A stretch of DNA of 64,000 bases. It comes from a virus. Taxonomy: Duplodnaviria; Caudoviricetes. A program made the position numbers and the translations under genes. The notes under the pieces were generated by a model. It was not told the DNA's origin. It did not search any database and was given only the letters and a program-made list of their open reading frames with translations. The stretch lies in IMG/VR virus record IMGVR_UViG_3300042451_000960; one strand, given 5' to 3'. Below are positions 1 to 64,000 of this stretch, in pieces; within the stretch, counting starts at the first letter, position 1, and the number at the start of each line of letters is the position of its first letter.

Positions 1-3000
1 CCTTTTGCAAAATCAATCGCAGATACAGTTTGCTCTAATTGAGAACCAGTTGCTGCTGATGCTGTTAGGAAATAAACAATACCAGCATTAGCACTACTTT
101 CATTACCACTATAAAGTATATCAGTTGCTACTGCATCTATTATAAACCCAACATCTCTGCTACAACTTGCTTCGTTATATTGGAAACCAACCCAAGATGA
201 TGAAACGTATGCTATTGTTTCAGCTTGTATGAATGGTTTGTTATTAATCAATAAATCATAAGTTGCTAAAACATTAGGGTCAGTTGATGCTGAACCATTT
301 GGTATTACTTGCGGTGTTGATATTAAATTACTATTTATTATTTCACCTGTTAATCTTCTAGCATAATCAATTGCTTGCGTTGTTTCACTCTTTTGTTCAG
401 ATGTAATTGCCAATGATGGATATAAATAATAGAACTCACCAGCTTTATTACTTCTTTCGTTTCCACCATATAATAGGTCAGTTGCTACCGCATCTACGAT
501 ATATCCTACATCTCTCTTACACTTAGATTCAATATAATCCAAATCAGGCCACTTAGCGTTTACAAATGCTACAGTTTCTTCCTGTATAAATGTTTTATTA
601 TTTTTAACTAAGTTGTAAGCGTATTGGTTATTAGAATCTGGTGATACGAATGATGAACCACTCACAATCATTCTTGATAATCCTTTAGCGTATCTTACAC
701 CAGTTAATGTTGGTTCTAGTTGAGAATCGGTAGCTTGTGACGGATAATCATAATAATATCTACCAGCTACCAAACTTCTTTCATTACCACCATATAATAG
801 GTCAGTTGCTACCGCATCAACAATGTATCCAATATCTCTCTTACAAGTTGTTTCATTGTAATCAAAACCTTGCCATGAAGAACTTAGGTATGCAATAGAT
901 TCACTTTGTATGAAATGTTTATTTGCTCTTAATGCTGACCAAGACGATGATGCCGGTTGTAGTAGTGAAGATGATATATGTTGTAATACAATATTTTGTA
1001 CAACTTTTTCAGATATACCGCTTGCATATTTAATAGCTGTGATTGTTTGGTCTAATTGAGAACCTGTTGCTGCTGAAGCCGATTCGAAATAGTATTTACC
1101 ATTTACCAATGATGCTGAGTTACTTCCGTAAATCAAATCAAAAGCTGCTCCACTAATAATTAATCCCAAATCTCTTTCACACTTACTTTGGTCATAAACA
1201 AACGTACTCCAAGATGAACTCATATAAGAAATTGTTTCATCTATAATCATTTGCTTATTATCTAATAATAAGTTATAAGCTGATGTTACTTTTGAATTTG
1301 TATTTGCTGATGAGGTTGGTATGTATTCAATTGAACTCGTACCATTGTTTTGTAATAAATCAACAACTAACGCAAAAGATGATGAAATTAATTTAGCTTG
1401 CAATCTTTGTGCCCCACTTCCACTTATAATTTGCGGTGTGGTAGTTACTTTAATTGAAGCCGAAGTATTTGATATTAATGTTGGAATTTTTGTAATACCA
1501 TCTTCAATTATATCCAATACAATATTATATAAATTAACAATTCTATTTACTTCATTAGTACTTCCACTACCCAATTGGTTATAAACTGCTGATGTTGTTT
1601 TTATAGAACTACTTGCGTTTGCTACTAAAGTTTGTAAAGATGCTGTTCCATTATTAACAATATTAATTATATTTGCATAAGATGAACTTACATTTGAAAC
1701 TTGTGTGTTATATGTTCCACTTCCCAAACTTTGAGTTATAGAAGATATATGCCACAATGTTGGTGGGATTAATTCAAATCCATAATTAAAGTTGCTTACC
1801 AATGAATCAGGTAATGATGCACTTCCGTTATAAATTATATCTCTTATTAAATTAAATGAAGATGTTGTTTTACCAACTTCTAAATTACTAGCAGATATTG
1901 ATGAAGATACAATTATCTCTGATGTTACTTTGATAGCCGCATTTGTATTTGTTACTTTTGTTGGTATTACATCTAACCCACCTTCAATTATTTGAGTAAC
2001 CAAAGAGAATGATGAACTAACATTTGATATTTGTGATTGTGAAGCACTATACGAAGATGTATATTGTGCAACATTTCCAACTTTAATATTATTTGTTGTA
2101 TTTGTTTCAAAAGTTACGGTATCCAAAACATCGTTAGTAACAACACGCTTAGCTACTTCTTTTACATAGTTTATAGCATCAATAGTTTCTTTCTTTTGTG
2201 CAGATGTTGTTGCTAATGATGGGAATTTATAATAATACAATCCAGAAGCTGCGCTTCTTTCGTTTCCACCATAGAGAATATCAGTACCAACCGAATCTAA
2301 AATAAATCCAACATCACGAGAACAACTTGCTTCATTATAAAGTAAATAAGGATAGAATGCTCTTATGTATTCAATAGTTTCGGTTCTTATTAAACTTCTA
2401 TTTTGTTTTAATAAGTTATTTACATTTTTAGCTTCATTTGATGCGGTAACAAATACATCACCCAAAACAATTTTTTGTGATAACCCACTTCCATAATGTA
2501 TTCCAGTTATAGTTGGGTCTAATTGATTTGTTGCAGATGGTACTCCACCAATTGTTGCTGATGATGGGTATATATAGTAAAACTTACCCGCAGTTATACT
2601 TCTTTCATTACCGCCATAAACTAAGTCAGTTCTTACAGCATCTATAATATATTTAACATCTCTCTTACACTTTGCTTCATTGTAATATACCGTACTCCAA
2701 GAAGATGATACATAAGCAACAACCTCATTTGCTATAAAGTTTTTATTCTTTTCTAATAAGAACGAAGCGTTTCTTTTATTAATACTTGCTGTTTCAAAAA
2801 TAATATTTTTTACAACTTTTTGAGATACTTTACTTGCGTAATTTATACCATCTAAAGTTTGTATTAATTGTGAACCGGTTGCGGCAGAAGGATATAAGAA
2901 ATAATACTTTCCAGCAGTTATTGCTCTTTCGTTACCACCATAAATTAAATCGGTTCTTGCTGCATCAATTATATGCCCTATATCTCTCTTACAAGTTTGG

Positions 3001-6000
3001 TCATTATATTCAAACTCTCCCCAAGAAGATGATAGATATGCAATAGATTCACTTTGCACAAAGTGTCTATTTTCAAATAATAAATTAGATGCGTTTAATA
3101 CATCAAATGTTGGTAAACTTAATTGAGTATTTTTAATTACTTTTTGTGCTAATTTACTTGCAAACTTAATACCATCAATTGTTTGATTTAATTGAGAACC
3201 AGTTGCTGCAGATGGGTATTCTAAATAGAATCTACCATTTACTAACGATGCTGATAATGAGCCGAACAATAAATCTTCCGCAGCACCACTAACAATTAAT
3301 CCAACATCTCTTTTACATTTTTCTTGGTCATAACTAAACCCATACCAAGATGCTGATAAATAAGCTATTGTTTCATCTTTGATGAAGTTGATATTTTGTT
3401 TTAATAAATTATATGCATAATAAACATTAATATCATTTGAAGCTACTACATAAGATGATGTTGGTAATGATAATGAATTAGTATATTGATTTACGCCAGA
3501 AATAATATCACATACTAAAGATATAGATTGGGAAACCAATAAAGCTTCTACATTTGAACCTGAGAATGATGATGAAATATATTGTGGTGTTGAAGTTACT
3601 TTTACGTTTCCTGCTGAATTTAGGACCATAGTTGGTACTACACCCAATCCACCTTCAATTATTTTTGTTACAATTGAGAATGAAGAACTTACTAAACTAG
3701 ATTGAGTATCAGTTGCACCACTTCCACTATATTGAGTGGCATTTGTAACTTTAATACTTGCTGATGTGTTAAGAACAATAGATGGTAAAGAGCCCGTTCC
3801 ATTTGATATTATTCTTGATACTAATGCAAATGATGAACTTATAGCAGTTGCTTCAACTGAAGTTGCTACTGAACCTGTGTATTGTCCGTTATTCGTAACT
3901 TTTATTGATGAACTATAAGAAGAACTTATAGCTGGATAGTATGAACTCCCACTATTAATTATTGTTGTTACTATACCAAACTTGCTTTCTAAACTTGAAG
4001 TTAAATTAGCACTTGATGTAGTTGATGTTATTTGAGTTCCACCACTTATATTAATTGGATTTGTTAAGCTCCAATTTTGATTATTGTGTTGAGCTAATAC
4101 TGAATTTACATTATTAGGTCCTCTTTTTATAACACCTTCAATAATAGAAAAAGAACTACTAATTGAATTTTGTTCAGTTATTGAACCAGAGAATGATGAT
4201 GAATAATGTATTTGATTTGTTATTTTTATTCCCTTTTCAACATTTGTTATTATACGTGGAGTATCTAATAAAATATTTTGAGCTATATAATCACCAATTA
4301 TTTTTGCATATTTTATACCACCAATTGTTTCTCTTTTTTGTATTGATGTTGCAACAGATGGATAATCATAATAATATCTACCAGCTGTAATACTTCTTTC
4401 ATTACCACCATATAAAAGGTCAGTTGCTACCGCATCTACAATATATCCAACATCCCTACGGCACTTACTTTCATTATATGTTAATTGTGGATATGCAACA
4501 TTAATAAATTGAATTGTTTCGTTTTGAATTAATTCTTTATTTTGCTTTAATAAATTGTATGCAGCTTTACTTGATGTACTTGGTAATACTAAAGTATTTT
4601 TCTTTATTATATTATCAACTAAACCATAAGCATATTTTATAGCAGTTGTTGTTTGGTCTAATTGATAACCAGTTGCTTGTGATGGATATAAATAATAAAA
4701 TGTTCCCGCCTCAATACTTCTTTCGTTTCCACCATATAAAAGGTCAGTTGTCACCGCATCTAAAATATATCCCACATCTCTACTACAACTTGCTTCATTA
4801 TAATCAAAGTTTGACCAAGATGAGGAAAGGAATGTTATTACTTCATCTTTAATAAATTGCTTACTACCCGTAATCGCTTCAACAGAATCTAATACAGCTA
4901 TGGAAGGTTCTACAAATGTTTTATTTTTTAATAAATTTTCCGATAATCTTGCTGCGTATTTTACACCATCTAATGTTTGTGATTTTTGAGTATTTGTTGC
5001 TTGAGATGGTATTTCATAATAAAATCTTCCAGCAGTTATACTTCTATCGTTACCACCATATAATAAATCTAAAGCTACGGCATCAATAATATATCCAACG
5101 TCTCTTTTACAAGTTTCTTGATTATAATAAAACTCACTCCAAGATGAACTAATATAATTTATTACTTCATTTTGTATAAAAGATTTACTTCCCGTTAAAA
5201 TTTCATATGCATTTATTATATCGGTATTTTCGCTTGGTGTTAAACTTCCCGATATTGTTTCTGGATATGTTAGAGTATTTTCAATTAAATATCTTGGTGT
5301 TGTTGATGAATTTACAACACTAAATGCTCCACCTAAAGTATCATTGGTGGATGCCACATAATACAAATCATTTGGAGCATCATATGGAACTGTAAATGTA
5401 ATAGTTCCAACACTATCTCCATTATTTATTACTCCTTTATTATAATCGTATCTACTATCAATACCATCAACCTTTGCTGTTCTTATCCAAAACGGATAAT
5501 CAATACCACCAACTGCCGCCGATGCACTTATGTAAAATTTATAAGTTAAACCTCTAAATAATTTTATTGTAGGATTTTCACCAATAGTGCTATCTTCCGA
5601 ATCAATAAATTTATAAGAAGAACTATTAGTATTTGTAACAGTAAATTCTTGTTGATGATTATTTGGTATAGTTTCTATATTACTACCAGTACCTCTTGCT
5701 ATTATATTATATATTGTACTAAAACTAGCACTTACTTCGTTTATCGTAGATAGTGAAGAAGAAATACCAGTACTAAATGGTGCTGCTGTTCTGTAAATGT
5801 ATGAATTAGTATTTGTTACTAAAGTTGGTATTTGTGTTAAACCTGTTTTTAATATAGAAATTACCGTACTAAAAGATGATGATACACTTCCAGTTATTGC
5901 GTTACTTGCTACTAAAGTTGGATACTCAGGATTATTATCACTTATTTTAATCTTATACTCATTTGAAGAAGTATAGATGTAAGAACCAGTACCATCACTA

Positions 6001-7490
6001 AAAATACTTAATAAAGCCGCATAAGATGCACTTATATGATTTAAATTTTCTAAAGATGCAGATTGTGATGATGTAATTTGGGTTGCTCCTAAAATATTGT
6101 ACGGAGATGTAAACCCATATCCTTTTATTGATGATTTTGCCAAAAGTGTAGGATAATTATCTACACCATTTTGAACAATTTCGCTCACCAAATTATAATC
6201 AGCAACAACTTCAGCTGCTACATCAGCAGATGCTGCATTACTTCCACTTAAATAATATTGCGTAGCTACAGAAGTAGGTACAACTCTAATTCCTTCTACC
6301 GTATTAAGTGTTGTTACATCTGGTAATCCATCTAATCCTTTATTTAATACATCTACAACAACACTCCATCCCTGTCTTACTTTATCTCTACCTTCGATAA
6401 AACCACCACTACCACTAATTAAACGAGAACCAGATGCGTACATACCATATAAACCAAACGAAATGTTTGAGTTGTTTAGGGTAGCATGTCCACCATTGTT
6501 TACTCTAATTGCATAATATGAGAAGTTATTAAAGAAAGATACCAACTGAATGAATCCTCTACCATTTACCAAACACCCTACACCGTTTGGAGAAATCTGC
6601 GTATAAGCATCCAATACCATTGAAGCCAACGGAGAATCAGAATTTATCACATCACCATTAACATACAAACCACCACCACCCGGCGGAATATCTTCGTAAA
6701 GTTCGGTAAATGAATTTTCTTGGTTAGAAATCTGCGAGCAGTTTTGAATGTATGGTGAAGTTGTAATAAATGCACCAGGTTGGAAAGCAAATCCAAACCC
6801 CTTTTCAGGGTTTATTTGATCTGGATATAATCTCAATCCACCAACAGTTACCTCAGCCACATAACATCCAGAGTTTACCCAAAAAAGGTCTTCTGTGGGA
6901 TTCTTAGCATTAATTTTCGTAATACGCAAACCAGCACCCCATATTGTAGTATTCTTAGGAAGTATCACAGGATTGTCCTCTAAATACGTTCCCGCTTGAA
7001 CTTTAATTACATATCCATTATAGATAGAACCAGTATCAAAACCATATCTACCATCGTAGCCAGGTTGCGATAATGCAGCCGCTCTTTTAATTGTACGAAG
7101 TGGATATTGAATACTTCTACCATCATTATTATCATCACCATCGGTAGAAGAAACATAAAGTGTAGGTAGGTTGGCACCAAAATCTTTTGCAAGGATACCA
7201 GCATATCTTTCGGTATCAATTGCTAATTGCGATTTGGAAGCAGTTACATTTAAAGTATTATCACCAACTATTGAAAAATTACCATCAATAGTCATTGAAC
7301 CTGTTACAAATACTGAACCTGTAATTTCTCCTTTATCATTCAACGAATCGCCTAAAAAGAAATCATTATCTATTTGTATAGAACCACTAGAAAAAATACT
7401 TCCACCAACAATTAAATCTTGTCTAACCGTCAGCGAACCACTTATATCCTGTTGTTCTTCAATCTGTTTACGAGGTATCAGTCTTGCCAT
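1..7490 (-). CDS. Giant (>2496 aa, 3'-truncated at window edge) virion fibre/structural protein: N-terminal anchor, pectin-lyase-like beta-helix, degenerate cupredoxin-like domain, 11 phycobiliprotein-like helical repeats
   Basis: Not in ORF track (no stop before the edge). ATG at 7490 overlaps upstream TAA (TAATG). Manual translation MARLIPRKQIEEQQDISGS..., YVSSTDGDDNNDGRSIQYPLRTIKRA, SPYIQNC; all 11 repeat Cys codons and the last codons at the window edge fall in the same frame. Confidence 0.9.
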   Translation of the reverse strand, partial: MARLIPRKQIEEQQDISGSLTVRQDLIVGGSIFSSGSIQIDNDFFLGDSLNDKGEITGSVFVTGSMTIDGNFSIVGDNTLNVTASKSQLAIDTERYAGILAKDFGANLPTLYVSSTDGDDNNDGRSIQYPLRTIKRAAALSQPGYDGRYGFDTGSIYNGYVIKVQAGTYLEDNPVILPKNTTIWGAGLRITKINAKNPTEDLFWVNSGCYVAEVTVGGLRLYPDQINPEKGFGFAFQPGAFITTSPYIQNCSQISNQENSFTELYEDIPPGGGGLYVNGDVINSDSPLASMVLDAYTQISPNGVGCLVNGRGFIQLVSFFNNFSYYAIRVNNGGHATLNNSNISFGLYGMYASGSRLISGSGGFIEGRDKVRQGWSVVVDVLNKGLDGLPDVTTLNTVEGIRVVPTSVATQYYLSGSNAASADVAAEVVADYNLVSEIVQNGVDNYPTLLAKSSIKGYGFTSPYNILGATQITSSQSASLENLNHISASYAALLSIFSDGTGSYIYTSSNEYKIKISDNNPEYPTLVASNAITGSVSSSFSTVISILKTGLTQIPTLVTNTNSYIYRTAAPFSTGISSSLSTINEVSASFSTIYNIIARGTGSNIETIPNNHQQEFTVTNTNSSSYKFIDSEDSTIGENPTIKLFRGLTYKFYISASAAVGGIDYPFWIRTAKVDGIDSRYDYNKGVINNGDSVGTITFTVPYDAPNDLYYVASTNDTLGGAFSVVNSSTTPRYLIENTLTYPETISGSLTPSENTDIINAYEILTGSKSFIQNEVINYISSSWSEFYYNQETCKRDVGYIIDAVALDLLYGGNDRSITAGRFYYEIPSQATNTQKSQTLDGVKYAARLSENLLKNKTFVEPSIAVLDSVEAITGSKQFIKDEVITFLSSSWSNFDYNEASCSRDVGYILDAVTTDLLYGGNERSIEAGTFYYLYPSQATGYQLDQTTTAIKYAYGLVDNIIKKNTLVLPSTSSKAAYNLLKQNKELIQNETIQFINVAYPQLTYNESKCRRDVGYIVDAVATDLLYGGNERSITAGRYYYDYPSVATSIQKRETIGGIKYAKIIGDYIAQNILLDTPRIITNVEKGIKITNQIHYSSSFSGSITEQNSISSSFSIIEGVIKRGPNNVNSVLAQHNNQNWSLTNPINISGGTQITSTTSSANLTSSLESKFGIVTTIINSGSSYYPAISSSYSSSIKVTNNGQYTGSVATSVEATAISSSFALVSRIISNGTGSLPSIVLNTSASIKVTNATQYSGSGATDTQSSLVSSSFSIVTKIIEGGLGVVPTMVLNSAGNVKVTSTPQYISSSFSGSNVEALLVSQSISLVCDIISGVNQYTNSLSLPTSSYVVASNDINVYYAYNLLKQNINFIKDETIAYLSASWYGFSYDQEKCKRDVGLIVSGAAEDLLFGSLSASLVNGRFYLEYPSAATGSQLNQTIDGIKFASKLAQKVIKNTQLSLPTFDVLNASNLLFENRHFVQSESIAYLSSSWGEFEYNDQTCKRDIGHIIDAARTDLIYGGNERAITAGKYYFLYPSAATGSQLIQTLDGINYASKVSQKVVKNIIFETASINKRNASFLLEKNKNFIANEVVAYVSSSWSTVYYNEAKCKRDVKYIIDAVRTDLVYGGNERSITAGKFYYIYPSSATIGGVPSATNQLDPTITGIHYGSGLSQKIVLGDVFVTASNEAKNVNNLLKQNRSLIRTETIEYIRAFYPYLLYNEASCSRDVGFILDSVGTDILYGGNERSAASGLYYYKFPSLATTSAQKKETIDAINYVKEVAKRVVTNDVLDTVTFETNTTNNIKVGNVAQYTSSYSASQSQISNVSSSFSLVTQIIEGGLDVIPTKVTNTNAAIKVTSEIIVSSSISASNLEVGKTTSSFNLIRDIIYNGSASLPDSLVSNFNYGFELIPPTLWHISSITQSLGSGTYNTQVSNVSSSYANIINIVNNGTASLQTLVANASSSIKTTSAVYNQLGSGSTNEVNRIVNLYNIVLDIIEDGITKIPTLISNTSASIKVTTTPQIISGSGAQRLQAKLISSSFALVVDLLQNNGTSSIEYIPTSSANTNSKVTSAYNLLLDNKQMIIDETISYMSSSWSTFVYDQSKCERDLGLIISGAAFDLIYGSNSASLVNGKYYFESASAATGSQLDQTITAIKYASGISEKVVQNIVLQHISSSLLQPASSSWSALRANKHFIQSESIAYLSSSWQGFDYNETTCKRDIGYIVDAVATDLLYGGNERSLVAGRYYYDYPSQATDSQLEPTLTGVRYAKGLSRMIVSGSSFVSPDSNNQYAYNLVKNNKTFIQEETVAFVNAKWPDLDYIESKCKRDVGYIVDAVATDLLYGGNERSNKAGEFYYLYPSLAITSEQKSETTQAIDYARRLTGEIINSNLISTPQVIPNGSASTDPNVLATYDLLINNKPFIQAETIAYVSSSWVGFQYNEASCSRDVGFIIDAVATDILYSGNESSANAGIVYFLTASAATGSQLEQTVSAIDFAK
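162..5111 (-). repeat. 11 protein-level repeats C-x-R-D-[VIL]-G-[YFLH]-I-x-D-A-x-x-x-D-L-L-Y-G-G-N, mostly 324-bp period, in three blocks
   Basis: Cys codons at 5109, 4785, 4461 | 3315, 2991, 2667, 2322 | 1179, 843, 519, 162 (one copy has K in place of the G); spacings within blocks 324-357 bp. Confidence 0.9.
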
Positions 7491-7876
7491 TATACTACTT
7501 CTGCTATTTTACCTTTTATTTCAAAATTGCTAACTAATACATCGGCCGGAACTCTTGTAATAGCTTGATTAAATGTAACAATTATATTATTATTCCCAAA
7601 ACTGACATCATATCGGTTTTGTGGCTGTTTAACTCCAAATAAATATACATCAATATAATCCTTCACTTTATCTACTTGTAAATTATCTACTATAAATCTC
7701 TTATTAAATAAAGAAAGTGTAAATAATTCTCCAGTTTCATCTAAACTAATTGCATTTGGATTAAATTGATAAATAAATGTATCAGTAACTACACCAGTTA
7801 CAAATGATTTAAAATCCATTCTATCTCTTTTTTTAAGAGTAGTTCCTAATTCTATATTTGGTGTTGTTCTATTCAT
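7490..7876 (-). CDS. Hypothetical structural protein (beta-sandwich, paralogous to neighbours)
   Basis: 128-aa ORF, coupled overlaps on both sides; IDVYLFG...RY...F...IKGK motif shared with the two upstream genes. Confidence 0.7.
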   Translation of the reverse strand: MNRTTPNIELGTTLKKRDRMDFKSFVTGVVTDTFIYQFNPNAISLDETGELFTLSLFNKRFIVDNLQVDKVKDYIDVYLFGVKQPQNRYDVSFGNNNIIVTFNQAITRVPADVLVSNFEIKGKIAEVV

Positions 7877-8241
7877 AAATCAGTATTATCTATATTTTCA
7901 ACATCTCCATTTATTTTAACCTCATCGGTTTCATCAATTATATATGGGTTTCCAAAACGGTCAAATTCAGGAAATTTTTCTCTCTTAAATTTTATATAAA
8001 AATCATTATTTATATTTTGAAAATAATAATCTTCTTCTCTTATAAATAATCCATTTACAAATACATCAAATCTTGCAATTGGTTTTCTAAATTCTTCTAA
8101 TTTTGAAAATAAAGTTTTTATTCTTACATTTTCTATTTTGAAAATCCAAAAATTAGGATGTTGCAAATCAAATGGTTCTGCAACGAACTCATTTGGTGCA
8201 TTAACCTCTTTCATAATATTTTTTAATTGTCTTATATTCAT
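7873..8241 (-). CDS. Hypothetical structural protein (beta-sandwich, paralogous to neighbours)
   Basis: 122-aa ORF; FDVFVNG...DY...F...DEVKING motif. Confidence 0.7.
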   Translation of the reverse strand: MNIRQLKNIMKEVNAPNEFVAEPFDLQHPNFWIFKIENVRIKTLFSKLEEFRKPIARFDVFVNGLFIREEDYYFQNINNDFYIKFKREKFPEFDRFGNPYIIDETDEVKINGDVENIDNTDL

Positions 8242-8242
8242 A

Positions 8243-9304
8243 TTATAATTGTTGGAATTTTCCTGTTATTGCAATTTCATCATTATCATCTAATACAAAT
8301 GCTAATCCAGTAAAAGTAAATAATAATTGATTAGCTACTCCATCAAAAGTATATGTGTATTTATCAGGAGAAATAAAATCTCCATTTATATAAATTCTAA
8401 ACCAATTTAAAACATCAAAAGATTCTGCTAAAACAGGTGGTAGAATTGGTATTCTAACATTTGTTAATCTAGCAGTATTTGCTGTTACAAATTCTGCTAA
8501 TTGAGAACCTCTGATTGCAACAAAATCAATTATATCTGCATATTCATTATAAAGAGATGGTTGTGTAAATAAGTTTCCTGTTAAATCAGTTTCAACACCA
8601 AACACAACTCTTTTTGGACTATATGATTTTTTAATTGTAGGTTTTTCATTATATCTTTCAGGCAATAAGTAAGCGTTTACAACCATAGTAAACGTTGTAC
8701 GAATTACTCTTTCAGAACCCTGTCCAACTTCTTGCTGATTTTCAAATGAATCAATTTGTGCTTTAAATTTGAATCCATCTTCTTTACCCCAATATCTTCC
8801 TGTTGCAAATTGGAATGCTTCAACTATTTTATTCATATGTTCGGTAAAAGAAGTCCAAATCATTACTTCATATGTAATTGTTACATAATCAGGTACAGTT
8901 ATACTATACAATTCATAAGCAGGTGTTACTCCATTTTGTAAACTAAATCTTTCGTATCTATTTTTTGGAGAATATTTTTTATAAGTACCAATTGTATTTA
9001 CTTCTCTAAAGTTTGCAAGAGACTCATTTCTTTCAATTGAATTTCTTTTGAACATTACCAAAGGAATTTGTATTTTACCTCTTTGGTCTCTTAAGTATCC
9101 TTCTTTTCTAGCACCTGCCCATCGTTCAGCATTACCATACACAAGAGGAACTCTTACAACCTTTTCATTTTCTTCCAAATCAGGTATTACCACATCCCCC
9201 ATATATTCGGCAATAGCAGTATCAACATCAATAAGTTTTACACCTTTTATGAACTCCTTTTGTATTGGTAGTTGTTTGGCTCTATTTGTTTGTTTTTTAT
9301 CCAT
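8243..9304 (-). CDS. Tail terminator / sheath stabiliser, gp15-like, with C-terminal beta-sandwich extension
   Basis: VPLVYGNAERW and IPLVMFKRNSI motifs; position after gp13/gp14-like genes. Confidence 0.6.
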   Translation of the reverse strand: MDKKQTNRAKQLPIQKEFIKGVKLIDVDTAIAEYMGDVVIPDLEENEKVVRVPLVYGNAERWAGARKEGYLRDQRGKIQIPLVMFKRNSIERNESLANFREVNTIGTYKKYSPKNRYERFSLQNGVTPAYELYSITVPDYVTITYEVMIWTSFTEHMNKIVEAFQFATGRYWGKEDGFKFKAQIDSFENQQEVGQGSERVIRTTFTMVVNAYLLPERYNEKPTIKKSYSPKRVVFGVETDLTGNLFTQPSLYNEYADIIDFVAIRGSQLAEFVTANTARLTNVRIPILPPVLAESFDVLNWFRIYINGDFISPDKYTYTFDGVANQLLFTFTGLAFVLDDNDEIAITGKFQQL

Positions 9305-9771
9305 TATACCACTCTCATTTCAGTTTGAATACTACTTCTTCTAGTCATAAATGTAGAACATGTGATAGAGAACTTTTCACCATCTCCTGTTTCAACCCTA
9401 CCACCAATTAAAAAATCTTCAGTTACATTATCAATTTCAAAATACGCCTCATTATGAAAAATAATATCACCAACTTCCGGATAGAATCCCTTATCTTTTA
9501 ATGTAAATCTATTAAAACGAAATTCTACATTTTGATTAGCATCAACACCAAATCCTTCGTAGTTTGCTGTTGTATCATCTCTTTGAATAATTGCTGTGCA
9601 CTCTACACCTTGATAATATGTTTTATTTAGGGATTCTCCATAAAGATTTGTCTTGCTATCTTCAATAACAAGTTTATAGAGAACTACCGCAGTTTCAATT
9701 ACCGCATCTACTAACTCTCTAGAAATTCCCTCAAAAAATTTTATATCTCTCGCTAATGCAAACCTTGCCAT
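9304..9771 (-). CDS. Neck protein, gp14-like head closure
   Basis: 155 aa between gp13-like and gp15-like genes; PEVGDIIF...YFEIDNV beta-barrel pattern. Confidence 0.55.
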   Translation of the reverse strand: MARFALARDIKFFEGISRELVDAVIETAVVLYKLVIEDSKTNLYGESLNKTYYQGVECTAIIQRDDTTANYEGFGVDANQNVEFRFNRFTLKDKGFYPEVGDIIFHNEAYFEIDNVTEDFLIGGRVETGDGEKFSITCSTFMTRRSSIQTEMRVV

Positions 9772-9775
9772 AATA

Positions 9776-10942
9776 TTATCCTATATAGATTGGAAGTGGA
9801 ACTTTTCGTAACATTTCTTGATGAGCATTCGTTTCGGTATTTCGATTTTCAAACTGCTTTGTTCTACTTAATTCTTCTAGTGTTTCTCTAAGCTGAGTCA
9901 TTAAGGATTCTTTTTCAGTTTGTGCTTCAGCTCTCAATGCAGCTCCATCCAAACTAACTTCGGAACCAGGTATAGGAATATTAGAGTATTTTTCTCTAAC
10001 AGCTCCTAGCAATTCTTTTACCAATGCTAAACAATATTTTCTAATCCATTGTTTACCCACATCATTAATACCACCATATTCCATAAAATCATAAGGTATA
10101 TCAGAATAATCAGAAATTACGTTTGGAGTAATGTTAGTTGAATTAGCTACAAATTCATCTCTTACAAAATAATCAAAATATAATTTTCCATAAAGATTTA
10201 CATGTTGCGAGGTTGGTCTTGGAAATACTCTAATTTTACCATTAACAATATTAAATGTAAATGCCGATTTTCTGAATTGGTCATTAAATTCAATAGCTTG
10301 TATTCTTAACATATCTTCAAATATCGGCATCAATATAAATTGTGCTGCCGGTGAATATGAACCAAATCCAAATTCATCAATCAAATTTAAAGTACCTTGT
10401 CCACTTACCGAATAAGGGTCAAAGAATCTATTAATTGCTGGTACTGGTTCGTGAAATACTTTTACAATTTCTATACGTTTTCCACTTTCAGAAACCGCTG
10501 CCCACAATGTATCTAAATCATATTCTTGTTGACCAGGAACTAATTCAACAAATCCTTTCTTAATATCAGTATTACCACCAACTCCGGCTAATGTACCATA
10601 CGCATCGGAAATACCTATTAGTGTTGGTAAATTTGAACCTTGTACTAATTTACTTGATAAATTTGTAGATTTAGATTTTCCTCTAAGAGTATCTAAATTA
10701 TTACGAATGTTAAATTGATTTACTTGTGCTCCGTATTCAGATACCGATTCTTCAAGACACGCATAAAAATTTTCATCAATTAATTCTATGTTTTGAATAG
10801 GATAACCCAATCTTCTAGCGCACCAAAGTGCCACTTTTGGGGCTTCCTCTTGAAACTCATAATCGTTATCATATATTCCAAAGGGGGTTTGCCCTGGGAA
10901 AAACGAAGATGAACCAGGATATATTAATGTTTCTAATGCCAT
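9776..10942 (-). CDS. gp13: Neck protein gp13-like (head-tail adaptor)
   Basis: RRLGYPIQNIELIDENFYACLEE N-terminal motif; WIRKYCLALVKELLG..R.KY and LDGAALRAEA C-terminal motifs. Confidence 0.8.
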   Translation of the reverse strand: MALETLIYPGSSSFFPGQTPFGIYDNDYEFQEEAPKVALWCARRLGYPIQNIELIDENFYACLEESVSEYGAQVNQFNIRNNLDTLRGKSKSTNLSSKLVQGSNLPTLIGISDAYGTLAGVGGNTDIKKGFVELVPGQQEYDLDTLWAAVSESGKRIEIVKVFHEPVPAINRFFDPYSVSGQGTLNLIDEFGFGSYSPAAQFILMPIFEDMLRIQAIEFNDQFRKSAFTFNIVNGKIRVFPRPTSQHVNLYGKLYFDYFVRDEFVANSTNITPNVISDYSDIPYDFMEYGGINDVGKQWIRKYCLALVKELLGAVREKYSNIPIPGSEVSLDGAALRAEAQTEKESLMTQLRETLEELSRTKQFENRNTETNAHQEMLRKVPLPIYIG

Positions 10943-10968
10943 TATAAGTACTTATTTTAAACGTTACC

Positions 10969-10977
10969 TATAAATAT
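10969..10977 (-). promoter_or_regulatory. Late-promoter-like motif ATATTTATA
   Basis: 27 nt upstream of gp13 ATG; one of 16 intergenic copies. Confidence 0.6.
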
Positions 10978-11009
10978 TAGAAATAGTAAGATTAGTAATT
11001 TAATGAGGA

Positions 11010-11405
11010 TTAATTATCCAATTGTGTCCACTGTCCACCATTCCATCCGTAGAAATGAAAATCGGTAGTATTAAAATAAAGTGCTCCAGACGTTGGTGAA
11101 GTTGGTGCAGTTGAGTGATTTGGTAATACTACAATTGAGTTACTACCACTAATATTTAACGAACCTGTTATAGTTTGATTTCCATTAAATTGATTTGAAC
11201 CAGTTGTTGTAAACGAAGAACTATCTATTGAAAACCCAGAAGTACCAGATGTTCCATCTCTACCACTAACTCCCGCTTGTGATATTGTTAATTGTGGTTG
11301 AGAAATTTGGACATTAATATTAGTTATAGCATTTTCTACCGCTACATTAGTCTTTGGGACTTCAACTTGGACAGTTGTTATATCTTTTTTTATTTCTACG
11401 GACAT
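11010..11405 (-). CDS. Short fibre/whisker-like protein
   Basis: GVSGRDGTSGTSG collagen-like stretch; C-terminal GALYFNTT...YGWNGGQW typical of phage fibre tips. Confidence 0.55.
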   Translation of the reverse strand: MSVEIKKDITTVQVEVPKTNVAVENAITNINVQISQPQLTISQAGVSGRDGTSGTSGFSIDSSSFTTTGSNQFNGNQTITGSLNISGSNSIVVLPNHSTAPTSPTSGALYFNTTDFHFYGWNGGQWTQLDN

Positions 11406-11408
11406 TTC

Positions 11409-11786
11409 TTACTTAGTTACGTTTTTAGATAACTTAACTTTACCTTCTAATAATCTCGTAACTTCATTTCCTTTTACCATTTCCAAATCGTAAAGTGCTT
11501 CACCAAAATCTAAAAGCGATGAAGATACTGCAGATATATACACTGCTATTGAACCAGAAGATAATGGTGTTGTTCCATTAGAGCCACTTAAATTAATACC
11601 AGTACCATCCGCTTTTAGGGATGATGATAATGAAATTAGCGGTGCTGAATTATAATCAGTTCTTAACTGCATTCTTGCATTGTAGCCCGATAGATTAACT
11701 GCCGAGCCACTTTCATCTGCCCAATTTATTTGAAAATTAGTAGTTGCACCTTGTTCTATAATAAAAGAATATTTACCTGCTGCCAT
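11409..11786 (-). CDS. Ig-like structural protein
   Basis: FIIEQGAT...YDLEM...VTRLLEGKV..S.NVT pattern common in large myophage structural genes. Confidence 0.55.
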   Translation of the reverse strand: MAAGKYSFIIEQGATTNFQINWADESGSAVNLSGYNARMQLRTDYNSAPLISLSSSLKADGTGINLSGSNGTTPLSSGSIAVYISAVSSSLLDFGEALYDLEMVKGNEVTRLLEGKVKLSKNVTK

Positions 11787-11806
11787 ATATTTAGTGTGTT
11801 TACCAC

Positions 11807-11815
11807 TATAAATAT
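11807..11815 (-). promoter_or_regulatory. Late-promoter-like motif ATATTTATA
   Basis: 21 nt upstream of ATG 11786. Confidence 0.6.
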
Positions 11816-11840
11816 AATGAATGGTGAAAGGGATAAAAAT

Positions 11841-11865
11841 AAAAAAAGGAGATAATTCTCCCTTT
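11841..11865 (-). terminator. Rho-independent terminator
   Basis: Minus strand GGAGA-ATTA-TCTCC followed by T7, right after gene 11875..12105. Confidence 0.65.
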
Positions 11866-11874
11866 AATCATTTT

Positions 11875-12105
11875 TTAGTTTCTAGCATTTCTATTTAGAG
11901 AACCGCTTGGATATGCTAATTCGTATGCTTTATTTGAAGATGAACCAGCATTCATAGCGCTCATATAAATTGCTTTAGATGCTGATGCTTGAAATGCTTG
12001 TTGTATAGTTGGTGCTGTTACCAATGATGATGTAACTTTACCAAAAATCATTGCTTTTATTTCAATTTCTGATATTGTACCATCATTATTATAAAATAAT
12101 GCCAT
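11875..12105 (-). CDS. Hypothetical protein (possible capsid accessory)
   Basis: 76-aa ORF in capsid-distal cluster, followed by terminator. Confidence 0.6.
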   Translation of the reverse strand: MALFYNNDGTISEIEIKAMIFGKVTSSLVTAPTIQQAFQASASKAIYMSAMNAGSSSNKAYELAYPSGSLNRNARN

Positions 12106-12124
12106 ATCTTAATTCATTTAATAA

Positions 12125-12445
12125 TTAAACTAATCTTACTTTAATAGTTCCGCTTGTATGATATAAACCACCAACAGGTACACCAGCACTTGCAGCTGCT
12201 CCATCATTTGCACAACTTCCTGTTATTGATGCAAATGGTGATAATGCATTTAATTTTGCGTTTGTAGTATTTTTATCTTCATCAGTAGCAAATGTTGCAT
12301 CTACAACTGTATTTAAATTTGTATCTCCTGCAATCATTACAGGTTTTGAACCAGGATTTCTTCCAAATGGATTTGATGCTCCGTATTTGTCAATGTAAGC
12401 TTGTTGTTGAGCTGTGTAAGTTGGTGTCCCCTTTACTTGTCCCAT
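12125..12445 (-). CDS. Hypothetical, possible capsid decoration protein
   Basis: 106 aa immediately after MCP with own late-like motif; C-terminal NDGAAASAGVPVGGLY...IKVRL motif seen in phage structural proteins. Confidence 0.55.
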   Translation of the reverse strand: MGQVKGTPTYTAQQQAYIDKYGASNPFGRNPGSKPVMIAGDTNLNTVVDATFATDEDKNTTNAKLNALSPFASITGSCANDGAAASAGVPVGGLYHTSGTIKVRLV

Positions 12446-12485
12446 TTTAATTTTATTTTTATAATTTAAAATGTAACAATTCTCT

Positions 12486-12494
12486 TATAAATAT
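12486..12494 (-). promoter_or_regulatory. Late-promoter-like motif ATATTTATA
   Basis: Just downstream of MCP terminator, 41 nt upstream of ATG 12445. Confidence 0.6.
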
Positions 12495-12502
12495 TATCAA
12501 AT

Positions 12503-12533
12503 AAAAAAGGGAGTGATTTCTCACCCCCTTTTT
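12503..12533 (-). terminator. Rho-independent terminator after major capsid gene
   Basis: Minus strand AAAAAGGGGGTGA-GAAA-TCACTCCCTTTTTT: GC stem, GNRA loop, U-tract. Confidence 0.85.
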
Positions 12534-12566
12534 ATTATTGAATCATTACGTTAGATTCGATAAAGA

Positions 12567-14252
12567 TTAGATATTAGCTAAATCTTTAATCAAGATCTTA
12601 CCATAGAATTCTGGTCTTACCATCTTCTTAGCGTAACGAGTCATAACTCCTCTACGTGGAGTGAAGTTTTGTGGGTCGTACACTAATGGAGTCATAATCA
12701 ATGGTACATATGGAGCGTAAACAGCACCAGTCTCAAGGAAGTTATTTCCTCTGAAGCCCATTAAGATTTCGTTAGAAGTCATATATGGGTTTTTGTACAC
12801 AGTGAATCTGTTACTCATAGAACCTACTGCAGTTACACCAGCTGCAAATTGCATTGCATCTTTATCAGCGTTAACTGTGAATCCAGGAATTGATTCTAAG
12901 ATAGTACATACATCAGGAGATGCTACTACAAAGTTAGCACCACCACGAAGTGTTAATTGATGAATTTTGTTAGAAACTTTGTTCAACTTAACACCTAAAG
13001 TCTGATACCAAGAATTCTTAGTATAGTAAGTGTTTGCACCAGAAGGTACTGAAGAACCCCATGCAGCTTGTCCAGTTGCACCGTTGTTCAAATATTCTTC
13101 ACCAATTGTTGCTGACCAGTACTCAGTTGTTAAAGCGTTTGATTTTAACATATCTAAGATTTCTAAATCAATCTCTAAAGAGATATAATCAGATAACATA
13201 GAAGTTAATTCAGCTTCAGCATCTATTGAGTGGTAAGCGTTAAGGTCTTGTGCTAACTCTGGAGTCCACACAGCCTTTAATTTACGAGTTTTAGCAACGA
13301 TTGCTTCACTCTTTAATTCTAAGTCAATTTCAGGAATATCCAATGCAGTAGTTGTGTTACCAGCGCTATTTGCAGTTGCATCTTCGAAATCACCTCTATC
13401 GTAAGCAACTGGTTGCTCAGAATATCTTACAGTTACTGTTTCACCAGCAGTTGTAAAGAAATCTGTAGCTGCAGATGCAGATACGAATAAAGTTACGTTA
13501 TCACCAGATACAAAGTTGAACTGATGAACGTTAGAGTAAACAGCTGCGTTTCCAGCAACAACAAAAGAACGTACTGCTTCTAAATCTGCAGTTGAAGAAA
13601 TACTAGCTTTGTTAGTGGTTAATTTAATAATTTGTCCAGCTGCTGCAGATGCAGAAAGTGCTGCATCAAACCCAAGATCAGCCCATGTTGCAGATGCTGA
13701 TGTAAATCCAGCATTAACAGATGTAGCAGTTAATCTACCAGTGATTGCAGAAGATACTGCATCGTTTACAGAATATCCATAACGAGCTTCACCATAAAGA
13801 CCGTTTTGAGCTGCGTTAGTTCTACCAAAGTTAGCTGCAGAACCAGTAGCGTTAGTACCACCAAAAAGTGATTTACCACCGAATTGTGCTTCAGAACCTT
13901 GTGCAGAACCATATTTGAAGTCTAAGAAGAATACAAGACCAGAAGGAAGGTTCATTGGTTGAACACTAACGAATTCTTTCGCAGCGATTTCACCAAAGAT
14001 TCTTCTTACTAATGGTAATGCAACACCAGACCATTCTTCAGAACCTGCTGAAGTACCAGTTTGAGTAGCCTCGTCAAGCAATTGCTTAGCTTGGTTCTCT
14101 AACAACACTGCCATAGAGTGTTGCTCTCTTTCTTTTAAACCTTCAAGAAGACCAGTTTTTTCCCATTTGTTTCTCAATTGACGAGTTTCAGCAAGCATTA
14201 CTGCTTGTGGGTTTTTGCCTTCCATAAGTTTTCCTAAATCAAAATTTGCCAT
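12567..14252 (-). CDS. gp23: Major capsid protein, T4 gp23-like
   Basis: LPLVRRIFGEIAAKEFVSVQPMNLPSGLVF; KTRKLKAVWTPELAQDLNAYHSIDAEAEL; GAVYAPYVPL...DPQNFTPRRGVMTRY. Confidence 0.97.
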   Translation of the reverse strand: MANFDLGKLMEGKNPQAVMLAETRQLRNKWEKTGLLEGLKEREQHSMAVLLENQAKQLLDEATQTGTSAGSEEWSGVALPLVRRIFGEIAAKEFVSVQPMNLPSGLVFFLDFKYGSAQGSEAQFGGKSLFGGTNATGSAANFGRTNAAQNGLYGEARYGYSVNDAVSSAITGRLTATSVNAGFTSASATWADLGFDAALSASAAAGQIIKLTTNKASISSTADLEAVRSFVVAGNAAVYSNVHQFNFVSGDNVTLFVSASAATDFFTTAGETVTVRYSEQPVAYDRGDFEDATANSAGNTTTALDIPEIDLELKSEAIVAKTRKLKAVWTPELAQDLNAYHSIDAEAELTSMLSDYISLEIDLEILDMLKSNALTTEYWSATIGEEYLNNGATGQAAWGSSVPSGANTYYTKNSWYQTLGVKLNKVSNKIHQLTLRGGANFVVASPDVCTILESIPGFTVNADKDAMQFAAGVTAVGSMSNRFTVYKNPYMTSNEILMGFRGNNFLETGAVYAPYVPLIMTPLVYDPQNFTPRRGVMTRYAKKMVRPEFYGKILIKDLANI

Positions 14253-14276
14253 TTTATTTTATTTTTTTATGGATTG

Positions 14277-15431
14277 TTATTTTACGATACCAGCTAATTG
14301 CTTAAAGCGGTTAGCTAATTCGTTTGAGCTTTCAGCGATGATTTCTTTTGCTGGAGCTGTTGTAGCTTGTGGCTTAGAAGCAAACCCTTCGGTCATTGTC
14401 TTCTTAGCTGCTACTTTTCTTTCAGTACCAGTAAACTTCATGCTTTCTGCTAAAGTTGCGTAAACCAATTTAACTTCTCTTACAGAAGAAGTTCTGTCCA
14501 AATTCTCAACAACTTTAACTTTTTGTTCGTTAGTTAAATTGTAAGAACGGAACAATTTGTTTGCGTAAAGTAATTTTGCATTTAACAAATTTACTTCGTT
14601 GATAGTGCCTTTCAAAGATTTGATAGTAGAATAAGCTTCTTTTAATTCTTCAGCCATTTTCTCTTTTTCTTCGTCATGAGCTGGTTCTTCAGCTTCTTTA
14701 ACTTCTTCTTCGTCATCACCATATCCCATTTCACGTAAGATTTCATCTAAGTCGATTTCCTCATCATCGTGAGCTGGTTCTTCAGTTGGAACTTCTTCAG
14801 CTTCAACTGCAGGTTCAGCTACTGGTTCAGCTGCTACTGGTTCTTCAACCGGTGCTTCTTCACCTTCTGCTGCTACTGGCTCATCTTCATGTGCCATTTC
14901 TTCTTCGCCTTCTTCAGCGATTTGTGCTTCTAGTTCTTTGATGATAGCTTCAAGATCCAATTCATCTTCATCAGAATCATCAGACATGTCATCCATATCC
15001 ATTTCATCTTCTTCTTTTATTGGTTCTTCTTCTTTTTCATCTTCACCTTCAGCTTCTTTCATGTCAGCTTTTTCTTCGTCATCAGACTCTTCTTCGTTAA
15101 GGCCTTTTACCTTATCGTAGTCTTCAACTTCAGAGCCAACTTCACCTGATTGCTTAGCGATTCCACTAAGGTCGGTGTCAGCATCGTTAGCTTTTGCTGC
15201 TGGTTGTTTGTTATCACCACCACCAATTTCGCTAGATACATCATTATTCTCTTCAACTTTATCTTCCACTTCTTCTTCATCAGCCATTTCTGCCTGAAGT
15301 TTCTTAGAAAGGATAGATTGTAATCTTGGAGTAAATGCTTCTTCTAGAGCGATTTTAGCATTAGCAATAGCAGTTTCACGCACAGCTTTAGCATCAGCGA
15401 TAGCTTCTTTCAAAAGTTTTGAACTTGCCAT
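14277..15431 (-). CDS. Prohead scaffold/core protein (gp22 position)
   Basis: Very acidic central region, coiled-coil C-terminus (EVNLLNAKLLY), directly upstream of MCP. Confidence 0.75.
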   Translation of the reverse strand: MASSKLLKEAIADAKAVRETAIANAKIALEEAFTPRLQSILSKKLQAEMADEEEVEDKVEENNDVSSEIGGGDNKQPAAKANDADTDLSGIAKQSGEVGSEVEDYDKVKGLNEEESDDEEKADMKEAEGEDEKEEEPIKEEDEMDMDDMSDDSDEDELDLEAIIKELEAQIAEEGEEEMAHEDEPVAAEGEEAPVEEPVAAEPVAEPAVEAEEVPTEEPAHDDEEIDLDEILREMGYGDDEEEVKEAEEPAHDEEKEKMAEELKEAYSTIKSLKGTINEVNLLNAKLLYANKLFRSYNLTNEQKVKVVENLDRTSSVREVKLVYATLAESMKFTGTERKVAAKKTMTEGFASKPQATTAPAKEIIAESSNELANRFKQLAGIVK

Positions 15432-15436
15432 TATTT

Positions 15437-15566
15437 TCCTTATTATTAGGATTTCTTAAGCTATTAGAATTGAAGCTTAAATAGAATTGTTTGATTGGCG
15501 TTTTGGTCACTACTCATAAAACGAGAGTATTCATTTACCAATAAAAAACGCATATAGAAATGCGTT
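15437..15566 (-). promoter_or_regulatory. Structured 5' leader of scaffold-MCP operon (three hairpins plus AAGGA)
   Basis: AACGCAT/ATGCGTT stem with U-tract (15543-15566), TACTC/GAGTA (15511-15529), TTAAGCT/AGCTTAA (15456-15480), AAGGA at 15441-15437. Confidence 0.5.
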
Positions 15567-15574
15567 ATTGTAAG

Positions 15575-15583
15575 AATAAATAT
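15575..15583 (-). promoter_or_regulatory. Late-promoter-like motif ATATTTATT
   Basis: 144 nt upstream of scaffold ATG. Confidence 0.55.
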
Positions 15584-15628
15584 ATAAAATTTAATGAAAA
15601 CGTAATTTTCTAAAGAAATTTTTAGAAA

Positions 15629-16468
15629 TTATTTACAACCACAGCCTTCTTCTAATTCAGCATCAGCGTAAATGTTACTAACTACATAGTCCATTTCTGA
15701 TTCTAATTTTTCTTTTGCTGCGTTAAGTTTTTTAAGATTAACAACGTATTGTTTTGCTTTTGGTGTACCTTTTACTGATTTGTATTTTTCTAATTCAGAT
15801 GCAATTGCTGCAATTACTTTTGTAAAATCTTTTTGTATAGCTCCTACACTTCTTGCTTCGCTCATTACCGATTCGGGTACACAATTTGGAACTTCTTTAC
15901 CATTTTTGTTTTTCATTCCAACTTGCTTATATCCTTTCCAACAAGGTGATGCTTCATTTACTTCTCTTATTTTATCACCCACCATTCTACCTTTCCAAAA
16001 ATTAAGAATACCCATATTAACCGCAATACCTTTTTTAATTGCTTCTCTTTGTTTTGAATCTTTTGTTACATTCAATCTAGCCATTAAATCTTTAATGGTT
16101 TTTTCCATATTTTTAACTAAATCCATATCACTTGCTTCAGTTACTACACTTTCATTTGAATCACCATATTCGTGGTAATTAGAAGCAGCTTGAGAAATAT
16201 AGTTTTCAGAATTAGTGATGTGGTCTTGAATCCAAGCAGGAATTTGCTTTTCTTCTTCACCCATTTTTTGTTTTAATTCAGTTGCATGTTTGATAATAGA
16301 ACCTAACTGATTTTGTGCCATAGAAACTTCGTGGTCTTCTGATTCTTCCCCTTCATTTACAGGTTTAAATGCAGATGCAAATGGATTAGAATAAACCTTT
16401 CCATATTCAAATTTCTTACCACCCATAGTGAAAGAACCATTTCCAGCTAAATCAGTTAAACGAATCAT
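15629..16468 (-). CDS. Modular hypothetical head (internal) protein
   Basis: MIRLTDL N-terminus; modules incl. PCWKGYKQVGMK.KNGKEVPNCVPE and AWIQDHIT, separated by VNEG/VTEA/VNEA/MSEA/LEEG. Confidence 0.6.
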   Translation of the reverse strand: MIRLTDLAGNGSFTMGGKKFEYGKVYSNPFASAFKPVNEGEESEDHEVSMAQNQLGSIIKHATELKQKMGEEEKQIPAWIQDHITNSENYISQAASNYHEYGDSNESVVTEASDMDLVKNMEKTIKDLMARLNVTKDSKQREAIKKGIAVNMGILNFWKGRMVGDKIREVNEASPCWKGYKQVGMKNKNGKEVPNCVPESVMSEARSVGAIQKDFTKVIAAIASELEKYKSVKGTPKAKQYVVNLKKLNAAKEKLESEMDYVVSNIYADAELEEGCGCK

Positions 16469-16470
16469 TC

Positions 16471-17028
16471 TTATTTCTTTTTCATTGCAAGTCTTTCTCT
16501 CATTACATCAGTTGGGATGTCAGAGATTTCATAGTAACGATTTAGGATGTGACCCATATCTTCATATAAAGCATGTAATCTTTCATCCATTGCTTTTGCT
16601 TCTACTGAGAATTTATCAAATTGCTTACCCAATTTATCCAACTCACTCATATTTCTTTTTACAGTTTGAGCATCGAACCAATCGTTAGCTTCTCTTAATG
16701 ATAATTCTTTTGCAGCCTCTACAATAGCACCCAATGTTTCAGAAACTTCAGTCATATCTGAGTTACGTTTCATTTGGTCTTGGAAAGTATTGTAAGTAGA
16801 GATAATTTCTAAGAAGTGCTTTTTTACTTCTAAAGAAAGTTTTCTATCAGGTGATTCCAAATTCTCTTTAATAGAAAATTTACCATCCTTAATCTTTACT
16901 TCAGTTAAAGCAGTTTTACGAATATCGTTGTATCCTTTAGCTACTTTAGTTACGTGCTTTGGTTCTTCAACTTTCAATTTGAATTTGTTGTTGTGAACGT
17001 AGCTGTATATATCAAAATTCTTGCTCAT
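16471..17028 (-). CDS. Hypothetical head-cluster protein
   Basis: 185-aa ORF, helical C-terminus, between protease and scaffold. Confidence 0.65.
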   Translation of the reverse strand: MSKNFDIYSYVHNNKFKLKVEEPKHVTKVAKGYNDIRKTALTEVKIKDGKFSIKENLESPDRKLSLEVKKHFLEIISTYNTFQDQMKRNSDMTEVSETLGAIVEAAKELSLREANDWFDAQTVKRNMSELDKLGKQFDKFSVEAKAMDERLHALYEDMGHILNRYYEISDIPTDVMRERLAMKKK

Positions 17029-17029
17029 T

Positions 17030-17623
17030 TTATGCTATTTCAGTTATTATTTCTCTCATTAAATCCTGTGCCTTGCAGTATTCACCACACACATCAGTAC
17101 CAATTTGTTTTAGTGGATTTACGGACTCATTCATTGGGACCATAAATGCACCATGTGTAGATGGATTGGATACAAAATCCCAACCAATCAATTCAAAATC
17201 TTCTTGTACTTCTACTTTGTTTCCACTCATAGGTCTAGTTGAACCCATTCCTCTTGATGAAATACCCAATAGAATACCAGCTTTTAGTAACTCTTTAAGA
17301 ATGTTACCGGATGGTGTTGATAGAATCTCAACCGTTCCACATAAGTCATCACCTTCCCACCAAATTTCTTTGATATTGTGAGAAACATTTTTTAAATTGA
17401 TAACAGTTGAATCTGGATGGTCTAATTCACCTAAAGCTCTACGCTCTTTAATAAATGTTAAATATTTCTTAGCTTCTCTTTCTAAGATTGGTTTCGGATA
17501 TATTCTGCCATTTTGATTTTCCGCACCAGCTCTTTGTAAGACACCTTTTACTAAGGTTCTACCCCCCTCATCTTCTTTTACTTTACCTTCAAATAAATGT
17601 GTTTCTATTAAAAGTGCTTTCAT
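17030..17623 (-). CDS. gp21: Prohead protease, T4 gp21-like (peptidase S77)
   Basis: NQNGRIYP, ALGELDHP (His), LGISSRGMGS (Ser), DFVSNPST. Start re-called at ATG 17623 (MKALLIE), just after upstream TAA; ORF-track start 17695 lies inside the upstream gene. Confidence 0.92.
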   Translation of the reverse strand: MKALLIETHLFEGKVKEDEGGRTLVKGVLQRAGAENQNGRIYPKPILEREAKKYLTFIKERRALGELDHPDSTVINLKNVSHNIKEIWWEGDDLCGTVEILSTPSGNILKELLKAGILLGISSRGMGSTRPMSGNKVEVQEDFELIGWDFVSNPSTHGAFMVPMNESVNPLKQIGTDVCGEYCKAQDLMREIITEIA

Positions 17624-17624
17624 A

Positions 17625-17993
17625 TTACTTTTTTTCTCCTTTTGAATTCCAAGCTGTATCAATTTTGTTGAAGAATGCTTTTTTCTCATCATCACTCATT
17701 GAGGTGATAGATTTGCCAGCTTTTTCTAATGCTTTTTTAAAGAAAGCTTGATATTCAGATTCTTCCTTTAAAACTTCTTTAACTATTTCTTTTAATCTAC
17801 TTTTTGAGATTTTCATATTTTCTTTTTTATTAGGTAATCCTTTATGTGATGTTGAAGCAAAATCTTTAGCAGATTTTTTACTCATTGAGTCTGCTGCTTT
17901 TTCAACTTCTTTAGATGGTGCTTCCATGTCTCCTTTTTGTACTGCATGTACCATACCCATAAATCGTTGTTGTGCTTTAGATTGTGCTGGCAT
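17625..17993 (-). CDS. DUF3008-like small basic head protein
   Basis: N-terminal MPAQSKAQQRFMGMVHA...KDFASTSHKGLP.K motif. Confidence 0.55.
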   Translation of the reverse strand: MPAQSKAQQRFMGMVHAVQKGDMEAPSKEVEKAADSMSKKSAKDFASTSHKGLPNKKENMKISKSRLKEIVKEVLKEESEYQAFFKKALEKAGKSITSMSDDEKKAFFNKIDTAWNSKGEKK

Positions 17994-17994
17994 A

Positions 17995-18660
17995 TTATAA
18001 AGTTCTTAATTTTTCAGTTATTCCCATTAACCTTTCTCTGATTTTATAAAGAGATGCGTTTGTTCTTTTCCAGTAATCTTCTTTCTTAAGTCCATTTTCA
18101 GTCTTAATTTTAGAATACCAATTAACAAACTTCTCTATTTCAGAAAGTTGTTTGTGTATATTAGAAACACCTCTACCAACTTTTGATTTTGGTGAAGATT
18201 CTTCTCTTTTTAATTCTAACCATCTATTTTCCGCAACAATCATACCGCTAATATCTGCAACTTTAGCTTTATCAACTTCTTTTGCAGCTGTTGGTTTCAT
18301 TGGAAGTGCTTCATCTTTACTAGCCGGCACATCACCTAATGCCCAATCTTTTTCACCTTCACCAACAATAGTAGCTCCGGATAATTTAGCTAATTTTGCG
18401 TTTTTACCAGCAACTTCAGATGGTTTTGAAAATGGTGCACCAGCACTACTTGTCAAACCTTCTTCCAAATCATCAACAACAGTACCACCTGCAATTGCAG
18501 CTAATCTTTTATTTTTCTTTGCAGTTTGACCAGGCTTTGAAAATGCCGCTGGGGTATTATATCCAGCCACATTACCTGTTACTGACATTTCATCCAAAGT
18601 TTTTTGAATGTTTCTTTCTCTAACGTATTTACGAATAGCCTCTTTTAATCTTGCTTCCAT
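17995..18660 (-). CDS. Hypothetical head-cluster protein with internal duplication
   Basis: Two copies of FSKP...A.KN..LA...G.T.V...EG. Confidence 0.65.
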   Translation of the reverse strand: MEARLKEAIRKYVRERNIQKTLDEMSVTGNVAGYNTPAAFSKPGQTAKKNKRLAAIAGGTVVDDLEEGLTSSAGAPFSKPSEVAGKNAKLAKLSGATIVGEGEKDWALGDVPASKDEALPMKPTAAKEVDKAKVADISGMIVAENRWLELKREESSPKSKVGRGVSNIHKQLSEIEKFVNWYSKIKTENGLKKEDYWKRTNASLYKIRERLMGITEKLRTL

Positions 18661-19529
18661 TATTTTACTTTAGATTTAAGTTCCTTAATTAGCTCATAAG
18701 AAAGCATAATTGATGAAACTTGAGAATCAGATACAGTCTTTCCAATTTTCATTTTTTCTAAAACGGAAATAGTTTCTGATAGTTTGATTTGCGTAACTTT
18801 ATCTTTTAATTTTGATTTAATACCATTTAATTCAGAAATAATATTTGGCAATTCTTGTCCAACGTAATCTTTAAATTTCGTAGTATTAGTGATATTGTTT
18901 ATATATTCTTTCAACAAATTCTTTTGAGAATCATCTAAATTTGTATATTTTTTGTTGAAAGTTTCTACTAAAATCTTATAAGTAAGTAATCTAAGGTCTT
19001 TGTCTTGTTGTTTATAGGATTCAATCAACTTTTTATCTTCAGCTGGTTGGATTTGTTGAGCGGGCTTTGATGTAATGTTTTCGATTAGGGTAATCTTAGA
19101 ATTAAAAATATCTTTAATATCATATACATCTGCTCTCTTAGATTCAAATACTTTATATATAGATGCTAGAACTTTATAGTTAGAAATAGGGGATGATAAA
19201 AATTGTTCAATTTCAAATTTTGCTGAAATTTCTTTAATAAGGTTAAATTTCTCTTTAGAAAGTATCGATTGATTTAATTTAGCGTGTGCATCACATACTG
19301 TTTCTACCAATCTATCTGCTTTTGTTTCGGAATTATATTTTTCCTTTAACAATATGTCATATAGACGTAATTCTTTGTTTAATTCCGTATTTGGAGCAAA
19401 GAACTCTGCTACAATTCTTTTTGCGTTTTCAGATTTATCGCCATTAAGAATTTCAAGCGTTATTTGTCTTACTAAAAGCTCAAATAACACTCCAGTATTC
19501 TTAAACTTTGAGTGTTTAATTTTTTTCAT
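18660..19529 (-). CDS. Hypothetical helical protein downstream of portal (possible prohead core)
   Basis: 289-aa ORF; position analogous to core genes after gp20. Confidence 0.6.
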   Translation of the reverse strand: MKKIKHSKFKNTGVLFELLVRQITLEILNGDKSENAKRIVAEFFAPNTELNKELRLYDILLKEKYNSETKADRLVETVCDAHAKLNQSILSKEKFNLIKEISAKFEIEQFLSSPISNYKVLASIYKVFESKRADVYDIKDIFNSKITLIENITSKPAQQIQPAEDKKLIESYKQQDKDLRLLTYKILVETFNKKYTNLDDSQKNLLKEYINNITNTTKFKDYVGQELPNIISELNGIKSKLKDKVTQIKLSETISVLEKMKIGKTVSDSQVSSIMLSYELIKELKSKVK

Positions 19530-19569
19530 TTACTTACCCTATATTTATTCTACCCTATAAACTAACACA

Positions 19570-19578
19570 TATAAATAT
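19570..19578 (-). promoter_or_regulatory. Late-promoter-like motif ATATTTATA
   Basis: 41 nt upstream of ATG 19529. Confidence 0.6.
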
Positions 19579-19595
19579 AAACAAATTTTTCTTTA

Positions 19596-21380
19596 TTAAA
19601 TTTTAGTTTCATCTAACAGGTTTTTTTCATCTAACATACCCGATTTTTGGGATTTTTCGTTTAAAACCTTCTTTTTTGATGAAATTCCGTTTATATATTC
19701 ACGTGCAAGCTTTTTAGCGTTTGTGTTTAATGTTCTATCATCTCTCTTTCGTTCCTTATGATTTTCCTTATCTCCCAATGGGTCTCTACCATATGGGTGC
19801 TTATCTTTACCATAAGTGTTTCCTTCTTTAGGTCTACCAACTCCCCTATTTAATTCAATTTCAGTTTTTAATTTACTGATTTCTTCTTCCACATTTTGTT
19901 GTTGTGGTGGGTTTGCTGGGTCTTGTCCTTGTTGTTCTATTGATGTATGTCTGAATCTATCTTTTAGGTCTAAGATTACTTTTGCTCTTTCAATATCTAT
20001 TTCATCTTGCGATAACCCAAATATATTATGATAAGACCAATCAGATGATAACATATTAAGTGCTTTTGCATCAGATGCTAATCTTACTTTTTCAGACCAT
20101 AAATTAACCTTTTCTTGCTCATAGATTGTAGAAGCGTTTGTGAGTGTTAATTCAAAATTTGTCATTTCTGAATCATCAATACCATTTGCTGCTAAGTGAA
20201 CTACTGCAATTTTTGCCAATTCACTAACAACTGTACGTTGGATTCTTTCAATAGTTCTTGCAAAACGAACATCTTCTGCAGCCAATGTAGCTTTACCATT
20301 AACATTTTCATCATAAGATAAGTAAGCCTTTGGTACTCTTAGAGCTGCAAATAATTTATTCTTTAAGTAATCAATATCTTCAATTGCTGCATATTCTAAA
20401 CCTTGCAGATTATCAATAGTTGTACCACTATCACTACCACGAACAGGTAGGAAAAAATCTTCAGTAAGGTTTTGGATATTGTATTTTAAGTTATAATCGC
20501 CAGTATTTTTATCAACAAATGGAGTTTTCTTCATTTTGTTAATAATCTTTTGCATATAGTTATCTACCTCTTGCGGTGGAATGTTACCAATATCAATTTT
20601 GAATACTCTCTTTTCAGGTGCTCTCATAATACGATGAATTAACATCGCATCTTCCATAAGAGATAATTGTTTCCAAATTCTTCTTGCACCTTCAACCATT
20701 GATTTGCCATAAGGTAAAAAGTTAGTGTCTGATAGCATTCTGAAGTGAGCCATTTCGTATTGCTCATATTCCTTTTTACCAAATCTGTCCAATTCCACCT
20801 TATACTTAACATAATCAGGATTATTTGGGTCAGTACCTTCTAATCTCTCTACGTTATAAGTTGAGTGTGGTGCTACGTTGATAATACCTTTACCAGGCAT
20901 AATTTCTAATGCTAAGAAAGCATCACCATATTTTACTAAGTTTCTAATCCAAGGCCATAAGTTAAATTCCACATTCATTATATCATAGAATAGATTGTGA
21001 AGCATTTCTCTTACGTTCTCATTCGTTGATTTAATTTGAAGAACATCACCATATTCATTCTTGGTTGTGGATTCATCTGCATATATGTCTAATGCTGAAC
21101 CTATAATCGGGTCCATATCCATAGCATCATAATCTCTAAAAAGTTCTCTACGAACTTGGTGATATGCCATTGATTGAGCACCTTGATGTGTTTCGAAGTA
21201 AGACCTTTGAAGTTTTGTGTACCTATCTCTTAGGTTTACAAAGTTTGTATTCAGCTGTCTATCTTCAACGTCAACTACTCTACGTTTACCTTCTTTATCA
21301 ACGGTTACGATTGCATTAGTTGAGAATAGTTTTTTAAGTCTCCCAAAGAAACTCCTATCGTCTTGGAATTGTTCTGCCAT
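19596..21380 (-). CDS. gp20: Portal protein, T4 gp20-like
   Basis: LMEDAMLIHRIMRAPEKRVFKIDIGNIP; EDFFLPVRG; DIDYLKNKLFAALRVPK. Confidence 0.96.
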   Translation of the reverse strand: MAEQFQDDRSFFGRLKKLFSTNAIVTVDKEGKRRVVDVEDRQLNTNFVNLRDRYTKLQRSYFETHQGAQSMAYHQVRRELFRDYDAMDMDPIIGSALDIYADESTTKNEYGDVLQIKSTNENVREMLHNLFYDIMNVEFNLWPWIRNLVKYGDAFLALEIMPGKGIINVAPHSTYNVERLEGTDPNNPDYVKYKVELDRFGKKEYEQYEMAHFRMLSDTNFLPYGKSMVEGARRIWKQLSLMEDAMLIHRIMRAPEKRVFKIDIGNIPPQEVDNYMQKIINKMKKTPFVDKNTGDYNLKYNIQNLTEDFFLPVRGSDSGTTIDNLQGLEYAAIEDIDYLKNKLFAALRVPKAYLSYDENVNGKATLAAEDVRFARTIERIQRTVVSELAKIAVVHLAANGIDDSEMTNFELTLTNASTIYEQEKVNLWSEKVRLASDAKALNMLSSDWSYHNIFGLSQDEIDIERAKVILDLKDRFRHTSIEQQGQDPANPPQQQNVEEEISKLKTEIELNRGVGRPKEGNTYGKDKHPYGRDPLGDKENHKERKRDDRTLNTNAKKLAREYINGISSKKKVLNEKSQKSGMLDEKNLLDETKI

Positions 21381-21388
21381 AATTTATT

Positions 21389-21826
21389 TTACCATTTTCT
21401 ACAAGACCAATATCTTGCTTTTGTTCTTGGACCAGGATTATCACAATTGTGTCTTGCTCTGAAGGATTTTCTTCTATCAGGATTAGACTTCTTAATTCTC
21501 ATTGTTTTATCTCCAAAGTTTACCTTAACTACTTTACCTGTTTTAGGATTCTTAACATAAACTTTAAACTTTTTAACATCACCTTGCATTGGTTTACCTA
21601 ACTTTACTTCTCTACCCTGATATTCTGCCTCGTAAACACAATTACAATTAGCTTCATCTAACGATTGTGAGTAAGATTTAAGATAATTTATAAAATCATC
21701 CATATCTTCTTGCTCAACATCCAATTCATCATAATCATCAATTGGGTTATCGGCTGGTTGGTCTCCCTTAGAATATGCTTTATTTACATATTCATCTTCT
21801 TTTAGGATATTTGTTAATTTAATCAT
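21389..21826 (-). CDS. Hypothetical protein with conserved basic C-terminal domain
   Basis: MIKLTNILKE start; KKFKVYVKNP...VNFG...RRKSFRARHNC...ARYWSC..W; AAGGAG 6 nt upstream of ATG. Confidence 0.7.
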   Translation of the reverse strand: MIKLTNILKEDEYVNKAYSKGDQPADNPIDDYDELDVEQEDMDDFINYLKSYSQSLDEANCNCVYEAEYQGREVKLGKPMQGDVKKFKVYVKNPKTGKVVKVNFGDKTMRIKKSNPDRRKSFRARHNCDNPGPRTKARYWSCRKW

Positions 21827-21854
21827 TTTAGTCTCCTTTTATTTTGACATATAC

Positions 21855-21863
21855 CATAAATAT
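21855..21863 (-). promoter_or_regulatory. Late-promoter-like motif ATATTTATG
   Basis: 29 nt upstream of ATG 21826. Confidence 0.55.
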
Positions 21864-21887
21864 CGGAAAATATCAAAACACTATAAT

Positions 21888-23489
21888 TTACAACCACTGT
21901 GTTAAGTCCTCAAAATTATCACCAATTCTCATTTTCCAAGGGTTATCATCCCTATCGGATGGTCCATAAACACCTTCGTATTGTTGATTTGATGAAATAC
22001 CACCCAAAGTTCTTTTTGTAAGGTCTATTCCTTCTTGTCTTAATCTAAGTGCCGTATCTCTTACCCACAACCCAATACAAAATGCCATCACCAAATCATC
22101 ATTATAACTTTTCATAGCCTCTGCTCTACCATTAATGAATATGAAAGTAAACAATTCATCTATCAAACGATTTGAACGAACTGTTACTGCTTTTTCCCTA
22201 AAGTATTCATCTAATTTAGATACAATCAAAGGTCTAGTTTTAGAAGTTGTTGAGAATCCAGCAACCATTTGTTTTTCGTCAGCTCTATATTTGTTTCTCA
22301 TTTGGTGTTCAACATCTACATACTTTAAATCCTTACTCATATAGAATAAGTTTTTATATTGTCTATCTATACATTGTTGAATACAAGCCCATCCAATATT
22401 TGCATTTTCTATTACTAATAATGCATCATTATATTCTGTTGAGAGATTGACTAAGAAGTTTCCAAAGTCTTTTGTATCAATTTTTCCTTTATATTCAGCA
22501 ACTTGTGTACAAGTTGTAATATCCATAACATGTGCGGCTGAATAGTCACTTCCATCTCCTCTCGCCACATCGGCTATCACCATATATGAACCATTTGCCA
22601 TTGGATATTCCCATCTCCAAAGGTTTCCATCAAATCCAGTCTTTTCAATTGGGTCTTGGCAAAATGTTTCTTTGTAAAACATCAATAGTTCAGGATCAAT
22701 AACAGTATCACCAGAAGATACGAAATCACAATCACATTCTTGAGCTGCTTTCTTTTGTCCTAATAGTTTTTCTTGTTCATCTCTCCATTGTTGTCCTCTT
22801 TCAGGATGAACTGTCCAATGCAATCTAATTGTATTGAATGGATTTTGTCCTTCCTCTGCACCTAACCAAGTTTTGTGAAACCAGTTACCCACACCATTAG
22901 GAGTAGAAAGTGCAATACAACTACCACCCGTTGATAAGGTAGATTGAGCTGCCACCCAAATCTCATCAATATCATCAATAAAAGCAGCCTCATCAAATAT
23001 AAGAAGTGATAGGGCTTCGGAACGTCCTGCATCCGGAGAACTAGCAATAGCCTTAATTTGAGAACCATTGTGTAAACGAAGGGAAAGTTTATTATCTTCC
23101 AAAGAACCACCCTTCAACCAAGAAGGAAGTAATTCATGCATCACCCTTACTTTAGTTACTAAGTTTTTTGCTACATCTTGCTTTGTTGCAATAACCAATA
23201 CATTGAAATCCGAATTGAATAACATTTTCCAAAGTGCATAACCAGCTGATAGCGTTGAGATACCAGTTTGACGTGATTTCAATACTATATTAAAACGATT
23301 ATTTGCAAATTGAGTTAATGTTTTTTCCTGAAATGGGAAAAGGTGAAAAGGTATTTTACCTCTCACCGGATGCTGAATCATACAATATTTTTTCATAAAG
23401 TGTATAGGGTCACTAGCACACTTTTTGTATTCTTCTGCAATAATCTCTTTTAAAGATTTCTTTTGTGTTATACCTAAATTTTGAGCCAT
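21888..23489 (-). CDS. gp17: Terminase large subunit, T4 gp17-like
   Basis: FHLFPFQ; Walker A LKSRQTGIST; Walker B LLIFDEAAF; STPNG; nuclease ADVARGDGSD and YNDDLVMA. Confidence 0.96.
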   Translation of the reverse strand: MAQNLGITQKKSLKEIIAEEYKKCASDPIHFMKKYCMIQHPVRGKIPFHLFPFQEKTLTQFANNRFNIVLKSRQTGISTLSAGYALWKMLFNSDFNVLVIATKQDVAKNLVTKVRVMHELLPSWLKGGSLEDNKLSLRLHNGSQIKAIASSPDAGRSEALSLLIFDEAAFIDDIDEIWVAAQSTLSTGGSCIALSTPNGVGNWFHKTWLGAEEGQNPFNTIRLHWTVHPERGQQWRDEQEKLLGQKKAAQECDCDFVSSGDTVIDPELLMFYKETFCQDPIEKTGFDGNLWRWEYPMANGSYMVIADVARGDGSDYSAAHVMDITTCTQVAEYKGKIDTKDFGNFLVNLSTEYNDALLVIENANIGWACIQQCIDRQYKNLFYMSKDLKYVDVEHQMRNKYRADEKQMVAGFSTTSKTRPLIVSKLDEYFREKAVTVRSNRLIDELFTFIFINGRAEAMKSYNDDLVMAFCIGLWVRDTALRLRQEGIDLTKRTLGGISSNQQYEGVYGPSDRDDNPWKMRIGDNFEDLTQWL

Positions 23490-24172
23490 TAATCAATTGG
23501 TGGTTTAACTAAATCGTAATTTTTATCTTTAAGTTTTTCCCAAGCCTCATTTCTTAGTTTTTTTGCCTGTTGTATTTCTTCTTCAAATCGTGTAATATCA
23601 GCAAGTATTTCTGCCTTTAATTCATTTACATCTCTTTCCATACTCCACTTTTCAAGCGTACCATCTTCTTGCACAACTTCATAATCTTGCTTAGCATCAT
23701 TGTACGCTTGTTGAAATTGTGATACTACATCTTTACCATACGAAATCATATTATTGTATATTTTATAATCTTCATATGCTTCCCACAACCCATCTAATTT
23801 AATTGTTAATTCTTTTTTTGCTAAACAAGTTGCACAATATCCAGTTTTTGAGATGAGTTTTTTATCAGCTCTACTTAATTTAATTGTATTACAAGCATCA
23901 CCCTTGCAACTATTTAATGCAGCTAGGTAAGCTCGTGTCTCAGCCATTATATCACCCAATTCGGATACTTCTACTTTACCAGCAGCATGTTGCTCCCAAG
24001 ACTTTCCGTTTTCATCAGTCCATCTTTCACCAACCTCACGTTTTACATTTTGTTTATCTGCCCCGGCGAATGATATTTGTGTATTTTTTTCATAATCACC
24101 GCCTGTTAAAACCATATTTACCAACTTTCGGCGGGTTGGATGCATGTACTTTTTTTGAAATTCCTTTGCCAT
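23489..24172 (-). CDS. Hypothetical protein coupled to terminase (Cys cluster + coiled coil)
   Basis: CKGDAC...GYCATC; TAATG overlap with TerL start. Confidence 0.7.
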   Translation of the reverse strand: MAKEFQKKYMHPTRRKLVNMVLTGGDYEKNTQISFAGADKQNVKREVGERWTDENGKSWEQHAAGKVEVSELGDIMAETRAYLAALNSCKGDACNTIKLSRADKKLISKTGYCATCLAKKELTIKLDGLWEAYEDYKIYNNMISYGKDVVSQFQQAYNDAKQDYEVVQEDGTLEKWSMERDVNELKAEILADITRFEEEIQQAKKLRNEAWEKLKDKNYDLVKPPID

Positions 24173-24195
24173 ATTAGTTTTGATATATTCGTATA

Positions 24196-24204
24196 TATAA
24201 GTAT
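24196..24204 (-). promoter_or_regulatory. Late-promoter-like variant ATACTTATA
   Basis: 24 nt upstream of ATG 24172. Confidence 0.45.
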
Positions 24205-24224
24205 ATCAAAATTAAATAAAACGA

Positions 24225-26573
24225 TTATCTTCCGTACTTAAAGATACCCAATATTTGATTTAATGGTGCAAATGCTCCAGTCAATTTATAGGTATTTCCC
24301 CCATAAACGAAAACAATACCCTCATTTGGAACAATTTTATCAAATCCACCTAAAGAATTTAAGCGGCTTAATTCAATTTTTAATTTATCAATTTGTTGTG
24401 GATTTCCAGAAGCTTTTATTTGCTTAATTGCAGTTCCCAATTCTTTTCTTAATTGTTTGGTTGCATCCGAAGGATTGGCGGTAAGTACAGATTCCATAAA
24501 TGATAATACATCAGCACCAACACCTAAAAAGATTTGTTCAAACTTCATTATGTTTTCTTTCATAATCTTTTGCTGGTCTTGCTTATCAGTTTTATCCGCC
24601 CATGCTTTTATCTTCTGGTCTTGTATTTGATTTATACGCATTGATTTATCACCAAAAGCCCATCTTTTAACCAACCCTATTTTTGAATTTATGTCTAATT
24701 TTTTTGCATTCTTTTCAACATAATTTTGCCACCAAGCCTGATGGTAATCTGCTACTCCAGCTGAATCAGAAAGTTTAAATTCGTTTTGCAATTTATTAAC
24801 CATTGATATATACTTTCCTTGTAATTTAGAAAGTTCTTGAGATTTTGGTAATGATTGTATTGGGGGTCCCTGAATTGTGTATGTATTTTGTACATGCTTA
24901 TTAACTTGCTTAATCATACCAGCTAAGATAGATGCCGCCTGTTGGTTCTCTCCGATTACTTCACCTTCTTTATTATATTCAAAAGTTCCGTGAAATACTA
25001 AAATGTTTTGTCCATATGGTATTACGTTTGAATTCTTTGGATATATTACTTCCAAATTCATAAAACATGCACCATCTTTAAATATCTTCTTACGTTGTGG
25101 TTCAGTTAATCCTGCTATTGCTTTTGAAAGGTCATTCATAGCAAATGTATAAGCATCTGTAAGAGCACCTCTACCAGCAAATTGTTTTGCAACCTGCCCT
25201 ATAGTCATTGCACCTTCACCTTTATTTTTTGTATGAGATTTATTTCTTGCGGCAACCAATCTACCATTTACCCAACTAATTGCCAATGCCTGTCCATCAG
25301 TTTTTTCTCTTGCTAATTCCAAATCACCATTAAGAGCTTTAGTTACAATATTTTTAAGGTCACCAAATGTAAGATTCATCTGAATGTCAAATGGGTGATT
25401 CATATGTCCATATGCTCCACCTTCTAAAAGTAAACCTTCACTTAGTGGGGTTTCAATCTTTGATAATTTACTATAATAATTTGGGTCTTCGTATAAATGG
25501 TCTAATGCTATTTCTTTTGCAACATTTACATCGGTTGTATGCTCTCTTTCTACTGCATATCCTTTTATAAATTCGTTCTTTAAAGTCTGCTGACTAACTT
25601 TATGGTGTTTAGCTATATCCGATAGTGTCATACCTTCGGCTTTTCCACCTGGTATTTTATCTTCTTTTACTTTAGTGTATTCCTCACTACCATCTTTATC
25701 CAATTTAGATTTTAATTTCTTAACATCTTTTGGATTTGGTGCTCCATTAATATATCCACCAGTCAAAGATAATCCAACACCAGCACCACCACCTAGTCCT
25801 TCTTTAATATCTTTCTTAGGAATTCTAAATGTTACGGCTTTCTTACCATTGATTGTTGGCATTCCCCATTCATCTTTTCCGATAGATTTAACAAAAACTT
25901 TTTTGTTTTTAAATTTACCCATTAAGATTTGGTCACCAATCTTAACATTTAATTTAATTTCTTCGTTAATATATTCTTTAAGAGATTTAAGTTTGAGAGT
26001 AATCATTTTGAATATTTGCTCATCAAACTTTGGATATGCTTTCATAAAACCTTTCTTTCTATCCGCTTCACTACCAGCACTTAACCAATAACGAACATCA
26101 GTTCCACTTATAGGATTTGATTGAGCAGGTGCTATATAAACGTACCCCCTATCCAAATATCCAGTATCTACTTTACCTTTATATGGTTTGAAGTATTTAC
26201 CACTTAGACGTGAAGAATCTTTTTCACCAACTGCTGTTATAAATGCAGTAGTATCTGAATCAAATTTATTGAGTATTTCTTGTGGAGCGTATGGGTTTTT
26301 AATACTGACTATTTTGTTTGATGGAATACCAAACATCTTTGTCATTATTACTTTCTTTTCCTTAAACCCGAATGGAGATTTCTTTGAATCGGTTACATCG
26401 GAAGTTCCTACATAAACATTATCCCTTCCAAACTTCTTAACCAAATGGTCATACGTTGCGTAGTGACCCTTATGAAAAGGTTGAAAGCGGCCCGAATAGA
26501 CAACTATTGTTTTGTCTATCTGAGCCGCTTCACCTAATATGCTTTCTATTAAAAATTGTGCTAATCTGTTCAT
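24225..26573 (-). CDS. Multidomain protein: HIGH-family (NMNAT/NadM-like) nucleotidyltransferase + DUF5661-like + ATP-dependent ligase-fold domain
   Basis: SGRFQPFHKGH, SPF..KEK, ISGTDVR; GYAVEREHT....AKEIALDHL.EDPNYY.KL; EKTDG, EGIVF, YKLTG. Confidence 0.7.
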   Translation of the reverse strand: MNRLAQFLIESILGEAAQIDKTIVVYSGRFQPFHKGHYATYDHLVKKFGRDNVYVGTSDVTDSKKSPFGFKEKKVIMTKMFGIPSNKIVSIKNPYAPQEILNKFDSDTTAFITAVGEKDSSRLSGKYFKPYKGKVDTGYLDRGYVYIAPAQSNPISGTDVRYWLSAGSEADRKKGFMKAYPKFDEQIFKMITLKLKSLKEYINEEIKLNVKIGDQILMGKFKNKKVFVKSIGKDEWGMPTINGKKAVTFRIPKKDIKEGLGGGAGVGLSLTGGYINGAPNPKDVKKLKSKLDKDGSEEYTKVKEDKIPGGKAEGMTLSDIAKHHKVSQQTLKNEFIKGYAVEREHTTDVNVAKEIALDHLYEDPNYYSKLSKIETPLSEGLLLEGGAYGHMNHPFDIQMNLTFGDLKNIVTKALNGDLELAREKTDGQALAISWVNGRLVAARNKSHTKNKGEGAMTIGQVAKQFAGRGALTDAYTFAMNDLSKAIAGLTEPQRKKIFKDGACFMNLEVIYPKNSNVIPYGQNILVFHGTFEYNKEGEVIGENQQAASILAGMIKQVNKHVQNTYTIQGPPIQSLPKSQELSKLQGKYISMVNKLQNEFKLSDSAGVADYHQAWWQNYVEKNAKKLDINSKIGLVKRWAFGDKSMRINQIQDQKIKAWADKTDKQDQQKIMKENIMKFEQIFLGVGADVLSFMESVLTANPSDATKQLRKELGTAIKQIKASGNPQQIDKLKIELSRLNSLGGFDKIVPNEGIVFVYGGNTYKLTGAFAPLNQILGIFKYGR

Positions 26574-26588
26574 ATAGTTATTATACTA

Positions 26589-26597
26589 TATAAATAT
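26589..26597 (-). promoter_or_regulatory. Late-promoter-like motif ATATTTATA
   Basis: 16 nt upstream of ATG 26573. Confidence 0.6.
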
Positions 26598-26613
26598 TGA
26601 AGATTAACATTTA

Positions 26614-27018
26614 TTAATTTCCATCAATTTTTACTTCACCTTCAGATGGTGCTTGTGGAGCTAATTGTTGTTTTTGCATTTCTGCAATTTGTTTTCTTGA
26701 AAGAGTTCCAGGTTGATATTGGATAGTTCCTTCCATAAGGTTCAAACGTCCTCCAGGATACCTATCATCCAAATCATCCATCATTTTTTTGAATTCATCA
26801 TTTTTTTGTTTGAATTCTTCTTCAATTCTTATAACAGTTTCATCAAGTTTTCTCGATTCTTCCATTAAATCTTTTCTTCTTAAATAAAGATTTCCAAAAT
26901 CAGTTACATAATTACCCAACATAGTGTTAAGGTTTTTAACTGAATTTAAAGTTTCTTCATCAAGTTTTACTGTTTCGATTTCAATTGTTGTTTTTGTAGG
27001 AATGTTATCTAATGACAT
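26614..27018 (-). CDS. Coiled-coil protein, paralog of 30813..31070
   Basis: FGNLYLRRK...LDDRYPGGRLNLMEGTIQY. Confidence 0.7.
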   Translation of the reverse strand: MSLDNIPTKTTIEIETVKLDEETLNSVKNLNTMLGNYVTDFGNLYLRRKDLMEESRKLDETVIRIEEEFKQKNDEFKKMMDDLDDRYPGGRLNLMEGTIQYQPGTLSRKQIAEMQKQQLAPQAPSEGEVKIDGN

Positions 27019-27042
27019 AATTTATGTTTTTTTGTTTGTATA

Positions 27043-27051
27043 TATAAGTAT
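27043..27051 (-). promoter_or_regulatory. Late-promoter-like variant ATACTTATA
   Basis: 25 nt upstream of ATG 27018. Confidence 0.45.
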
Positions 27052-27052
27052 A

Positions 27053-27442
27053 TTACTTTTTATTTTTTAAAATCTTAGATGTACTAAAGCCTGGTATTTT
27101 GTTGAAATATTCAATTTTTGGTACAAATTCTGCGCCTATTATTTGTTCATAACTATAATCGTTTCCAATTACCATAATATCAGGTCCCCATTCTTTTATT
27201 CTTTCGATTAATTCATCATCAGAATCAAAAGAGACCACAGAGTCAACACCATTGATAGCGGATAGAAACTCCATACGGTCAGCCAACGTATTGAACGGCC
27301 TTCCCACTCCTTTTTTTGAACGAACTCTTTCATCCGTATCAATCCCCATTCGTAAGGTGCCCAATGATGCACCATGTAACATAAGTCTGATGTGGCCAAT
27401 GTGCAAAACATCAAAAGTTCCATTTATCCAAATTTTTTTCAT
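27053..27442 (-). CDS. hldC: Heptose-1-phosphate adenylyltransferase (HldC / RfaE domain II-like)
   Basis: GTFDVLHIGH; KG.GRP.N.L.DRM..L.A...VD.VVSF; PDIMVIGNDY; GFSTSKIL. TagD-type cytidylyltransferase not fully excluded. Confidence 0.75.
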   Translation of the reverse strand: MKKIWINGTFDVLHIGHIRLMLHGASLGTLRMGIDTDERVRSKKGVGRPFNTLADRMEFLSAINGVDSVVSFDSDDELIERIKEWGPDIMVIGNDYSYEQIIGAEFVPKIEYFNKIPGFSTSKILKNKK

Positions 27443-28590
27443 TATAAGAATTTCTCTAATTCTTTAATTACCATATCAGATGTAATTAATTTAGTACATT
27501 CAAATTGTCTTTCAGTACCTTTGTGGTCTGGGCACCAATTCCAATCACCAGCATCTAAACGTATTCTATTGAAACATCCTTCACATTTCCCTTCCGGAGA
27601 ACCTATTCTAACACAATCTTTCATTTCTGCCCATTTATAAGAAAAACCACTAATTAAGACTGTAGGTACATCTAATGCCCAACTTAACCAACTTAACCCA
27701 CTACCAATTCCAATAAATGCTTTTGATTTTAATAATTCATCCATAACTAATTCAATTGGACCATCGGGGTGTTTGATAACTCCATTTGGAATTTTATTTC
27801 CCATATAATCATCACCTTCTTTGGATATAATTCTAACAACATACCCTCTTTCGTTTAACCAATCAACAACTTCTTGCCAACCTGTTGGATTATTCCAAAA
27901 CTTAGATTGTGCAGTACCAAACATACCAATACAAACTTGTTTTAAATTATAATCTTTTGTTATGTATCTTTCTTTTATTTTAGGTTTAATTTCTTCATAT
28001 TCTAATCCTAATATATCAGAACACATTTTTTGTAAAGTTGAACTTTTTGGGTCATTTGGATTTTTAAAAATGTTATGTGAATTATCTTCATTATAAAATA
28101 ACCCAACACAATACATAGCGTATAAATTTTCAACATTTGTACCCGGCTGTACGAATTCAATATGTGGATACCCATTTTCAAACATATCATTCATAAAAGT
28201 TGAAACAACAACTTTACATTTATGTTTTTTTCTGAATTCCTCTACATAAGCAAACCAAGCTAAAGAATCCCCAAGAGCTTTTGAATCTAATGCTATATAA
28301 ACTCTTTTTTCTTCTGCATTAAAATAATGTGTATGGAAATGATTATCGTTTTCATATATTTCTATACGCCAATCAATAAAATATTCTATACTACATCTAG
28401 ACCACATATTGTTTTCTATTTCAGAAGAAAATACAATTTTATCAGAATTATTATCAATAAAATTAATTTTATATTTTGCTTTTTTTGGTCCTTTTATTTC
28501 AACAAAAGGTCCTTTAACAAAATGAATTAATACTTTGTTTTTTATTTCAACAATATTATTGTGATTCTTTTTTAAATTATCGTAAATCAT
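27442..28590 (-). CDS. Aah/TibC (BAHT)-family protein O-heptosyltransferase
   Basis: ALGDSLAWF.Y.EEF.KKH.C; FIGIGSGLSWLSWA...P.VLISGFS; CEGCFN...WCPDHKGTERQFECTKLI (four-Cys iron site pattern). Start re-called at ATG 28590 (TAATG overlap). Confidence 0.85.
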   Translation of the reverse strand: MIYDNLKKNHNNIVEIKNKVLIHFVKGPFVEIKGPKKAKYKINFIDNNSDKIVFSSEIENNMWSRCSIEYFIDWRIEIYENDNHFHTHYFNAEEKRVYIALDSKALGDSLAWFAYVEEFRKKHKCKVVVSTFMNDMFENGYPHIEFVQPGTNVENLYAMYCVGLFYNEDNSHNIFKNPNDPKSSTLQKMCSDILGLEYEEIKPKIKERYITKDYNLKQVCIGMFGTAQSKFWNNPTGWQEVVDWLNERGYVVRIISKEGDDYMGNKIPNGVIKHPDGPIELVMDELLKSKAFIGIGSGLSWLSWALDVPTVLISGFSYKWAEMKDCVRIGSPEGKCEGCFNRIRLDAGDWNWCPDHKGTERQFECTKLITSDMVIKELEKFL

Positions 28591-30770
28591 TAATCCCAAG
28601 TTTTTATAGTTTCATCCAATAAAGAATATCCTTCTGCTTGTTTGGAGTACATTTTATTAGTAGTATATCTAGGTTTTGGATGGTGATAAAATATATGATT
28701 AAACCAAAGGTCGCCCACATCCCATTCACAATCTTTTATTCTATCCATCCACCAGCTTTTGTTTCTATTTGGAATTAAATAAGCGTGTGCAAGGTCTTGA
28801 TTGTGTCCTGTTTTTGTAAACAAATCATCAATTCTATATTTTTCTCGTGATGGGTTATCTGCCAATCCTATAAAATATACATCATCTCTTTCTGAAATAA
28901 AACAGGCTTTATGAACTATGTTTACAAATTCTTCTAACCCTGTGTAAATAAATGCATCGGCTTCAAATATTAAAGTATAATCGTAATTCGTATCATCTAT
29001 TGTTTCTATAGCGTTTCTATGTGCTAAATAACAACCATAATGTCTACCAGTTATCCAACCCAAACCAGCACCAGGATATAATTCACCAGGTTTATTATCT
29101 TTACTTAAATGCTCAGGTCTTCTACAATGTTCTGCCGGCGGTAACCCTTCATAAACCTTATTAACAATTGGTTGATAATCAATTCCATATTGACGTAATT
29201 GTTTTAAAGATTGAATAGATACTCTTTCACGCATATCATCCGGTCTTGTCAACATATGTTTTATTTGAATACGTGGTTTTTTACGAACAAAAGATAAAAA
29301 ATCTTTTTGAATCTGTCCATAAAAAAAGTGATTAGCTGCATCTGTTACTCCACTAAAAACTCCAAAATCATCTCCACTAATAATTCCACCAGGTTTTACT
29401 TTATGATACCATCTATCTAACTCACCTAATACAAAATCTCTACTATGCCCACCATCAATCATTATATAATCAATAGAATTATTTTGAAATAGTTTAGAAG
29501 CATTTTCTGATGTATCTTTTATAGTATTAAACGCTTCATAATTATTTGAAATAACTGTGTTATCAACGAATTCATAAAATATATCTCCATTGAAAGACCC
29601 TACAATATCTATGTGTAATTCTTCATCTCCAGTTCCTTTAAATGTATCTATTGTTGTAAATGAAATATTCTTTTTAGAATCTCTAATTTTTTTTGCTAAA
29701 TAATTTGTAGATTTTCCAAACCAAGAACCAACCTCAACAAATGTAGAATTAAAAGGTGCAGTTTCTACCATTCTATCATATAAATTTTCATATGAAAACC
29801 AACCAGGTATTTCGTAAAATTCAGGTTTTAATTTTTGAAGTAATAATTGTTTTGTTTTTTTAGTATCATCATCAATATATGTTACTAAATTATTGTTATC
29901 ATATGTATCCAAAAAAGTATGCAATCTTCTAAATAAGCATGGGAGCTTGTAAGAAAGAGCTTCCTTTACCGATAATGGATTTAACTCTAATATTGATGAA
30001 AAATAAAACAAATCAGATGCTGCATAAAATGTATCAACATCATTTCGCTCTCCCCATATAACACAATTATCAGGTTTATGTTTCATTAGTGGCAACCAGT
30101 AATTTTCAAAGTTCATAGCTTGGTTTCCAACAAAATGAAATTTAATTTTATATTTTTCCAATTGCCTTGCTACTGAAAATATTTCTTTTTGATTTTTGCC
30201 CGGTGAAAATAATCCAACATTTAAAATATGCTTCCAAGTTGGGTCAAATCCTAATTTTTTTTGCGCTTCTTCTTTATCAAAATTATATTCTTCAATGGGA
30301 TATTCCCAAAGTTGAGTTTCAACTCCTAAATTAGCATCATCAAATTTTTGTTTACTCCACTCAGATACCAAAACATATCTATCTGGATGATGTGTAATAT
30401 CTAATGGATTTGTAAATGAACCATGTGTTGTTGCTACGATAAAATATTTTCTTTTGTTATCAAATATTTTATCTAATATTTCATTTGATAAATCAAATTG
30501 TGGGATTTCTTGAAAATGAATTATATCAGGTTTGTAGTCTTTAATTATATCAAGTATTTTAGATTTATCCTCACCTAAAGTATGTACAATAGCTAAAGAT
30601 TTAATTCTATTTTTTTGAACTACAAACGCATCACCACCACTATTGTTTATTTCAACAACTTCAATATTAAAATCATTTAAAAAATGCTTTACTTGCTTAT
30701 ATGTATATTGTGGTTGTCCGCCTGTTGAAAGGTGTGGACATACATAAAGTAACTTTTTTCTATTTTTCAT
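28590..30770 (-). CDS. Tri-domain GT4 glycosyltransferase - class I SAM methyltransferase - GT25-like glycosyltransferase
   Basis: NVGLFSPGKNQ and ELNPLSVKE (E-x7-E); FVEVGSWFGKST, IMIDGGH, VKPGGIISGDD; HYGCYLAH...LIFEADA. Confidence 0.8.
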   Translation of the reverse strand: MKNRKKLLYVCPHLSTGGQPQYTYKQVKHFLNDFNIEVVEINNSGGDAFVVQKNRIKSLAIVHTLGEDKSKILDIIKDYKPDIIHFQEIPQFDLSNEILDKIFDNKRKYFIVATTHGSFTNPLDITHHPDRYVLVSEWSKQKFDDANLGVETQLWEYPIEEYNFDKEEAQKKLGFDPTWKHILNVGLFSPGKNQKEIFSVARQLEKYKIKFHFVGNQAMNFENYWLPLMKHKPDNCVIWGERNDVDTFYAASDLFYFSSILELNPLSVKEALSYKLPCLFRRLHTFLDTYDNNNLVTYIDDDTKKTKQLLLQKLKPEFYEIPGWFSYENLYDRMVETAPFNSTFVEVGSWFGKSTNYLAKKIRDSKKNISFTTIDTFKGTGDEELHIDIVGSFNGDIFYEFVDNTVISNNYEAFNTIKDTSENASKLFQNNSIDYIMIDGGHSRDFVLGELDRWYHKVKPGGIISGDDFGVFSGVTDAANHFFYGQIQKDFLSFVRKKPRIQIKHMLTRPDDMRERVSIQSLKQLRQYGIDYQPIVNKVYEGLPPAEHCRRPEHLSKDNKPGELYPGAGLGWITGRHYGCYLAHRNAIETIDDTNYDYTLIFEADAFIYTGLEEFVNIVHKACFISERDDVYFIGLADNPSREKYRIDDLFTKTGHNQDLAHAYLIPNRNKSWWMDRIKDCEWDVGDLWFNHIFYHHPKPRYTTNKMYSKQAEGYSLLDETIKTWD

Positions 30771-30780
30771 AACTTATTTA

Positions 30781-30812
30781 CAAATATACGATTTTTTTTT
30801 GGAATTTCCAAA
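30781..30812 (-). promoter_or_regulatory. Bacteroidota housekeeping-sigma promoter (TTTG-N20-TATATTTG) with palindrome over the -33 box
   Basis: TTTG at 30812-30809, TATATTTG at 30788-30781, 20-nt spacer; TTTGGAA-N-TTCCAAA inverted repeat 30798-30812. Confidence 0.75.
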
Positions 30813-31070
30813 TTATTTTTGAAACGTTACACTACCTTCATTCAGGTCTATTTCTCCATTTGGATATTTTTGATTCAAATCATTTAATAAAGTATCCAAT
30901 TCAACGGAAACTTGCTTATATTCAGTTTCCGCTCCCAATATGATTTTTTTAAGCTCTGATAATTCTAAATACAACTCCCCTATATTATATATAAGTTCGG
31001 TTTTTTTGGTTGAAAGGTTTTTTAAGTTAATTAGTTGATATTCTTCTAATTTTTCAGTTTGTAACTCCAT
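30813..31070 (-). CDS. Coiled-coil protein, paralog of 26614..27018 (possible fibre chaperone)
   Basis: IGELYLELSELK...LNQKYPNGEIDLNEGSVTF; directly after tail fibre gene. Confidence 0.65.
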   Translation of the reverse strand: MELQTEKLEEYQLINLKNLSTKKTELIYNIGELYLELSELKKIILGAETEYKQVSVELDTLLNDLNQKYPNGEIDLNEGSVTFQK

Positions 31071-31098
31071 ATGTTTTTATTTTAAATATATTTTAAAT

Positions 31099-34000
31099 TT
31101 ATAAAGAACCACTTATAAATGCTTCTAAACTAGAAACTTTTTGTGAAAGTTCTTGTATTGCTTTTACCATAGGTGATATAAATTCATTGTATGTAACAGA
31201 CCATCCAGCATTTTGTTGTTCTTCATCATACCATTGTTGATTGTAAAGAGTACCATCAGAACCTGTTATAGAACCACTTGCTATAATTTCTTCAATAGGT
31301 CTTTTATATTCTCTTTCTAATGATTTGATAAAAGAAGAACCCGTATTCAATCCTTTAAAATCATCAGATGTTTTTCCAAGCGATTCTAAAGCAGTTAATA
31401 CCTCTTGTGCAATAAATCCATATCTCGGTCTTTTTTTAGTACTTGATATGAAATTATATTTTACCGGTCTTAATTGTTTAATAAAATCCAAACCTAAATC
31501 GGAAGTGTAAATATTTTCTTTTAATTTTAAATCAGATAAATTATTAAAATTATCGGCATATATTTCATCCCAAAAAACTCCAGTACCCGAGTTACTACCC
31601 ATATCTTGAGTTCCATTATGTGGTCCACCAGCAGTTCCCCAGCGTGTATCGGCGGGGTGTACATCATCTATAAAATGCGCTTGATATATACTTCCGTATT
31701 TTGGTCTATACGCTAAATCCAATCTTCCATAGCCCGGACTTGCATCATTTCCAGAAATGAATATATTTCCTGCTAAATAAAGGCTTCCACGTGAATCTAT
31801 TGCATAGTTCGAAAATGCACCACCAGCGGCACCAAATGCCCAAAATTTAGATTGAGCTCCTTTTGCTTCAAAAATTATATCACTCGAACCAACTGATGTA
31901 GAAAGACGTGGAATTTGAACAAACGTTGATGTATCATTTGCTATCTGAATACCTCCAGTTGTAACTTCTACTATGTTTGTTGGTATTATAATAGTAAAAC
32001 TATTAGAATTATAACCAATTCCATTATCAGTTACAGCAGTATTAATACCAGAAGTATGTCCATAAAATACTTCAGGTAACTCTGTACCAAAACTATCTAC
32101 AGATACTGAACTTCCAGCTCTTGCGGATATTTGAATTGAATATCTAAATTTGTAATTTCCAGCAGAAGGGAAAGTAATAAATCTATCAGTAATTGCTGTA
32201 AATCCGCCGGTTGTGTATCCGGTATGAACGCCCGGTGTTGTATAATTACTATAAATCCAACTTGAACCATTCCACTCCCAATTATCAACACTGGTTGCGC
32301 TATAAGATGATACATTTTGTATCCAAACTCTAGCTATTTGACCCGTAGATTGGTTGACACCTTCTAAATACACATCAGCGCCAACAAACTTAGGACTTGC
32401 ATATCCATTTTGACTTTCCCCAGGATACGTTCCAGGATTATTTGGATTATTTGCGTTTGCATAAATGGTTTGTGATGATAAATTATCAATTTGTAAAACA
32501 CTAAATGTATAAAGATTAGTTAGTGCATAAGTACCTGCAGCAGGTATTGAATAATTTGTTGCAGTTTCAAAATTAGAAACATCTGCATATGAATACGGCC
32601 CATATTGCGTAGCAAATGTTCCAAATGCCGATACATCAGCTGGTGTTGTCCAATCCGGATATGGTGAACCATTTCCATTTGGTATATCACTTACACTTAC
32701 GTTTGAACCACCAACATTTGTCAAATAGTTTACAGGAGATATGTTTAATTTTTTTTCACCCGCTAAATAAAATCCAAGTTCAGGTACAGTAGGGTTTAAA
32801 ATAAGTTTTGAACCGGAATCTCGTAAGTTTCCACCCAATGCTTGTGATTCAATAATCCAATTTCCAATTCTACCATCGGTAGCTGAAATAGAACCTGTAA
32901 TAGAGAAATTATTTTCTTCAAATTTAATTTGGCTACCAATTGGATTACCAAATCTTACTCTACCACTACTATCCATATAAAATCCAGAACCACTATTAAA
33001 CGTTGCTGCTGTAGCAGAACGTATAATTCCACTACCCGTTCCACTTGTCTCAACACCCATAACTAAAGCTCTCGTAATAGTTGCGTCTTGAGCAAGTAAA
33101 ATATCAGTTGCTACTGAACTAAATTGTGCACCAAAAGATTCCCAATATGTTGTATTAGTTGGAAGATTACCCGTTGTATTTTGTTTTGTTAAATAATATG
33201 CGTTATTATATTTTACAATATCTCTACGAACACCTGCTGAAAAAATGTATGCAGTTGCTGCATTATATTCACCCCTATAAACCACACCAGGTCCAGTATC
33301 ACCAGCTGCTCCCGCTGCTCCTTGTTTGGATTTTGAAAAAGATTGAACTCTACTTAAAGAAAACAAATCTCCATTTATTTTCTTACCGGATAATGTATAA
33401 TTAATACTTGCCAAATCAGCTGTCATATTGGAATGATTACCAACTACTGCATAGTTACCACCATCGGTTACAGATCCGGCTGTAATATTGGTAACAGATG
33501 AGGATACTGCCCATTTACCCGGTGAAGTACCAACCCCATCATAATCCAATTGAGTTGCACCTTCATAAATGTATATATCAGTACCACTTCCAGCATAAGA
33601 TGAAACAGTTCCATCATTTGCTGCTGGTAAAGTATGAGATTCATTTGTTACTATTACGGTTAATGCATCACTTCCTTCTTTAACCCTTGCTATTGAAACA
33701 GTATCAGTTATTGAATCCGCTGTTGCACTAATTTCAACCAAAGTATTTGTACCAAAAGAACCCGTTCTTAAATAAACAATATTTCCGCTTGTTGTTGTAC
33801 TTCCACCCGTTGCAGAATCAAATAATGTTACGGATGGTGTTGTAGTCCAATTCGTTGTTGCGGAAATATTTTGTTTGTTTGAAGTTAATTCAATATAATT
33901 TGGAGAAAGCGAACCACTCTTTGTTTCAACAAATACTTGAGCAGATGCTTCTAATCTAAGTAACTTAGCTGCTATTGGTGCAATAGTCCAAGGACCGGAA

Positions 34001-37000
34001 CCAGGATAACCTGTTCCTACATTTGTATTATTTGTAGATGTGTGGTTAGAGTTTGCTGTCCATGTATTTCCACCATATGTAACAATATCGTTTGTGTAGT
34101 AAACAGTTGCATCAGCCCAAGCTCCCATTAAACGTCCTTCGTTTACGCCAGGGGATGATTGTTTTATTGAACCAACAATAGTCAAAGTACCACCATCCCA
34201 AAATAATCCCTTACCACTACCACCATATTCTTTAATTGAAAATCTTCCTGTTGTACCATTGACACCATCTTCGTACATTCCTAAAAATATACCAGGTCTA
34301 TTAAATCCAATAATACCAGTTCCAGATGTACCAGATGCGCCGGAAGTTGATGGGTTATATGTTGTACCAGATGTGCCCGCAGTACCTACAGTACCATGCT
34401 GACCAATTGAAATATATGGGTCAGGTCTACCACCTGCTATTACTATATTAGCAAATTTAGAAGTATTGTTATAAGTACCTACGTTAATTGAATTCTTAAC
34501 ATAAGATTCTTCAAATATAGCAATTTTAGCTGCTACAAAGAAATCTTGCTCACCCAAATACTGCCAATAATCGTTACTATTACCAACAGCAGGTGGGTAT
34601 TGATGTCCAATTAATACATATCCACCCGGTGGTGTTGCTCCAACATAATAATCAGATGTTGTTGGGTTTACATAAGTTGTAGGCCCACTTCCACTTAGTG
34701 CTGCAAAATAGTGAGTTGTATTATTACTACCAGATGGGTCAGGCCAAATAATTGCATCTCTACGATAATTTACTGTTTCATACGAACCAATATAATCTTC
34801 ATATTCACTATATTGACCTCTCATTACAATACCAGGTCCAGTTTCACCTTCAAATTGAACAGAGAATGATTGGGTTTTAAATGCTACTCCCTTTCCATTT
34901 TCAAAATCAATTCTATAAACAACAGACCCAATTGGATTTGAATCAGCGGTTGTCCAAGATACCAAATCACCAATTACAGCTCTACCAGCAACAATTGGTA
35001 AAACACTTTGAGATACCAACCCACCAGCTAATCCTAAATAAGCTGATTTTGAATGTATAGTTACTTGATATTCTCCCAACGAACCAATTTCATTTGAAAA
35101 TATATCTAAAGTTTGTGGACCAAATGGGTTAGCATGAGTTAATTGTGTTATTCCTTTTGTTGCATTTATAGTTGTTCCAGTTCCACCCAATTCAACTTCA
35201 CCAGAAACTCTATAAATAATAGAAACGTTATCATTAGTTAAAGTTGCGTTATATGATGGAACACCTTGTTGTAAACCTGTAAGTGTTAATGATGCTTGTG
35301 CTGTAATTGGTTGTGTTGAACTTATGTTACCATCTCTAACTTGTACTACCCATAGTGCGGTTTCGCCTGGTGCAACAGAGTCACCAGAAGCTATTGTTGC
35401 TATGTTTGATGCTTGTATTGGTGTATATGCTACATTATCTTTTAAAAATTGATAATAAGCTGAACCGGTAAAGTTGGTAACTGTTGCCGTTAATTCTATA
35501 TCTCCCGCTGGTGATACTACAACACCATCACTATCAAAACTTACAAAATTTGAAGTTGCTGATAATGTTACTCCTCTTGAATCCGCGCCATCTAATAGTT
35601 TAGTAAAGTTTTGAACTTTATTTATTACCGATGAAGTATATTGATGACCAGGTCCTAGTGAATATGGATATGCAATTATATTATATGTTACACTACCTGT
35701 TCTTGGTCCTTGATTAAAATTGTGAAATCTTATTAATGCCCTATCACCATTAAATGATGCTGTTAATGATGCCGTAAATACATTAGTTTGTTCAAAATTA
35801 TCAACATAGAATGTACCAGGTTGATAAGACCAAGAATTATAAAGTAAATATTTATTTCCTTCTTTAATTCGTAATGTAGTATTAGATGATGCATAATTTG
35901 ATACAACTCCGTTTTCATCAGCATTTAAAACAACGGATTCGGGTGTTAATGATACTTCTAATTGTGGTGTACCATCTAATATTTTTGTAAATTGTTGAAC
36001 TACACTTCCCGTATAAATTGATGATGTATAAAATGGTTGTATTTCAAGATTATATGTAACACTACCACTTAAATTGTTCATACCACTAGCTGCGCCTATA
36101 AACAAAGAACCTGTGTAATTTGCATTAAAGCCCGGTGGTATTGGGTTTATAATTTTACCAGGTATAATATTAGAACCAGTTATACTGCCTGAAACAATAA
36201 AGAAAGTTCCTTCACCTTTACTTGCTGTAAAATTAAGATACCTAGAGCCTTGTTTTAATCTTATTTGTGTTACTGATGATGAATAACTATTTACAAAACC
36301 TTCTGCTGTTGCATTAAGAGATACCAATGCAGGAGTTACTTCAAAAATAATTGTTTCATCTCCCGGCTTACCTTCTGGTATAATAGTGAATGTTTTATCT
36401 AAACTTATAGATGCAGAAGTCCAAGGTTCAGTATATGTAAATGTAATTGTTAAATTTTTACTTTGCTTATTAGATTGCCCTATATATGAATTTAGTGGTA
36501 ATGAATCAATTACATTTTTATTTTCATCTCTTGCTATTACGGAAATAGTTTTATCTGCACTTTGTGTTGTATAATAAAACCAATATTCAGGAACATAATC
36601 TTTATTAATTGACATCGAAGGGAATACCCTAAACGATGCTGTTATTGCGTTGGTTGTTCCTCTTTCAAAAAATGAAGCCGTAGCAAATGCAAATGATGGT
36701 CTAAAATTTATTTCATTTCTTGGATTTATAGCAAATGTATCAGCATTAAATACTATACTTGGTGTATCCAAACCATCTTGCAAATCTTCTAAAATAATAG
36801 ATGCTAAAACCGAACCAGATACTGCATATGCCGGTGAAGCTGCTGCAGATGATGATGGCATTAAATAAATAATTCTCCTAAAATCTATTGAATCTCTATC
36901 AAATACTGCATTATAGTTAATTTCTTTAGAACCCAACGAACCAGTTATTATTCCTCTGATATATTTGCTTGATGATGCCAATGATAAAGGAATAAATTTT

Positions 37001-39213
37001 TCAGGTTCAGTTGCTGGATTAAGAGATGCTGATAAAACGTGTAGTTGTATATTTCCCCAACCATCTTGAGCACCACTATAAAGATTAATTTCATTAATAC
37101 CATCAATTCTTACCGCTTGAATTTCTAAAGATGCAGTACTACTATTTCTAATTTGAGTTCCTCTATAAGGTCTAATGAAATGATTAACTCCACCCTTACC
37201 ATCTAAAACTCTTGTAATAATAATTGAATCAGTTACACCTTCACATTCACCAGTAAATTCTATATATTGAACTAATTTATCTGCTCTGGAACCTGTAAAG
37301 TTTTCTACGGTTAATCTTACTGTATCCAAATTCCTATCCAATAATAAACCTGGATATTGTGAACCAACTCCAACATAATCGGTATTGAACAATTCGTTAT
37401 TTGCAAAATCAAAAGAACGTGATGTAAAATTTACCGAACCCGTTAGATAGTTTTTAATTACATCAATATAAACTGTTGTTGGTGGTAACGGGTTGCCATT
37501 ACCAGAACCAGAATCAAATTGAAAATAAAGCGATGATGGTACTAATTGTAAATCTTTATTAATTACATTTAAATTACCGCCATCAAATGTTTTTGTTTCT
37601 TCTACCAAAACAGGGATATAATTGTTATTTATATCGTAAAATTGAAACCTAAAATCAAATGTTTCTCTAGGTAAAGTCCTTGGTATTGGTTGTATGAATG
37701 TTATTTCATCAGGACTAAAAGATGTTTCTTGAGATGCTCTTAAACTAACATCGGATATATACCAATCACTACCCTCAGTTTCAAAATATAATCTAGTATT
37801 ATTAATATCTTCTGCTTTAAAGTTAGCTACTACATTTGATTTTTGTAACACACTACTATCAGAAGTTATCGTTACGATTGGCTGCTCAATTTGAATTGTA
37901 CTAGTTACGTTATTGTATGTACTTAGTCTAGAACCGCTCAAATATGCTTTTATATAATGGTTAGCACTTCCTACCGCATCTTTTCTAGTATTAAAAGTAA
38001 GAGTATATTCAGTATTTTCTCTTACATCTAAAGATTTTGTTGTTGCAAACCTTTCTCCAGAAATTAAACTGTTTAACTTAACAGAGTTATATAAGAAATT
38101 TTGATTAAATGATGTTACTAAATTATTTGAAGAAGTTATCCAATAATTTTTATAATTAAATTGGTCAAAACTACCGTAATATTCTTCATTTTTTGAATTT
38201 GATTCTAAATCTTTAAGTAATTCATTTGATTCTAATTGTATTTCTTGTACAAATTGATAATCCGATAAATCTGATTGTGACCTTCTATATATTTTTACTC
38301 TTGCACAATCTCCTACAAATGTTGTTAAATCGGTTATATTAATTTTAGCGAATGAACCAGTTAATGCTGTTTTTAAATTATCATTACCTTCAATGTAATT
38401 AAATGTTACAGAATAAGGTTCTGCTATTAATGTTTTTACAATACCATTTTCATTATATGGAGTTGATACTGTTAAATCTCTATCACTAACAACATCATCC
38501 GCTAATAAACTTACACCCTTATTTGTGAGTGTGATATAATTGTTTGTAACAGAACCTGTCCAAAATGAATCATTTAGGGTTGTTAAAAGATATGATGTTG
38601 GTAATGTATAACCAGACACACTTTCACCTTCCGCTGGGATTTGTGGAATACCATTTATAAAACCCGTTTGGGTGACCTGCCTAACGATGTTTGAAAATAT
38701 TGGTTTAACTATTTCATTTATTGTTACTTCCGGTCTTCTATAAAATCTTACCTTATCTTCATTAGAAATTAATTTATTAACTTTAAAAGTTTTTTCCCAT
38801 TTTACATTATATACACTTTTCCACTCATCAGGAACATCCCTTACTACACCACCCTCATCTAAATAAGTTTTTAACTCCCCTAAAACAGTTATTTTTGCTT
38901 CACCAATAGGAGTATCTTCGTAAACATAAACGGCTACAAGTTTTGATACACCTTCATAATATTCGGGCACACCATTGCCAGGCTCATAATAAATCGGGTC
39001 ACCATTTACATCTAATATTTGAATCTTTATTTCAGTTGATTCTTTAAGGTGTTGAGACCCTTCTATTAGGAATCCATTTTTACCACCAGTAAACGTATCC
39101 TTAAACTCAGTTATTCTAAAATAAGTTGAATTTGGATTCGTATCAACTAAAAAAGTTTGAAAAGATGTTAATGGTTGAGTTAAAACTTCTGCGTATTTTT
39201 TTATTCTCGCCAT
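31099..39213 (-). CDS. Giant tail fibre / receptor-binding protein with C-terminal peptidase S74 intramolecular chaperone
   Basis: SDLKLKENI...LRPVKYNF...RYGFIAQEV...YNEFISPMVKAIQEL; CBM5/12-like modules (GAWADATVYYTNDIVTYGGNTW); repeated NE.HTLPA..DG.V.SY-type beta-sandwiches. Confidence 0.88.
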   Translation of the reverse strand: MARIKKYAEVLTQPLTSFQTFLVDTNPNSTYFRITEFKDTFTGGKNGFLIEGSQHLKESTEIKIQILDVNGDPIYYEPGNGVPEYYEGVSKLVAVYVYEDTPIGEAKITVLGELKTYLDEGGVVRDVPDEWKSVYNVKWEKTFKVNKLISNEDKVRFYRRPEVTINEIVKPIFSNIVRQVTQTGFINGIPQIPAEGESVSGYTLPTSYLLTTLNDSFWTGSVTNNYITLTNKGVSLLADDVVSDRDLTVSTPYNENGIVKTLIAEPYSVTFNYIEGNDNLKTALTGSFAKINITDLTTFVGDCARVKIYRRSQSDLSDYQFVQEIQLESNELLKDLESNSKNEEYYGSFDQFNYKNYWITSSNNLVTSFNQNFLYNSVKLNSLISGERFATTKSLDVRENTEYTLTFNTRKDAVGSANHYIKAYLSGSRLSTYNNVTSTIQIEQPIVTITSDSSVLQKSNVVANFKAEDINNTRLYFETEGSDWYISDVSLRASQETSFSPDEITFIQPIPRTLPRETFDFRFQFYDINNNYIPVLVEETKTFDGGNLNVINKDLQLVPSSLYFQFDSGSGNGNPLPPTTVYIDVIKNYLTGSVNFTSRSFDFANNELFNTDYVGVGSQYPGLLLDRNLDTVRLTVENFTGSRADKLVQYIEFTGECEGVTDSIIITRVLDGKGGVNHFIRPYRGTQIRNSSTASLEIQAVRIDGINEINLYSGAQDGWGNIQLHVLSASLNPATEPEKFIPLSLASSSKYIRGIITGSLGSKEINYNAVFDRDSIDFRRIIYLMPSSSAAASPAYAVSGSVLASIILEDLQDGLDTPSIVFNADTFAINPRNEINFRPSFAFATASFFERGTTNAITASFRVFPSMSINKDYVPEYWFYYTTQSADKTISVIARDENKNVIDSLPLNSYIGQSNKQSKNLTITFTYTEPWTSASISLDKTFTIIPEGKPGDETIIFEVTPALVSLNATAEGFVNSYSSSVTQIRLKQGSRYLNFTASKGEGTFFIVSGSITGSNIIPGKIINPIPPGFNANYTGSLFIGAASGMNNLSGSVTYNLEIQPFYTSSIYTGSVVQQFTKILDGTPQLEVSLTPESVVLNADENGVVSNYASSNTTLRIKEGNKYLLYNSWSYQPGTFYVDNFEQTNVFTASLTASFNGDRALIRFHNFNQGPRTGSVTYNIIAYPYSLGPGHQYTSSVINKVQNFTKLLDGADSRGVTLSATSNFVSFDSDGVVVSPAGDIELTATVTNFTGSAYYQFLKDNVAYTPIQASNIATIASGDSVAPGETALWVVQVRDGNISSTQPITAQASLTLTGLQQGVPSYNATLTNDNVSIIYRVSGEVELGGTGTTINATKGITQLTHANPFGPQTLDIFSNEIGSLGEYQVTIHSKSAYLGLAGGLVSQSVLPIVAGRAVIGDLVSWTTADSNPIGSVVYRIDFENGKGVAFKTQSFSVQFEGETGPGIVMRGQYSEYEDYIGSYETVNYRRDAIIWPDPSGSNNTTHYFAALSGSGPTTYVNPTTSDYYVGATPPGGYVLIGHQYPPAVGNSNDYWQYLGEQDFFVAAKIAIFEESYVKNSINVGTYNNTSKFANIVIAGGRPDPYISIGQHGTVGTAGTSGTTYNPSTSGASGTSGTGIIGFNRPGIFLGMYEDGVNGTTGRFSIKEYGGSGKGLFWDGGTLTIVGSIKQSSPGVNEGRLMGAWADATVYYTNDIVTYGGNTWTANSNHTSTNNTNVGTGYPGSGPWTIAPIAAKLLRLEASAQVFVETKSGSLSPNYIELTSNKQNISATTNWTTTPSVTLFDSATGGSTTTSGNIVYLRTGSFGTNTLVEISATADSITDTVSIARVKEGSDALTVIVTNESHTLPAANDGTVSSYAGSGTDIYIYEGATQLDYDGVGTSPGKWAVSSSVTNITAGSVTDGGNYAVVGNHSNMTADLASINYTLSGKKINGDLFSLSRVQSFSKSKQGAAGAAGDTGPGVVYRGEYNAATAYIFSAGVRRDIVKYNNAYYLTKQNTTGNLPTNTTYWESFGAQFSSVATDILLAQDATITRALVMGVETSGTGSGIIRSATAATFNSGSGFYMDSSGRVRFGNPIGSQIKFEENNFSITGSISATDGRIGNWIIESQALGGNLRDSGSKLILNPTVPELGFYLAGEKKLNISPVNYLTNVGGSNVSVSDIPNGNGSPYPDWTTPADVSAFGTFATQYGPYSYADVSNFETATNYSIPAAGTYALTNLYTFSVLQIDNLSSQTIYANANNPNNPGTYPGESQNGYASPKFVGADVYLEGVNQSTGQIARVWIQNVSSYSATSVDNWEWNGSSWIYSNYTTPGVHTGYTTGGFTAITDRFITFPSAGNYKFRYSIQISARAGSSVSVDSFGTELPEVFYGHTSGINTAVTDNGIGYNSNSFTIIIPTNIVEVTTGGIQIANDTSTFVQIPRLSTSVGSSDIIFEAKGAQSKFWAFGAAGGAFSNYAIDSRGSLYLAGNIFISGNDASPGYGRLDLAYRPKYGSIYQAHFIDDVHPADTRWGTAGGPHNGTQDMGSNSGTGVFWDEIYADNFNNLSDLKLKENIYTSDLGLDFIKQLRPVKYNFISSTKKRPRYGFIAQEVLTALESLGKTSDDFKGLNTGSSFIKSLEREYKRPIEEIIASGSITGSDGTLYNQQWYDEEQQNAGWSVTYNEFISPMVKAIQELSQKVSSLEAFISGSL

Positions 39214-39234
39214 TTAGAGTTTGTTAATTACAAA

Positions 39235-39243
39235 AATAAATAT
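39235..39243 (-). promoter_or_regulatory. Late-promoter-like motif ATATTTATT
   Basis: 22 nt upstream of tail fibre ATG. Confidence 0.55.
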
Positions 39244-39282
39244 TCGATTATTTTTTATTCCTATAATTATATATATAGAATT

Positions 39283-39300
39283 CTAAAGAAAACTAAAGAA
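39283..39300 (+). repeat. Direct repeat CTAAAGAA x2 (10-bp period), candidate operator
   Basis: 39283-39290 and 39293-39300, ending 4 nt before the RHH ATG. Confidence 0.5.
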
Positions 39301-39304
39301 GTTT

Positions 39305-39481
39305 ATGAAAAAATACGCAATGATTCAAATTGATGCCGAAATTCATCAAGTACTGAAGGATTTTTGTAAAGAGAAAGGTTACAAAATTAATGGATTGGTG
39401 GAATCTCTTATAAAAGAAAAGGTGGAATCTGTTAAAAAGACCCCACCTAAAAATATATTACCTGTTAATTCTAAAAGTTAA
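39305..39481 (+). CDS. Ribbon-helix-helix (CopG/Arc/MetJ-like) DNA-binding protein, 58 aa
   Basis: Manual translation MKKYAMIQIDAEIHQVLKDFCKEKGYKINGLVESLIKEKVESVKKTPPKNILPVNSKS; alternating beta strand, helix-G-turn-helix; fills an otherwise empty intergenic gap; below the ORF-track cutoff. Confidence 0.75.
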   Translation: MKKYAMIQIDAEIHQVLKDFCKEKGYKINGLVESLIKEKVESVKKTPPKNILPVNSKS

Positions 39482-42400
39482 TCTTAGAGAACCCATTATC
39501 TTTCTTAATTTCAATTAGTCCATCAACAATATCTCTCATTTGTTCTAAGTGAGAAATCATCCAAATAAAATCGAATTGGGTTTTCAGATATTGCATCATC
39601 ATAAAGAGTGAAGATAGGTTATCCGCATCCAAAGTTCCAAACCCTTCATCAATAACTAAGAAGTTAGGTCTAGGAAGGCCGCATATGTTAATTAGAGCCA
39701 CTCTAATCGCTAATCCCGATATGAACTTCTCCATACCACTACACATCTCCAGAGCCCACTCCTGGTCTTCGTAAACGATTTTAGCGTTAATGTTCTTACC
39801 ATCAGTATCCATTGAAAGTGAGAAATCAACAACCTGTGCTAATATGTTATTCACTTCGGATTCAATTACAGGCATTGCTTTGGAAATAAGTTCATATGGT
39901 ACACCATCTTTCTTAACAGCATCTAAATAGTAAGTGTAAAGAGTATTCTTATTTTCCAATTGTTTTACTTCATCCATCTTAGCTTTAGTGGAGTCTATAA
40001 ATGATTGTATAGAACCAATTGCGCCAGTTTTTTGAAGAATCTGTCTATTAATATCTGAAAGTTCCTTATCTATGTTTTTCTTACGAATTTCCAATCCTTT
40101 AATTTCTTCATTCAATTCATTGTTCTTACGAATTGTTGCTTCGTTTGCATGGTATCGTTCTATATCAGTTTTAACTCCATCTAATTGATTTTCTAAAAGT
40201 TGATGAGCGGTTTTCAATCCACTCAATTCGGCTTCTCCTTTTTGTTTAAGGATTTCGCCCTTTTGATATTTGTTTCGTAGTTCAACTAATTTTTCCCAAA
40301 CATATTCTACTTCAGAAAATGGTTCAGTTGCTTTGATTAAAGCATGATGTGCTATATTCAAAGTTTCCAATTGTCTTTCTTGTGTTTTAACAATTTCTTT
40401 TGTTGCGATAGCATCTTTAACGAATACATTATTCATGCAAAACTTACAATTTGGGTCATACTCATGTTGTTCCAAATGTTTAAGTTTTTCCAAATTAGAT
40501 TCGTATTGTCCTTCCAACTTATCTATTTGTTGTTGAACATCTGCTAATTTACCTTTTGCCAAATCCCATTCTTTCTTAGCTTCATTAATAGGTAAACCAT
40601 TTACTGTATCGTATTGTGATATTGATTGCGATGCTTCGGTAAGAACTTCAAAATAACTTTCAATATTATTCTTTTTAGTTTCTATAAGTGATTCATTATT
40701 CTCAATATCACTATCAATCTTCTTTTTAGATTTTTCCAATTGTATAAGGTCTAACTTAGAATCAATTGGTGTTAGGGATTCCTTTAAATCAGAAATTGCG
40801 TTTTGGTTTTCTTCTTTAAGTTTTTCTAATTGTTTATATTCAGATTGTAAACTGTCTAATTCTTTTTGAGTTTCGGTTAAGTCGGTTTCCTTTTGGGCTA
40901 ATTCAGTCGTAAAATCTGTCCTTTTGAAATTTCTGATTAGTGCCGCCACTTCCTTAATGTCTTCACTAGCAGTTGCGTACAGCTTATCAAATATATCCAA
41001 GCCCATAAACTGCGCAAGAAGGTCTTTCCTTTCCGATTGTGATTTATCAATGAATAGTGCATTGTTACCTTGTAGTGATAGAGCAGTCATTACGAAATCC
41101 TCATATCTTCCAACGTATTGTTCTATAACGGAGTTAGTATCCCTTCTCTCTGTCCCATTAAGGGATTCCTTTTCCCCACCATTGGTTCTCCAGAATTGAA
41201 CATCTACTTTAACATTTCTTCCTTTATTAATTGTTCGGGCTTCTCTCCTTATGTGATAATCTATACCTTCAACCTGAAAATGTAGTTGGCAATGGAAGTC
41301 TGATTTCCTATTGTTCATAATATTAGCTGCCTTAAATGCTCTGCTACATTTGTCAAACAAGCAAAATGAGATTGCATCAAATAGAGATGATTTTCCGCTT
41401 GCATTGGGTGCGAATAATCCCATCAGTCCATTTACTTTATCAAAATTGATTACATTATCCTCACCATAACTGAACATATTAGAGAATTCAAATCTTACCG
41501 GCTTCCATTGTACGTTTCTAGTAAGTTCATCCATCTCTATTCTATTATTGATGTCCTTATTTAGCGATTGTATTCCTGCTATATCATCCGCAGTTGCGAA
41601 TGGCATCATTCTTTGTATATAATCCGTAATTAAGGAGTTTTGATAAGTCACATCCGTAATATCTTCCAACTCCAATTGATTATCCCTATCACCAGTCTTT
41701 TTCTTTGCCAACGAATCAGTCCTAATTGTTGTAAAATCTTCTACACCATACTTCACCTTAATTTCGGTGATTGCTTTTTTAGTATCTACCGCATCAGTAT
41801 CAGAAAATCTTACCCTAAGCCTAGGATGAGTAGGTAAATCAGTAACGTCAGGAACAACTCCTGCGATAATATCCATGGTGTAATAACCATAATCGTTTTG
41901 TATATCAACTTCTTCATATGTTAATGTATCTAAATCCCAAACTAAGAAACCATGCTTGTCCAAAGTTTCTCCAAAGTTTTGCTGCACCAACGAACCTGCG
42001 TAAACACACCTACAACCTCTTGGCGATTTGAGTTCTTGTCTTTTGTGGATGTCACCTAAAAGGGCTAAATCGTAACCATCAAACATATCAGTTGTGAAAT
42101 GTCGAGATGATACTACATAACCTATATCAGTTTCAGAATGGTCCACAGGTCCGTGGAATAGTGCAATTTTTGTTTCAGCCGTTAAACTGTATGATTGTGG
42201 CCAATTATCTTTATTATCAAAAATACTAAACACTGCGAATTCACATTGTCTATATTTCCAAATTTGTGTATCTTTTAAATACCAAAAGTTTTCTAAATTC
42301 AAAGCCTCTACGATTGGAGTTAATACATCCAAACGGTCAGAGTTATTCATATTACAATCGTGATTACCAGCAATAAGAATTGTTGGACAATGTTTTGTAC

Positions 42401-42617
42401 ATTCGGTAAATAGCCAACTAATCTCTTTCACCAATTCAGGTGACATTTCCAATTTAGCATGTGCAATATCACCTGCTAAATAAATTAGTGAGTTTTCCGT
42501 TCCTCTTTGACGGATTTCCTCAAACATTTTTTCAAATACTTGTCTGAACTCTTTATGCCTCTTTACATTACGAATATGAATATCCGCAATATGATAAATC
42601 CTTTTTAATTTACTCAT
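39471..42617 (-). CDS. Single-chain Mre11-Rad50 (gp47-gp46 / SbcD-SbcC) fusion
   Basis: IADIH, AGD, GNHD, GDIH phosphoesterase motifs; Walker A APNASGKSS, coiled coil with CKFC hook, CSGME signature, Walker B LVIDEGFG, H-loop MISH. Confidence 0.92.
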   Translation of the reverse strand: MSKLKRIYHIADIHIRNVKRHKEFRQVFEKMFEEIRQRGTENSLIYLAGDIAHAKLEMSPELVKEISWLFTECTKHCPTILIAGNHDCNMNNSDRLDVLTPIVEALNLENFWYLKDTQIWKYRQCEFAVFSIFDNKDNWPQSYSLTAETKIALFHGPVDHSETDIGYVVSSRHFTTDMFDGYDLALLGDIHKRQELKSPRGCRCVYAGSLVQQNFGETLDKHGFLVWDLDTLTYEEVDIQNDYGYYTMDIIAGVVPDVTDLPTHPRLRVRFSDTDAVDTKKAITEIKVKYGVEDFTTIRTDSLAKKKTGDRDNQLELEDITDVTYQNSLITDYIQRMMPFATADDIAGIQSLNKDINNRIEMDELTRNVQWKPVRFEFSNMFSYGEDNVINFDKVNGLMGLFAPNASGKSSLFDAISFCLFDKCSRAFKAANIMNNRKSDFHCQLHFQVEGIDYHIRREARTINKGRNVKVDVQFWRTNGGEKESLNGTERRDTNSVIEQYVGRYEDFVMTALSLQGNNALFIDKSQSERKDLLAQFMGLDIFDKLYATASEDIKEVAALIRNFKRTDFTTELAQKETDLTETQKELDSLQSEYKQLEKLKEENQNAISDLKESLTPIDSKLDLIQLEKSKKKIDSDIENNESLIETKKNNIESYFEVLTEASQSISQYDTVNGLPINEAKKEWDLAKGKLADVQQQIDKLEGQYESNLEKLKHLEQHEYDPNCKFCMNNVFVKDAIATKEIVKTQERQLETLNIAHHALIKATEPFSEVEYVWEKLVELRNKYQKGEILKQKGEAELSGLKTAHQLLENQLDGVKTDIERYHANEATIRKNNELNEEIKGLEIRKKNIDKELSDINRQILQKTGAIGSIQSFIDSTKAKMDEVKQLENKNTLYTYYLDAVKKDGVPYELISKAMPVIESEVNNILAQVVDFSLSMDTDGKNINAKIVYEDQEWALEMCSGMEKFISGLAIRVALINICGLPRPNFLVIDEGFGTLDADNLSSLFMMMQYLKTQFDFIWMISHLEQMRDIVDGLIEIKKDNGFSKINF

Positions 42618-43549
42618 ATATTATTTAACTTTGCCATCACCAAATCATCCCATGTAGTTTCTTTGGCAGATTTTAATATTTCGTTTACTTTTTGAAATCC
42701 CATTTCACCAGCATCCTTATCGGTTGGGATAATATTTCTTACTTTGATTCCATTTTTTTGAAACCATTCAGTATGTTTTGTAGAATCATCTACGGCATCA
42801 GAATCTAACATAATCGTTACATCCTTAACACCCTTTTCCATAATTTTATTTTTGAGTTTGCTGAGTAAGAATTTACCCAATAGGGGAATTACATTTCTTT
42901 TGACTGAGAAAGAATCAAATACTCCCTCAACTAATGTGATTGGCTCATCCCAATTAATCATATTATCAAATACAATCACATCTCTACTAATTGGTGGGTT
43001 CTTATACTTCATTTTCTCATCTTCATAGAAAGAACGAGCTACAAAGTAATTAAGGTCACCATTATCATCGTAAGAAGGTATAATAACCCTTCCACCATAT
43101 AAACCATCTTCACAATATCCGATGTTATACTTTACGATGTCAGCTTGAGTGATACCTCTTTTATTTAAATAGTGTAAAGCTTGATTATAAACTGGATTTA
43201 TTCCTTTTGGTTTGAAGTATAATTGTTTGAATTCTTTTGGTAGTTGTAACTTAGCTACATATTCTTCTTTGGAATCATATTCTGGTTCATCACCATATAC
43301 ATCCTTTACAACCGATATATCCCTAAGGTCTACATTCAGTTTACGAAGGAGTGATGATATACTTCTACCTTTAGAATCACATACCCAACAATGCCATCTT
43401 TGTGTATCTAAATTTATTTGAAGTTTCTTTTTGTGGTGATTACAAAAAGGACAATGATGCGCCTGTTCATTTCCCTTTAAGGATGAACCTACTCCTAATG
43501 CGGAGTCTAATATATTGATTATTTTTAATTTGTTCTTACCCGATAGCAT
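42614..43549 (-). CDS. DNA primase (DnaG/gp61-like)
   Basis: CPFC...HCWVC zinc finger; GRVIIP; Toprim LVEGVFD and MLDSDA. Confidence 0.9.
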   Translation of the reverse strand: MLSGKNKLKIINILDSALGVGSSLKGNEQAHHCPFCNHHKKKLQINLDTQRWHCWVCDSKGRSISSLLRKLNVDLRDISVVKDVYGDEPEYDSKEEYVAKLQLPKEFKQLYFKPKGINPVYNQALHYLNKRGITQADIVKYNIGYCEDGLYGGRVIIPSYDDNGDLNYFVARSFYEDEKMKYKNPPISRDVIVFDNMINWDEPITLVEGVFDSFSVKRNVIPLLGKFLLSKLKNKIMEKGVKDVTIMLDSDAVDDSTKHTEWFQKNGIKVRNIIPTDKDAGEMGFQKVNEILKSAKETTWDDLVMAKLNNI

Positions 43550-43578
43550 AATTTAGGTTATATCCACAAAAACTTATA

Positions 43579-43610
43579 CAAATATACAACATTTTTGGGA
43601 TATATCCAAA
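43579..43610 (-). promoter_or_regulatory. Bacteroidota housekeeping-sigma promoter (TTTG-N20-TATATTTG) with palindrome over the -33 box
   Basis: TTTG at 43610-43607, TATATTTG at 43586-43579, 20-nt spacer; GGATATATCC palindrome 43598-43607. Confidence 0.75.
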
Positions 43611-43615
43611 TTTAA

Positions 43616-43819
43616 TTAACCGCCATAAGAATTTTTAATATCAATAAGAAAATCGGCTAAAAATTGGAGTTTATTGGCTACTTCTTCTCTTGGTTGATTT
43701 TGAAGAACCATATTTTTAAGGTCTAATAAGGATGCAGCTGCTACTGAATGCGCATCATCTTTTGAGTTTAAATATGCATCTGAAATGCCATATTTTTTAC
43801 AAATTTCAGTAATTGTCAT
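43616..43819 (-). CDS. Hypothetical protein
   Basis: 67-aa helical ORF packed between neighbours. Confidence 0.6.
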   Translation of the reverse strand: MTITEICKKYGISDAYLNSKDDAHSVAAASLLDLKNMVLQNQPREEVANKLQFLADFLIDIKNSYGG

Positions 43820-43831
43820 AACGTGTGTTTA

Positions 43832-44239
43832 TTAATATATATCCTTACGAAAGAATTTTCCCATAAGGTTTTCATTTATTGATTGTGGGTCTGACAGTAC
43901 ATCTAATTTGAACTGCCACCAAACTTCCCAATATGTAAGTGATTTTTTACTAAAACAGAATTGAATGATTTCTCTTTCAAAATTCCCACCTCTACCTTCT
44001 TTTACTTCAGATTTAATCCATTCATTTGATGAGTAGTATTTTTCCCAATCAGAAGCCTTACGAACTACTCTCTTACGAACCTTTCCTTTTAGCGGTTTTA
44101 AACGGCGGGTTGATGTAAGTGATTTTTTACCAATATAGAATTTACCAGTTGGTTTGTGTATAATTTTATAGACAAAACCAACCGCACCCTCTGGGGTGTT
44201 TTCTTCTGTAACCAAATTTCCATTAAATTTCCAAGACAT
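43832..44239 (-). CDS. Stand-alone GIY-YIG-like nuclease
   Basis: GFVYKII...GKFYIGKK, RR, WEKYYSS, E and N motifs; no C-terminal DNA-binding repeats. Confidence 0.65.
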   Translation of the reverse strand: MSWKFNGNLVTEENTPEGAVGFVYKIIHKPTGKFYIGKKSLTSTRRLKPLKGKVRKRVVRKASDWEKYYSSNEWIKSEVKEGRGGNFEREIIQFCFSKKSLTYWEVWWQFKLDVLSDPQSINENLMGKFFRKDIY

Positions 44240-44241
44240 TT

Positions 44242-44430
44242 TTACTTTTTAACTGTATCGGAGTATTTGGTAATTTTCAAATCTCCACCTCTAGCTTTTT
44301 TAAGTCTAGGTTCATTTTTAGCTAAGTCTAAGCCACCATCTGCTTCTATTGGAGTTTTATCTTTACCTTTAGAGTCAATTTTACCAGTCTTTGGTGGAGT
44401 TTTTTCGTAAATATCTATAATACTAGCCAT
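44242..44430 (-). CDS. Small basic hypothetical protein
   Basis: 62 aa with own late-like motif. Confidence 0.6.
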   Translation of the reverse strand: MASIIDIYEKTPPKTGKIDSKGKDKTPIEADGGLDLAKNEPRLKKARGGDLKITKYSDTVKK

Positions 44431-44451
44431 TTTTTATTTGTTTTATCTTTA

Positions 44452-44460
44452 TATAAATAT
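44452..44460 (-). promoter_or_regulatory. Late-promoter-like motif ATATTTATA
   Basis: 22 nt upstream of ATG 44430. Confidence 0.6.
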
Positions 44461-44464
44461 AACC

Positions 44465-45406
44465 TTATGTATCAAAACGGATAATGAAGTTTATTGGATA
44501 ATCCGGTAAAGATTTGATTGGTTGTGGTAACTTTGCCACTGCAACCATATTTAATTCGTTATCATATAAACCTATTGTTGTGATATAAGGAGCTAAATAG
44601 GAGCCTGTTGGGTCTATTGAGCTACTAAACTCATAATCATCAAAACTACCATATTTTGATGGAATCAATTTTGATTGAATTGGGTATTTTGAATTTCTTA
44701 CCCATTTGATACCAGGATCATAAAACGATGATGTAACTAAATCATTTATCTTTGTATTACCCGGTCTATTAATAATAGTTGAAATTTTTGTACCACCATC
44801 TTCATAAACAGCTGTTGGATTTTGTGAAAAATTAAATTCATTTTCTAATACTGAAATAAAGATTTCATTTTCAAATATAGTTTTTGTTGAACGGAAATCT
44901 AAAGTAAAGTTTCCCAAAACAGAACCACTATTAATATCCTTTGTTATCACGACAAGTCCTCTATCATAAAATATATTTCCTTTAACATTACTTGCAGAAT
45001 CTATTAAATTTGAATACCCATCATCTGTGTAAGTTCTACCTATTGTATCATCTCTTAATGTTACAGTTTGTGGTTTAATTCCTTCACCATAATAAATTTG
45101 AGGAATTGAAAATACTGCAAATTCATCTTCTAAAACTCTTTCATAAGTTGATGCATAAGATTTTCTCCTACCAACTTCAGTAAGAACCGAAGCGGTTGCT
45201 GAATTTGTGTAGAATTGTGCTCTTACAGAATTATATAGACTTAGTTTTGAAATTCCTTGACTCTTAGGGTCATTTTCATCATCAAATGCGCCCAAAGAAG
45301 AACTCATAGCAAATATAGGAGAAATATCATTTTCATCTAATCTCCATTCTTTATAGACCTTTATAGGTCTAACAACCACATCGGATTTTGGAATTTCCTT
45401 AATCAT
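44465..45406 (-). CDS. Baseplate/tail-fibre attachment protein, paralog of 45487..46728
   Basis: C-terminal YITTIGLYDNELNMVAVAKLPQPIK; NEFNFSQNPT. Confidence 0.6.
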   Translation of the reverse strand: MIKEIPKSDVVVRPIKVYKEWRLDENDISPIFAMSSSLGAFDDENDPKSQGISKLSLYNSVRAQFYTNSATASVLTEVGRRKSYASTYERVLEDEFAVFSIPQIYYGEGIKPQTVTLRDDTIGRTYTDDGYSNLIDSASNVKGNIFYDRGLVVITKDINSGSVLGNFTLDFRSTKTIFENEIFISVLENEFNFSQNPTAVYEDGGTKISTIINRPGNTKINDLVTSSFYDPGIKWVRNSKYPIQSKLIPSKYGSFDDYEFSSSIDPTGSYLAPYITTIGLYDNELNMVAVAKLPQPIKSLPDYPINFIIRFDT

Positions 45407-45423
45407 TTAATTTTCCAATTTTA

Positions 45424-45432
45424 TATAAATAT
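45424..45432 (-). promoter_or_regulatory. Late-promoter-like motif ATATTTATA
   Basis: 18 nt upstream of ATG 45406, just after a terminator. Confidence 0.6.
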
Positions 45433-45441
45433 TTCTTAAAT

Positions 45442-45463
45442 GAAAAACCCCCTTTCGGGGGTT
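45442..45463 (-). terminator. Rho-independent terminator
   Basis: Minus strand AACCCCC-GAAA-GGGGGTT-TTT. Confidence 0.85.
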
Positions 45464-45486
45464 CTCCTATTTGAGTTTAAATTTTA

Positions 45487-46728
45487 TTAGAATGATAATT
45501 TAACTTTAATTAGTACTTCTTTATCAAATGATTTTGGAATTGGTTGAGAAGTTTTTGCAACTGCAATCAATTCGTTTGCATCGTTTAATAAACCTACAGT
45601 TGTAATGTAAGTTTGAGGGTCCGATTCAAATGTACCTTCTACAAAGAAACCATCTGCATCAACATAAGTTGGGTTGTTAGAATAGTTAAACTCTCTATTT
45701 GTTGCTCTTACGAAGAAATGTTGTGTTGATACATTTTCAGTTCTTCTTGCTTCAAAATCTTTACCATTCTTTATTGCGTAATAGATTCTTTTATGATTGT
45801 ATTGCTCAGCTGCAGTTGAAATACTACCACTAGCATTTCCAACATTATCAAATGTTTCAGTCCATACGTTACCAACAACAGAACCAATCGCTTTAGCGTT
45901 AAGAACAATAATACCTCTATCAGGATAGAAAGTACCATATCCTTCATTGGTTGCTGGTTTACCTACTGCTAAATCAGTAGCTGTATCTGCTTCGTTTTTA
46001 ATGGTTGCGTCTGATTGTGTTCCTAAATTAAGTGAACCAGAAACTACTTTAAATTCTCTACCACTTAATCCTAAATCATCACCAAATTTCTTTCCACTAT
46101 TATCAATGAAAGTAAATAAACCATTAGAACCAGATAGTTTTAATGACCAGTTACCAGCATCCATTTTTTCTCTATAACGTCCTCTAGCTACATTAATTGC
46201 ATAGATTCCATTACAATCTGTTGAAATACCAGATGAATTTTCAAATGAAAATTTGGTATCCGTTGGGTCTAACAACATAGAACGATATTGTGCATATGTT
46301 GCTTTTGAAGATAATAATGCATTATCATCAGTTGCTAAATCTACCGAACCACTTCCATCAACATGTCCGTATGCAACTGCATACTGTATTTCTGCTGATG
46401 AATCCGTTGTTGGACTTGTACTATAAACATTATAATAATATTGTCCGCTTGTAGCTGCTACTTGCGTAGATGAAGTGAAGAATGAAATTAAAGAACCCGA
46501 ATCATTAGTCCACAATCCAGTTGTTACAACTTCTACTTTTGCGTTTACCTTGTCAAAATCGCCAAATCTTTTATAGATACCAGTTGTTACGCCAGAACCA
46601 ACAGCAATTTGTTGACCTGCTGGTAAAACAGAATTTAAAATTGAAACGAGTTGATTCGAATCAATTGTGCCCGTATTAGCTAAATCTCTAATTTGGGCGG
46701 TTATATTAGGGTCATTAATTAGTGCCAT
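45487..46728 (-). CDS. Baseplate/tail-fibre attachment protein
   Basis: C-terminal YITTVGLLNDANELIAVAKTSQPIPK resembling the second half of P2 gpH-type (DUF3751) anchors; REFNYSNNPT. Confidence 0.6.
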   Translation of the reverse strand: MALINDPNITAQIRDLANTGTIDSNQLVSILNSVLPAGQQIAVGSGVTTGIYKRFGDFDKVNAKVEVVTTGLWTNDSGSLISFFTSSTQVAATSGQYYYNVYSTSPTTDSSAEIQYAVAYGHVDGSGSVDLATDDNALLSSKATYAQYRSMLLDPTDTKFSFENSSGISTDCNGIYAINVARGRYREKMDAGNWSLKLSGSNGLFTFIDNSGKKFGDDLGLSGREFKVVSGSLNLGTQSDATIKNEADTATDLAVGKPATNEGYGTFYPDRGIIVLNAKAIGSVVGNVWTETFDNVGNASGSISTAAEQYNHKRIYYAIKNGKDFEARRTENVSTQHFFVRATNREFNYSNNPTYVDADGFFVEGTFESDPQTYITTVGLLNDANELIAVAKTSQPIPKSFDKEVLIKVKLSF

Positions 46729-46741
46729 TTTCTATGTCTTT

Positions 46742-47365
46742 TTATGCTTTATAAGTTACGGTTACAGGTATAGTTTGAGAACCTCCAGTTTCATTACCAT
46801 ACACAGTAAGAGTTGTTGCAATATCAATTGTTAAATTTGGATTTGGAGTAAATCTAAATTCTAAACCACTAACAACTTGTGCAGTTGTTGTAATTTCTTC
46901 ACCCAAAAATACCGGAACAGTTCCAGTTGATGTTGCTCCTCTTGTTACAGTAAGAGTACCTGCTCTTTGGTCTGCTAACACCACAGTATAACCTGCGTTT
47001 GTATTTCCAGCAGGAGATGTTGTTGGTGAAAGTGCCACCCCACCTTCAGTTTGGTTTACAGCGATTGAAGGTACACCCAATCTTACAGTTGGGATTTGAG
47101 TTGTTCCTTTAGGAAGTGTTACTAATTTATATCTCAATACTTGAGTTTCATCAGGTGATGCTTCCGTAACAGGAATGTTTCTAATTGCTGAATCATAATA
47201 AGCCGAACCCTTTGGGTGTGCCGGCTCATAAAGTGTGTAATCAATTTCATCATCACCCAATGCGAATTTTGTGATGTTAAGAGATTGACCGGATGCTAAT
47301 TTTTCTCTACCTTTTTTGGTAAGAACCGCATCTACAGTAATTTCGGTATTATCTAAATATGCCAT
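46742..47365 (-). CDS. Baseplate/tail-fibre attachment protein
   Basis: AVLTKKGREKLA.....ITKFALGD resembling the first half of P2 gpH-type (DUF3751) anchors. Confidence 0.6.
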   Translation of the reverse strand: MAYLDNTEITVDAVLTKKGREKLASGQSLNITKFALGDDEIDYTLYEPAHPKGSAYYDSAIRNIPVTEASPDETQVLRYKLVTLPKGTTQIPTVRLGVPSIAVNQTEGGVALSPTTSPAGNTNAGYTVVLADQRAGTLTVTRGATSTGTVPVFLGEEITTTAQVVSGLEFRFTPNPNLTIDIATTLTVYGNETGGSQTIPVTVTYKA

Positions 47366-47394
47366 TTGATATTGTTTTTATGCTTTTTATCTAA

Positions 47395-47403
47395 AATAAA
47401 TAT
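47395..47403 (-). promoter_or_regulatory. Late-promoter-like motif ATATTTATT
   Basis: 30 nt upstream of ATG 47365. Confidence 0.55.
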
Positions 47404-47424
47404 AACCATTTAGTATTTTCAATT

Positions 47425-50400
47425 CTAATCAACTTCCAATATTGGTTCACCACTACCTCTACCAGTCTTAGCAACTCTAAGAATGTTAGGATTAGTTGTA
47501 AATGTTTCTACCGGAGATAACCCATCAGGTGTAGTTGTTGCAGTTTGTTGAGAACCTTTCCAATAAGTACGTTGCATTCCCTCTGATAAATTATTTGTAT
47601 AACGATAGTGTGTTGGGAAATATCCATTTAAAGCTGTTACTTGTACTACATTATTTCCTACCGCAATACTTCCACTAAAAGGAAGTTGAGAAATTCTATA
47701 TTTATATTTTGTAACTGAAACGTTTTGGTAAACTACTTGGTCACCCAATTGAGCTCCATTTACAGGCCATCCGGCAACTTGAGTTGAAACATTTTCTACA
47801 TAACTTTCTTTAACTAAGAATACACTTTGTCTACTTCCAGTCAATTGAAAGTTCCCAAATACCCCATCAAAAGGTCTTACCAATGCATTACCATCTTTTG
47901 CATATAAACCAAATCCAGAATTTGCCAAAGAATCCTTTTCCATACCAATTTGAACAGATTTAAAAGAATCGGCTTGACCTGTAAGTGTTGCTCCATTTGG
48001 TGCTTCTATTTCAACATCATAAAAAGGAGCAGTTGCTTCTATTATTTCTGTTGTATCATATTCAATAAGTGTATCGTAATTTGGATTGGTTACATCTAAT
48101 ACACATAAATTTTCATTTTCAATTAATGCATCATAGTTTGGTAATTCTCCAACTAAATTTGTAGTATCATTTGTAACAATGTTCATTTCTTCAACATTAT
48201 AAGTTGATTCTATTTCATTGTTTTCATCTATGTTTATAATTGTATCGTAATCACCTCTAACAGAAGTTGGCTTATCCCATCTTACTTTACTTCTTTCTAA
48301 AAAGTGAGGTTCAATAAGTAAACCTTTTGAAATTTTAGCTCTAGCCGGTGCCAAATCTGCTAAAACATCAAACAAAGATTTATCAACATACTTTACCAAT
48401 TGAATATATTCATAAATGTTTCTATCCAATCTTTCAAAATAGTAATTTCTAAGAGTTTCCAATTCTTTATAAGAATCTTTATATTCATCCGCAGGATTAC
48501 CTATGTAATTATCAATATTAAAATCTCCAAATGTTTTAAGAATATCCATATTCAACTCTTTCATAGGAGAGAAGAATAATCCCAATCTATTGGAATCTAT
48601 TGGAGCTTGGTCAAATGATTTTTTAGTTGCTCTTACTTTATATGAAAGGTCAGTAACTAAAGAAGCAGATTCAAATCTAATTTTATTTGAATAACTTAAT
48701 CCTGTTGAAGGAACAGTAGCTGTTACTGTTCTATCATATGGAATATATTGATAAGGATATGAAGATGCTGAATAGAATTTACTTGCCGTTGCGTAATTTT
48801 CTGCGTATAATGTACTAATTGATACATTTTTAATACTATTATCAGCGGTTCTATCTTTTGGATATTCAAAATCTAAACGGAACATTAAATCTGATGTAGA
48901 TGCTGTGTATGAATTACCATTTGTTGCATCTGGAAATAATGTGTGGTTTTCAAACTTTGAAGTTTGTAATGGTACTTTCCATAATCTAACTTCATCCAAT
49001 GCTCCAGTATAATCATTTCCTATTGTAAGTACAGACCCACTCTCCCAAGGACCAGGCTCAGAAAGAAGTGACATACTTACATATGTTGTAATTCTTGTAC
49101 CATTTGAAGTTGCAAATAATACTTCATATAAACTCCCACCACCATATTGATGTCTATTTACTAAAATATTACTGTAGTGCTCTGTTGATAATGGGAAATC
49201 CAAACTTCCCGTTCCAGTTTCTGGCGGTAAAACATATATTGTATATGTTGGGTCATTATAATAAGATGCTGTAAAGTATGGTTGAGCCGTTACACTACTA
49301 CCTACACTAAATCCAAGTTTTACAAATGAGCCCGTTGTTTGTTCTAAAGTAATTGAACATTCTCCAAACGTAGCTAATGTAGTATTTTTTACAACATCAG
49401 GTTTTATTCTAAATTCTACAGCGTCAGGATAATGAATTGTTGAAGGTATAACTTTCCAAGGTATTTGAACTAAAGAACCAGACTTCATTTGTATTGCCGC
49501 AGTCCTATCATCAAATGTAAATTTAGTAGAACCACCCTTAGTTGGGTCTTGAGGTCCACCAAACTCCATTATTGTCAACATAGATTGAGGTACGCCATAA
49601 CAAGCCATAATAGCTTTCATAGCTCTACCAGTTCCCTTATGCTTTAATAGATAAGGTAAGTTATTTAATATTCTTCTCCAAACTTCATTATTAGCATCTT
49701 CTAAAGGTCTATCATATTTTTTAGTACCATCTTTATATTGTCCAAATACATACTCCCAAAGGAATTGTGAATCAAAAGCTCGTTTACCTTCCCAACCTAA
49801 AGATTGTAAAAGATGATAAACCATATTATTAGCTACACCATCAAATTGTTTATTTTCAACTAACTTTGTTTTATTTATACCATTTATATAAGACCAAATA
49901 ACATCAAAGTGCTGACCAATCATATCTAAGAAAAGAATAAAATCTTCATTGTTATAATCTTCTCTAATATGTTCTGGTAAATTATTTACTAAATAGTTTA
50001 CATTGTACTTATCATATTCTGCGGATAAATCAATTGCTGTGTCATACCAATTTTCTACTGTTGGATTTGTTGATGATAGTAATATTCCATTTACTTTTGG
50101 ATATGATAACGATGATGAAACGTCTGTATATAAAAAGTTTTCAAGTCCATCAAATCCTCTTTTAACTTCAGATACTTTTTGTTGAACTTTATTTGCTTCG
50201 TTTACTACGTTAATAGATGATGTCCATGCACTACCAGAAGATAATTCATTATACTTTGATTCATAAGTTTCTATCAATTGAACTTTGTAGAAGAAGTTTT
50301 TAAATCTTTCTTCTGCAGAACCAAAATGTGAAAAGTTTTCAAAGGAATAAACTGAACCACTTGTGTATTGAATATTTAAATTTGTGGTATCAATATTATT

Positions 50401-52461
50401 TGATGCTGCATATCGTAATACTAAATCGTTTGATGTGGCAGAACCACTAGCTACCAACTCATCAAATACTTTAAATCCAATTCCATTATCAGGAAGTAAA
50501 TTAAAATTAGGCCCTTTTAATGGTGGGCAATATGCACTTTCTTTTCCAACAATTGTTACTGTTTCAATTATTGGATTTGATTGAATTTTTGAAATCCAAA
50601 CTTGCTGATTTGGTTGGATTGCTGTTGGTATTGGTTCATATAATTTTACAATTAAAGAATCTAAACTACCTGTCCAAGTTGTAATAACTTTATTATCACC
50701 ATCTCCTAAATGTAAAAGATGCGTTAAATACTTTGATGTTTCTTGTTCAAATACAGTATCATCAAATTGAGAAGTAAATCCTTCTAAAATTCTATTTAAA
50801 ACTAAATTTCTTGGTAATATTGTTTTACCAGTTTCTAATTTTATTGTTATAAATTCAGCTTTTCCCTCAACTACTTCATTACCACTTGAATTATATGGTA
50901 TTAATTTAAGGGTAAGTGATATTATATTTTCATTTGTATTTTTAGATTGAGTTGAACTTATATTTTCATTTGCTAAGTTTAATAATTGTTGAAAATTAAG
51001 ATTTACTTTACCTACTTTATTAACTTGTGTATATAATCCGTTCTCACCATTAAAAATTCTTACATAATCAGTATTAATACTTTCCCAACTTATTTGAAAA
51101 TCTACATTTGTGCCAACATTATCCGCACCTTTTATTATAGATGGATATACAATATTTCTAATATCCGGTACACCAACATAAACCGCATCAATTACTTTTA
51201 CAGTTACATCTTTTGAATCACCATCACCAGCAATATTTGATGGCACAATTACTACTCTATAATTTCCAACTCGTTCAAAAGCAGCTGATGGTATTACAAT
51301 AACAGCTGTTTTTTCGCTTTCTAGTATTTCAAACTTATATGAGTTAGTACCAACATATGCAGTTACATATGATACATTTCTAATAATTTCAATATAAACT
51401 GGAACTCCAGAATTTGAGTTTATATTATATTCTCTTGCTTCATTATTTGTTACATTAATTAAAGGCGATGCTACAAATCCTTTATTTATTTCTATTGATT
51501 TTATATCAATAGAATAGTCACCATCCAATTTAATAGAAGTTTTTAAACTCTCATCTTGCCCTGCTTCTAAAGGTGCAATTCTGGTAGTTGTGGATGCTAT
51601 GTTTATATTTGTAACTCTAAATGATAATGTATCTGCTGTTTGAATTGATATTGTATCGCCGGCGTAAAATTCTAAAACGTTACTACCATTTTTAAGAGAT
51701 ATAGTATCAATATTATTTTTTATAATTTCTACCGAATTATCAGGACCATCTAAAGTTATAGGTAACTGACTTATTGGTAATGGTTCTCGAACAATTACAG
51801 AAGGTACTAATTCAAATGTTATATTTTGAGTTTGGTCAGATAATTCATATGGAAAACTTTGAATAATATCATCAACATAATATTCAATTTTTATCCTATA
51901 AAATTTTTCATTAGAATAAACGTTTTGAAATGGAGCTGCTATTTTTTGTAAATCATAATAATTTGAATATCCATATAGCGAAGAACCTAAACCTAAATCA
52001 ATATTAATAGTACTCTTTTCAAAATAAGAATTAAAATATGGATTTTGAATTACAGAAAATACATATTTTTGAGTTGTTTTAAATCCATCTTTGGATATTG
52101 TAATCGTTTTATATCCCGTAGGGCTTTTTAATATTGAATTAACATCTATATTGATTGCGTCTGGTGTAATTCTAAAAGTATTTTCACCATCAATTAATAT
52201 ATTTGCAGATTCAATATTTGATTTTACATAAATTATGTAGTTTATATTGTCAACTGCAGTTCCGTAATTTGGTAGATTTATATCTTTTGGTATTGTAGGT
52301 TCTACTGGCGTTTCTATACCAGACTTCACACCCACTGGCATACCAAATGTTGGTTTAGTTGATATATCTGTATTAGCATCATAAATGACACTGCCACCAC
52401 CGCCACCTTCAATAGTACCGGTTAATGTTAAATCAATTGTATTTTCTGAAAACACTGCCAT
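47425..52461 (-). CDS. Large baseplate wedge subunit (gp7/gpI-like) with LamG-like domain
   Basis: LPEHIRED...FILFLDMIGQHFD and LLKHKGT.RAMK wedge motifs; VEFRIK...GALDEVRLW LamG-like pattern; follows gp6 cluster. Confidence 0.7.
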   Translation of the reverse strand: MAVFSENTIDLTLTGTIEGGGGGSVIYDANTDISTKPTFGMPVGVKSGIETPVEPTIPKDINLPNYGTAVDNINYIIYVKSNIESANILIDGENTFRITPDAINIDVNSILKSPTGYKTITISKDGFKTTQKYVFSVIQNPYFNSYFEKSTINIDLGLGSSLYGYSNYYDLQKIAAPFQNVYSNEKFYRIKIEYYVDDIIQSFPYELSDQTQNITFELVPSVIVREPLPISQLPITLDGPDNSVEIIKNNIDTISLKNGSNVLEFYAGDTISIQTADTLSFRVTNINIASTTTRIAPLEAGQDESLKTSIKLDGDYSIDIKSIEINKGFVASPLINVTNNEAREYNINSNSGVPVYIEIIRNVSYVTAYVGTNSYKFEILESEKTAVIVIPSAAFERVGNYRVVIVPSNIAGDGDSKDVTVKVIDAVYVGVPDIRNIVYPSIIKGADNVGTNVDFQISWESINTDYVRIFNGENGLYTQVNKVGKVNLNFQQLLNLANENISSTQSKNTNENIISLTLKLIPYNSSGNEVVEGKAEFITIKLETGKTILPRNLVLNRILEGFTSQFDDTVFEQETSKYLTHLLHLGDGDNKVITTWTGSLDSLIVKLYEPIPTAIQPNQQVWISKIQSNPIIETVTIVGKESAYCPPLKGPNFNLLPDNGIGFKVFDELVASGSATSNDLVLRYAASNNIDTTNLNIQYTSGSVYSFENFSHFGSAEERFKNFFYKVQLIETYESKYNELSSGSAWTSSINVVNEANKVQQKVSEVKRGFDGLENFLYTDVSSSLSYPKVNGILLSSTNPTVENWYDTAIDLSAEYDKYNVNYLVNNLPEHIREDYNNEDFILFLDMIGQHFDVIWSYINGINKTKLVENKQFDGVANNMVYHLLQSLGWEGKRAFDSQFLWEYVFGQYKDGTKKYDRPLEDANNEVWRRILNNLPYLLKHKGTGRAMKAIMACYGVPQSMLTIMEFGGPQDPTKGGSTKFTFDDRTAAIQMKSGSLVQIPWKVIPSTIHYPDAVEFRIKPDVVKNTTLATFGECSITLEQTTGSFVKLGFSVGSSVTAQPYFTASYYNDPTYTIYVLPPETGTGSLDFPLSTEHYSNILVNRHQYGGGSLYEVLFATSNGTRITTYVSMSLLSEPGPWESGSVLTIGNDYTGALDEVRLWKVPLQTSKFENHTLFPDATNGNSYTASTSDLMFRLDFEYPKDRTADNSIKNVSISTLYAENYATASKFYSASSYPYQYIPYDRTVTATVPSTGLSYSNKIRFESASLVTDLSYKVRATKKSFDQAPIDSNRLGLFFSPMKELNMDILKTFGDFNIDNYIGNPADEYKDSYKELETLRNYYFERLDRNIYEYIQLVKYVDKSLFDVLADLAPARAKISKGLLIEPHFLERSKVRWDKPTSVRGDYDTIINIDENNEIESTYNVEEMNIVTNDTTNLVGELPNYDALIENENLCVLDVTNPNYDTLIEYDTTEIIEATAPFYDVEIEAPNGATLTGQADSFKSVQIGMEKDSLANSGFGLYAKDGNALVRPFDGVFGNFQLTGSRQSVFLVKESYVENVSTQVAGWPVNGAQLGDQVVYQNVSVTKYKYRISQLPFSGSIAVGNNVVQVTALNGYFPTHYRYTNNLSEGMQRTYWKGSQQTATTTPDGLSPVETFTTNPNILRVAKTGRGSGEPILEVD

Positions 52462-52466
52462 CTTTT

Positions 52467-52475
52467 AATAAATAC
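52467..52475 (-). promoter_or_regulatory. Late-promoter-like variant GTATTTATT
   Basis: Only 6 nt upstream of ATG 52461; weaker candidate. Confidence 0.3.
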
Positions 52476-52477
52476 TT

Positions 52478-53719
52478 TTATTGTATATTTTCTCTTTGAC
52501 TACTTTCTCTTACAAAAACCTGTTCTCTACCATAACCTGTTCCAAAATCTCTTTCAATAAATCCACCACCGCCGCCGAATCCGCCACCGCCGCCTCCACG
52601 TGGTGTTTCAATTGGTGTTTCAATTGGTGTTTCTATAACCGGTTCTTTAATTGGTGGGGGATTATCTATTATAATTGGAATTTCCTTTTTTATTTGTTTT
52701 TTTAATTCTAATGTTTCTTGCTTTTCAATTGGTTTTTGCAATTCTGCTTTAACTACCAATGGTTCTTTTGTTTCAAACATCGTATCAGCTGTTTTTGTTT
52801 GTAAAACATCAGATACCAAATCCATACTTTCTTCAGTTGCTATTTCGAAATCAGACTTATTGTTAATATCAGGAATTATTAAATAAAAGTTTATAGAAGT
52901 TATTAATAATTGAGTACATTTATTATTTATTTCGGATTTTGATAATTTTAAAGGTGATGGGTTTGGTTTTAATTTTCCATACAATAATGAATTAATATCG
53001 GAATATCTATTTGTAAATTCAAAAATTGCTGATTCTAAAAATTTACTATAAACTCTATTACAAAATTCATCTATATTTGTAATTCTATAATCACTTTGCA
53101 TTTTTTGAGTCCATGCATCTGAATATTTGTTTGTTAAAAATGTATCAATTACAGATGGATTAATTTTTTCCAAAAATGATAAAGCTGATTGTATTGTATC
53201 ATCTCTAAATTCCTCATCTGAAACAAATAGTTTAAATCTTTCATCCAATTGATAACTTTGATTTGTTGGTTTTTTTAAAGGAAATAATCTTAATTCAGTT
53301 CTTGATGGCGATATTTCTGAAATCCACATTTTATTATCTCTTTCAAATCCACCAACCCTTCTGTTTATTAGATTAATTTGAGTTTTAAAAATACCATTAT
53401 CAAACCCGCCTTCATTAAGTAATCTTTCTATATCTACAAAATATTCTTTTGGAAAATTAAGAGCTTGAAATTGTGTACCATCTGGTAATAAAATATAATC
53501 TCTTATATTTTGATTGTTTAGTTGAATATATCTAACTAATCCAATATTAGCTTGTTCTAATTGATTATCATTAGCATCATAAACAATAAATTCAATCATA
53601 TCACCTTCACCAAATCCAAAGAATGAAGCATAATCACCTTCTTCAAAAATTTTTCTATCTTTTGAATTTATAAAGTAAGCTTTATTATCAATAATATCTT
53701 TAAAGTTTCTCAATGCCAT
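52478..53719 (-). CDS. Hypothetical baseplate-cluster protein
   Basis: 413 aa; WISEISPSRTELRL motif; low-complexity PIETP/GGGG tail. Confidence 0.7.
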   Translation of the reverse strand: MALRNFKDIIDNKAYFINSKDRKIFEEGDYASFFGFGEGDMIEFIVYDANDNQLEQANIGLVRYIQLNNQNIRDYILLPDGTQFQALNFPKEYFVDIERLLNEGGFDNGIFKTQINLINRRVGGFERDNKMWISEISPSRTELRLFPLKKPTNQSYQLDERFKLFVSDEEFRDDTIQSALSFLEKINPSVIDTFLTNKYSDAWTQKMQSDYRITNIDEFCNRVYSKFLESAIFEFTNRYSDINSLLYGKLKPNPSPLKLSKSEINNKCTQLLITSINFYLIIPDINNKSDFEIATEESMDLVSDVLQTKTADTMFETKEPLVVKAELQKPIEKQETLELKKQIKKEIPIIIDNPPPIKEPVIETPIETPIETPRGGGGGGFGGGGGFIERDFGTGYGREQVFVRESSQRENIQ

Positions 53720-53725
53720 ATTTTA

Positions 53726-54739
53726 TTATCCCCATTTATCTCCACGCATTTTTTGTAATGCAACTGGAATGTTAACTGTTCCCTTTGATGATTTAACAAT
53801 TATATTACCCTTATATTCTTTATCTCCAATAAATCCAAATCCATTTTTAGGAGCATAATCTTTAATTTTACCATCAATAGTTTTAAGAGTTATATTTTTT
53901 TCTTCATTTGATGCTAATGTTAAGGATGGTATAGAATTAAATATACCAGATATTTCACCATCTTGTGCAAACGTAATAGTAACGCTATCTTTTGTGAAAT
54001 TTTTAATATTAATTTCAGGACCATTAATCCAAGTTCCTCTGCCATTATCCTTTGCTCTAGCTCTAAATGTTAAATCCGCATATTGTGCTTCTGCTTTATT
54101 TACAACTTTAACTGCAAAATCATCTGTTACTTTTGCCCCTTCGTCTTTTGATGCTTGCTTACCAAATAATTGTTCTCTTAATGTTGCGTTTTCAGATTCT
54201 AATGCTCTAGTTAAAGCAGTAAGTGAAACTCTTTGTATTGCTTCAGCTGTTGCTTTTTGTATTGCATTTTGTAAATCAACTACAGAAGATTGAACTTTAT
54301 TTGTAGATTGAAACGATTGATTTTGAGAAGATGCAACTACTAAATCTTTTGCATCCAAATCTACTCGTAAACTCTGAGAAATTATTTCTAATTCTTTTAC
54401 TTTACCAGTTAAATCTAAAATATTTCCATTTAATCGTTCAACTTCTGCTGTTAAATCAATTACAGATTGTGTTACTGGATTATATATACTTCTTAATACT
54501 GTATCAGGTAGTGGTGGTGCTTCTATTGGAATTAATTCTACAATATTTGTATCTATTGATTTAATTAATTCTACTTTATTATATTTTGGTTTAGTTAGTT
54601 TACCAAATATAATACCATCATCATCATTTGAAGCACTAAAAATATGTACGCCGTATTCGTTTTTAGATTTAATACTCAACGAACCGGATACAATTATGTC
54701 TTGAACTTTAACTTCGTTTTTAAGTCCTGCTTTTACCAT
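53726..54739 (-). CDS. Hypothetical baseplate-cluster protein with coiled coil
   Basis: 337 aa; central heptad region, C-terminal beta-rich domain. Confidence 0.7.
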   Translation of the reverse strand: MVKAGLKNEVKVQDIIVSGSLSIKSKNEYGVHIFSASNDDDGIIFGKLTKPKYNKVELIKSIDTNIVELIPIEAPPLPDTVLRSIYNPVTQSVIDLTAEVERLNGNILDLTGKVKELEIISQSLRVDLDAKDLVVASSQNQSFQSTNKVQSSVVDLQNAIQKATAEAIQRVSLTALTRALESENATLREQLFGKQASKDEGAKVTDDFAVKVVNKAEAQYADLTFRARAKDNGRGTWINGPEINIKNFTKDSVTITFAQDGEISGIFNSIPSLTLASNEEKNITLKTIDGKIKDYAPKNGFGFIGDKEYKGNIIVKSSKGTVNIPVALQKMRGDKWG

Positions 54740-54741
54740 TT

Positions 54742-55812
54742 TTAATTAATTACTTCAAAAGTTAAATCATCATCAAAATACTGAATATCTCCTTCTCCAA
54801 AATCAACTTTAAATTCCATCTTATAGACTCTTCCTATTTCCCAATTGGAAAGATTTAATTTAAAATAATTTCCACTACTATTACAACTTATTTTTGAATA
54901 GTCACCAAATGGTACAATTACATCATCTGATGCGAAGTCTTTAATTTGATAATATGACGATGTTGGTAGATATTTAATATCGTTGTATGTGAATGTATTA
55001 CTAAAAGTTTTTACAGGATAAAGTTCTCTACCTAAAACTTCTATTTTAGGTGTTGTATTTACTTTATATTCTTTTTTGAAATTTCTTGCTACAACTTTTA
55101 AATTTGTTGAAGTAATTGCCGATAATGAGCCAGTTGAAAAAGCTTGGTCGTTCCAACCAATTCTTAATTTTGGTTGATATATAGTATGCGTTTCTTTACT
55201 AAATAATTTTACAATACCATAATCTTCCGTATCAGTTTCTACAGAGTTTGAGTGTTTTAATATAATACCATCATTTGGAATAGAACCACTTATCCATGCT
55301 CTAATCATAGATTTAACATCCATTTGAATATCTGCTGTTTGGTAATTAAAATACTGAGATGATTCTGAAGTGGTGTAATACACACCACCCAATCCATTAT
55401 AACTTCCAGTAGAACCCAAAGCATATACATTATTAGGTAACCATCTATCTTTTGAATCACCTTCTCTATAATTCCAAGTCACACCTTCTGTTGTAATATC
55501 ATCGAATCTAGTTCCTTTACCCATTTGCCAACTTCCAGAAATTGGATGTGCGTATATTGTATATTCTAAAGGAATTTCTTCACTTTCAGTTTCTCTCAAA
55601 ACTAAAGTTGCTTCTCCTAAATTCATACTACCATTTGAAATGGATGATGATAAGTGACTTATATCAAATTTTAATAAAGCTCTTGAAACATCTTTTATTG
55701 TTCCATAATAAACTTTAGTCACTTCTAATACTTCATCCAATCCAGTATTTTGGTTTGGTTGTTGTAGATAAACCGTTGCATCTTTTGATGCTGTTATAAA
55801 ATAGTATGCCAT
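54742..55812 (-). CDS. DNRLRE/CBM96-like domain structural protein
   Basis: KDATVY...PNQNTG...LEV...SRALLKFDIS...LVLRE...QPKL.I.W. Confidence 0.6.
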   Translation of the reverse strand: MAYYFITASKDATVYLQQPNQNTGLDEVLEVTKVYYGTIKDVSRALLKFDISHLSSSISNGSMNLGEATLVLRETESEEIPLEYTIYAHPISGSWQMGKGTRFDDITTEGVTWNYREGDSKDRWLPNNVYALGSTGSYNGLGGVYYTTSESSQYFNYQTADIQMDVKSMIRAWISGSIPNDGIILKHSNSVETDTEDYGIVKLFSKETHTIYQPKLRIGWNDQAFSTGSLSAITSTNLKVVARNFKKEYKVNTTPKIEVLGRELYPVKTFSNTFTYNDIKYLPTSSYYQIKDFASDDVIVPFGDYSKISCNSSGNYFKLNLSNWEIGRVYKMEFKVDFGEGDIQYFDDDLTFEVIN

Positions 55813-57851
55813 TATCTTACTCTACCTTTTATGTCTGAATCAGGATATTTCACCTCAAAAACTGATGGGTCTAATGATGGATATACAATCTTATCTTTTG
55901 TTGCCGCAGTAATGTTATAAGAATTATTTGTATATCTACCACCCCCACATTTATTTACAATTTCAACCATAGGTACTGATGATACTCCTTCAACATTTGC
56001 TATTAACAATTCAACTTCACTCAAATTTATAGTTTGATTAAATTGCCAATTTTCAGTATTGAAGTAATCTTTTAACTCAGTTATACACTTAGTCAATACT
56101 TCAGATTTATTGTAATTTTGGTAAACAATAATTTCAAAGTTTATACCAATATTTATAATAAAACCATCTAATATATTTACACCATCAGTTAAGATACGGT
56201 ATTCATTTAAATAAGTTTTTAAGTTTTCTTTTACGCCTCTATTTAATTGACTTAACCTACCATCAGAATTATATCCTAATAAATAAAGATTAATTGCAAA
56301 TGGATTATTTTTTTCGTTTGTATTTGAAGTTTTTCCAATTAAAAATTTTTGTATATCTTGCTTAACACTTGCTACATTAGGTTCTTCACTATCAGGTTTA
56401 TTTACAAAGCTCATTACCAAATCAGTAAATTCTTGCAAATTATTTGGAGATGCTAATATTGATGATGGTGAATTATTATCTAACGTACCATCTGCTGTTG
56501 CAAATGCCTTTGCTATACCACCATATTTTGCAGGCATAGATAATGCTCTTACTTGATAATCTTTTGCAGTAACTGCTCTATTTTGAGAACCAAAATTTGC
56601 TAATGCATTCTGTCTAATTTCTTCTACAGTCTCACCACTTCTACCACCAGTTGCAGGTACTTCATTATCTATTGCTATGGAATTTTTAACTGTGTTGTAC
56701 GTTGCTAATTCTGGTGTTGAAAATAAACTCAAATCTTCTTCATATTGAACTGCACTTATTCTTGTCAATTCACCTACACCAATATTTGAATTTACACCAC
56801 CACCAATTAAATACTTAACTGTTATTGTTGTGTTGGCTGGTGATGTTCCATATGTTTTTGTTTTTAAAAAATTAGTTGGGTCGAATGATTCTTCCAATCT
56901 ACTAATTGAATTTGGTAATCCCAATCCTACATTCTTAAGATTTGGAATCAATTGTTCATCTGCCGCAGATGGGTCACCAGCTCCAAATTGTATAGTCATT
57001 GTACTATCTGCATTTACTTTAGTAACAAATCGTTTTGGAGTTCTAATGGTTTTAAGAACATATGGTACTGTAGTTTTGAATTGATATAAATCAGGATCGT
57101 TTGCTTCAGTATTTGGCATATCAGCAAAAACCATTTCTTGTGCTAAATAAGGTACTTCATAATATTTGTTATTATTAGAATCTCTTACATCATAAATTTC
57201 TATTATATTTGTATCATCTAAATTAATTCTCTGAAATGGTTCGTATGTTCCAAAATCAAATGTTATTGTTTTTTCATCAGCTGATATAGCTTGTACATAT
57301 TTTTTTATAAGATAGAATGTTGGTTCTCCTGTTATTGCATCTCTTTGATATACTGTGATTTCTCTATCTGTTTCATCATTAAAGTCCACAACATTTGTAG
57401 TTCTAAAAACCACTCCATTTGTATTAGATGTAGTGCGTAATCCTTCCCTTATTCTTAAATAATATTTTGGGTCTGGTTTGTTATTAGCGCCAGTTCCTAT
57501 TGATGGGACTAATTGATAAATTGATAATGTAGTTATTGCTGGCGCAGTTACTTTTGGTTTATATCCCAAATATTGAGATAATGCTAAAATATTTTGAATA
57601 TCTTCAGCATACACCATTAGAGATTCTTTTAATGTATCATCAACATAATAAGATAAAGAATCGCCAATATAAGATGCCATCTCTATAAACATCATACCAG
57701 GAGAAGCCTCATTAAAATCTGAATACGTTTTTGGAAAATAAGTCTTAGCATACTCAATAAGATTTTCTCTAAAACTTACAAAATCCTTATTAAGATATTT
57801 TATATCTCTACCTTTATTTTTAAAATTCTTATTTGTAATAGTTAATGCCAT
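55812..57851 (-). CDS. gp6: Baseplate wedge protein gp6-like
   Basis: YLNKDFVSFRENLIEYAK.YFP.TYSDFNEASPGMMFIEMASYIGD.LSYY; QNRAVTAKDY. Confidence 0.9.
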   Translation of the reverse strand: MALTITNKNFKNKGRDIKYLNKDFVSFRENLIEYAKTYFPKTYSDFNEASPGMMFIEMASYIGDSLSYYVDDTLKESLMVYAEDIQNILALSQYLGYKPKVTAPAITTLSIYQLVPSIGTGANNKPDPKYYLRIREGLRTTSNTNGVVFRTTNVVDFNDETDREITVYQRDAITGEPTFYLIKKYVQAISADEKTITFDFGTYEPFQRINLDDTNIIEIYDVRDSNNNKYYEVPYLAQEMVFADMPNTEANDPDLYQFKTTVPYVLKTIRTPKRFVTKVNADSTMTIQFGAGDPSAADEQLIPNLKNVGLGLPNSISRLEESFDPTNFLKTKTYGTSPANTTITVKYLIGGGVNSNIGVGELTRISAVQYEEDLSLFSTPELATYNTVKNSIAIDNEVPATGGRSGETVEEIRQNALANFGSQNRAVTAKDYQVRALSMPAKYGGIAKAFATADGTLDNNSPSSILASPNNLQEFTDLVMSFVNKPDSEEPNVASVKQDIQKFLIGKTSNTNEKNNPFAINLYLLGYNSDGRLSQLNRGVKENLKTYLNEYRILTDGVNILDGFIINIGINFEIIVYQNYNKSEVLTKCITELKDYFNTENWQFNQTINLSEVELLIANVEGVSSVPMVEIVNKCGGGRYTNNSYNITAATKDKIVYPSLDPSVFEVKYPDSDIKGRVR

Positions 57852-57860
57852 ACTTTTTTA

Positions 57861-58289
57861 TTATGCTGCTACATTAAAAGTAACACTGTTTAATTCTGGG
57901 TTATTTAAAACTGAAAACGATATTGTAATATTAACTAAATTATTATCTCTTTCATAATTTCCGTTTTCAACTAAAATATCTTCTACATTTACATATGGTA
58001 ACCAAATTTGTATGGCACTTCCAATAGCTTCTTCTATTTTACCCGGAAGTTGGTCATCATTAAAATCAAAAATTAGATTTTGCAAATTACTTCCAAATTC
58101 CGGTTGCATTGGCCTCTCACCTTTTTTTGTGAGAAGTAAATTTTTAATATTAGATTTTGCTTGTTCTGCTGTTTTATATGCCTGAGCAAATGAATTTCCT
58201 GTCATCTGCAAAGGTAGTGTTATACCAATAGCATAATCTTCGTATTTTTTTACGTCTTGAACAAGTTTACTACCTAATACAATTGCCAT
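57861..58289 (-). CDS. gp25: Baseplate wedge / sheath initiator gp25-like
   Basis: NIKNLLLTKKGERPMQPEFGSNL...IQIWLPYV. Confidence 0.92.
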   Translation of the reverse strand: MAIVLGSKLVQDVKKYEDYAIGITLPLQMTGNSFAQAYKTAEQAKSNIKNLLLTKKGERPMQPEFGSNLQNLIFDFNDDQLPGKIEEAIGSAIQIWLPYVNVEDILVENGNYERDNNLVNITISFSVLNNPELNSVTFNVAA

Positions 58290-58765
58290 TATTTCTTAAA
58301 TCTTTTAACAAGCTCAGAATAATCTCTATTAAAAGCTTTATCTAATTCAGCTACGCCCGTTTGAACTCCCAATCCGGTTTTTTGAGTTCCATTAGCGAAT
58401 TCACCATAACCCATTTTTTCAGCCATTGCTGTTCTACCAACTATTGAACCCATATCAGCCTGTCCAAACGCCATAGTTCTAAAACCACCAGCATCATTTG
58501 AAACAGCTGCTTTTGTTTCGTTTAGTATTTGATTAATCATTGGATTCTTACTAAATTCTTTTGATTTTGTATCTGCTACTTTAATTACTTCCTCACCTAA
58601 AATAGCTTTAGTCATACTTAATCCAGTATTTTTTGGTTGTTTTTGTTCAGCCAACAATTTCTTCATTTCAGACCTTACAGCTTCCTTAATAAGAGTAGGA
58701 AGTTGTTGTTTAATTTCCTCTTTAACTAAGATTTGAATGGCTTGTACTAATTTCTCAGTATTCAT
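58289..58765 (-). CDS. Hypothetical protein
   Basis: 158 aa, coupled to gp25, own late-like motif. Confidence 0.65.
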   Translation of the reverse strand: MNTEKLVQAIQILVKEEIKQQLPTLIKEAVRSEMKKLLAEQKQPKNTGLSMTKAILGEEVIKVADTKSKEFSKNPMINQILNETKAAVSNDAGGFRTMAFGQADMGSIVGRTAMAEKMGYGEFANGTQKTGLGVQTGVAELDKAFNRDYSELVKRFKK

Positions 58766-58785
58766 ATGTCTTTATTTGTTATGTT

Positions 58786-58794
58786 TATAAATAT
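58786..58794 (-). promoter_or_regulatory. Late-promoter-like motif ATATTTATA
   Basis: 21 nt upstream of ATG 58765. Confidence 0.6.
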
Positions 58795-58820
58795 TTGAAT
58801 GGTATATTTTTGGGATTTTA

Positions 58821-59963
58821 TTATACTTGTGTAGAATATACATCAACTTTTGTAACTAAAGATGCTAAATAACTACCACTACCCCTCTTTATTGGACTAC
58901 CAGCAATTATACTTGTAATTAATAAATTAGCATCCGATTGGGAAGCCCCTTGAGTTGGAATACCCATTTTTTTAGAAAAAGTTTTAAGACTTCTATTAAT
59001 AAACCATGCACAGCTATCTGCAGCTGGTTCTGGTTGTTGTAATAATTCTGGGTTTGTGACTAAAGAAGTATTTTTGTAAACTGCCAATGAATTTGCCGTA
59101 TAATTAGCTTTTCCTGTAATTTGGATAAACCCTCTACCTCTATATCGGAAGCCATCACCAGATGATGTATTTCCTAGCCACTTACCAACATTACCCGAAT
59201 CAGGACCATACATTAAATCTCCCATACTTTGTGGATTAGATTTAATTCCATTTAGTTCTACATCGGAATATTTTGAAGCTCGTTTACCAAATATAGACCT
59301 AATTCTTTCATTTGATGTACCACCATAATTCATAAATTCAACAATAGGTTGTCCACCAGATTCTTTTAAAGCATTTGCTTTTACCGCTTTTACTATTGCT
59401 TCATCAGTAATACCAACTTTAGCTAATGCCCTTTCTATTAAATCTAAATTTTTATTTTTGTTATACTTTTTACCACCAGAGCCAGCATCTTTTTTTTGTG
59501 GATTTTTTCTTTCATCTTCTTCAGTTTCTTTATTTCTTTTATTTTTTTCTTCTTCGTTTACTTCATTATTTGTTTTCACAGCTTCTCCAATAGGTATCCT
59601 TTCATTTACAGTTTCGTCTATAAATCTTTTACCAACTTGTCTTACTTCTTCATCATCGGTTTCTTCAATTACACTTTGAACCGCTTTTATATCTTCCTCT
59701 GCTAATTCTCTTTGAGTTGCTAAAGCTTCTGCTTCTTCTTCAGTTGGAACTTCATTTATATCTGAAGCTGTTGGTTGACTTGGAGTTGCTGGGTCAACAA
59801 AGTATCCTGTCCAAGTTAATATACCTGGTGCTGGAGTTCCTGTCGGTGGATATAATGAAGTTGTACTTATAGTACCACCAACTGTTGTAAGATGTTGTGT
59901 AGCATAAGCTATAAAATCATCTACTATTAAGCCTGTATTTTTAGTTGGTGAAATTGCTGACAT
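58821..59963 (-). CDS. GH19 lysozyme-like muramidase with N-terminal structural domain and acidic linker
   Basis: KESGG...EFMNY; GDGFRYRGRGFIQITGKANY; L..PELL. Confidence 0.85.
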   Translation of the reverse strand: MSAISPTKNTGLIVDDFIAYATQHLTTVGGTISTTSLYPPTGTPAPGILTWTGYFVDPATPSQPTASDINEVPTEEEAEALATQRELAEEDIKAVQSVIEETDDEEVRQVGKRFIDETVNERIPIGEAVKTNNEVNEEEKNKRNKETEEDERKNPQKKDAGSGGKKYNKNKNLDLIERALAKVGITDEAIVKAVKANALKESGGQPIVEFMNYGGTSNERIRSIFGKRASKYSDVELNGIKSNPQSMGDLMYGPDSGNVGKWLGNTSSGDGFRYRGRGFIQITGKANYTANSLAVYKNTSLVTNPELLQQPEPAADSCAWFINRSLKTFSKKMGIPTQGASQSDANLLITSIIAGSPIKRGSGSYLASLVTKVDVYSTQV

Positions 59964-59966
59964 ATA

Positions 59967-61154
59967 TTATTTTTTTACAGGTAGTACATAACCTAATGCT
60001 TTTGCAGTAGTAGTTTTCTTTTTAAATACACCAACCCCATTTCTACTAAACCCACCACCAGAAGTATTACCTTCTATCGTTTTAACTATATTTCCATCAA
60101 CCGATTCTACAATACCTATATGATGTGCATCAGCAGGTGTACCATATAATATGGCTGCTCCTATTGCTGGTGTTGTACTCCACAATCCATTTTTCTTTGC
60201 CCAACTAACCCATTGGTCACATCCTGCACTATTTGGTGATTTTGCTCCCGCTGATTTGAACCAACTTGAAACAGCAGCTGCACACCAAAAGGCTGGTGCT
60301 TTATGACCAACTCCAGCAAGAACAGAAGAAACATAAGGTCCCCAATTTTCAGGTTTGCCCGGTGGGAGTGGGTTTTCTAATTTACCAACATCCATATTTG
60401 CATAAGCAACAATTCTTTTTCCAATATCGGATTCAGCCACATTTGGTGGTGGTCCTTGTGGTTCATCTGCTGGTCTTGATGGTGTATTAGTTGTGACCTG
60501 AATTGGATTTGTAACACCACCATCTAAAGGTATTTCAGTTCTTATTGGTGGTGTTCTAACATCTTCATCATCTACTGAATAGTTTTCATTTGTGGCTAAT
60601 CTAGTTTCTTGATAAGATATTTGTTCTTTTGCTGCTTCTTTTATATCTTCAGAAACTTCTGGGTCATTTTCTATTGCTGCAAGTTCTTGTTTGGCACTTT
60701 CTAAATCTTCTTTTGCTCCTTGTTTTTGTTCTTCACTCATTTCAAAGTTTGGTTGTCCGCCTAAACTTTGTGGTGGTTGCCATTGGCCTGGATTACTAAT
60801 TGAATTAGAAATTACAGCAACATTTACAACAGCACCAACAGCTGGTATGATGGGAATTGGCGTATTATACATTGTACCACTTGTCCAATATGCTAAAACA
60901 CCCTTTCCCATTTCACCAACCAAATCATAAGGTTGTTTTGATGTTAAACCTTTTTGTAAAGCAACTACAAAAAGTTGTTTCATTGCTTCAACATTACCTT
61001 TTTGTAAAGGTACACCATGTACAGTATCTTTACCTCTTTTTATCGCAGCATCATATTCTCTAGCATACAATTCAGCTACCTGTTCTATACTTCTTATTTG
61101 GTCTGGATTGTTAGCAACATTTAATATATTATTTTTGAATATCTCCCAAGACAT
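59967..61154 (-). CDS. CHAP-domain amidase/endopeptidase with N-terminal structural domain
   Basis: WCAAAVSSW (Cys); HIGIVE...KTIEGN (His, Glu). Confidence 0.85.
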   Translation of the reverse strand: MSWEIFKNNILNVANNPDQIRSIEQVAELYAREYDAAIKRGKDTVHGVPLQKGNVEAMKQLFVVALQKGLTSKQPYDLVGEMGKGVLAYWTSGTMYNTPIPIIPAVGAVVNVAVISNSISNPGQWQPPQSLGGQPNFEMSEEQKQGAKEDLESAKQELAAIENDPEVSEDIKEAAKEQISYQETRLATNENYSVDDEDVRTPPIRTEIPLDGGVTNPIQVTTNTPSRPADEPQGPPPNVAESDIGKRIVAYANMDVGKLENPLPPGKPENWGPYVSSVLAGVGHKAPAFWCAAAVSSWFKSAGAKSPNSAGCDQWVSWAKKNGLWSTTPAIGAAILYGTPADAHHIGIVESVDGNIVKTIEGNTSGGGFSRNGVGVFKKKTTTAKALGYVLPVKK

Positions 61155-62383
61155 TATGAAGTTTTGTTTAAGTTACTCAAAGCAGTTTTTAATTTACTTT
61201 TTATTGAATTAAATGTTGGTAAGTTTTCAGGTCCTACCTTTGATGGACCAGATGGTGTTAAATAATTTTGGGCTACTATTGCATCAATAAGTTCTTCCAT
61301 AATAGAAACCCACTTATCACCCTTTACTAAAGGTTCTAACTCTTTATCACCTAAATTTATTTTACCATTACCTGTGTTGAGGTTTACATCTCTATCGTTA
61401 GTTTTTACATTCGTATTATCCCCAACGTTTATATCTATTCCTAATTTGTTATCAATTGATAATCCACCATCAGAAATAAATCCGTAATTCTTTTTAGAAT
61501 AAAAAATCATTTCCGCATTTTTTGCAGATAATATAATTCTTCCCGAATTTATTAAAATTTGGTCTCCTTTTAATGTAGATGGATATGATTTAAAACTATT
61601 TGGTTTTGTTTCAAAATCAGAAGTTCCTTTATCATCAACAGTACCGGGTGCAAAGTTTAATTGATACTGATTAGAGCTTAATGTAATTATACTACCATCT
61701 CTAGCAACGTCTTCATTTATTGTATTTGCATTATCATTATTTCTTGTAATTGAACTCTCTCCATTTCTTATTATTACTGTTGGTGAAAACGTTCTATCGT
61801 TGTTATTGTAAGCGGAAAATCTTATTGATTGTCCAAATCGGCTTTCAATAAGCATATCACCTTCATTAAGTTTTAATTTGTGTATTCCATTTTCTAATTT
61901 AAAATAATCACCATAGCCATCATACTTTGTTGATTCATCTGCATTAGTTCTTTGAATTCCCGTTGATTGTACTTTATTATAATCTTGTGCACTTTGAGAA
62001 TTATCCTTTTCAGGTGAAAATAATTTTGAAATTGTAGTTTCTGGTGTATTAACATTTGGACTTGCTTCATTTCCAATTCTTTTATAATAAGGTTGTCCAT
62101 TTCCAGCTACTATAATTTCAACTATTTCATTTTTAACAGGTAATGATTTGAAATTTTTATCAAATGGTAGTGCAACAGGTAATTTTGCTTCATCAGAAGA
62201 CATCTGTCCACTAAATCTAAATTGAATAGCCCCTACATAACTTACATCTAAATCTTTATTTTTAATAACAGGACTTGTTTCATCCAAAATAATAGCATAA
62301 ACAGTGCCCAATCCTTTTGGAGTAGAACCTACGGCGTTTTGTGATGACCTTGCTGATGTTACTCTTGAATTTTCTAATGGCAT
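61154..62383 (-). CDS. Baseplate hub/central spike, gp5/gpV-like, no lysozyme domain
   Basis: OB-fold-like LPVKNEIVEII; EGDMLIESRFGQSIRF; beta-helix-like repeats; C-terminal PLVKGD...TPSGPS. Confidence 0.65.
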   Translation of the reverse strand: MPLENSRVTSARSSQNAVGSTPKGLGTVYAIILDETSPVIKNKDLDVSYVGAIQFRFSGQMSSDEAKLPVALPFDKNFKSLPVKNEIVEIIVAGNGQPYYKRIGNEASPNVNTPETTISKLFSPEKDNSQSAQDYNKVQSTGIQRTNADESTKYDGYGDYFKLENGIHKLKLNEGDMLIESRFGQSIRFSAYNNNDRTFSPTVIIRNGESSITRNNDNANTINEDVARDGSIITLSSNQYQLNFAPGTVDDKGTSDFETKPNSFKSYPSTLKGDQILINSGRIILSAKNAEMIFYSKKNYGFISDGGLSIDNKLGIDINVGDNTNVKTNDRDVNLNTGNGKINLGDKELEPLVKGDKWVSIMEELIDAIVAQNYLTPSGPSKVGPENLPTFNSIKSKLKTALSNLNKTS

Positions 62384-62384
62384 C

Positions 62385-62777
62385 TTATTTTATTGATTTT
62401 TTTAATTCTTCCAACTCAAACTCCAAATCATCTACTCTCTCAACCTCTTGCTTAGTTTCTTCTAATTCTTTGAGTAGTTGATTTTTTTCAAATTCAGTTA
62501 GGAATCCATCTTGTCCTTCGGTTTTCTTTTCAGATGCTATAATTTTAGTTGCAATTGTTGCAAGTTTAACCAATTGGTCATCGTTCTTTACAGAACTATC
62601 AATTAGTGAAGATAGGATAGGTCCTATACTTGCCACATCTCCAGCGTGCTTAATCATTTTTTTAAGTTCTTCTATTAAAGAACTTATCCTTTGTTTCTTT
62701 GAAGTTTGGTTGTTATAAATGTCCTCAAATAGAGAACTTAGGTTTTTTCCTTTAAATAACTCGAAATCTGTTGACAT
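62385..62777 (-). CDS. Hypothetical helical protein
   Basis: 130 aa, coiled-coil ends; own late-like motif. Confidence 0.7.
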   Translation of the reverse strand: MSTDFELFKGKNLSSLFEDIYNNQTSKKQRISSLIEELKKMIKHAGDVASIGPILSSLIDSSVKNDDQLVKLATIATKIIASEKKTEGQDGFLTEFEKNQLLKELEETKQEVERVDDLEFELEELKKSIK

Positions 62778-62801
62778 ACGTTTTTCTATTTTAGGTATGT
62801 C

Positions 62802-62810
62802 TATAAATAT
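62802..62810 (-). promoter_or_regulatory. Late-promoter-like motif ATATTTATA
   Basis: 25 nt upstream of ATG 62777. Confidence 0.6.
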
Positions 62811-62830
62811 GTATAATGAAAAAAGTGGGG

Positions 62831-63643
62831 TTATAATTCGATTACCTGTATTTTTATCTTAGGTTGGTAATCTTTAGGTAGTTGATTGTTTATACCTTTA
62901 AATTCTTTTACTTTATCTTTAAAATATGTAATTTGTAATATACGGTCTGTTAGATTCATTACCGTTTGTGATGATGTAGACATCTCTTTGGTGTCCCTTT
63001 TCATATTTAACATAGGTTTTTTTGGAAAGTATTCCTTTCTCATAGCTTGTGCTATTTCTTTCCAATCATCTACTTTATCAACCGATTTTTCAGCTGATAT
63101 TTTTCTCATTTTAGAACTTAAATACTTTTCTCCATTCGTATATCCAGCATCGGTGAACAAATGTCCGTGATTTGTACGAACCACTGCTGATTCTGAATTT
63201 TGTAGTTTAATATCAGGTTTATGTTTTGATGTGGTCTCAACACTAATCATATGTTTTGGAGAAGATAGAAATGTATGTCCTTTTAGAGCCAATCCACTTT
63301 TACCTTTATATGTTATAGATGCTTTTAATGCCTGTTTAAGTGTTGGTTGTTTAATGATGTTTCTCATTTTATCACCATCAGGACCTGGCTTCCCACCCTT
63401 CTTTACAATCTTATGTTCGGCTTCATCGTGCCCAACTAATAGTGCTGAGTTTACAACACCAATTCCGTTTTCATTTAGTCCTTCACTCCAATCTGTGATT
63501 AAATCATGCAGATATGCAACTTCCACACCATCAATAATAGTGTGAACAATTTCTAAAGATGGGTTGTAAGCTCTATCTCTATTTTTAGCTAATATAAATT
63601 TATCACCAACTTCTTTGGATACAATGATACATTCGTTTATCAT
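62831..63643 (-). CDS. Ntn-hydrolase (C45/NRDE-like, Cys nucleophile)
   Basis: C at residue 5 followed by beta strands, AKNRD, EGLNENGIGVVNS, RTNH. Confidence 0.7.
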   Translation of the reverse strand: MINECIIVSKEVGDKFILAKNRDRAYNPSLEIVHTIIDGVEVAYLHDLITDWSEGLNENGIGVVNSALLVGHDEAEHKIVKKGGKPGPDGDKMRNIIKQPTLKQALKASITYKGKSGLALKGHTFLSSPKHMISVETTSKHKPDIKLQNSESAVVRTNHGHLFTDAGYTNGEKYLSSKMRKISAEKSVDKVDDWKEIAQAMRKEYFPKKPMLNMKRDTKEMSTSSQTVMNLTDRILQITYFKDKVKEFKGINNQLPKDYQPKIKIQVIEL

Positions 63644-64000
63644 ATCTTTTCCAATCCTTGCTTTTCTGCGTATTGATTTATAAAACCTTTTACTTGTCCA
63701 CTTTGTAAAACACTAGTAAATTCATCAACTGCTTTATTTAGTGTTAGTAATTTCCATTGAAAATATGTTACATTTAACATAGTATCGGTTGGTATATTTC
63801 TAGAACTTTTATCCTTATCAGGATATAATTCTTTAAATACTTTTTCCAATTCATTTTCTGCCGGTTTGCTTGTCAACCATTTTCTAACTAATGATTTTTC
63901 ATAAGTAAACTTTTCAAAATCAAATTTACCATTTTTTTCTTTTGATTGTAATGATTTAAGTTTACTATCATTTTTTAAAGTATAGTAAACAAACTTATTA
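63640..64000 (-). CDS. Hypothetical protein, 5'-truncated by window edge
   Basis: Frame of the listed 78-aa ORF (TTG start) stays open to position 64000 on manual translation; ATGA overlap with next gene. Confidence 0.7.
   Translation of the reverse strand, partial: NKFVYYTLKNDSKLKSLQSKEKNGKFDFEKFTYEKSLVRKWLTSKPAENELEKVFKELYPDKDKSSRNIPTDTMLNVTYFQWKLLTLNKAVDEFTSVLQSGQVKGFINQYAEKQGLEKI

Follow-up and report, generated by a model that had tools for sequence, protein, structure and literature searches.

A phage gene cassette built around a TibC/Aah-family transferase and predicted to O-glycosylate collagen-like giant fibres

In the window analysed here (a stretch of 64,000 nt of the record IMGVR_UViG_3300042451_000960, from a large freshwater phage; Duplodnaviria, Caudoviricetes), three coupled genes encode an HldC-like nucleotidyltransferase, a transferase of the TibC/Aah (BAHT) family, and a 726-aa protein with GT4, methyltransferase and GT25-like domains. 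They are read here, with moderate confidence, as a heptose-primed cassette for protein O-glycosylation that would act on collagen-like giant fibres. In the proposed pathway, a conserved host-type promoter would drive the three genes, and the HldC-like enzyme would boost the final step of ADP-heptose synthesis, while the host would supply the earlier steps (GmhA, kinase and GmhB). Using ADP-heptose as the donor, the TibC/Aah-family enzyme would act in the cytoplasm, prior to or in the course of assembly, and put the first sugar, most likely D-glycero-D-manno-heptose, on Ser and perhaps Thr residues of fibre proteins. The 726-aa protein would then extend the glycan through its GT4 and GT25-like domains and O-methylate it. 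The Gly-Ser-Ser collagen-like stretches of giant fibres would be the most likely acceptors, perhaps joined by the S74 fibre next to the cassette, and the modification may shield the fibres, keep them soluble or help them adhere. We infer from the sequence that the modified proteins would be those of the phage's own virion.

All of the genes that an earlier note on this DNA had assigned to the cassette were recovered on the minus strand by open reading frame calls and profile searches (Table 1). Their adjacency and coupling were also read in the sequence as described, both stop/start overlaps being TAATG, including the one through which the stop of the 726-aa gene overlaps the ATG of the transferase gene. 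The cassette lies downstream of the giant tail fibre gene as the earlier note had stated, but not directly, an 85-aa ORF being found in between; family and fold searches with this ORF and with a neighbouring 134-aa ORF gave no lead. Across the 80 relatives examined from IMG/VR, the cassette kept its synteny. The proposed host-type promoter (TTTG-N20-TATATTTG) is present 5′ of the cassette and is kept at the same position in 62 of 66 relatives; across the window the motif was found 9 times vs. 4.1 expected, which is no clear enrichment. Genome-wide searches covered a 136-kb record containing the window (the phage's own genome is ~278 kb), and in this record no autotransporter beta-domain (PF03797) was matched, in agreement with the earlier claim that no autotransporter is present.

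Table 1. Features of the cassette and its upstream flank, with positions in the window.
Feature	Position	Strand	Family or remark
HldC-like adenylyltransferase, 129 aa	27053..27442	minus	CTP_transf_like, rfaE domain II
TibC/Aah-family (BAHT) GT-B transferase	27442..28590	minus	TIGR04414; predicted protein Ser O-heptosyltransferase
GT4 / SAM-methyltransferase / GT25-like protein, 726 aa	28590-30770	minus	
GT-A, GT25-like domain of 726-aa protein	28638..29270	minus	about residues 501-711
SAM-dependent methyltransferase domain of 726-aa protein	29364..29738	minus	residues 345-469
GT4 (GT-B) domain of 726-aa protein	29781..30770	minus	about residues 1-330
Promoter-like site, Bacteroidota-type	30781..30812	minus	TTTG-N20-TATATTTG, 5′ of 726-aa gene
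ORF between fibre gene and cassette, 85 aa	30813..31070	minus	weak conservation in most relatives
Tail fibre or spike, 2704 aa	31099..39213	minus	C-terminal Peptidase_S74 chaperone domain

Counted from its ATG (28590), the transferase has 382 aa, or 385 aa if an upstream TTG (28599) is the start. It scored 291.7 bits against TIGR04414 (hepto_Aah_TibC; 291.3 bits in the genome search), passing the curated equivalog cut-off of 200, and matched TibC (4rap) at 5e-53 with about 35% identity over 338 residues. Judged by these matches, the phage enzyme is a true member of the TibC/Aah (BAHT) family. Its D108 corresponds to Asp-110 of TibC, the catalytic base, and its T226, K230 and W301 to Thr-226, Lys-230 and Trp-305, which contact the donor, the roles of the catalytic, phosphate-binding and heptose-O4-binding residues being those described for TibC (PMC4358343); the four phage residues were invariant in 80/80 close relatives. 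The 150 cluster representatives nearest to the transferase yielded 142 aligned domains, in which D108 and W301 were likewise invariant, K230 was Lys in 141, and position 226 was Thr in 129 and Ser in 13. The predicted iron-finger cysteines C336, C339, C353 and C365 (TibC Cys-339, 342, 358 and 370) were kept in all 80 relatives and in 138 of the 142 domains. The phage enzyme shares its family, the catalytic Asp, T226/K230, the Trp that binds heptose and the iron finger of four Cys with TibC and Aah/AAH (TIGR04414; PDB 4RAP/4RB4; PMC4358343), enzymes that form a ring-shaped dodecamer.

In contrast, two positions differ from TibC and Aah. The stereoselectivity position is Gly (G296), compared with Pro in TibC (P300) and Ser in Aah, and the adenine-reading Arg is Val. 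In TibC, Arg-286 contacts adenine N1 and so confers ADP specificity, and R286A is inactive (PMC4358343). Its counterpart in the phage enzyme, in a loop where the alignment is possibly imprecise, is V282; Val occupies this position in all 80 relatives, and the 142 representative domains have R (38), V (34), T (24), L (17) or I (15). The nucleotide specificity may therefore differ from that of TibC. The residue did not track with the presence of HldC or kinase genes, being Val throughout the 80 relatives.

The 129-aa protein contains the HxGH nucleotidyltransferase motif and matched CTP_transf_like and PHROG 7878 (1e-32). Its best NCBIfam family was rfaE domain II (TIGR02199) with 90.4 bits, under the curated equivalog cut-off of 181.5, compared with 51.5 bits for the glycerol-3-P cytidylyltransferase family, and its best solved relative was B. 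pseudomallei HldC (5x9q). An HldC-like gene was found in 47 of the 80 relatives; in 29 of them an HldA-like kinase gene is adjacent, 18 have HldC only, as does this phage, and the other 33 relatives have neither. The kinase, which follows HldC, is of the PfkB type, with HldE domain I as its best family (94 bits, under the curated cut-off, vs. 36–39 bits for ribose kinases), so that the best families of the two proteins are the two halves of HldE. The phage protein thus resembles HldC and HldE domain II (PDB 5x9q) in the HxGH motif and in the kinase paired with it in relatives, but differs from them in being a 129-aa protein under the equivalog cut-off that stands alone: as the earlier note had reported for the window, GmhA, an HldA-type kinase, GmhB and HldD were not found, even across the 136-kb record.

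Further genomes bear on the donor. A second HldC-like nucleotidyltransferase is present in a complete relative. GmhA and GmhB were not found in a complete 274-kb relative, which indicates that the precursors must come from the host. The hosts are probably Bacteroidota; a search with the host-derived TonB-type receptor returned phage copies only. No heptose genes were found in a complete 271-kb phage genome that encodes the transferase. Since the nucleotide-reading residue is not conserved and donor genes are missing in a third of the relatives and in complete genomes, the identity of the sugar rests on the host and is unproven. The missing donor genes (33/80 relatives and complete genomes), the Val at the Arg-286 position, and the scores of both HldC and kinase under curated cut-offs would also fit a BAHT-fold protein glycosyltransferase whose donor is not ADP-heptose but another sugar nucleotide, with HldC and kinase, where present, serving another purpose or sugar. 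Such a donor is considered unlikely, as the heptose-O4-binding and phosphate-binding residues are conserved and both donor proteins match HldE halves best; in addition, a transferase homologue in a Lachnospiraceae MAG adjoins GmhB, HldE and HldD, that is, the full ADP-L,D-heptose set (two of the three above curated cut-offs), and in megaphages that have the transferase, gmhA or an HldE kinase domain is present. The heptose proposed in the earlier note accordingly gains support from the kinase beside HldC in 29/80 relatives and from the bacterial GmhB–HldE–HldD neighbourhood, the sugar itself staying a prediction.

Priming by heptose would be followed by work of the 726-aa protein. Its GT4 domain matched Pfam Glycos_transf_1 (48.7 bits, passing the gathering score of 26.4), Glyco_trans_1_4 (33.6 bits) and PHROG 2170, and its methyltransferase domain matched Methyltransf_24 with 58.8 bits, passing the cut-off of 26.3. 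The C-terminal domain matched Pfam GT25 (PF01755) weakly, at 16.8 bits and under the cut-off of 24. In its AlphaFold model (pLDDT 82), this third domain is a GT-A fold closest to GT25 structures, the best Foldseek matches being COLGALT1, Mimivirus R655 and LgtB/LgtE-type GT25 enzymes at E values of 1e-8 to 1e-9 (7.5e-9 vs. COLGALT1-type chains and 2e-9 vs. Swiss-Prot GT25 entries; TM 0.55–0.63). Within its E-A-D motif, an acidic and putatively metal-binding one, E and D were invariant in 32 sequences.

Domain fusions recur across the transferase family. Most of the 150 nearest cluster representatives (129) exceed 450 aa, and the 52 scanned for domains showed GT4 in 29, FkbM in 13 and Methyltransf_24 in 6, with CmcI or TylF-type domains in others. 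In Mel-JY01, a Microcystis phage available in culture, GT4-X-BAHT is a single 1226-aa protein whose gene is flanked on either side by Gly-Ser/Thr repeat genes, and this fused form in a cultured phage would provide a testable case. The recurrent fusions to GT4 and sugar O-methyltransferase domains strengthen the suggestion, made in the earlier note, that the glycan is extended and methylated; coupling, and in relatives fusion, to GT4, methyltransferase and GT25-like domains, which set the phage enzyme apart from TibC and Aah, imply an extended glycan rather than single heptoses.

Bacterial BAHT genes usually adjoin the gene of their substrate (PMC4358343), and in the window the neighbour is the 2704-aa protein, which its C-terminal Peptidase_S74 chaperone domain identifies as a fibre or spike. 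The fibre contains 20% Ser+Thr and a short Gly-X-Y run (34360-34404), and its gene is directly upstream of the cassette in every clade relative whose flank extends to it. These observations would be compatible with this fibre as the sole acceptor, the collagen-like giants being unmodified. The adjacency is clade-restricted, however: no homologue of the fibre was found near the cassette in most loci outside the clade, and in Mel-JY01 no giant fibre lies upstream of the transferase gene. The recurrent neighbour across lineages is instead a collagen-like repeat protein, often encoded directly upstream of the transferase in distant lineages. A Gly-(Ser/Thr)-(Ser/Thr) collagen-like gene was found ≤10 kb from the transferase in 27 of 35 distant lineages (≤60% identity) vs. 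none of 118 IMG/VR stretches drawn at random (p about 3e-23, Fisher test), the control stretches being about half the length of the test loci and the 80% identity clusters not fully independent. Reverse sampling by the repeat recovered the transferase in 7 of 120 stretches vs. 0 of 118 (p 0.014), and Pfam Collagen matches were found in 6/6 long transferase-positive records.

The phage genome itself has two collagen-like giants, of 4,539 and 4,716 aa, outside the window (Collagen E-values 1e-139 and 1e-68), the first of which is 25% Ser; in this clade such giants lie about 30–60 kb away from the cassette. The association in 27/35 lineages and the two giants in the genome together make collagen-like fibres likelier acceptors than the adjacent fibre by itself. 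The adjacent fibre, which the earlier note had implied as the acceptor, is thus not the best candidate; it would be one candidate among the acceptors, and its exclusive modification is judged quite improbable. Every cassette context read was a phage tail or fibre region, and the association of transferase and collagen-like genes could partly come from both gene types residing in fibre modules.

Temperate phages change the host O-antigen through glycosyltransferases, and a cassette with its own host-type promoter, unlike the late-type signal before the neighbouring structural ORF, could in principle modify host surface proteins or envelope glycans, e.g., for a superinfection block or a change of the cell surface. 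This is regarded as very unlikely, given that the cassette sits within the structural region in every lineage read, that it is strongly associated with phage collagen-like genes, that no export signal or membrane anchor was found in its products and no lysogeny genes nearby, and that BAHT enzymes modify proteins in the cytoplasm (PMC4358343). DNA glycosylation was set aside because enzymes of this family modify proteins and because the genes lie in a fibre/head, not a replication, region.

Modification of collagen-like giant fibres would be related to, and distinct from, several known systems. Like TibC and Aah, the phage transferase has a heptose-activating gene next to it and large repetitive surface proteins encoded in its vicinity; unlike them, it is phage-encoded, without an autotransporter passenger and with phage fibre genes as neighbours, and its likely acceptors are collagen-like Gly-Ser-Ser repeats rather than the beta-helix strand-loop-strand motifs modified by TibC/Aah. 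Bacillus anthracis BclA and the collagens of animals and Mimivirus are Gly-X-Y repeat proteins with O-linked glycans, GT25-type enzymes acting on collagen. The structural closeness of the third domain to COLGALT1 and Mimivirus R655 parallels collagen glycosylation at the fold level only (13–17% identity), while BclA is modified at Thr and collagen at hydroxylysine, neither at poly-Ser, and we know of no BAHT enzyme involved in either. Mycobacteriophages have been shown experimentally to decorate their own structural proteins with their own glycosyltransferases (Freeman et al. 2023, PMC10527164, as cited in PMC12619734). The enzyme families, hosts and acceptors differ (there, capsid and tail-tube proteins at their C-terminal tails), and the present cassette is predicted from its genes. 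In the 'moraphage' paper (PMC12619734), virion glycosylation is treated in general terms, with no link to this clade found. A literature search found no paper on such a phage BAHT cassette and no experimental virion glycosylation outside mycobacteriophages, whose enzymes are unrelated.

If correct, the proposed modification would extend the acceptor range of BAHT enzymes beyond beta-helical autotransporters and would explain how the poly-Gly-Ser-Ser giant proteins of jumbo phages appear in the particle; it would also matter for the stability of phages, for host recognition, and for evasion of immunity or grazers. A broader proposal, held only tentatively, is that of a widespread phage system in which an iron-finger BAHT would heptose-prime serines of giant proline-free (Gly-Ser-Ser)n fibres, and attached GT4, GT25-like and methyltransferase modules would build a methylated oligosaccharide, giving a mucin-like 'glyco-collagen' virion coat. 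Virion glycosylation of this kind would form a class of its own, with an acceptor type new to the BAHT family.

RNA data and the distribution of the family were also assessed. In one freshwater metatranscriptome study, at most 5% of the sampled words were present. A scan of genome contigs returned only two Lachnospiraceae MAGs and one Roseiarcus MAG. The protein library contained 1,522 clusters of the family at 50% identity, phage origin having been checked for a sample of contexts only, and at least 584 transferase loci were found in IMG/VR. These data indicate that a well-understood family of bacterial virulence enzymes has a large branch in phages, most of whose members are multidomain proteins, and that in abundant phages of fresh and marine waters this branch is linked to collagen-like fibres.

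With moderate confidence, the cassette is predicted to be a cytoplasmic O-glycosylation line for the phage's own fibre proteins, in which the 382-aa enzyme of the BAHT family (that of TibC and Aah) would prime these proteins, most likely with heptose, and the 726-aa protein would then extend and methylate the glycan. All genes of the window are coded on the minus strand, and both junctions of the three cassette genes are TAATG overlaps, in agreement with the coupling claimed in the earlier note. The 2704-aa protein is assigned as a tail fibre or spike because of its C-terminal chaperone domain, and an 85-aa ORF lies downstream of its gene, ahead of the cassette. A TATAAAT-type, T4-late-like element (31071–31110, minus strand) precedes this ORF, while a host-type promoter precedes the cassette instead, and these contrasting elements suggest that the two differ in timing. 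The Bacteroidota-type promoter TTTG-N20-TATATTTG is matched at a second intergenic site, 43579–43610 (minus strand), roughly 30 bases ahead of the gene at 42614–43549.

Features of the cassette region and collagen-like genes of the same record (G000:C1, the contig of the record)
Feature	Position	Strand	Location	Remark
2704-aa protein	31099-39213	-		C-terminal Peptidase_S74 intramolecular-chaperone domain
Promoter-like site TTTG-N20-TATATTTG	30781-30812	-	after 85-aa ORF, before 726-aa gene	
726-aa gene	28590-30770	-		first of three coupled genes
382-aa gene (from ATG)	27442-28590	-		second coupled gene, transferase
129-aa gene	27053-27442	-		third coupled gene, HldC-like
4539-aa collagen-like giant	G000:C1:74294-87913		2.7 kb before window start	Pfam Collagen E 1e-139
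4716-aa collagen-like giant	G000:C1:90017-104167		18.4 kb before window start	Pfam Collagen E 1e-68

By sequence, the 382-aa protein is a BAHT family member, scoring 291.7 bits on NCBIfam TIGR04414 (cut-off 200) and aligning with TibC over 338 residues (E 5e-53). With residue roles taken from the TibC structure paper (PMC4358343), conservation was found for D108, the catalytic base, for T226 and K230, which contact the beta-phosphate, for W301, the Trp binding heptose O4 in TibC, and for all four iron-finger Cys (336, 339, 353 and 365). These catalytic, phosphate, heptose and iron-finger residues were invariant in 80/80 close relatives and kept in 138–142 of 142 domains from cluster representatives. 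The position of TibC Arg-286, which reads adenine N1 and is required for activity (PMC4358343), is Val in the 382-aa protein and in all 80 relatives and is variable across the subfamily, and that of Pro-300, by which TibC selects D,D-heptose and which Aah, a less selective enzyme, replaces by Ser (PMC4358343), is Gly. A donor sugar other than heptose is considered rather unlikely.

The 129-aa protein is cytidylyltransferase-like; its best family was HldE domain II (90 bits, below the curated cut-off), ahead of glycerol-3-P cytidylyltransferase (51 bits), and its best solved relative was HldC of B. pseudomallei. Across 80 IMG/VR loci with transferase identities of 70–77%, the order fibre, 85-aa ORF, 726-aa gene, transferase, 134-aa ORF, NadR-like 782-aa gene, 227-aa ORF and terminase was kept, and the promoter motif was kept in 62/66 of relatives, though the intergenic sequence around it varies. 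The site after the transferase showed three states, namely HldC plus a PfkB kinase of roughly 248 aa (29/80), HldC only, as in the window (18/80), and neither gene (33/80), with the transferase catalytic residues intact in all three. The best family of the kinase was HldE domain I (94 bits vs. 36–39 bits for ribose kinases). Since HldC and the kinase are both present, unlike in the window, on a contig whose transferase is 100% identical, gain and loss at this site is, on comparison of the loci, recent. The region around 27018–27053, between the transferase and the 134-aa ORF, is a hot spot of gain and loss whose three allelic states are seen even among phages with identical transferase proteins.

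The absence of GmhA, kinase, GmhB and epimerase from the window, as noted earlier, extends to the whole 136-kb record, in which no gmhA, HldA-type kinase, GmhB or HldD was found. Similarly, gmhA and GmhB were not found in a relative from the same clade with a complete genome of 274 kb, which has the cassette HldC and kinase plus one further HldC-like gene, and neither a complete 271-kb phage (transferase 51% identical) nor Microcystis phage Mel-JY01 had gmhA, GmhB, HldC or kinase. A true gmhA was found in one transferase-bearing megaphage and an HldE kinase domain in a second one. In a Gram-positive-lineage Lachnospiraceae MAG (JAFSTN010000008.1, 454–4760), a BAHT homologue lies beside GmhB, bifunctional HldE and HldD, a set that would be protein heptosylation in an organism without LPS. 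The transferase family is thus accompanied by heptose genes in more than one setting; for the window's phage, however, ADP-heptose or its precursors would have to come from the host.

In the 726-aa protein, the GT4 and Methyltransf_24 domains each exceeded the Pfam cut-off, and the C-terminal domain, barely seen as GT25 by Pfam, was modelled as a GT-A fold (pLDDT 82) with an invariant E-A-D motif, its top matches being collagen galactosyltransferase COLGALT1, Mimivirus R655 and LgtB/LgtE-type GT25 enzymes. The gene content described in the earlier note was therefore right, as judged by family matches and this model. An exhaustive search (E up to 0.001) gave 1,522 clusters of transferase homologues, and 129 of the 150 nearest representatives were >450 aa. 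Among 52 scanned representatives, GT4 was present in 29, FkbM in 13 and Methyltransf_24 in 6, and others carried FtsJ, CmcI or TylF-type methyltransferase domains. In Mel-JY01 a single 1226-aa protein joins GT4 through a middle region to the transferase domain, and in more distant loci GT4 lies immediately ahead of the transferase, within tail or fibre regions. The coupled 726-aa and 382-aa genes are, from this domain comparison, a split form of a recurrent fusion. Such recurrence of GT4 and methyltransferase domains supports the building of a glycan by priming, extension and methylation, so that the earlier proposal of extension and methylation is strengthened.

Ser/Thr account for 20% of the 2704-aa fibre, which is usual for fibres and not decisive for this adjacent protein as acceptor; that it is the sole acceptor is distinctly improbable. 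A search for Gly-X-Y runs found two giants of 4,539 and 4,716 aa in the same record, outside the window, both with hundreds of proline-free Gly-Ser-Ser or Gly-Thr-Ser triplets. Gly-Ser/Thr-Ser/Thr triplets comprise about 1,275 and 588 residues, respectively, and Ser amounts to 25% of the former. Three giant genes (3058, 4539 and 4716 aa) stand in succession, the first being the window ORF 3–7490, which continues past the window.

The transferases of 78 loci were clustered at 80% identity, and the 35 clusters at ≤60% identity to the window's enzyme were assayed for repeats of ≥18 residues within 10 kb. A Gly-Ser/Thr repeat lay near the transferase in 27/35 clusters, often within the gene that immediately precedes GT4, and in 0/118 control IMG/VR stretches drawn by an arbitrary 14-mer (1.01 Mb; Fisher p about 3e-23, with clusters that are not independent and control stretches about half the length of the test loci). 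In the reverse test, the transferase was present in 7/120 stretches drawn by the repeat pattern vs. 0/118 controls (p 0.014). Collagen matches occurred in 6/6 long transferase-positive records, and no such repeat was found in Flavobacterium phage immuto, which is without the transferase. The association may simply reflect that transferase and collagen-like genes both belong to fibre modules, and the clade to which the window belongs has its collagen-like genes tens of kilobases away from the cassette. Among the head/neck genes, a 131-aa protein (11010–11405, minus strand; Ser+Thr 27.5%) has a short Gly-X-Y run of the GTSGTSG type and may serve as a further small acceptor or as a decoration protein. 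In Mel-JY01 (PP395634.1), long plus-strand Gly-Ser/Thr triplet frames occur at 68–2167 and 9446–9629, where minus-strand hypothetical proteins are annotated; collagen-like genes flanking the GT4–BAHT fusion gene have probably been overlooked in the deposited annotation.

In contrast to the defining biology of BAHT, the window's transferase has no autotransporter partner, has lost the adenine-reading Arg, has multidomain partners and has a collagen-like repeat as its likely acceptor. A host-directed role of the cassette is very improbable. Phage virion glycosylation as such is known from mycobacteriophages. Full-text literature searches found no paper linking phages with the BAHT family, nor with heptosylated or collagen-like fibres.

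The 136-kb IMG/VR fragment that contains the window was estimated to be 67% complete, and an identical transferase copy was found on a 278 kb contig. The large terminase is nearest to that of immuto (57%), followed by Mel-JY01 (54%); this kinship and the promoter type fit a predicted Bacteroidota host. The 782-aa protein (24225–26573, minus strand) has an N-terminal nucleotidyltransferase domain, with weak NMN adenylyltransferase/NadR-like matches, and DUF5661; its gene adjoins the terminase in 80/80 relatives, its homologues in Mel-JY01 and immuto bear the annotations cytidylyltransferase-like and NadR, and it probably belongs to NAD metabolism, outside the sugar cassette. A single 1048-aa protein (39471–42617, minus strand), N-terminally of an SbcD/Mre11-like phage family and C-terminally SbcC/Rad50-like, looks like a fused nuclease-ATPase.
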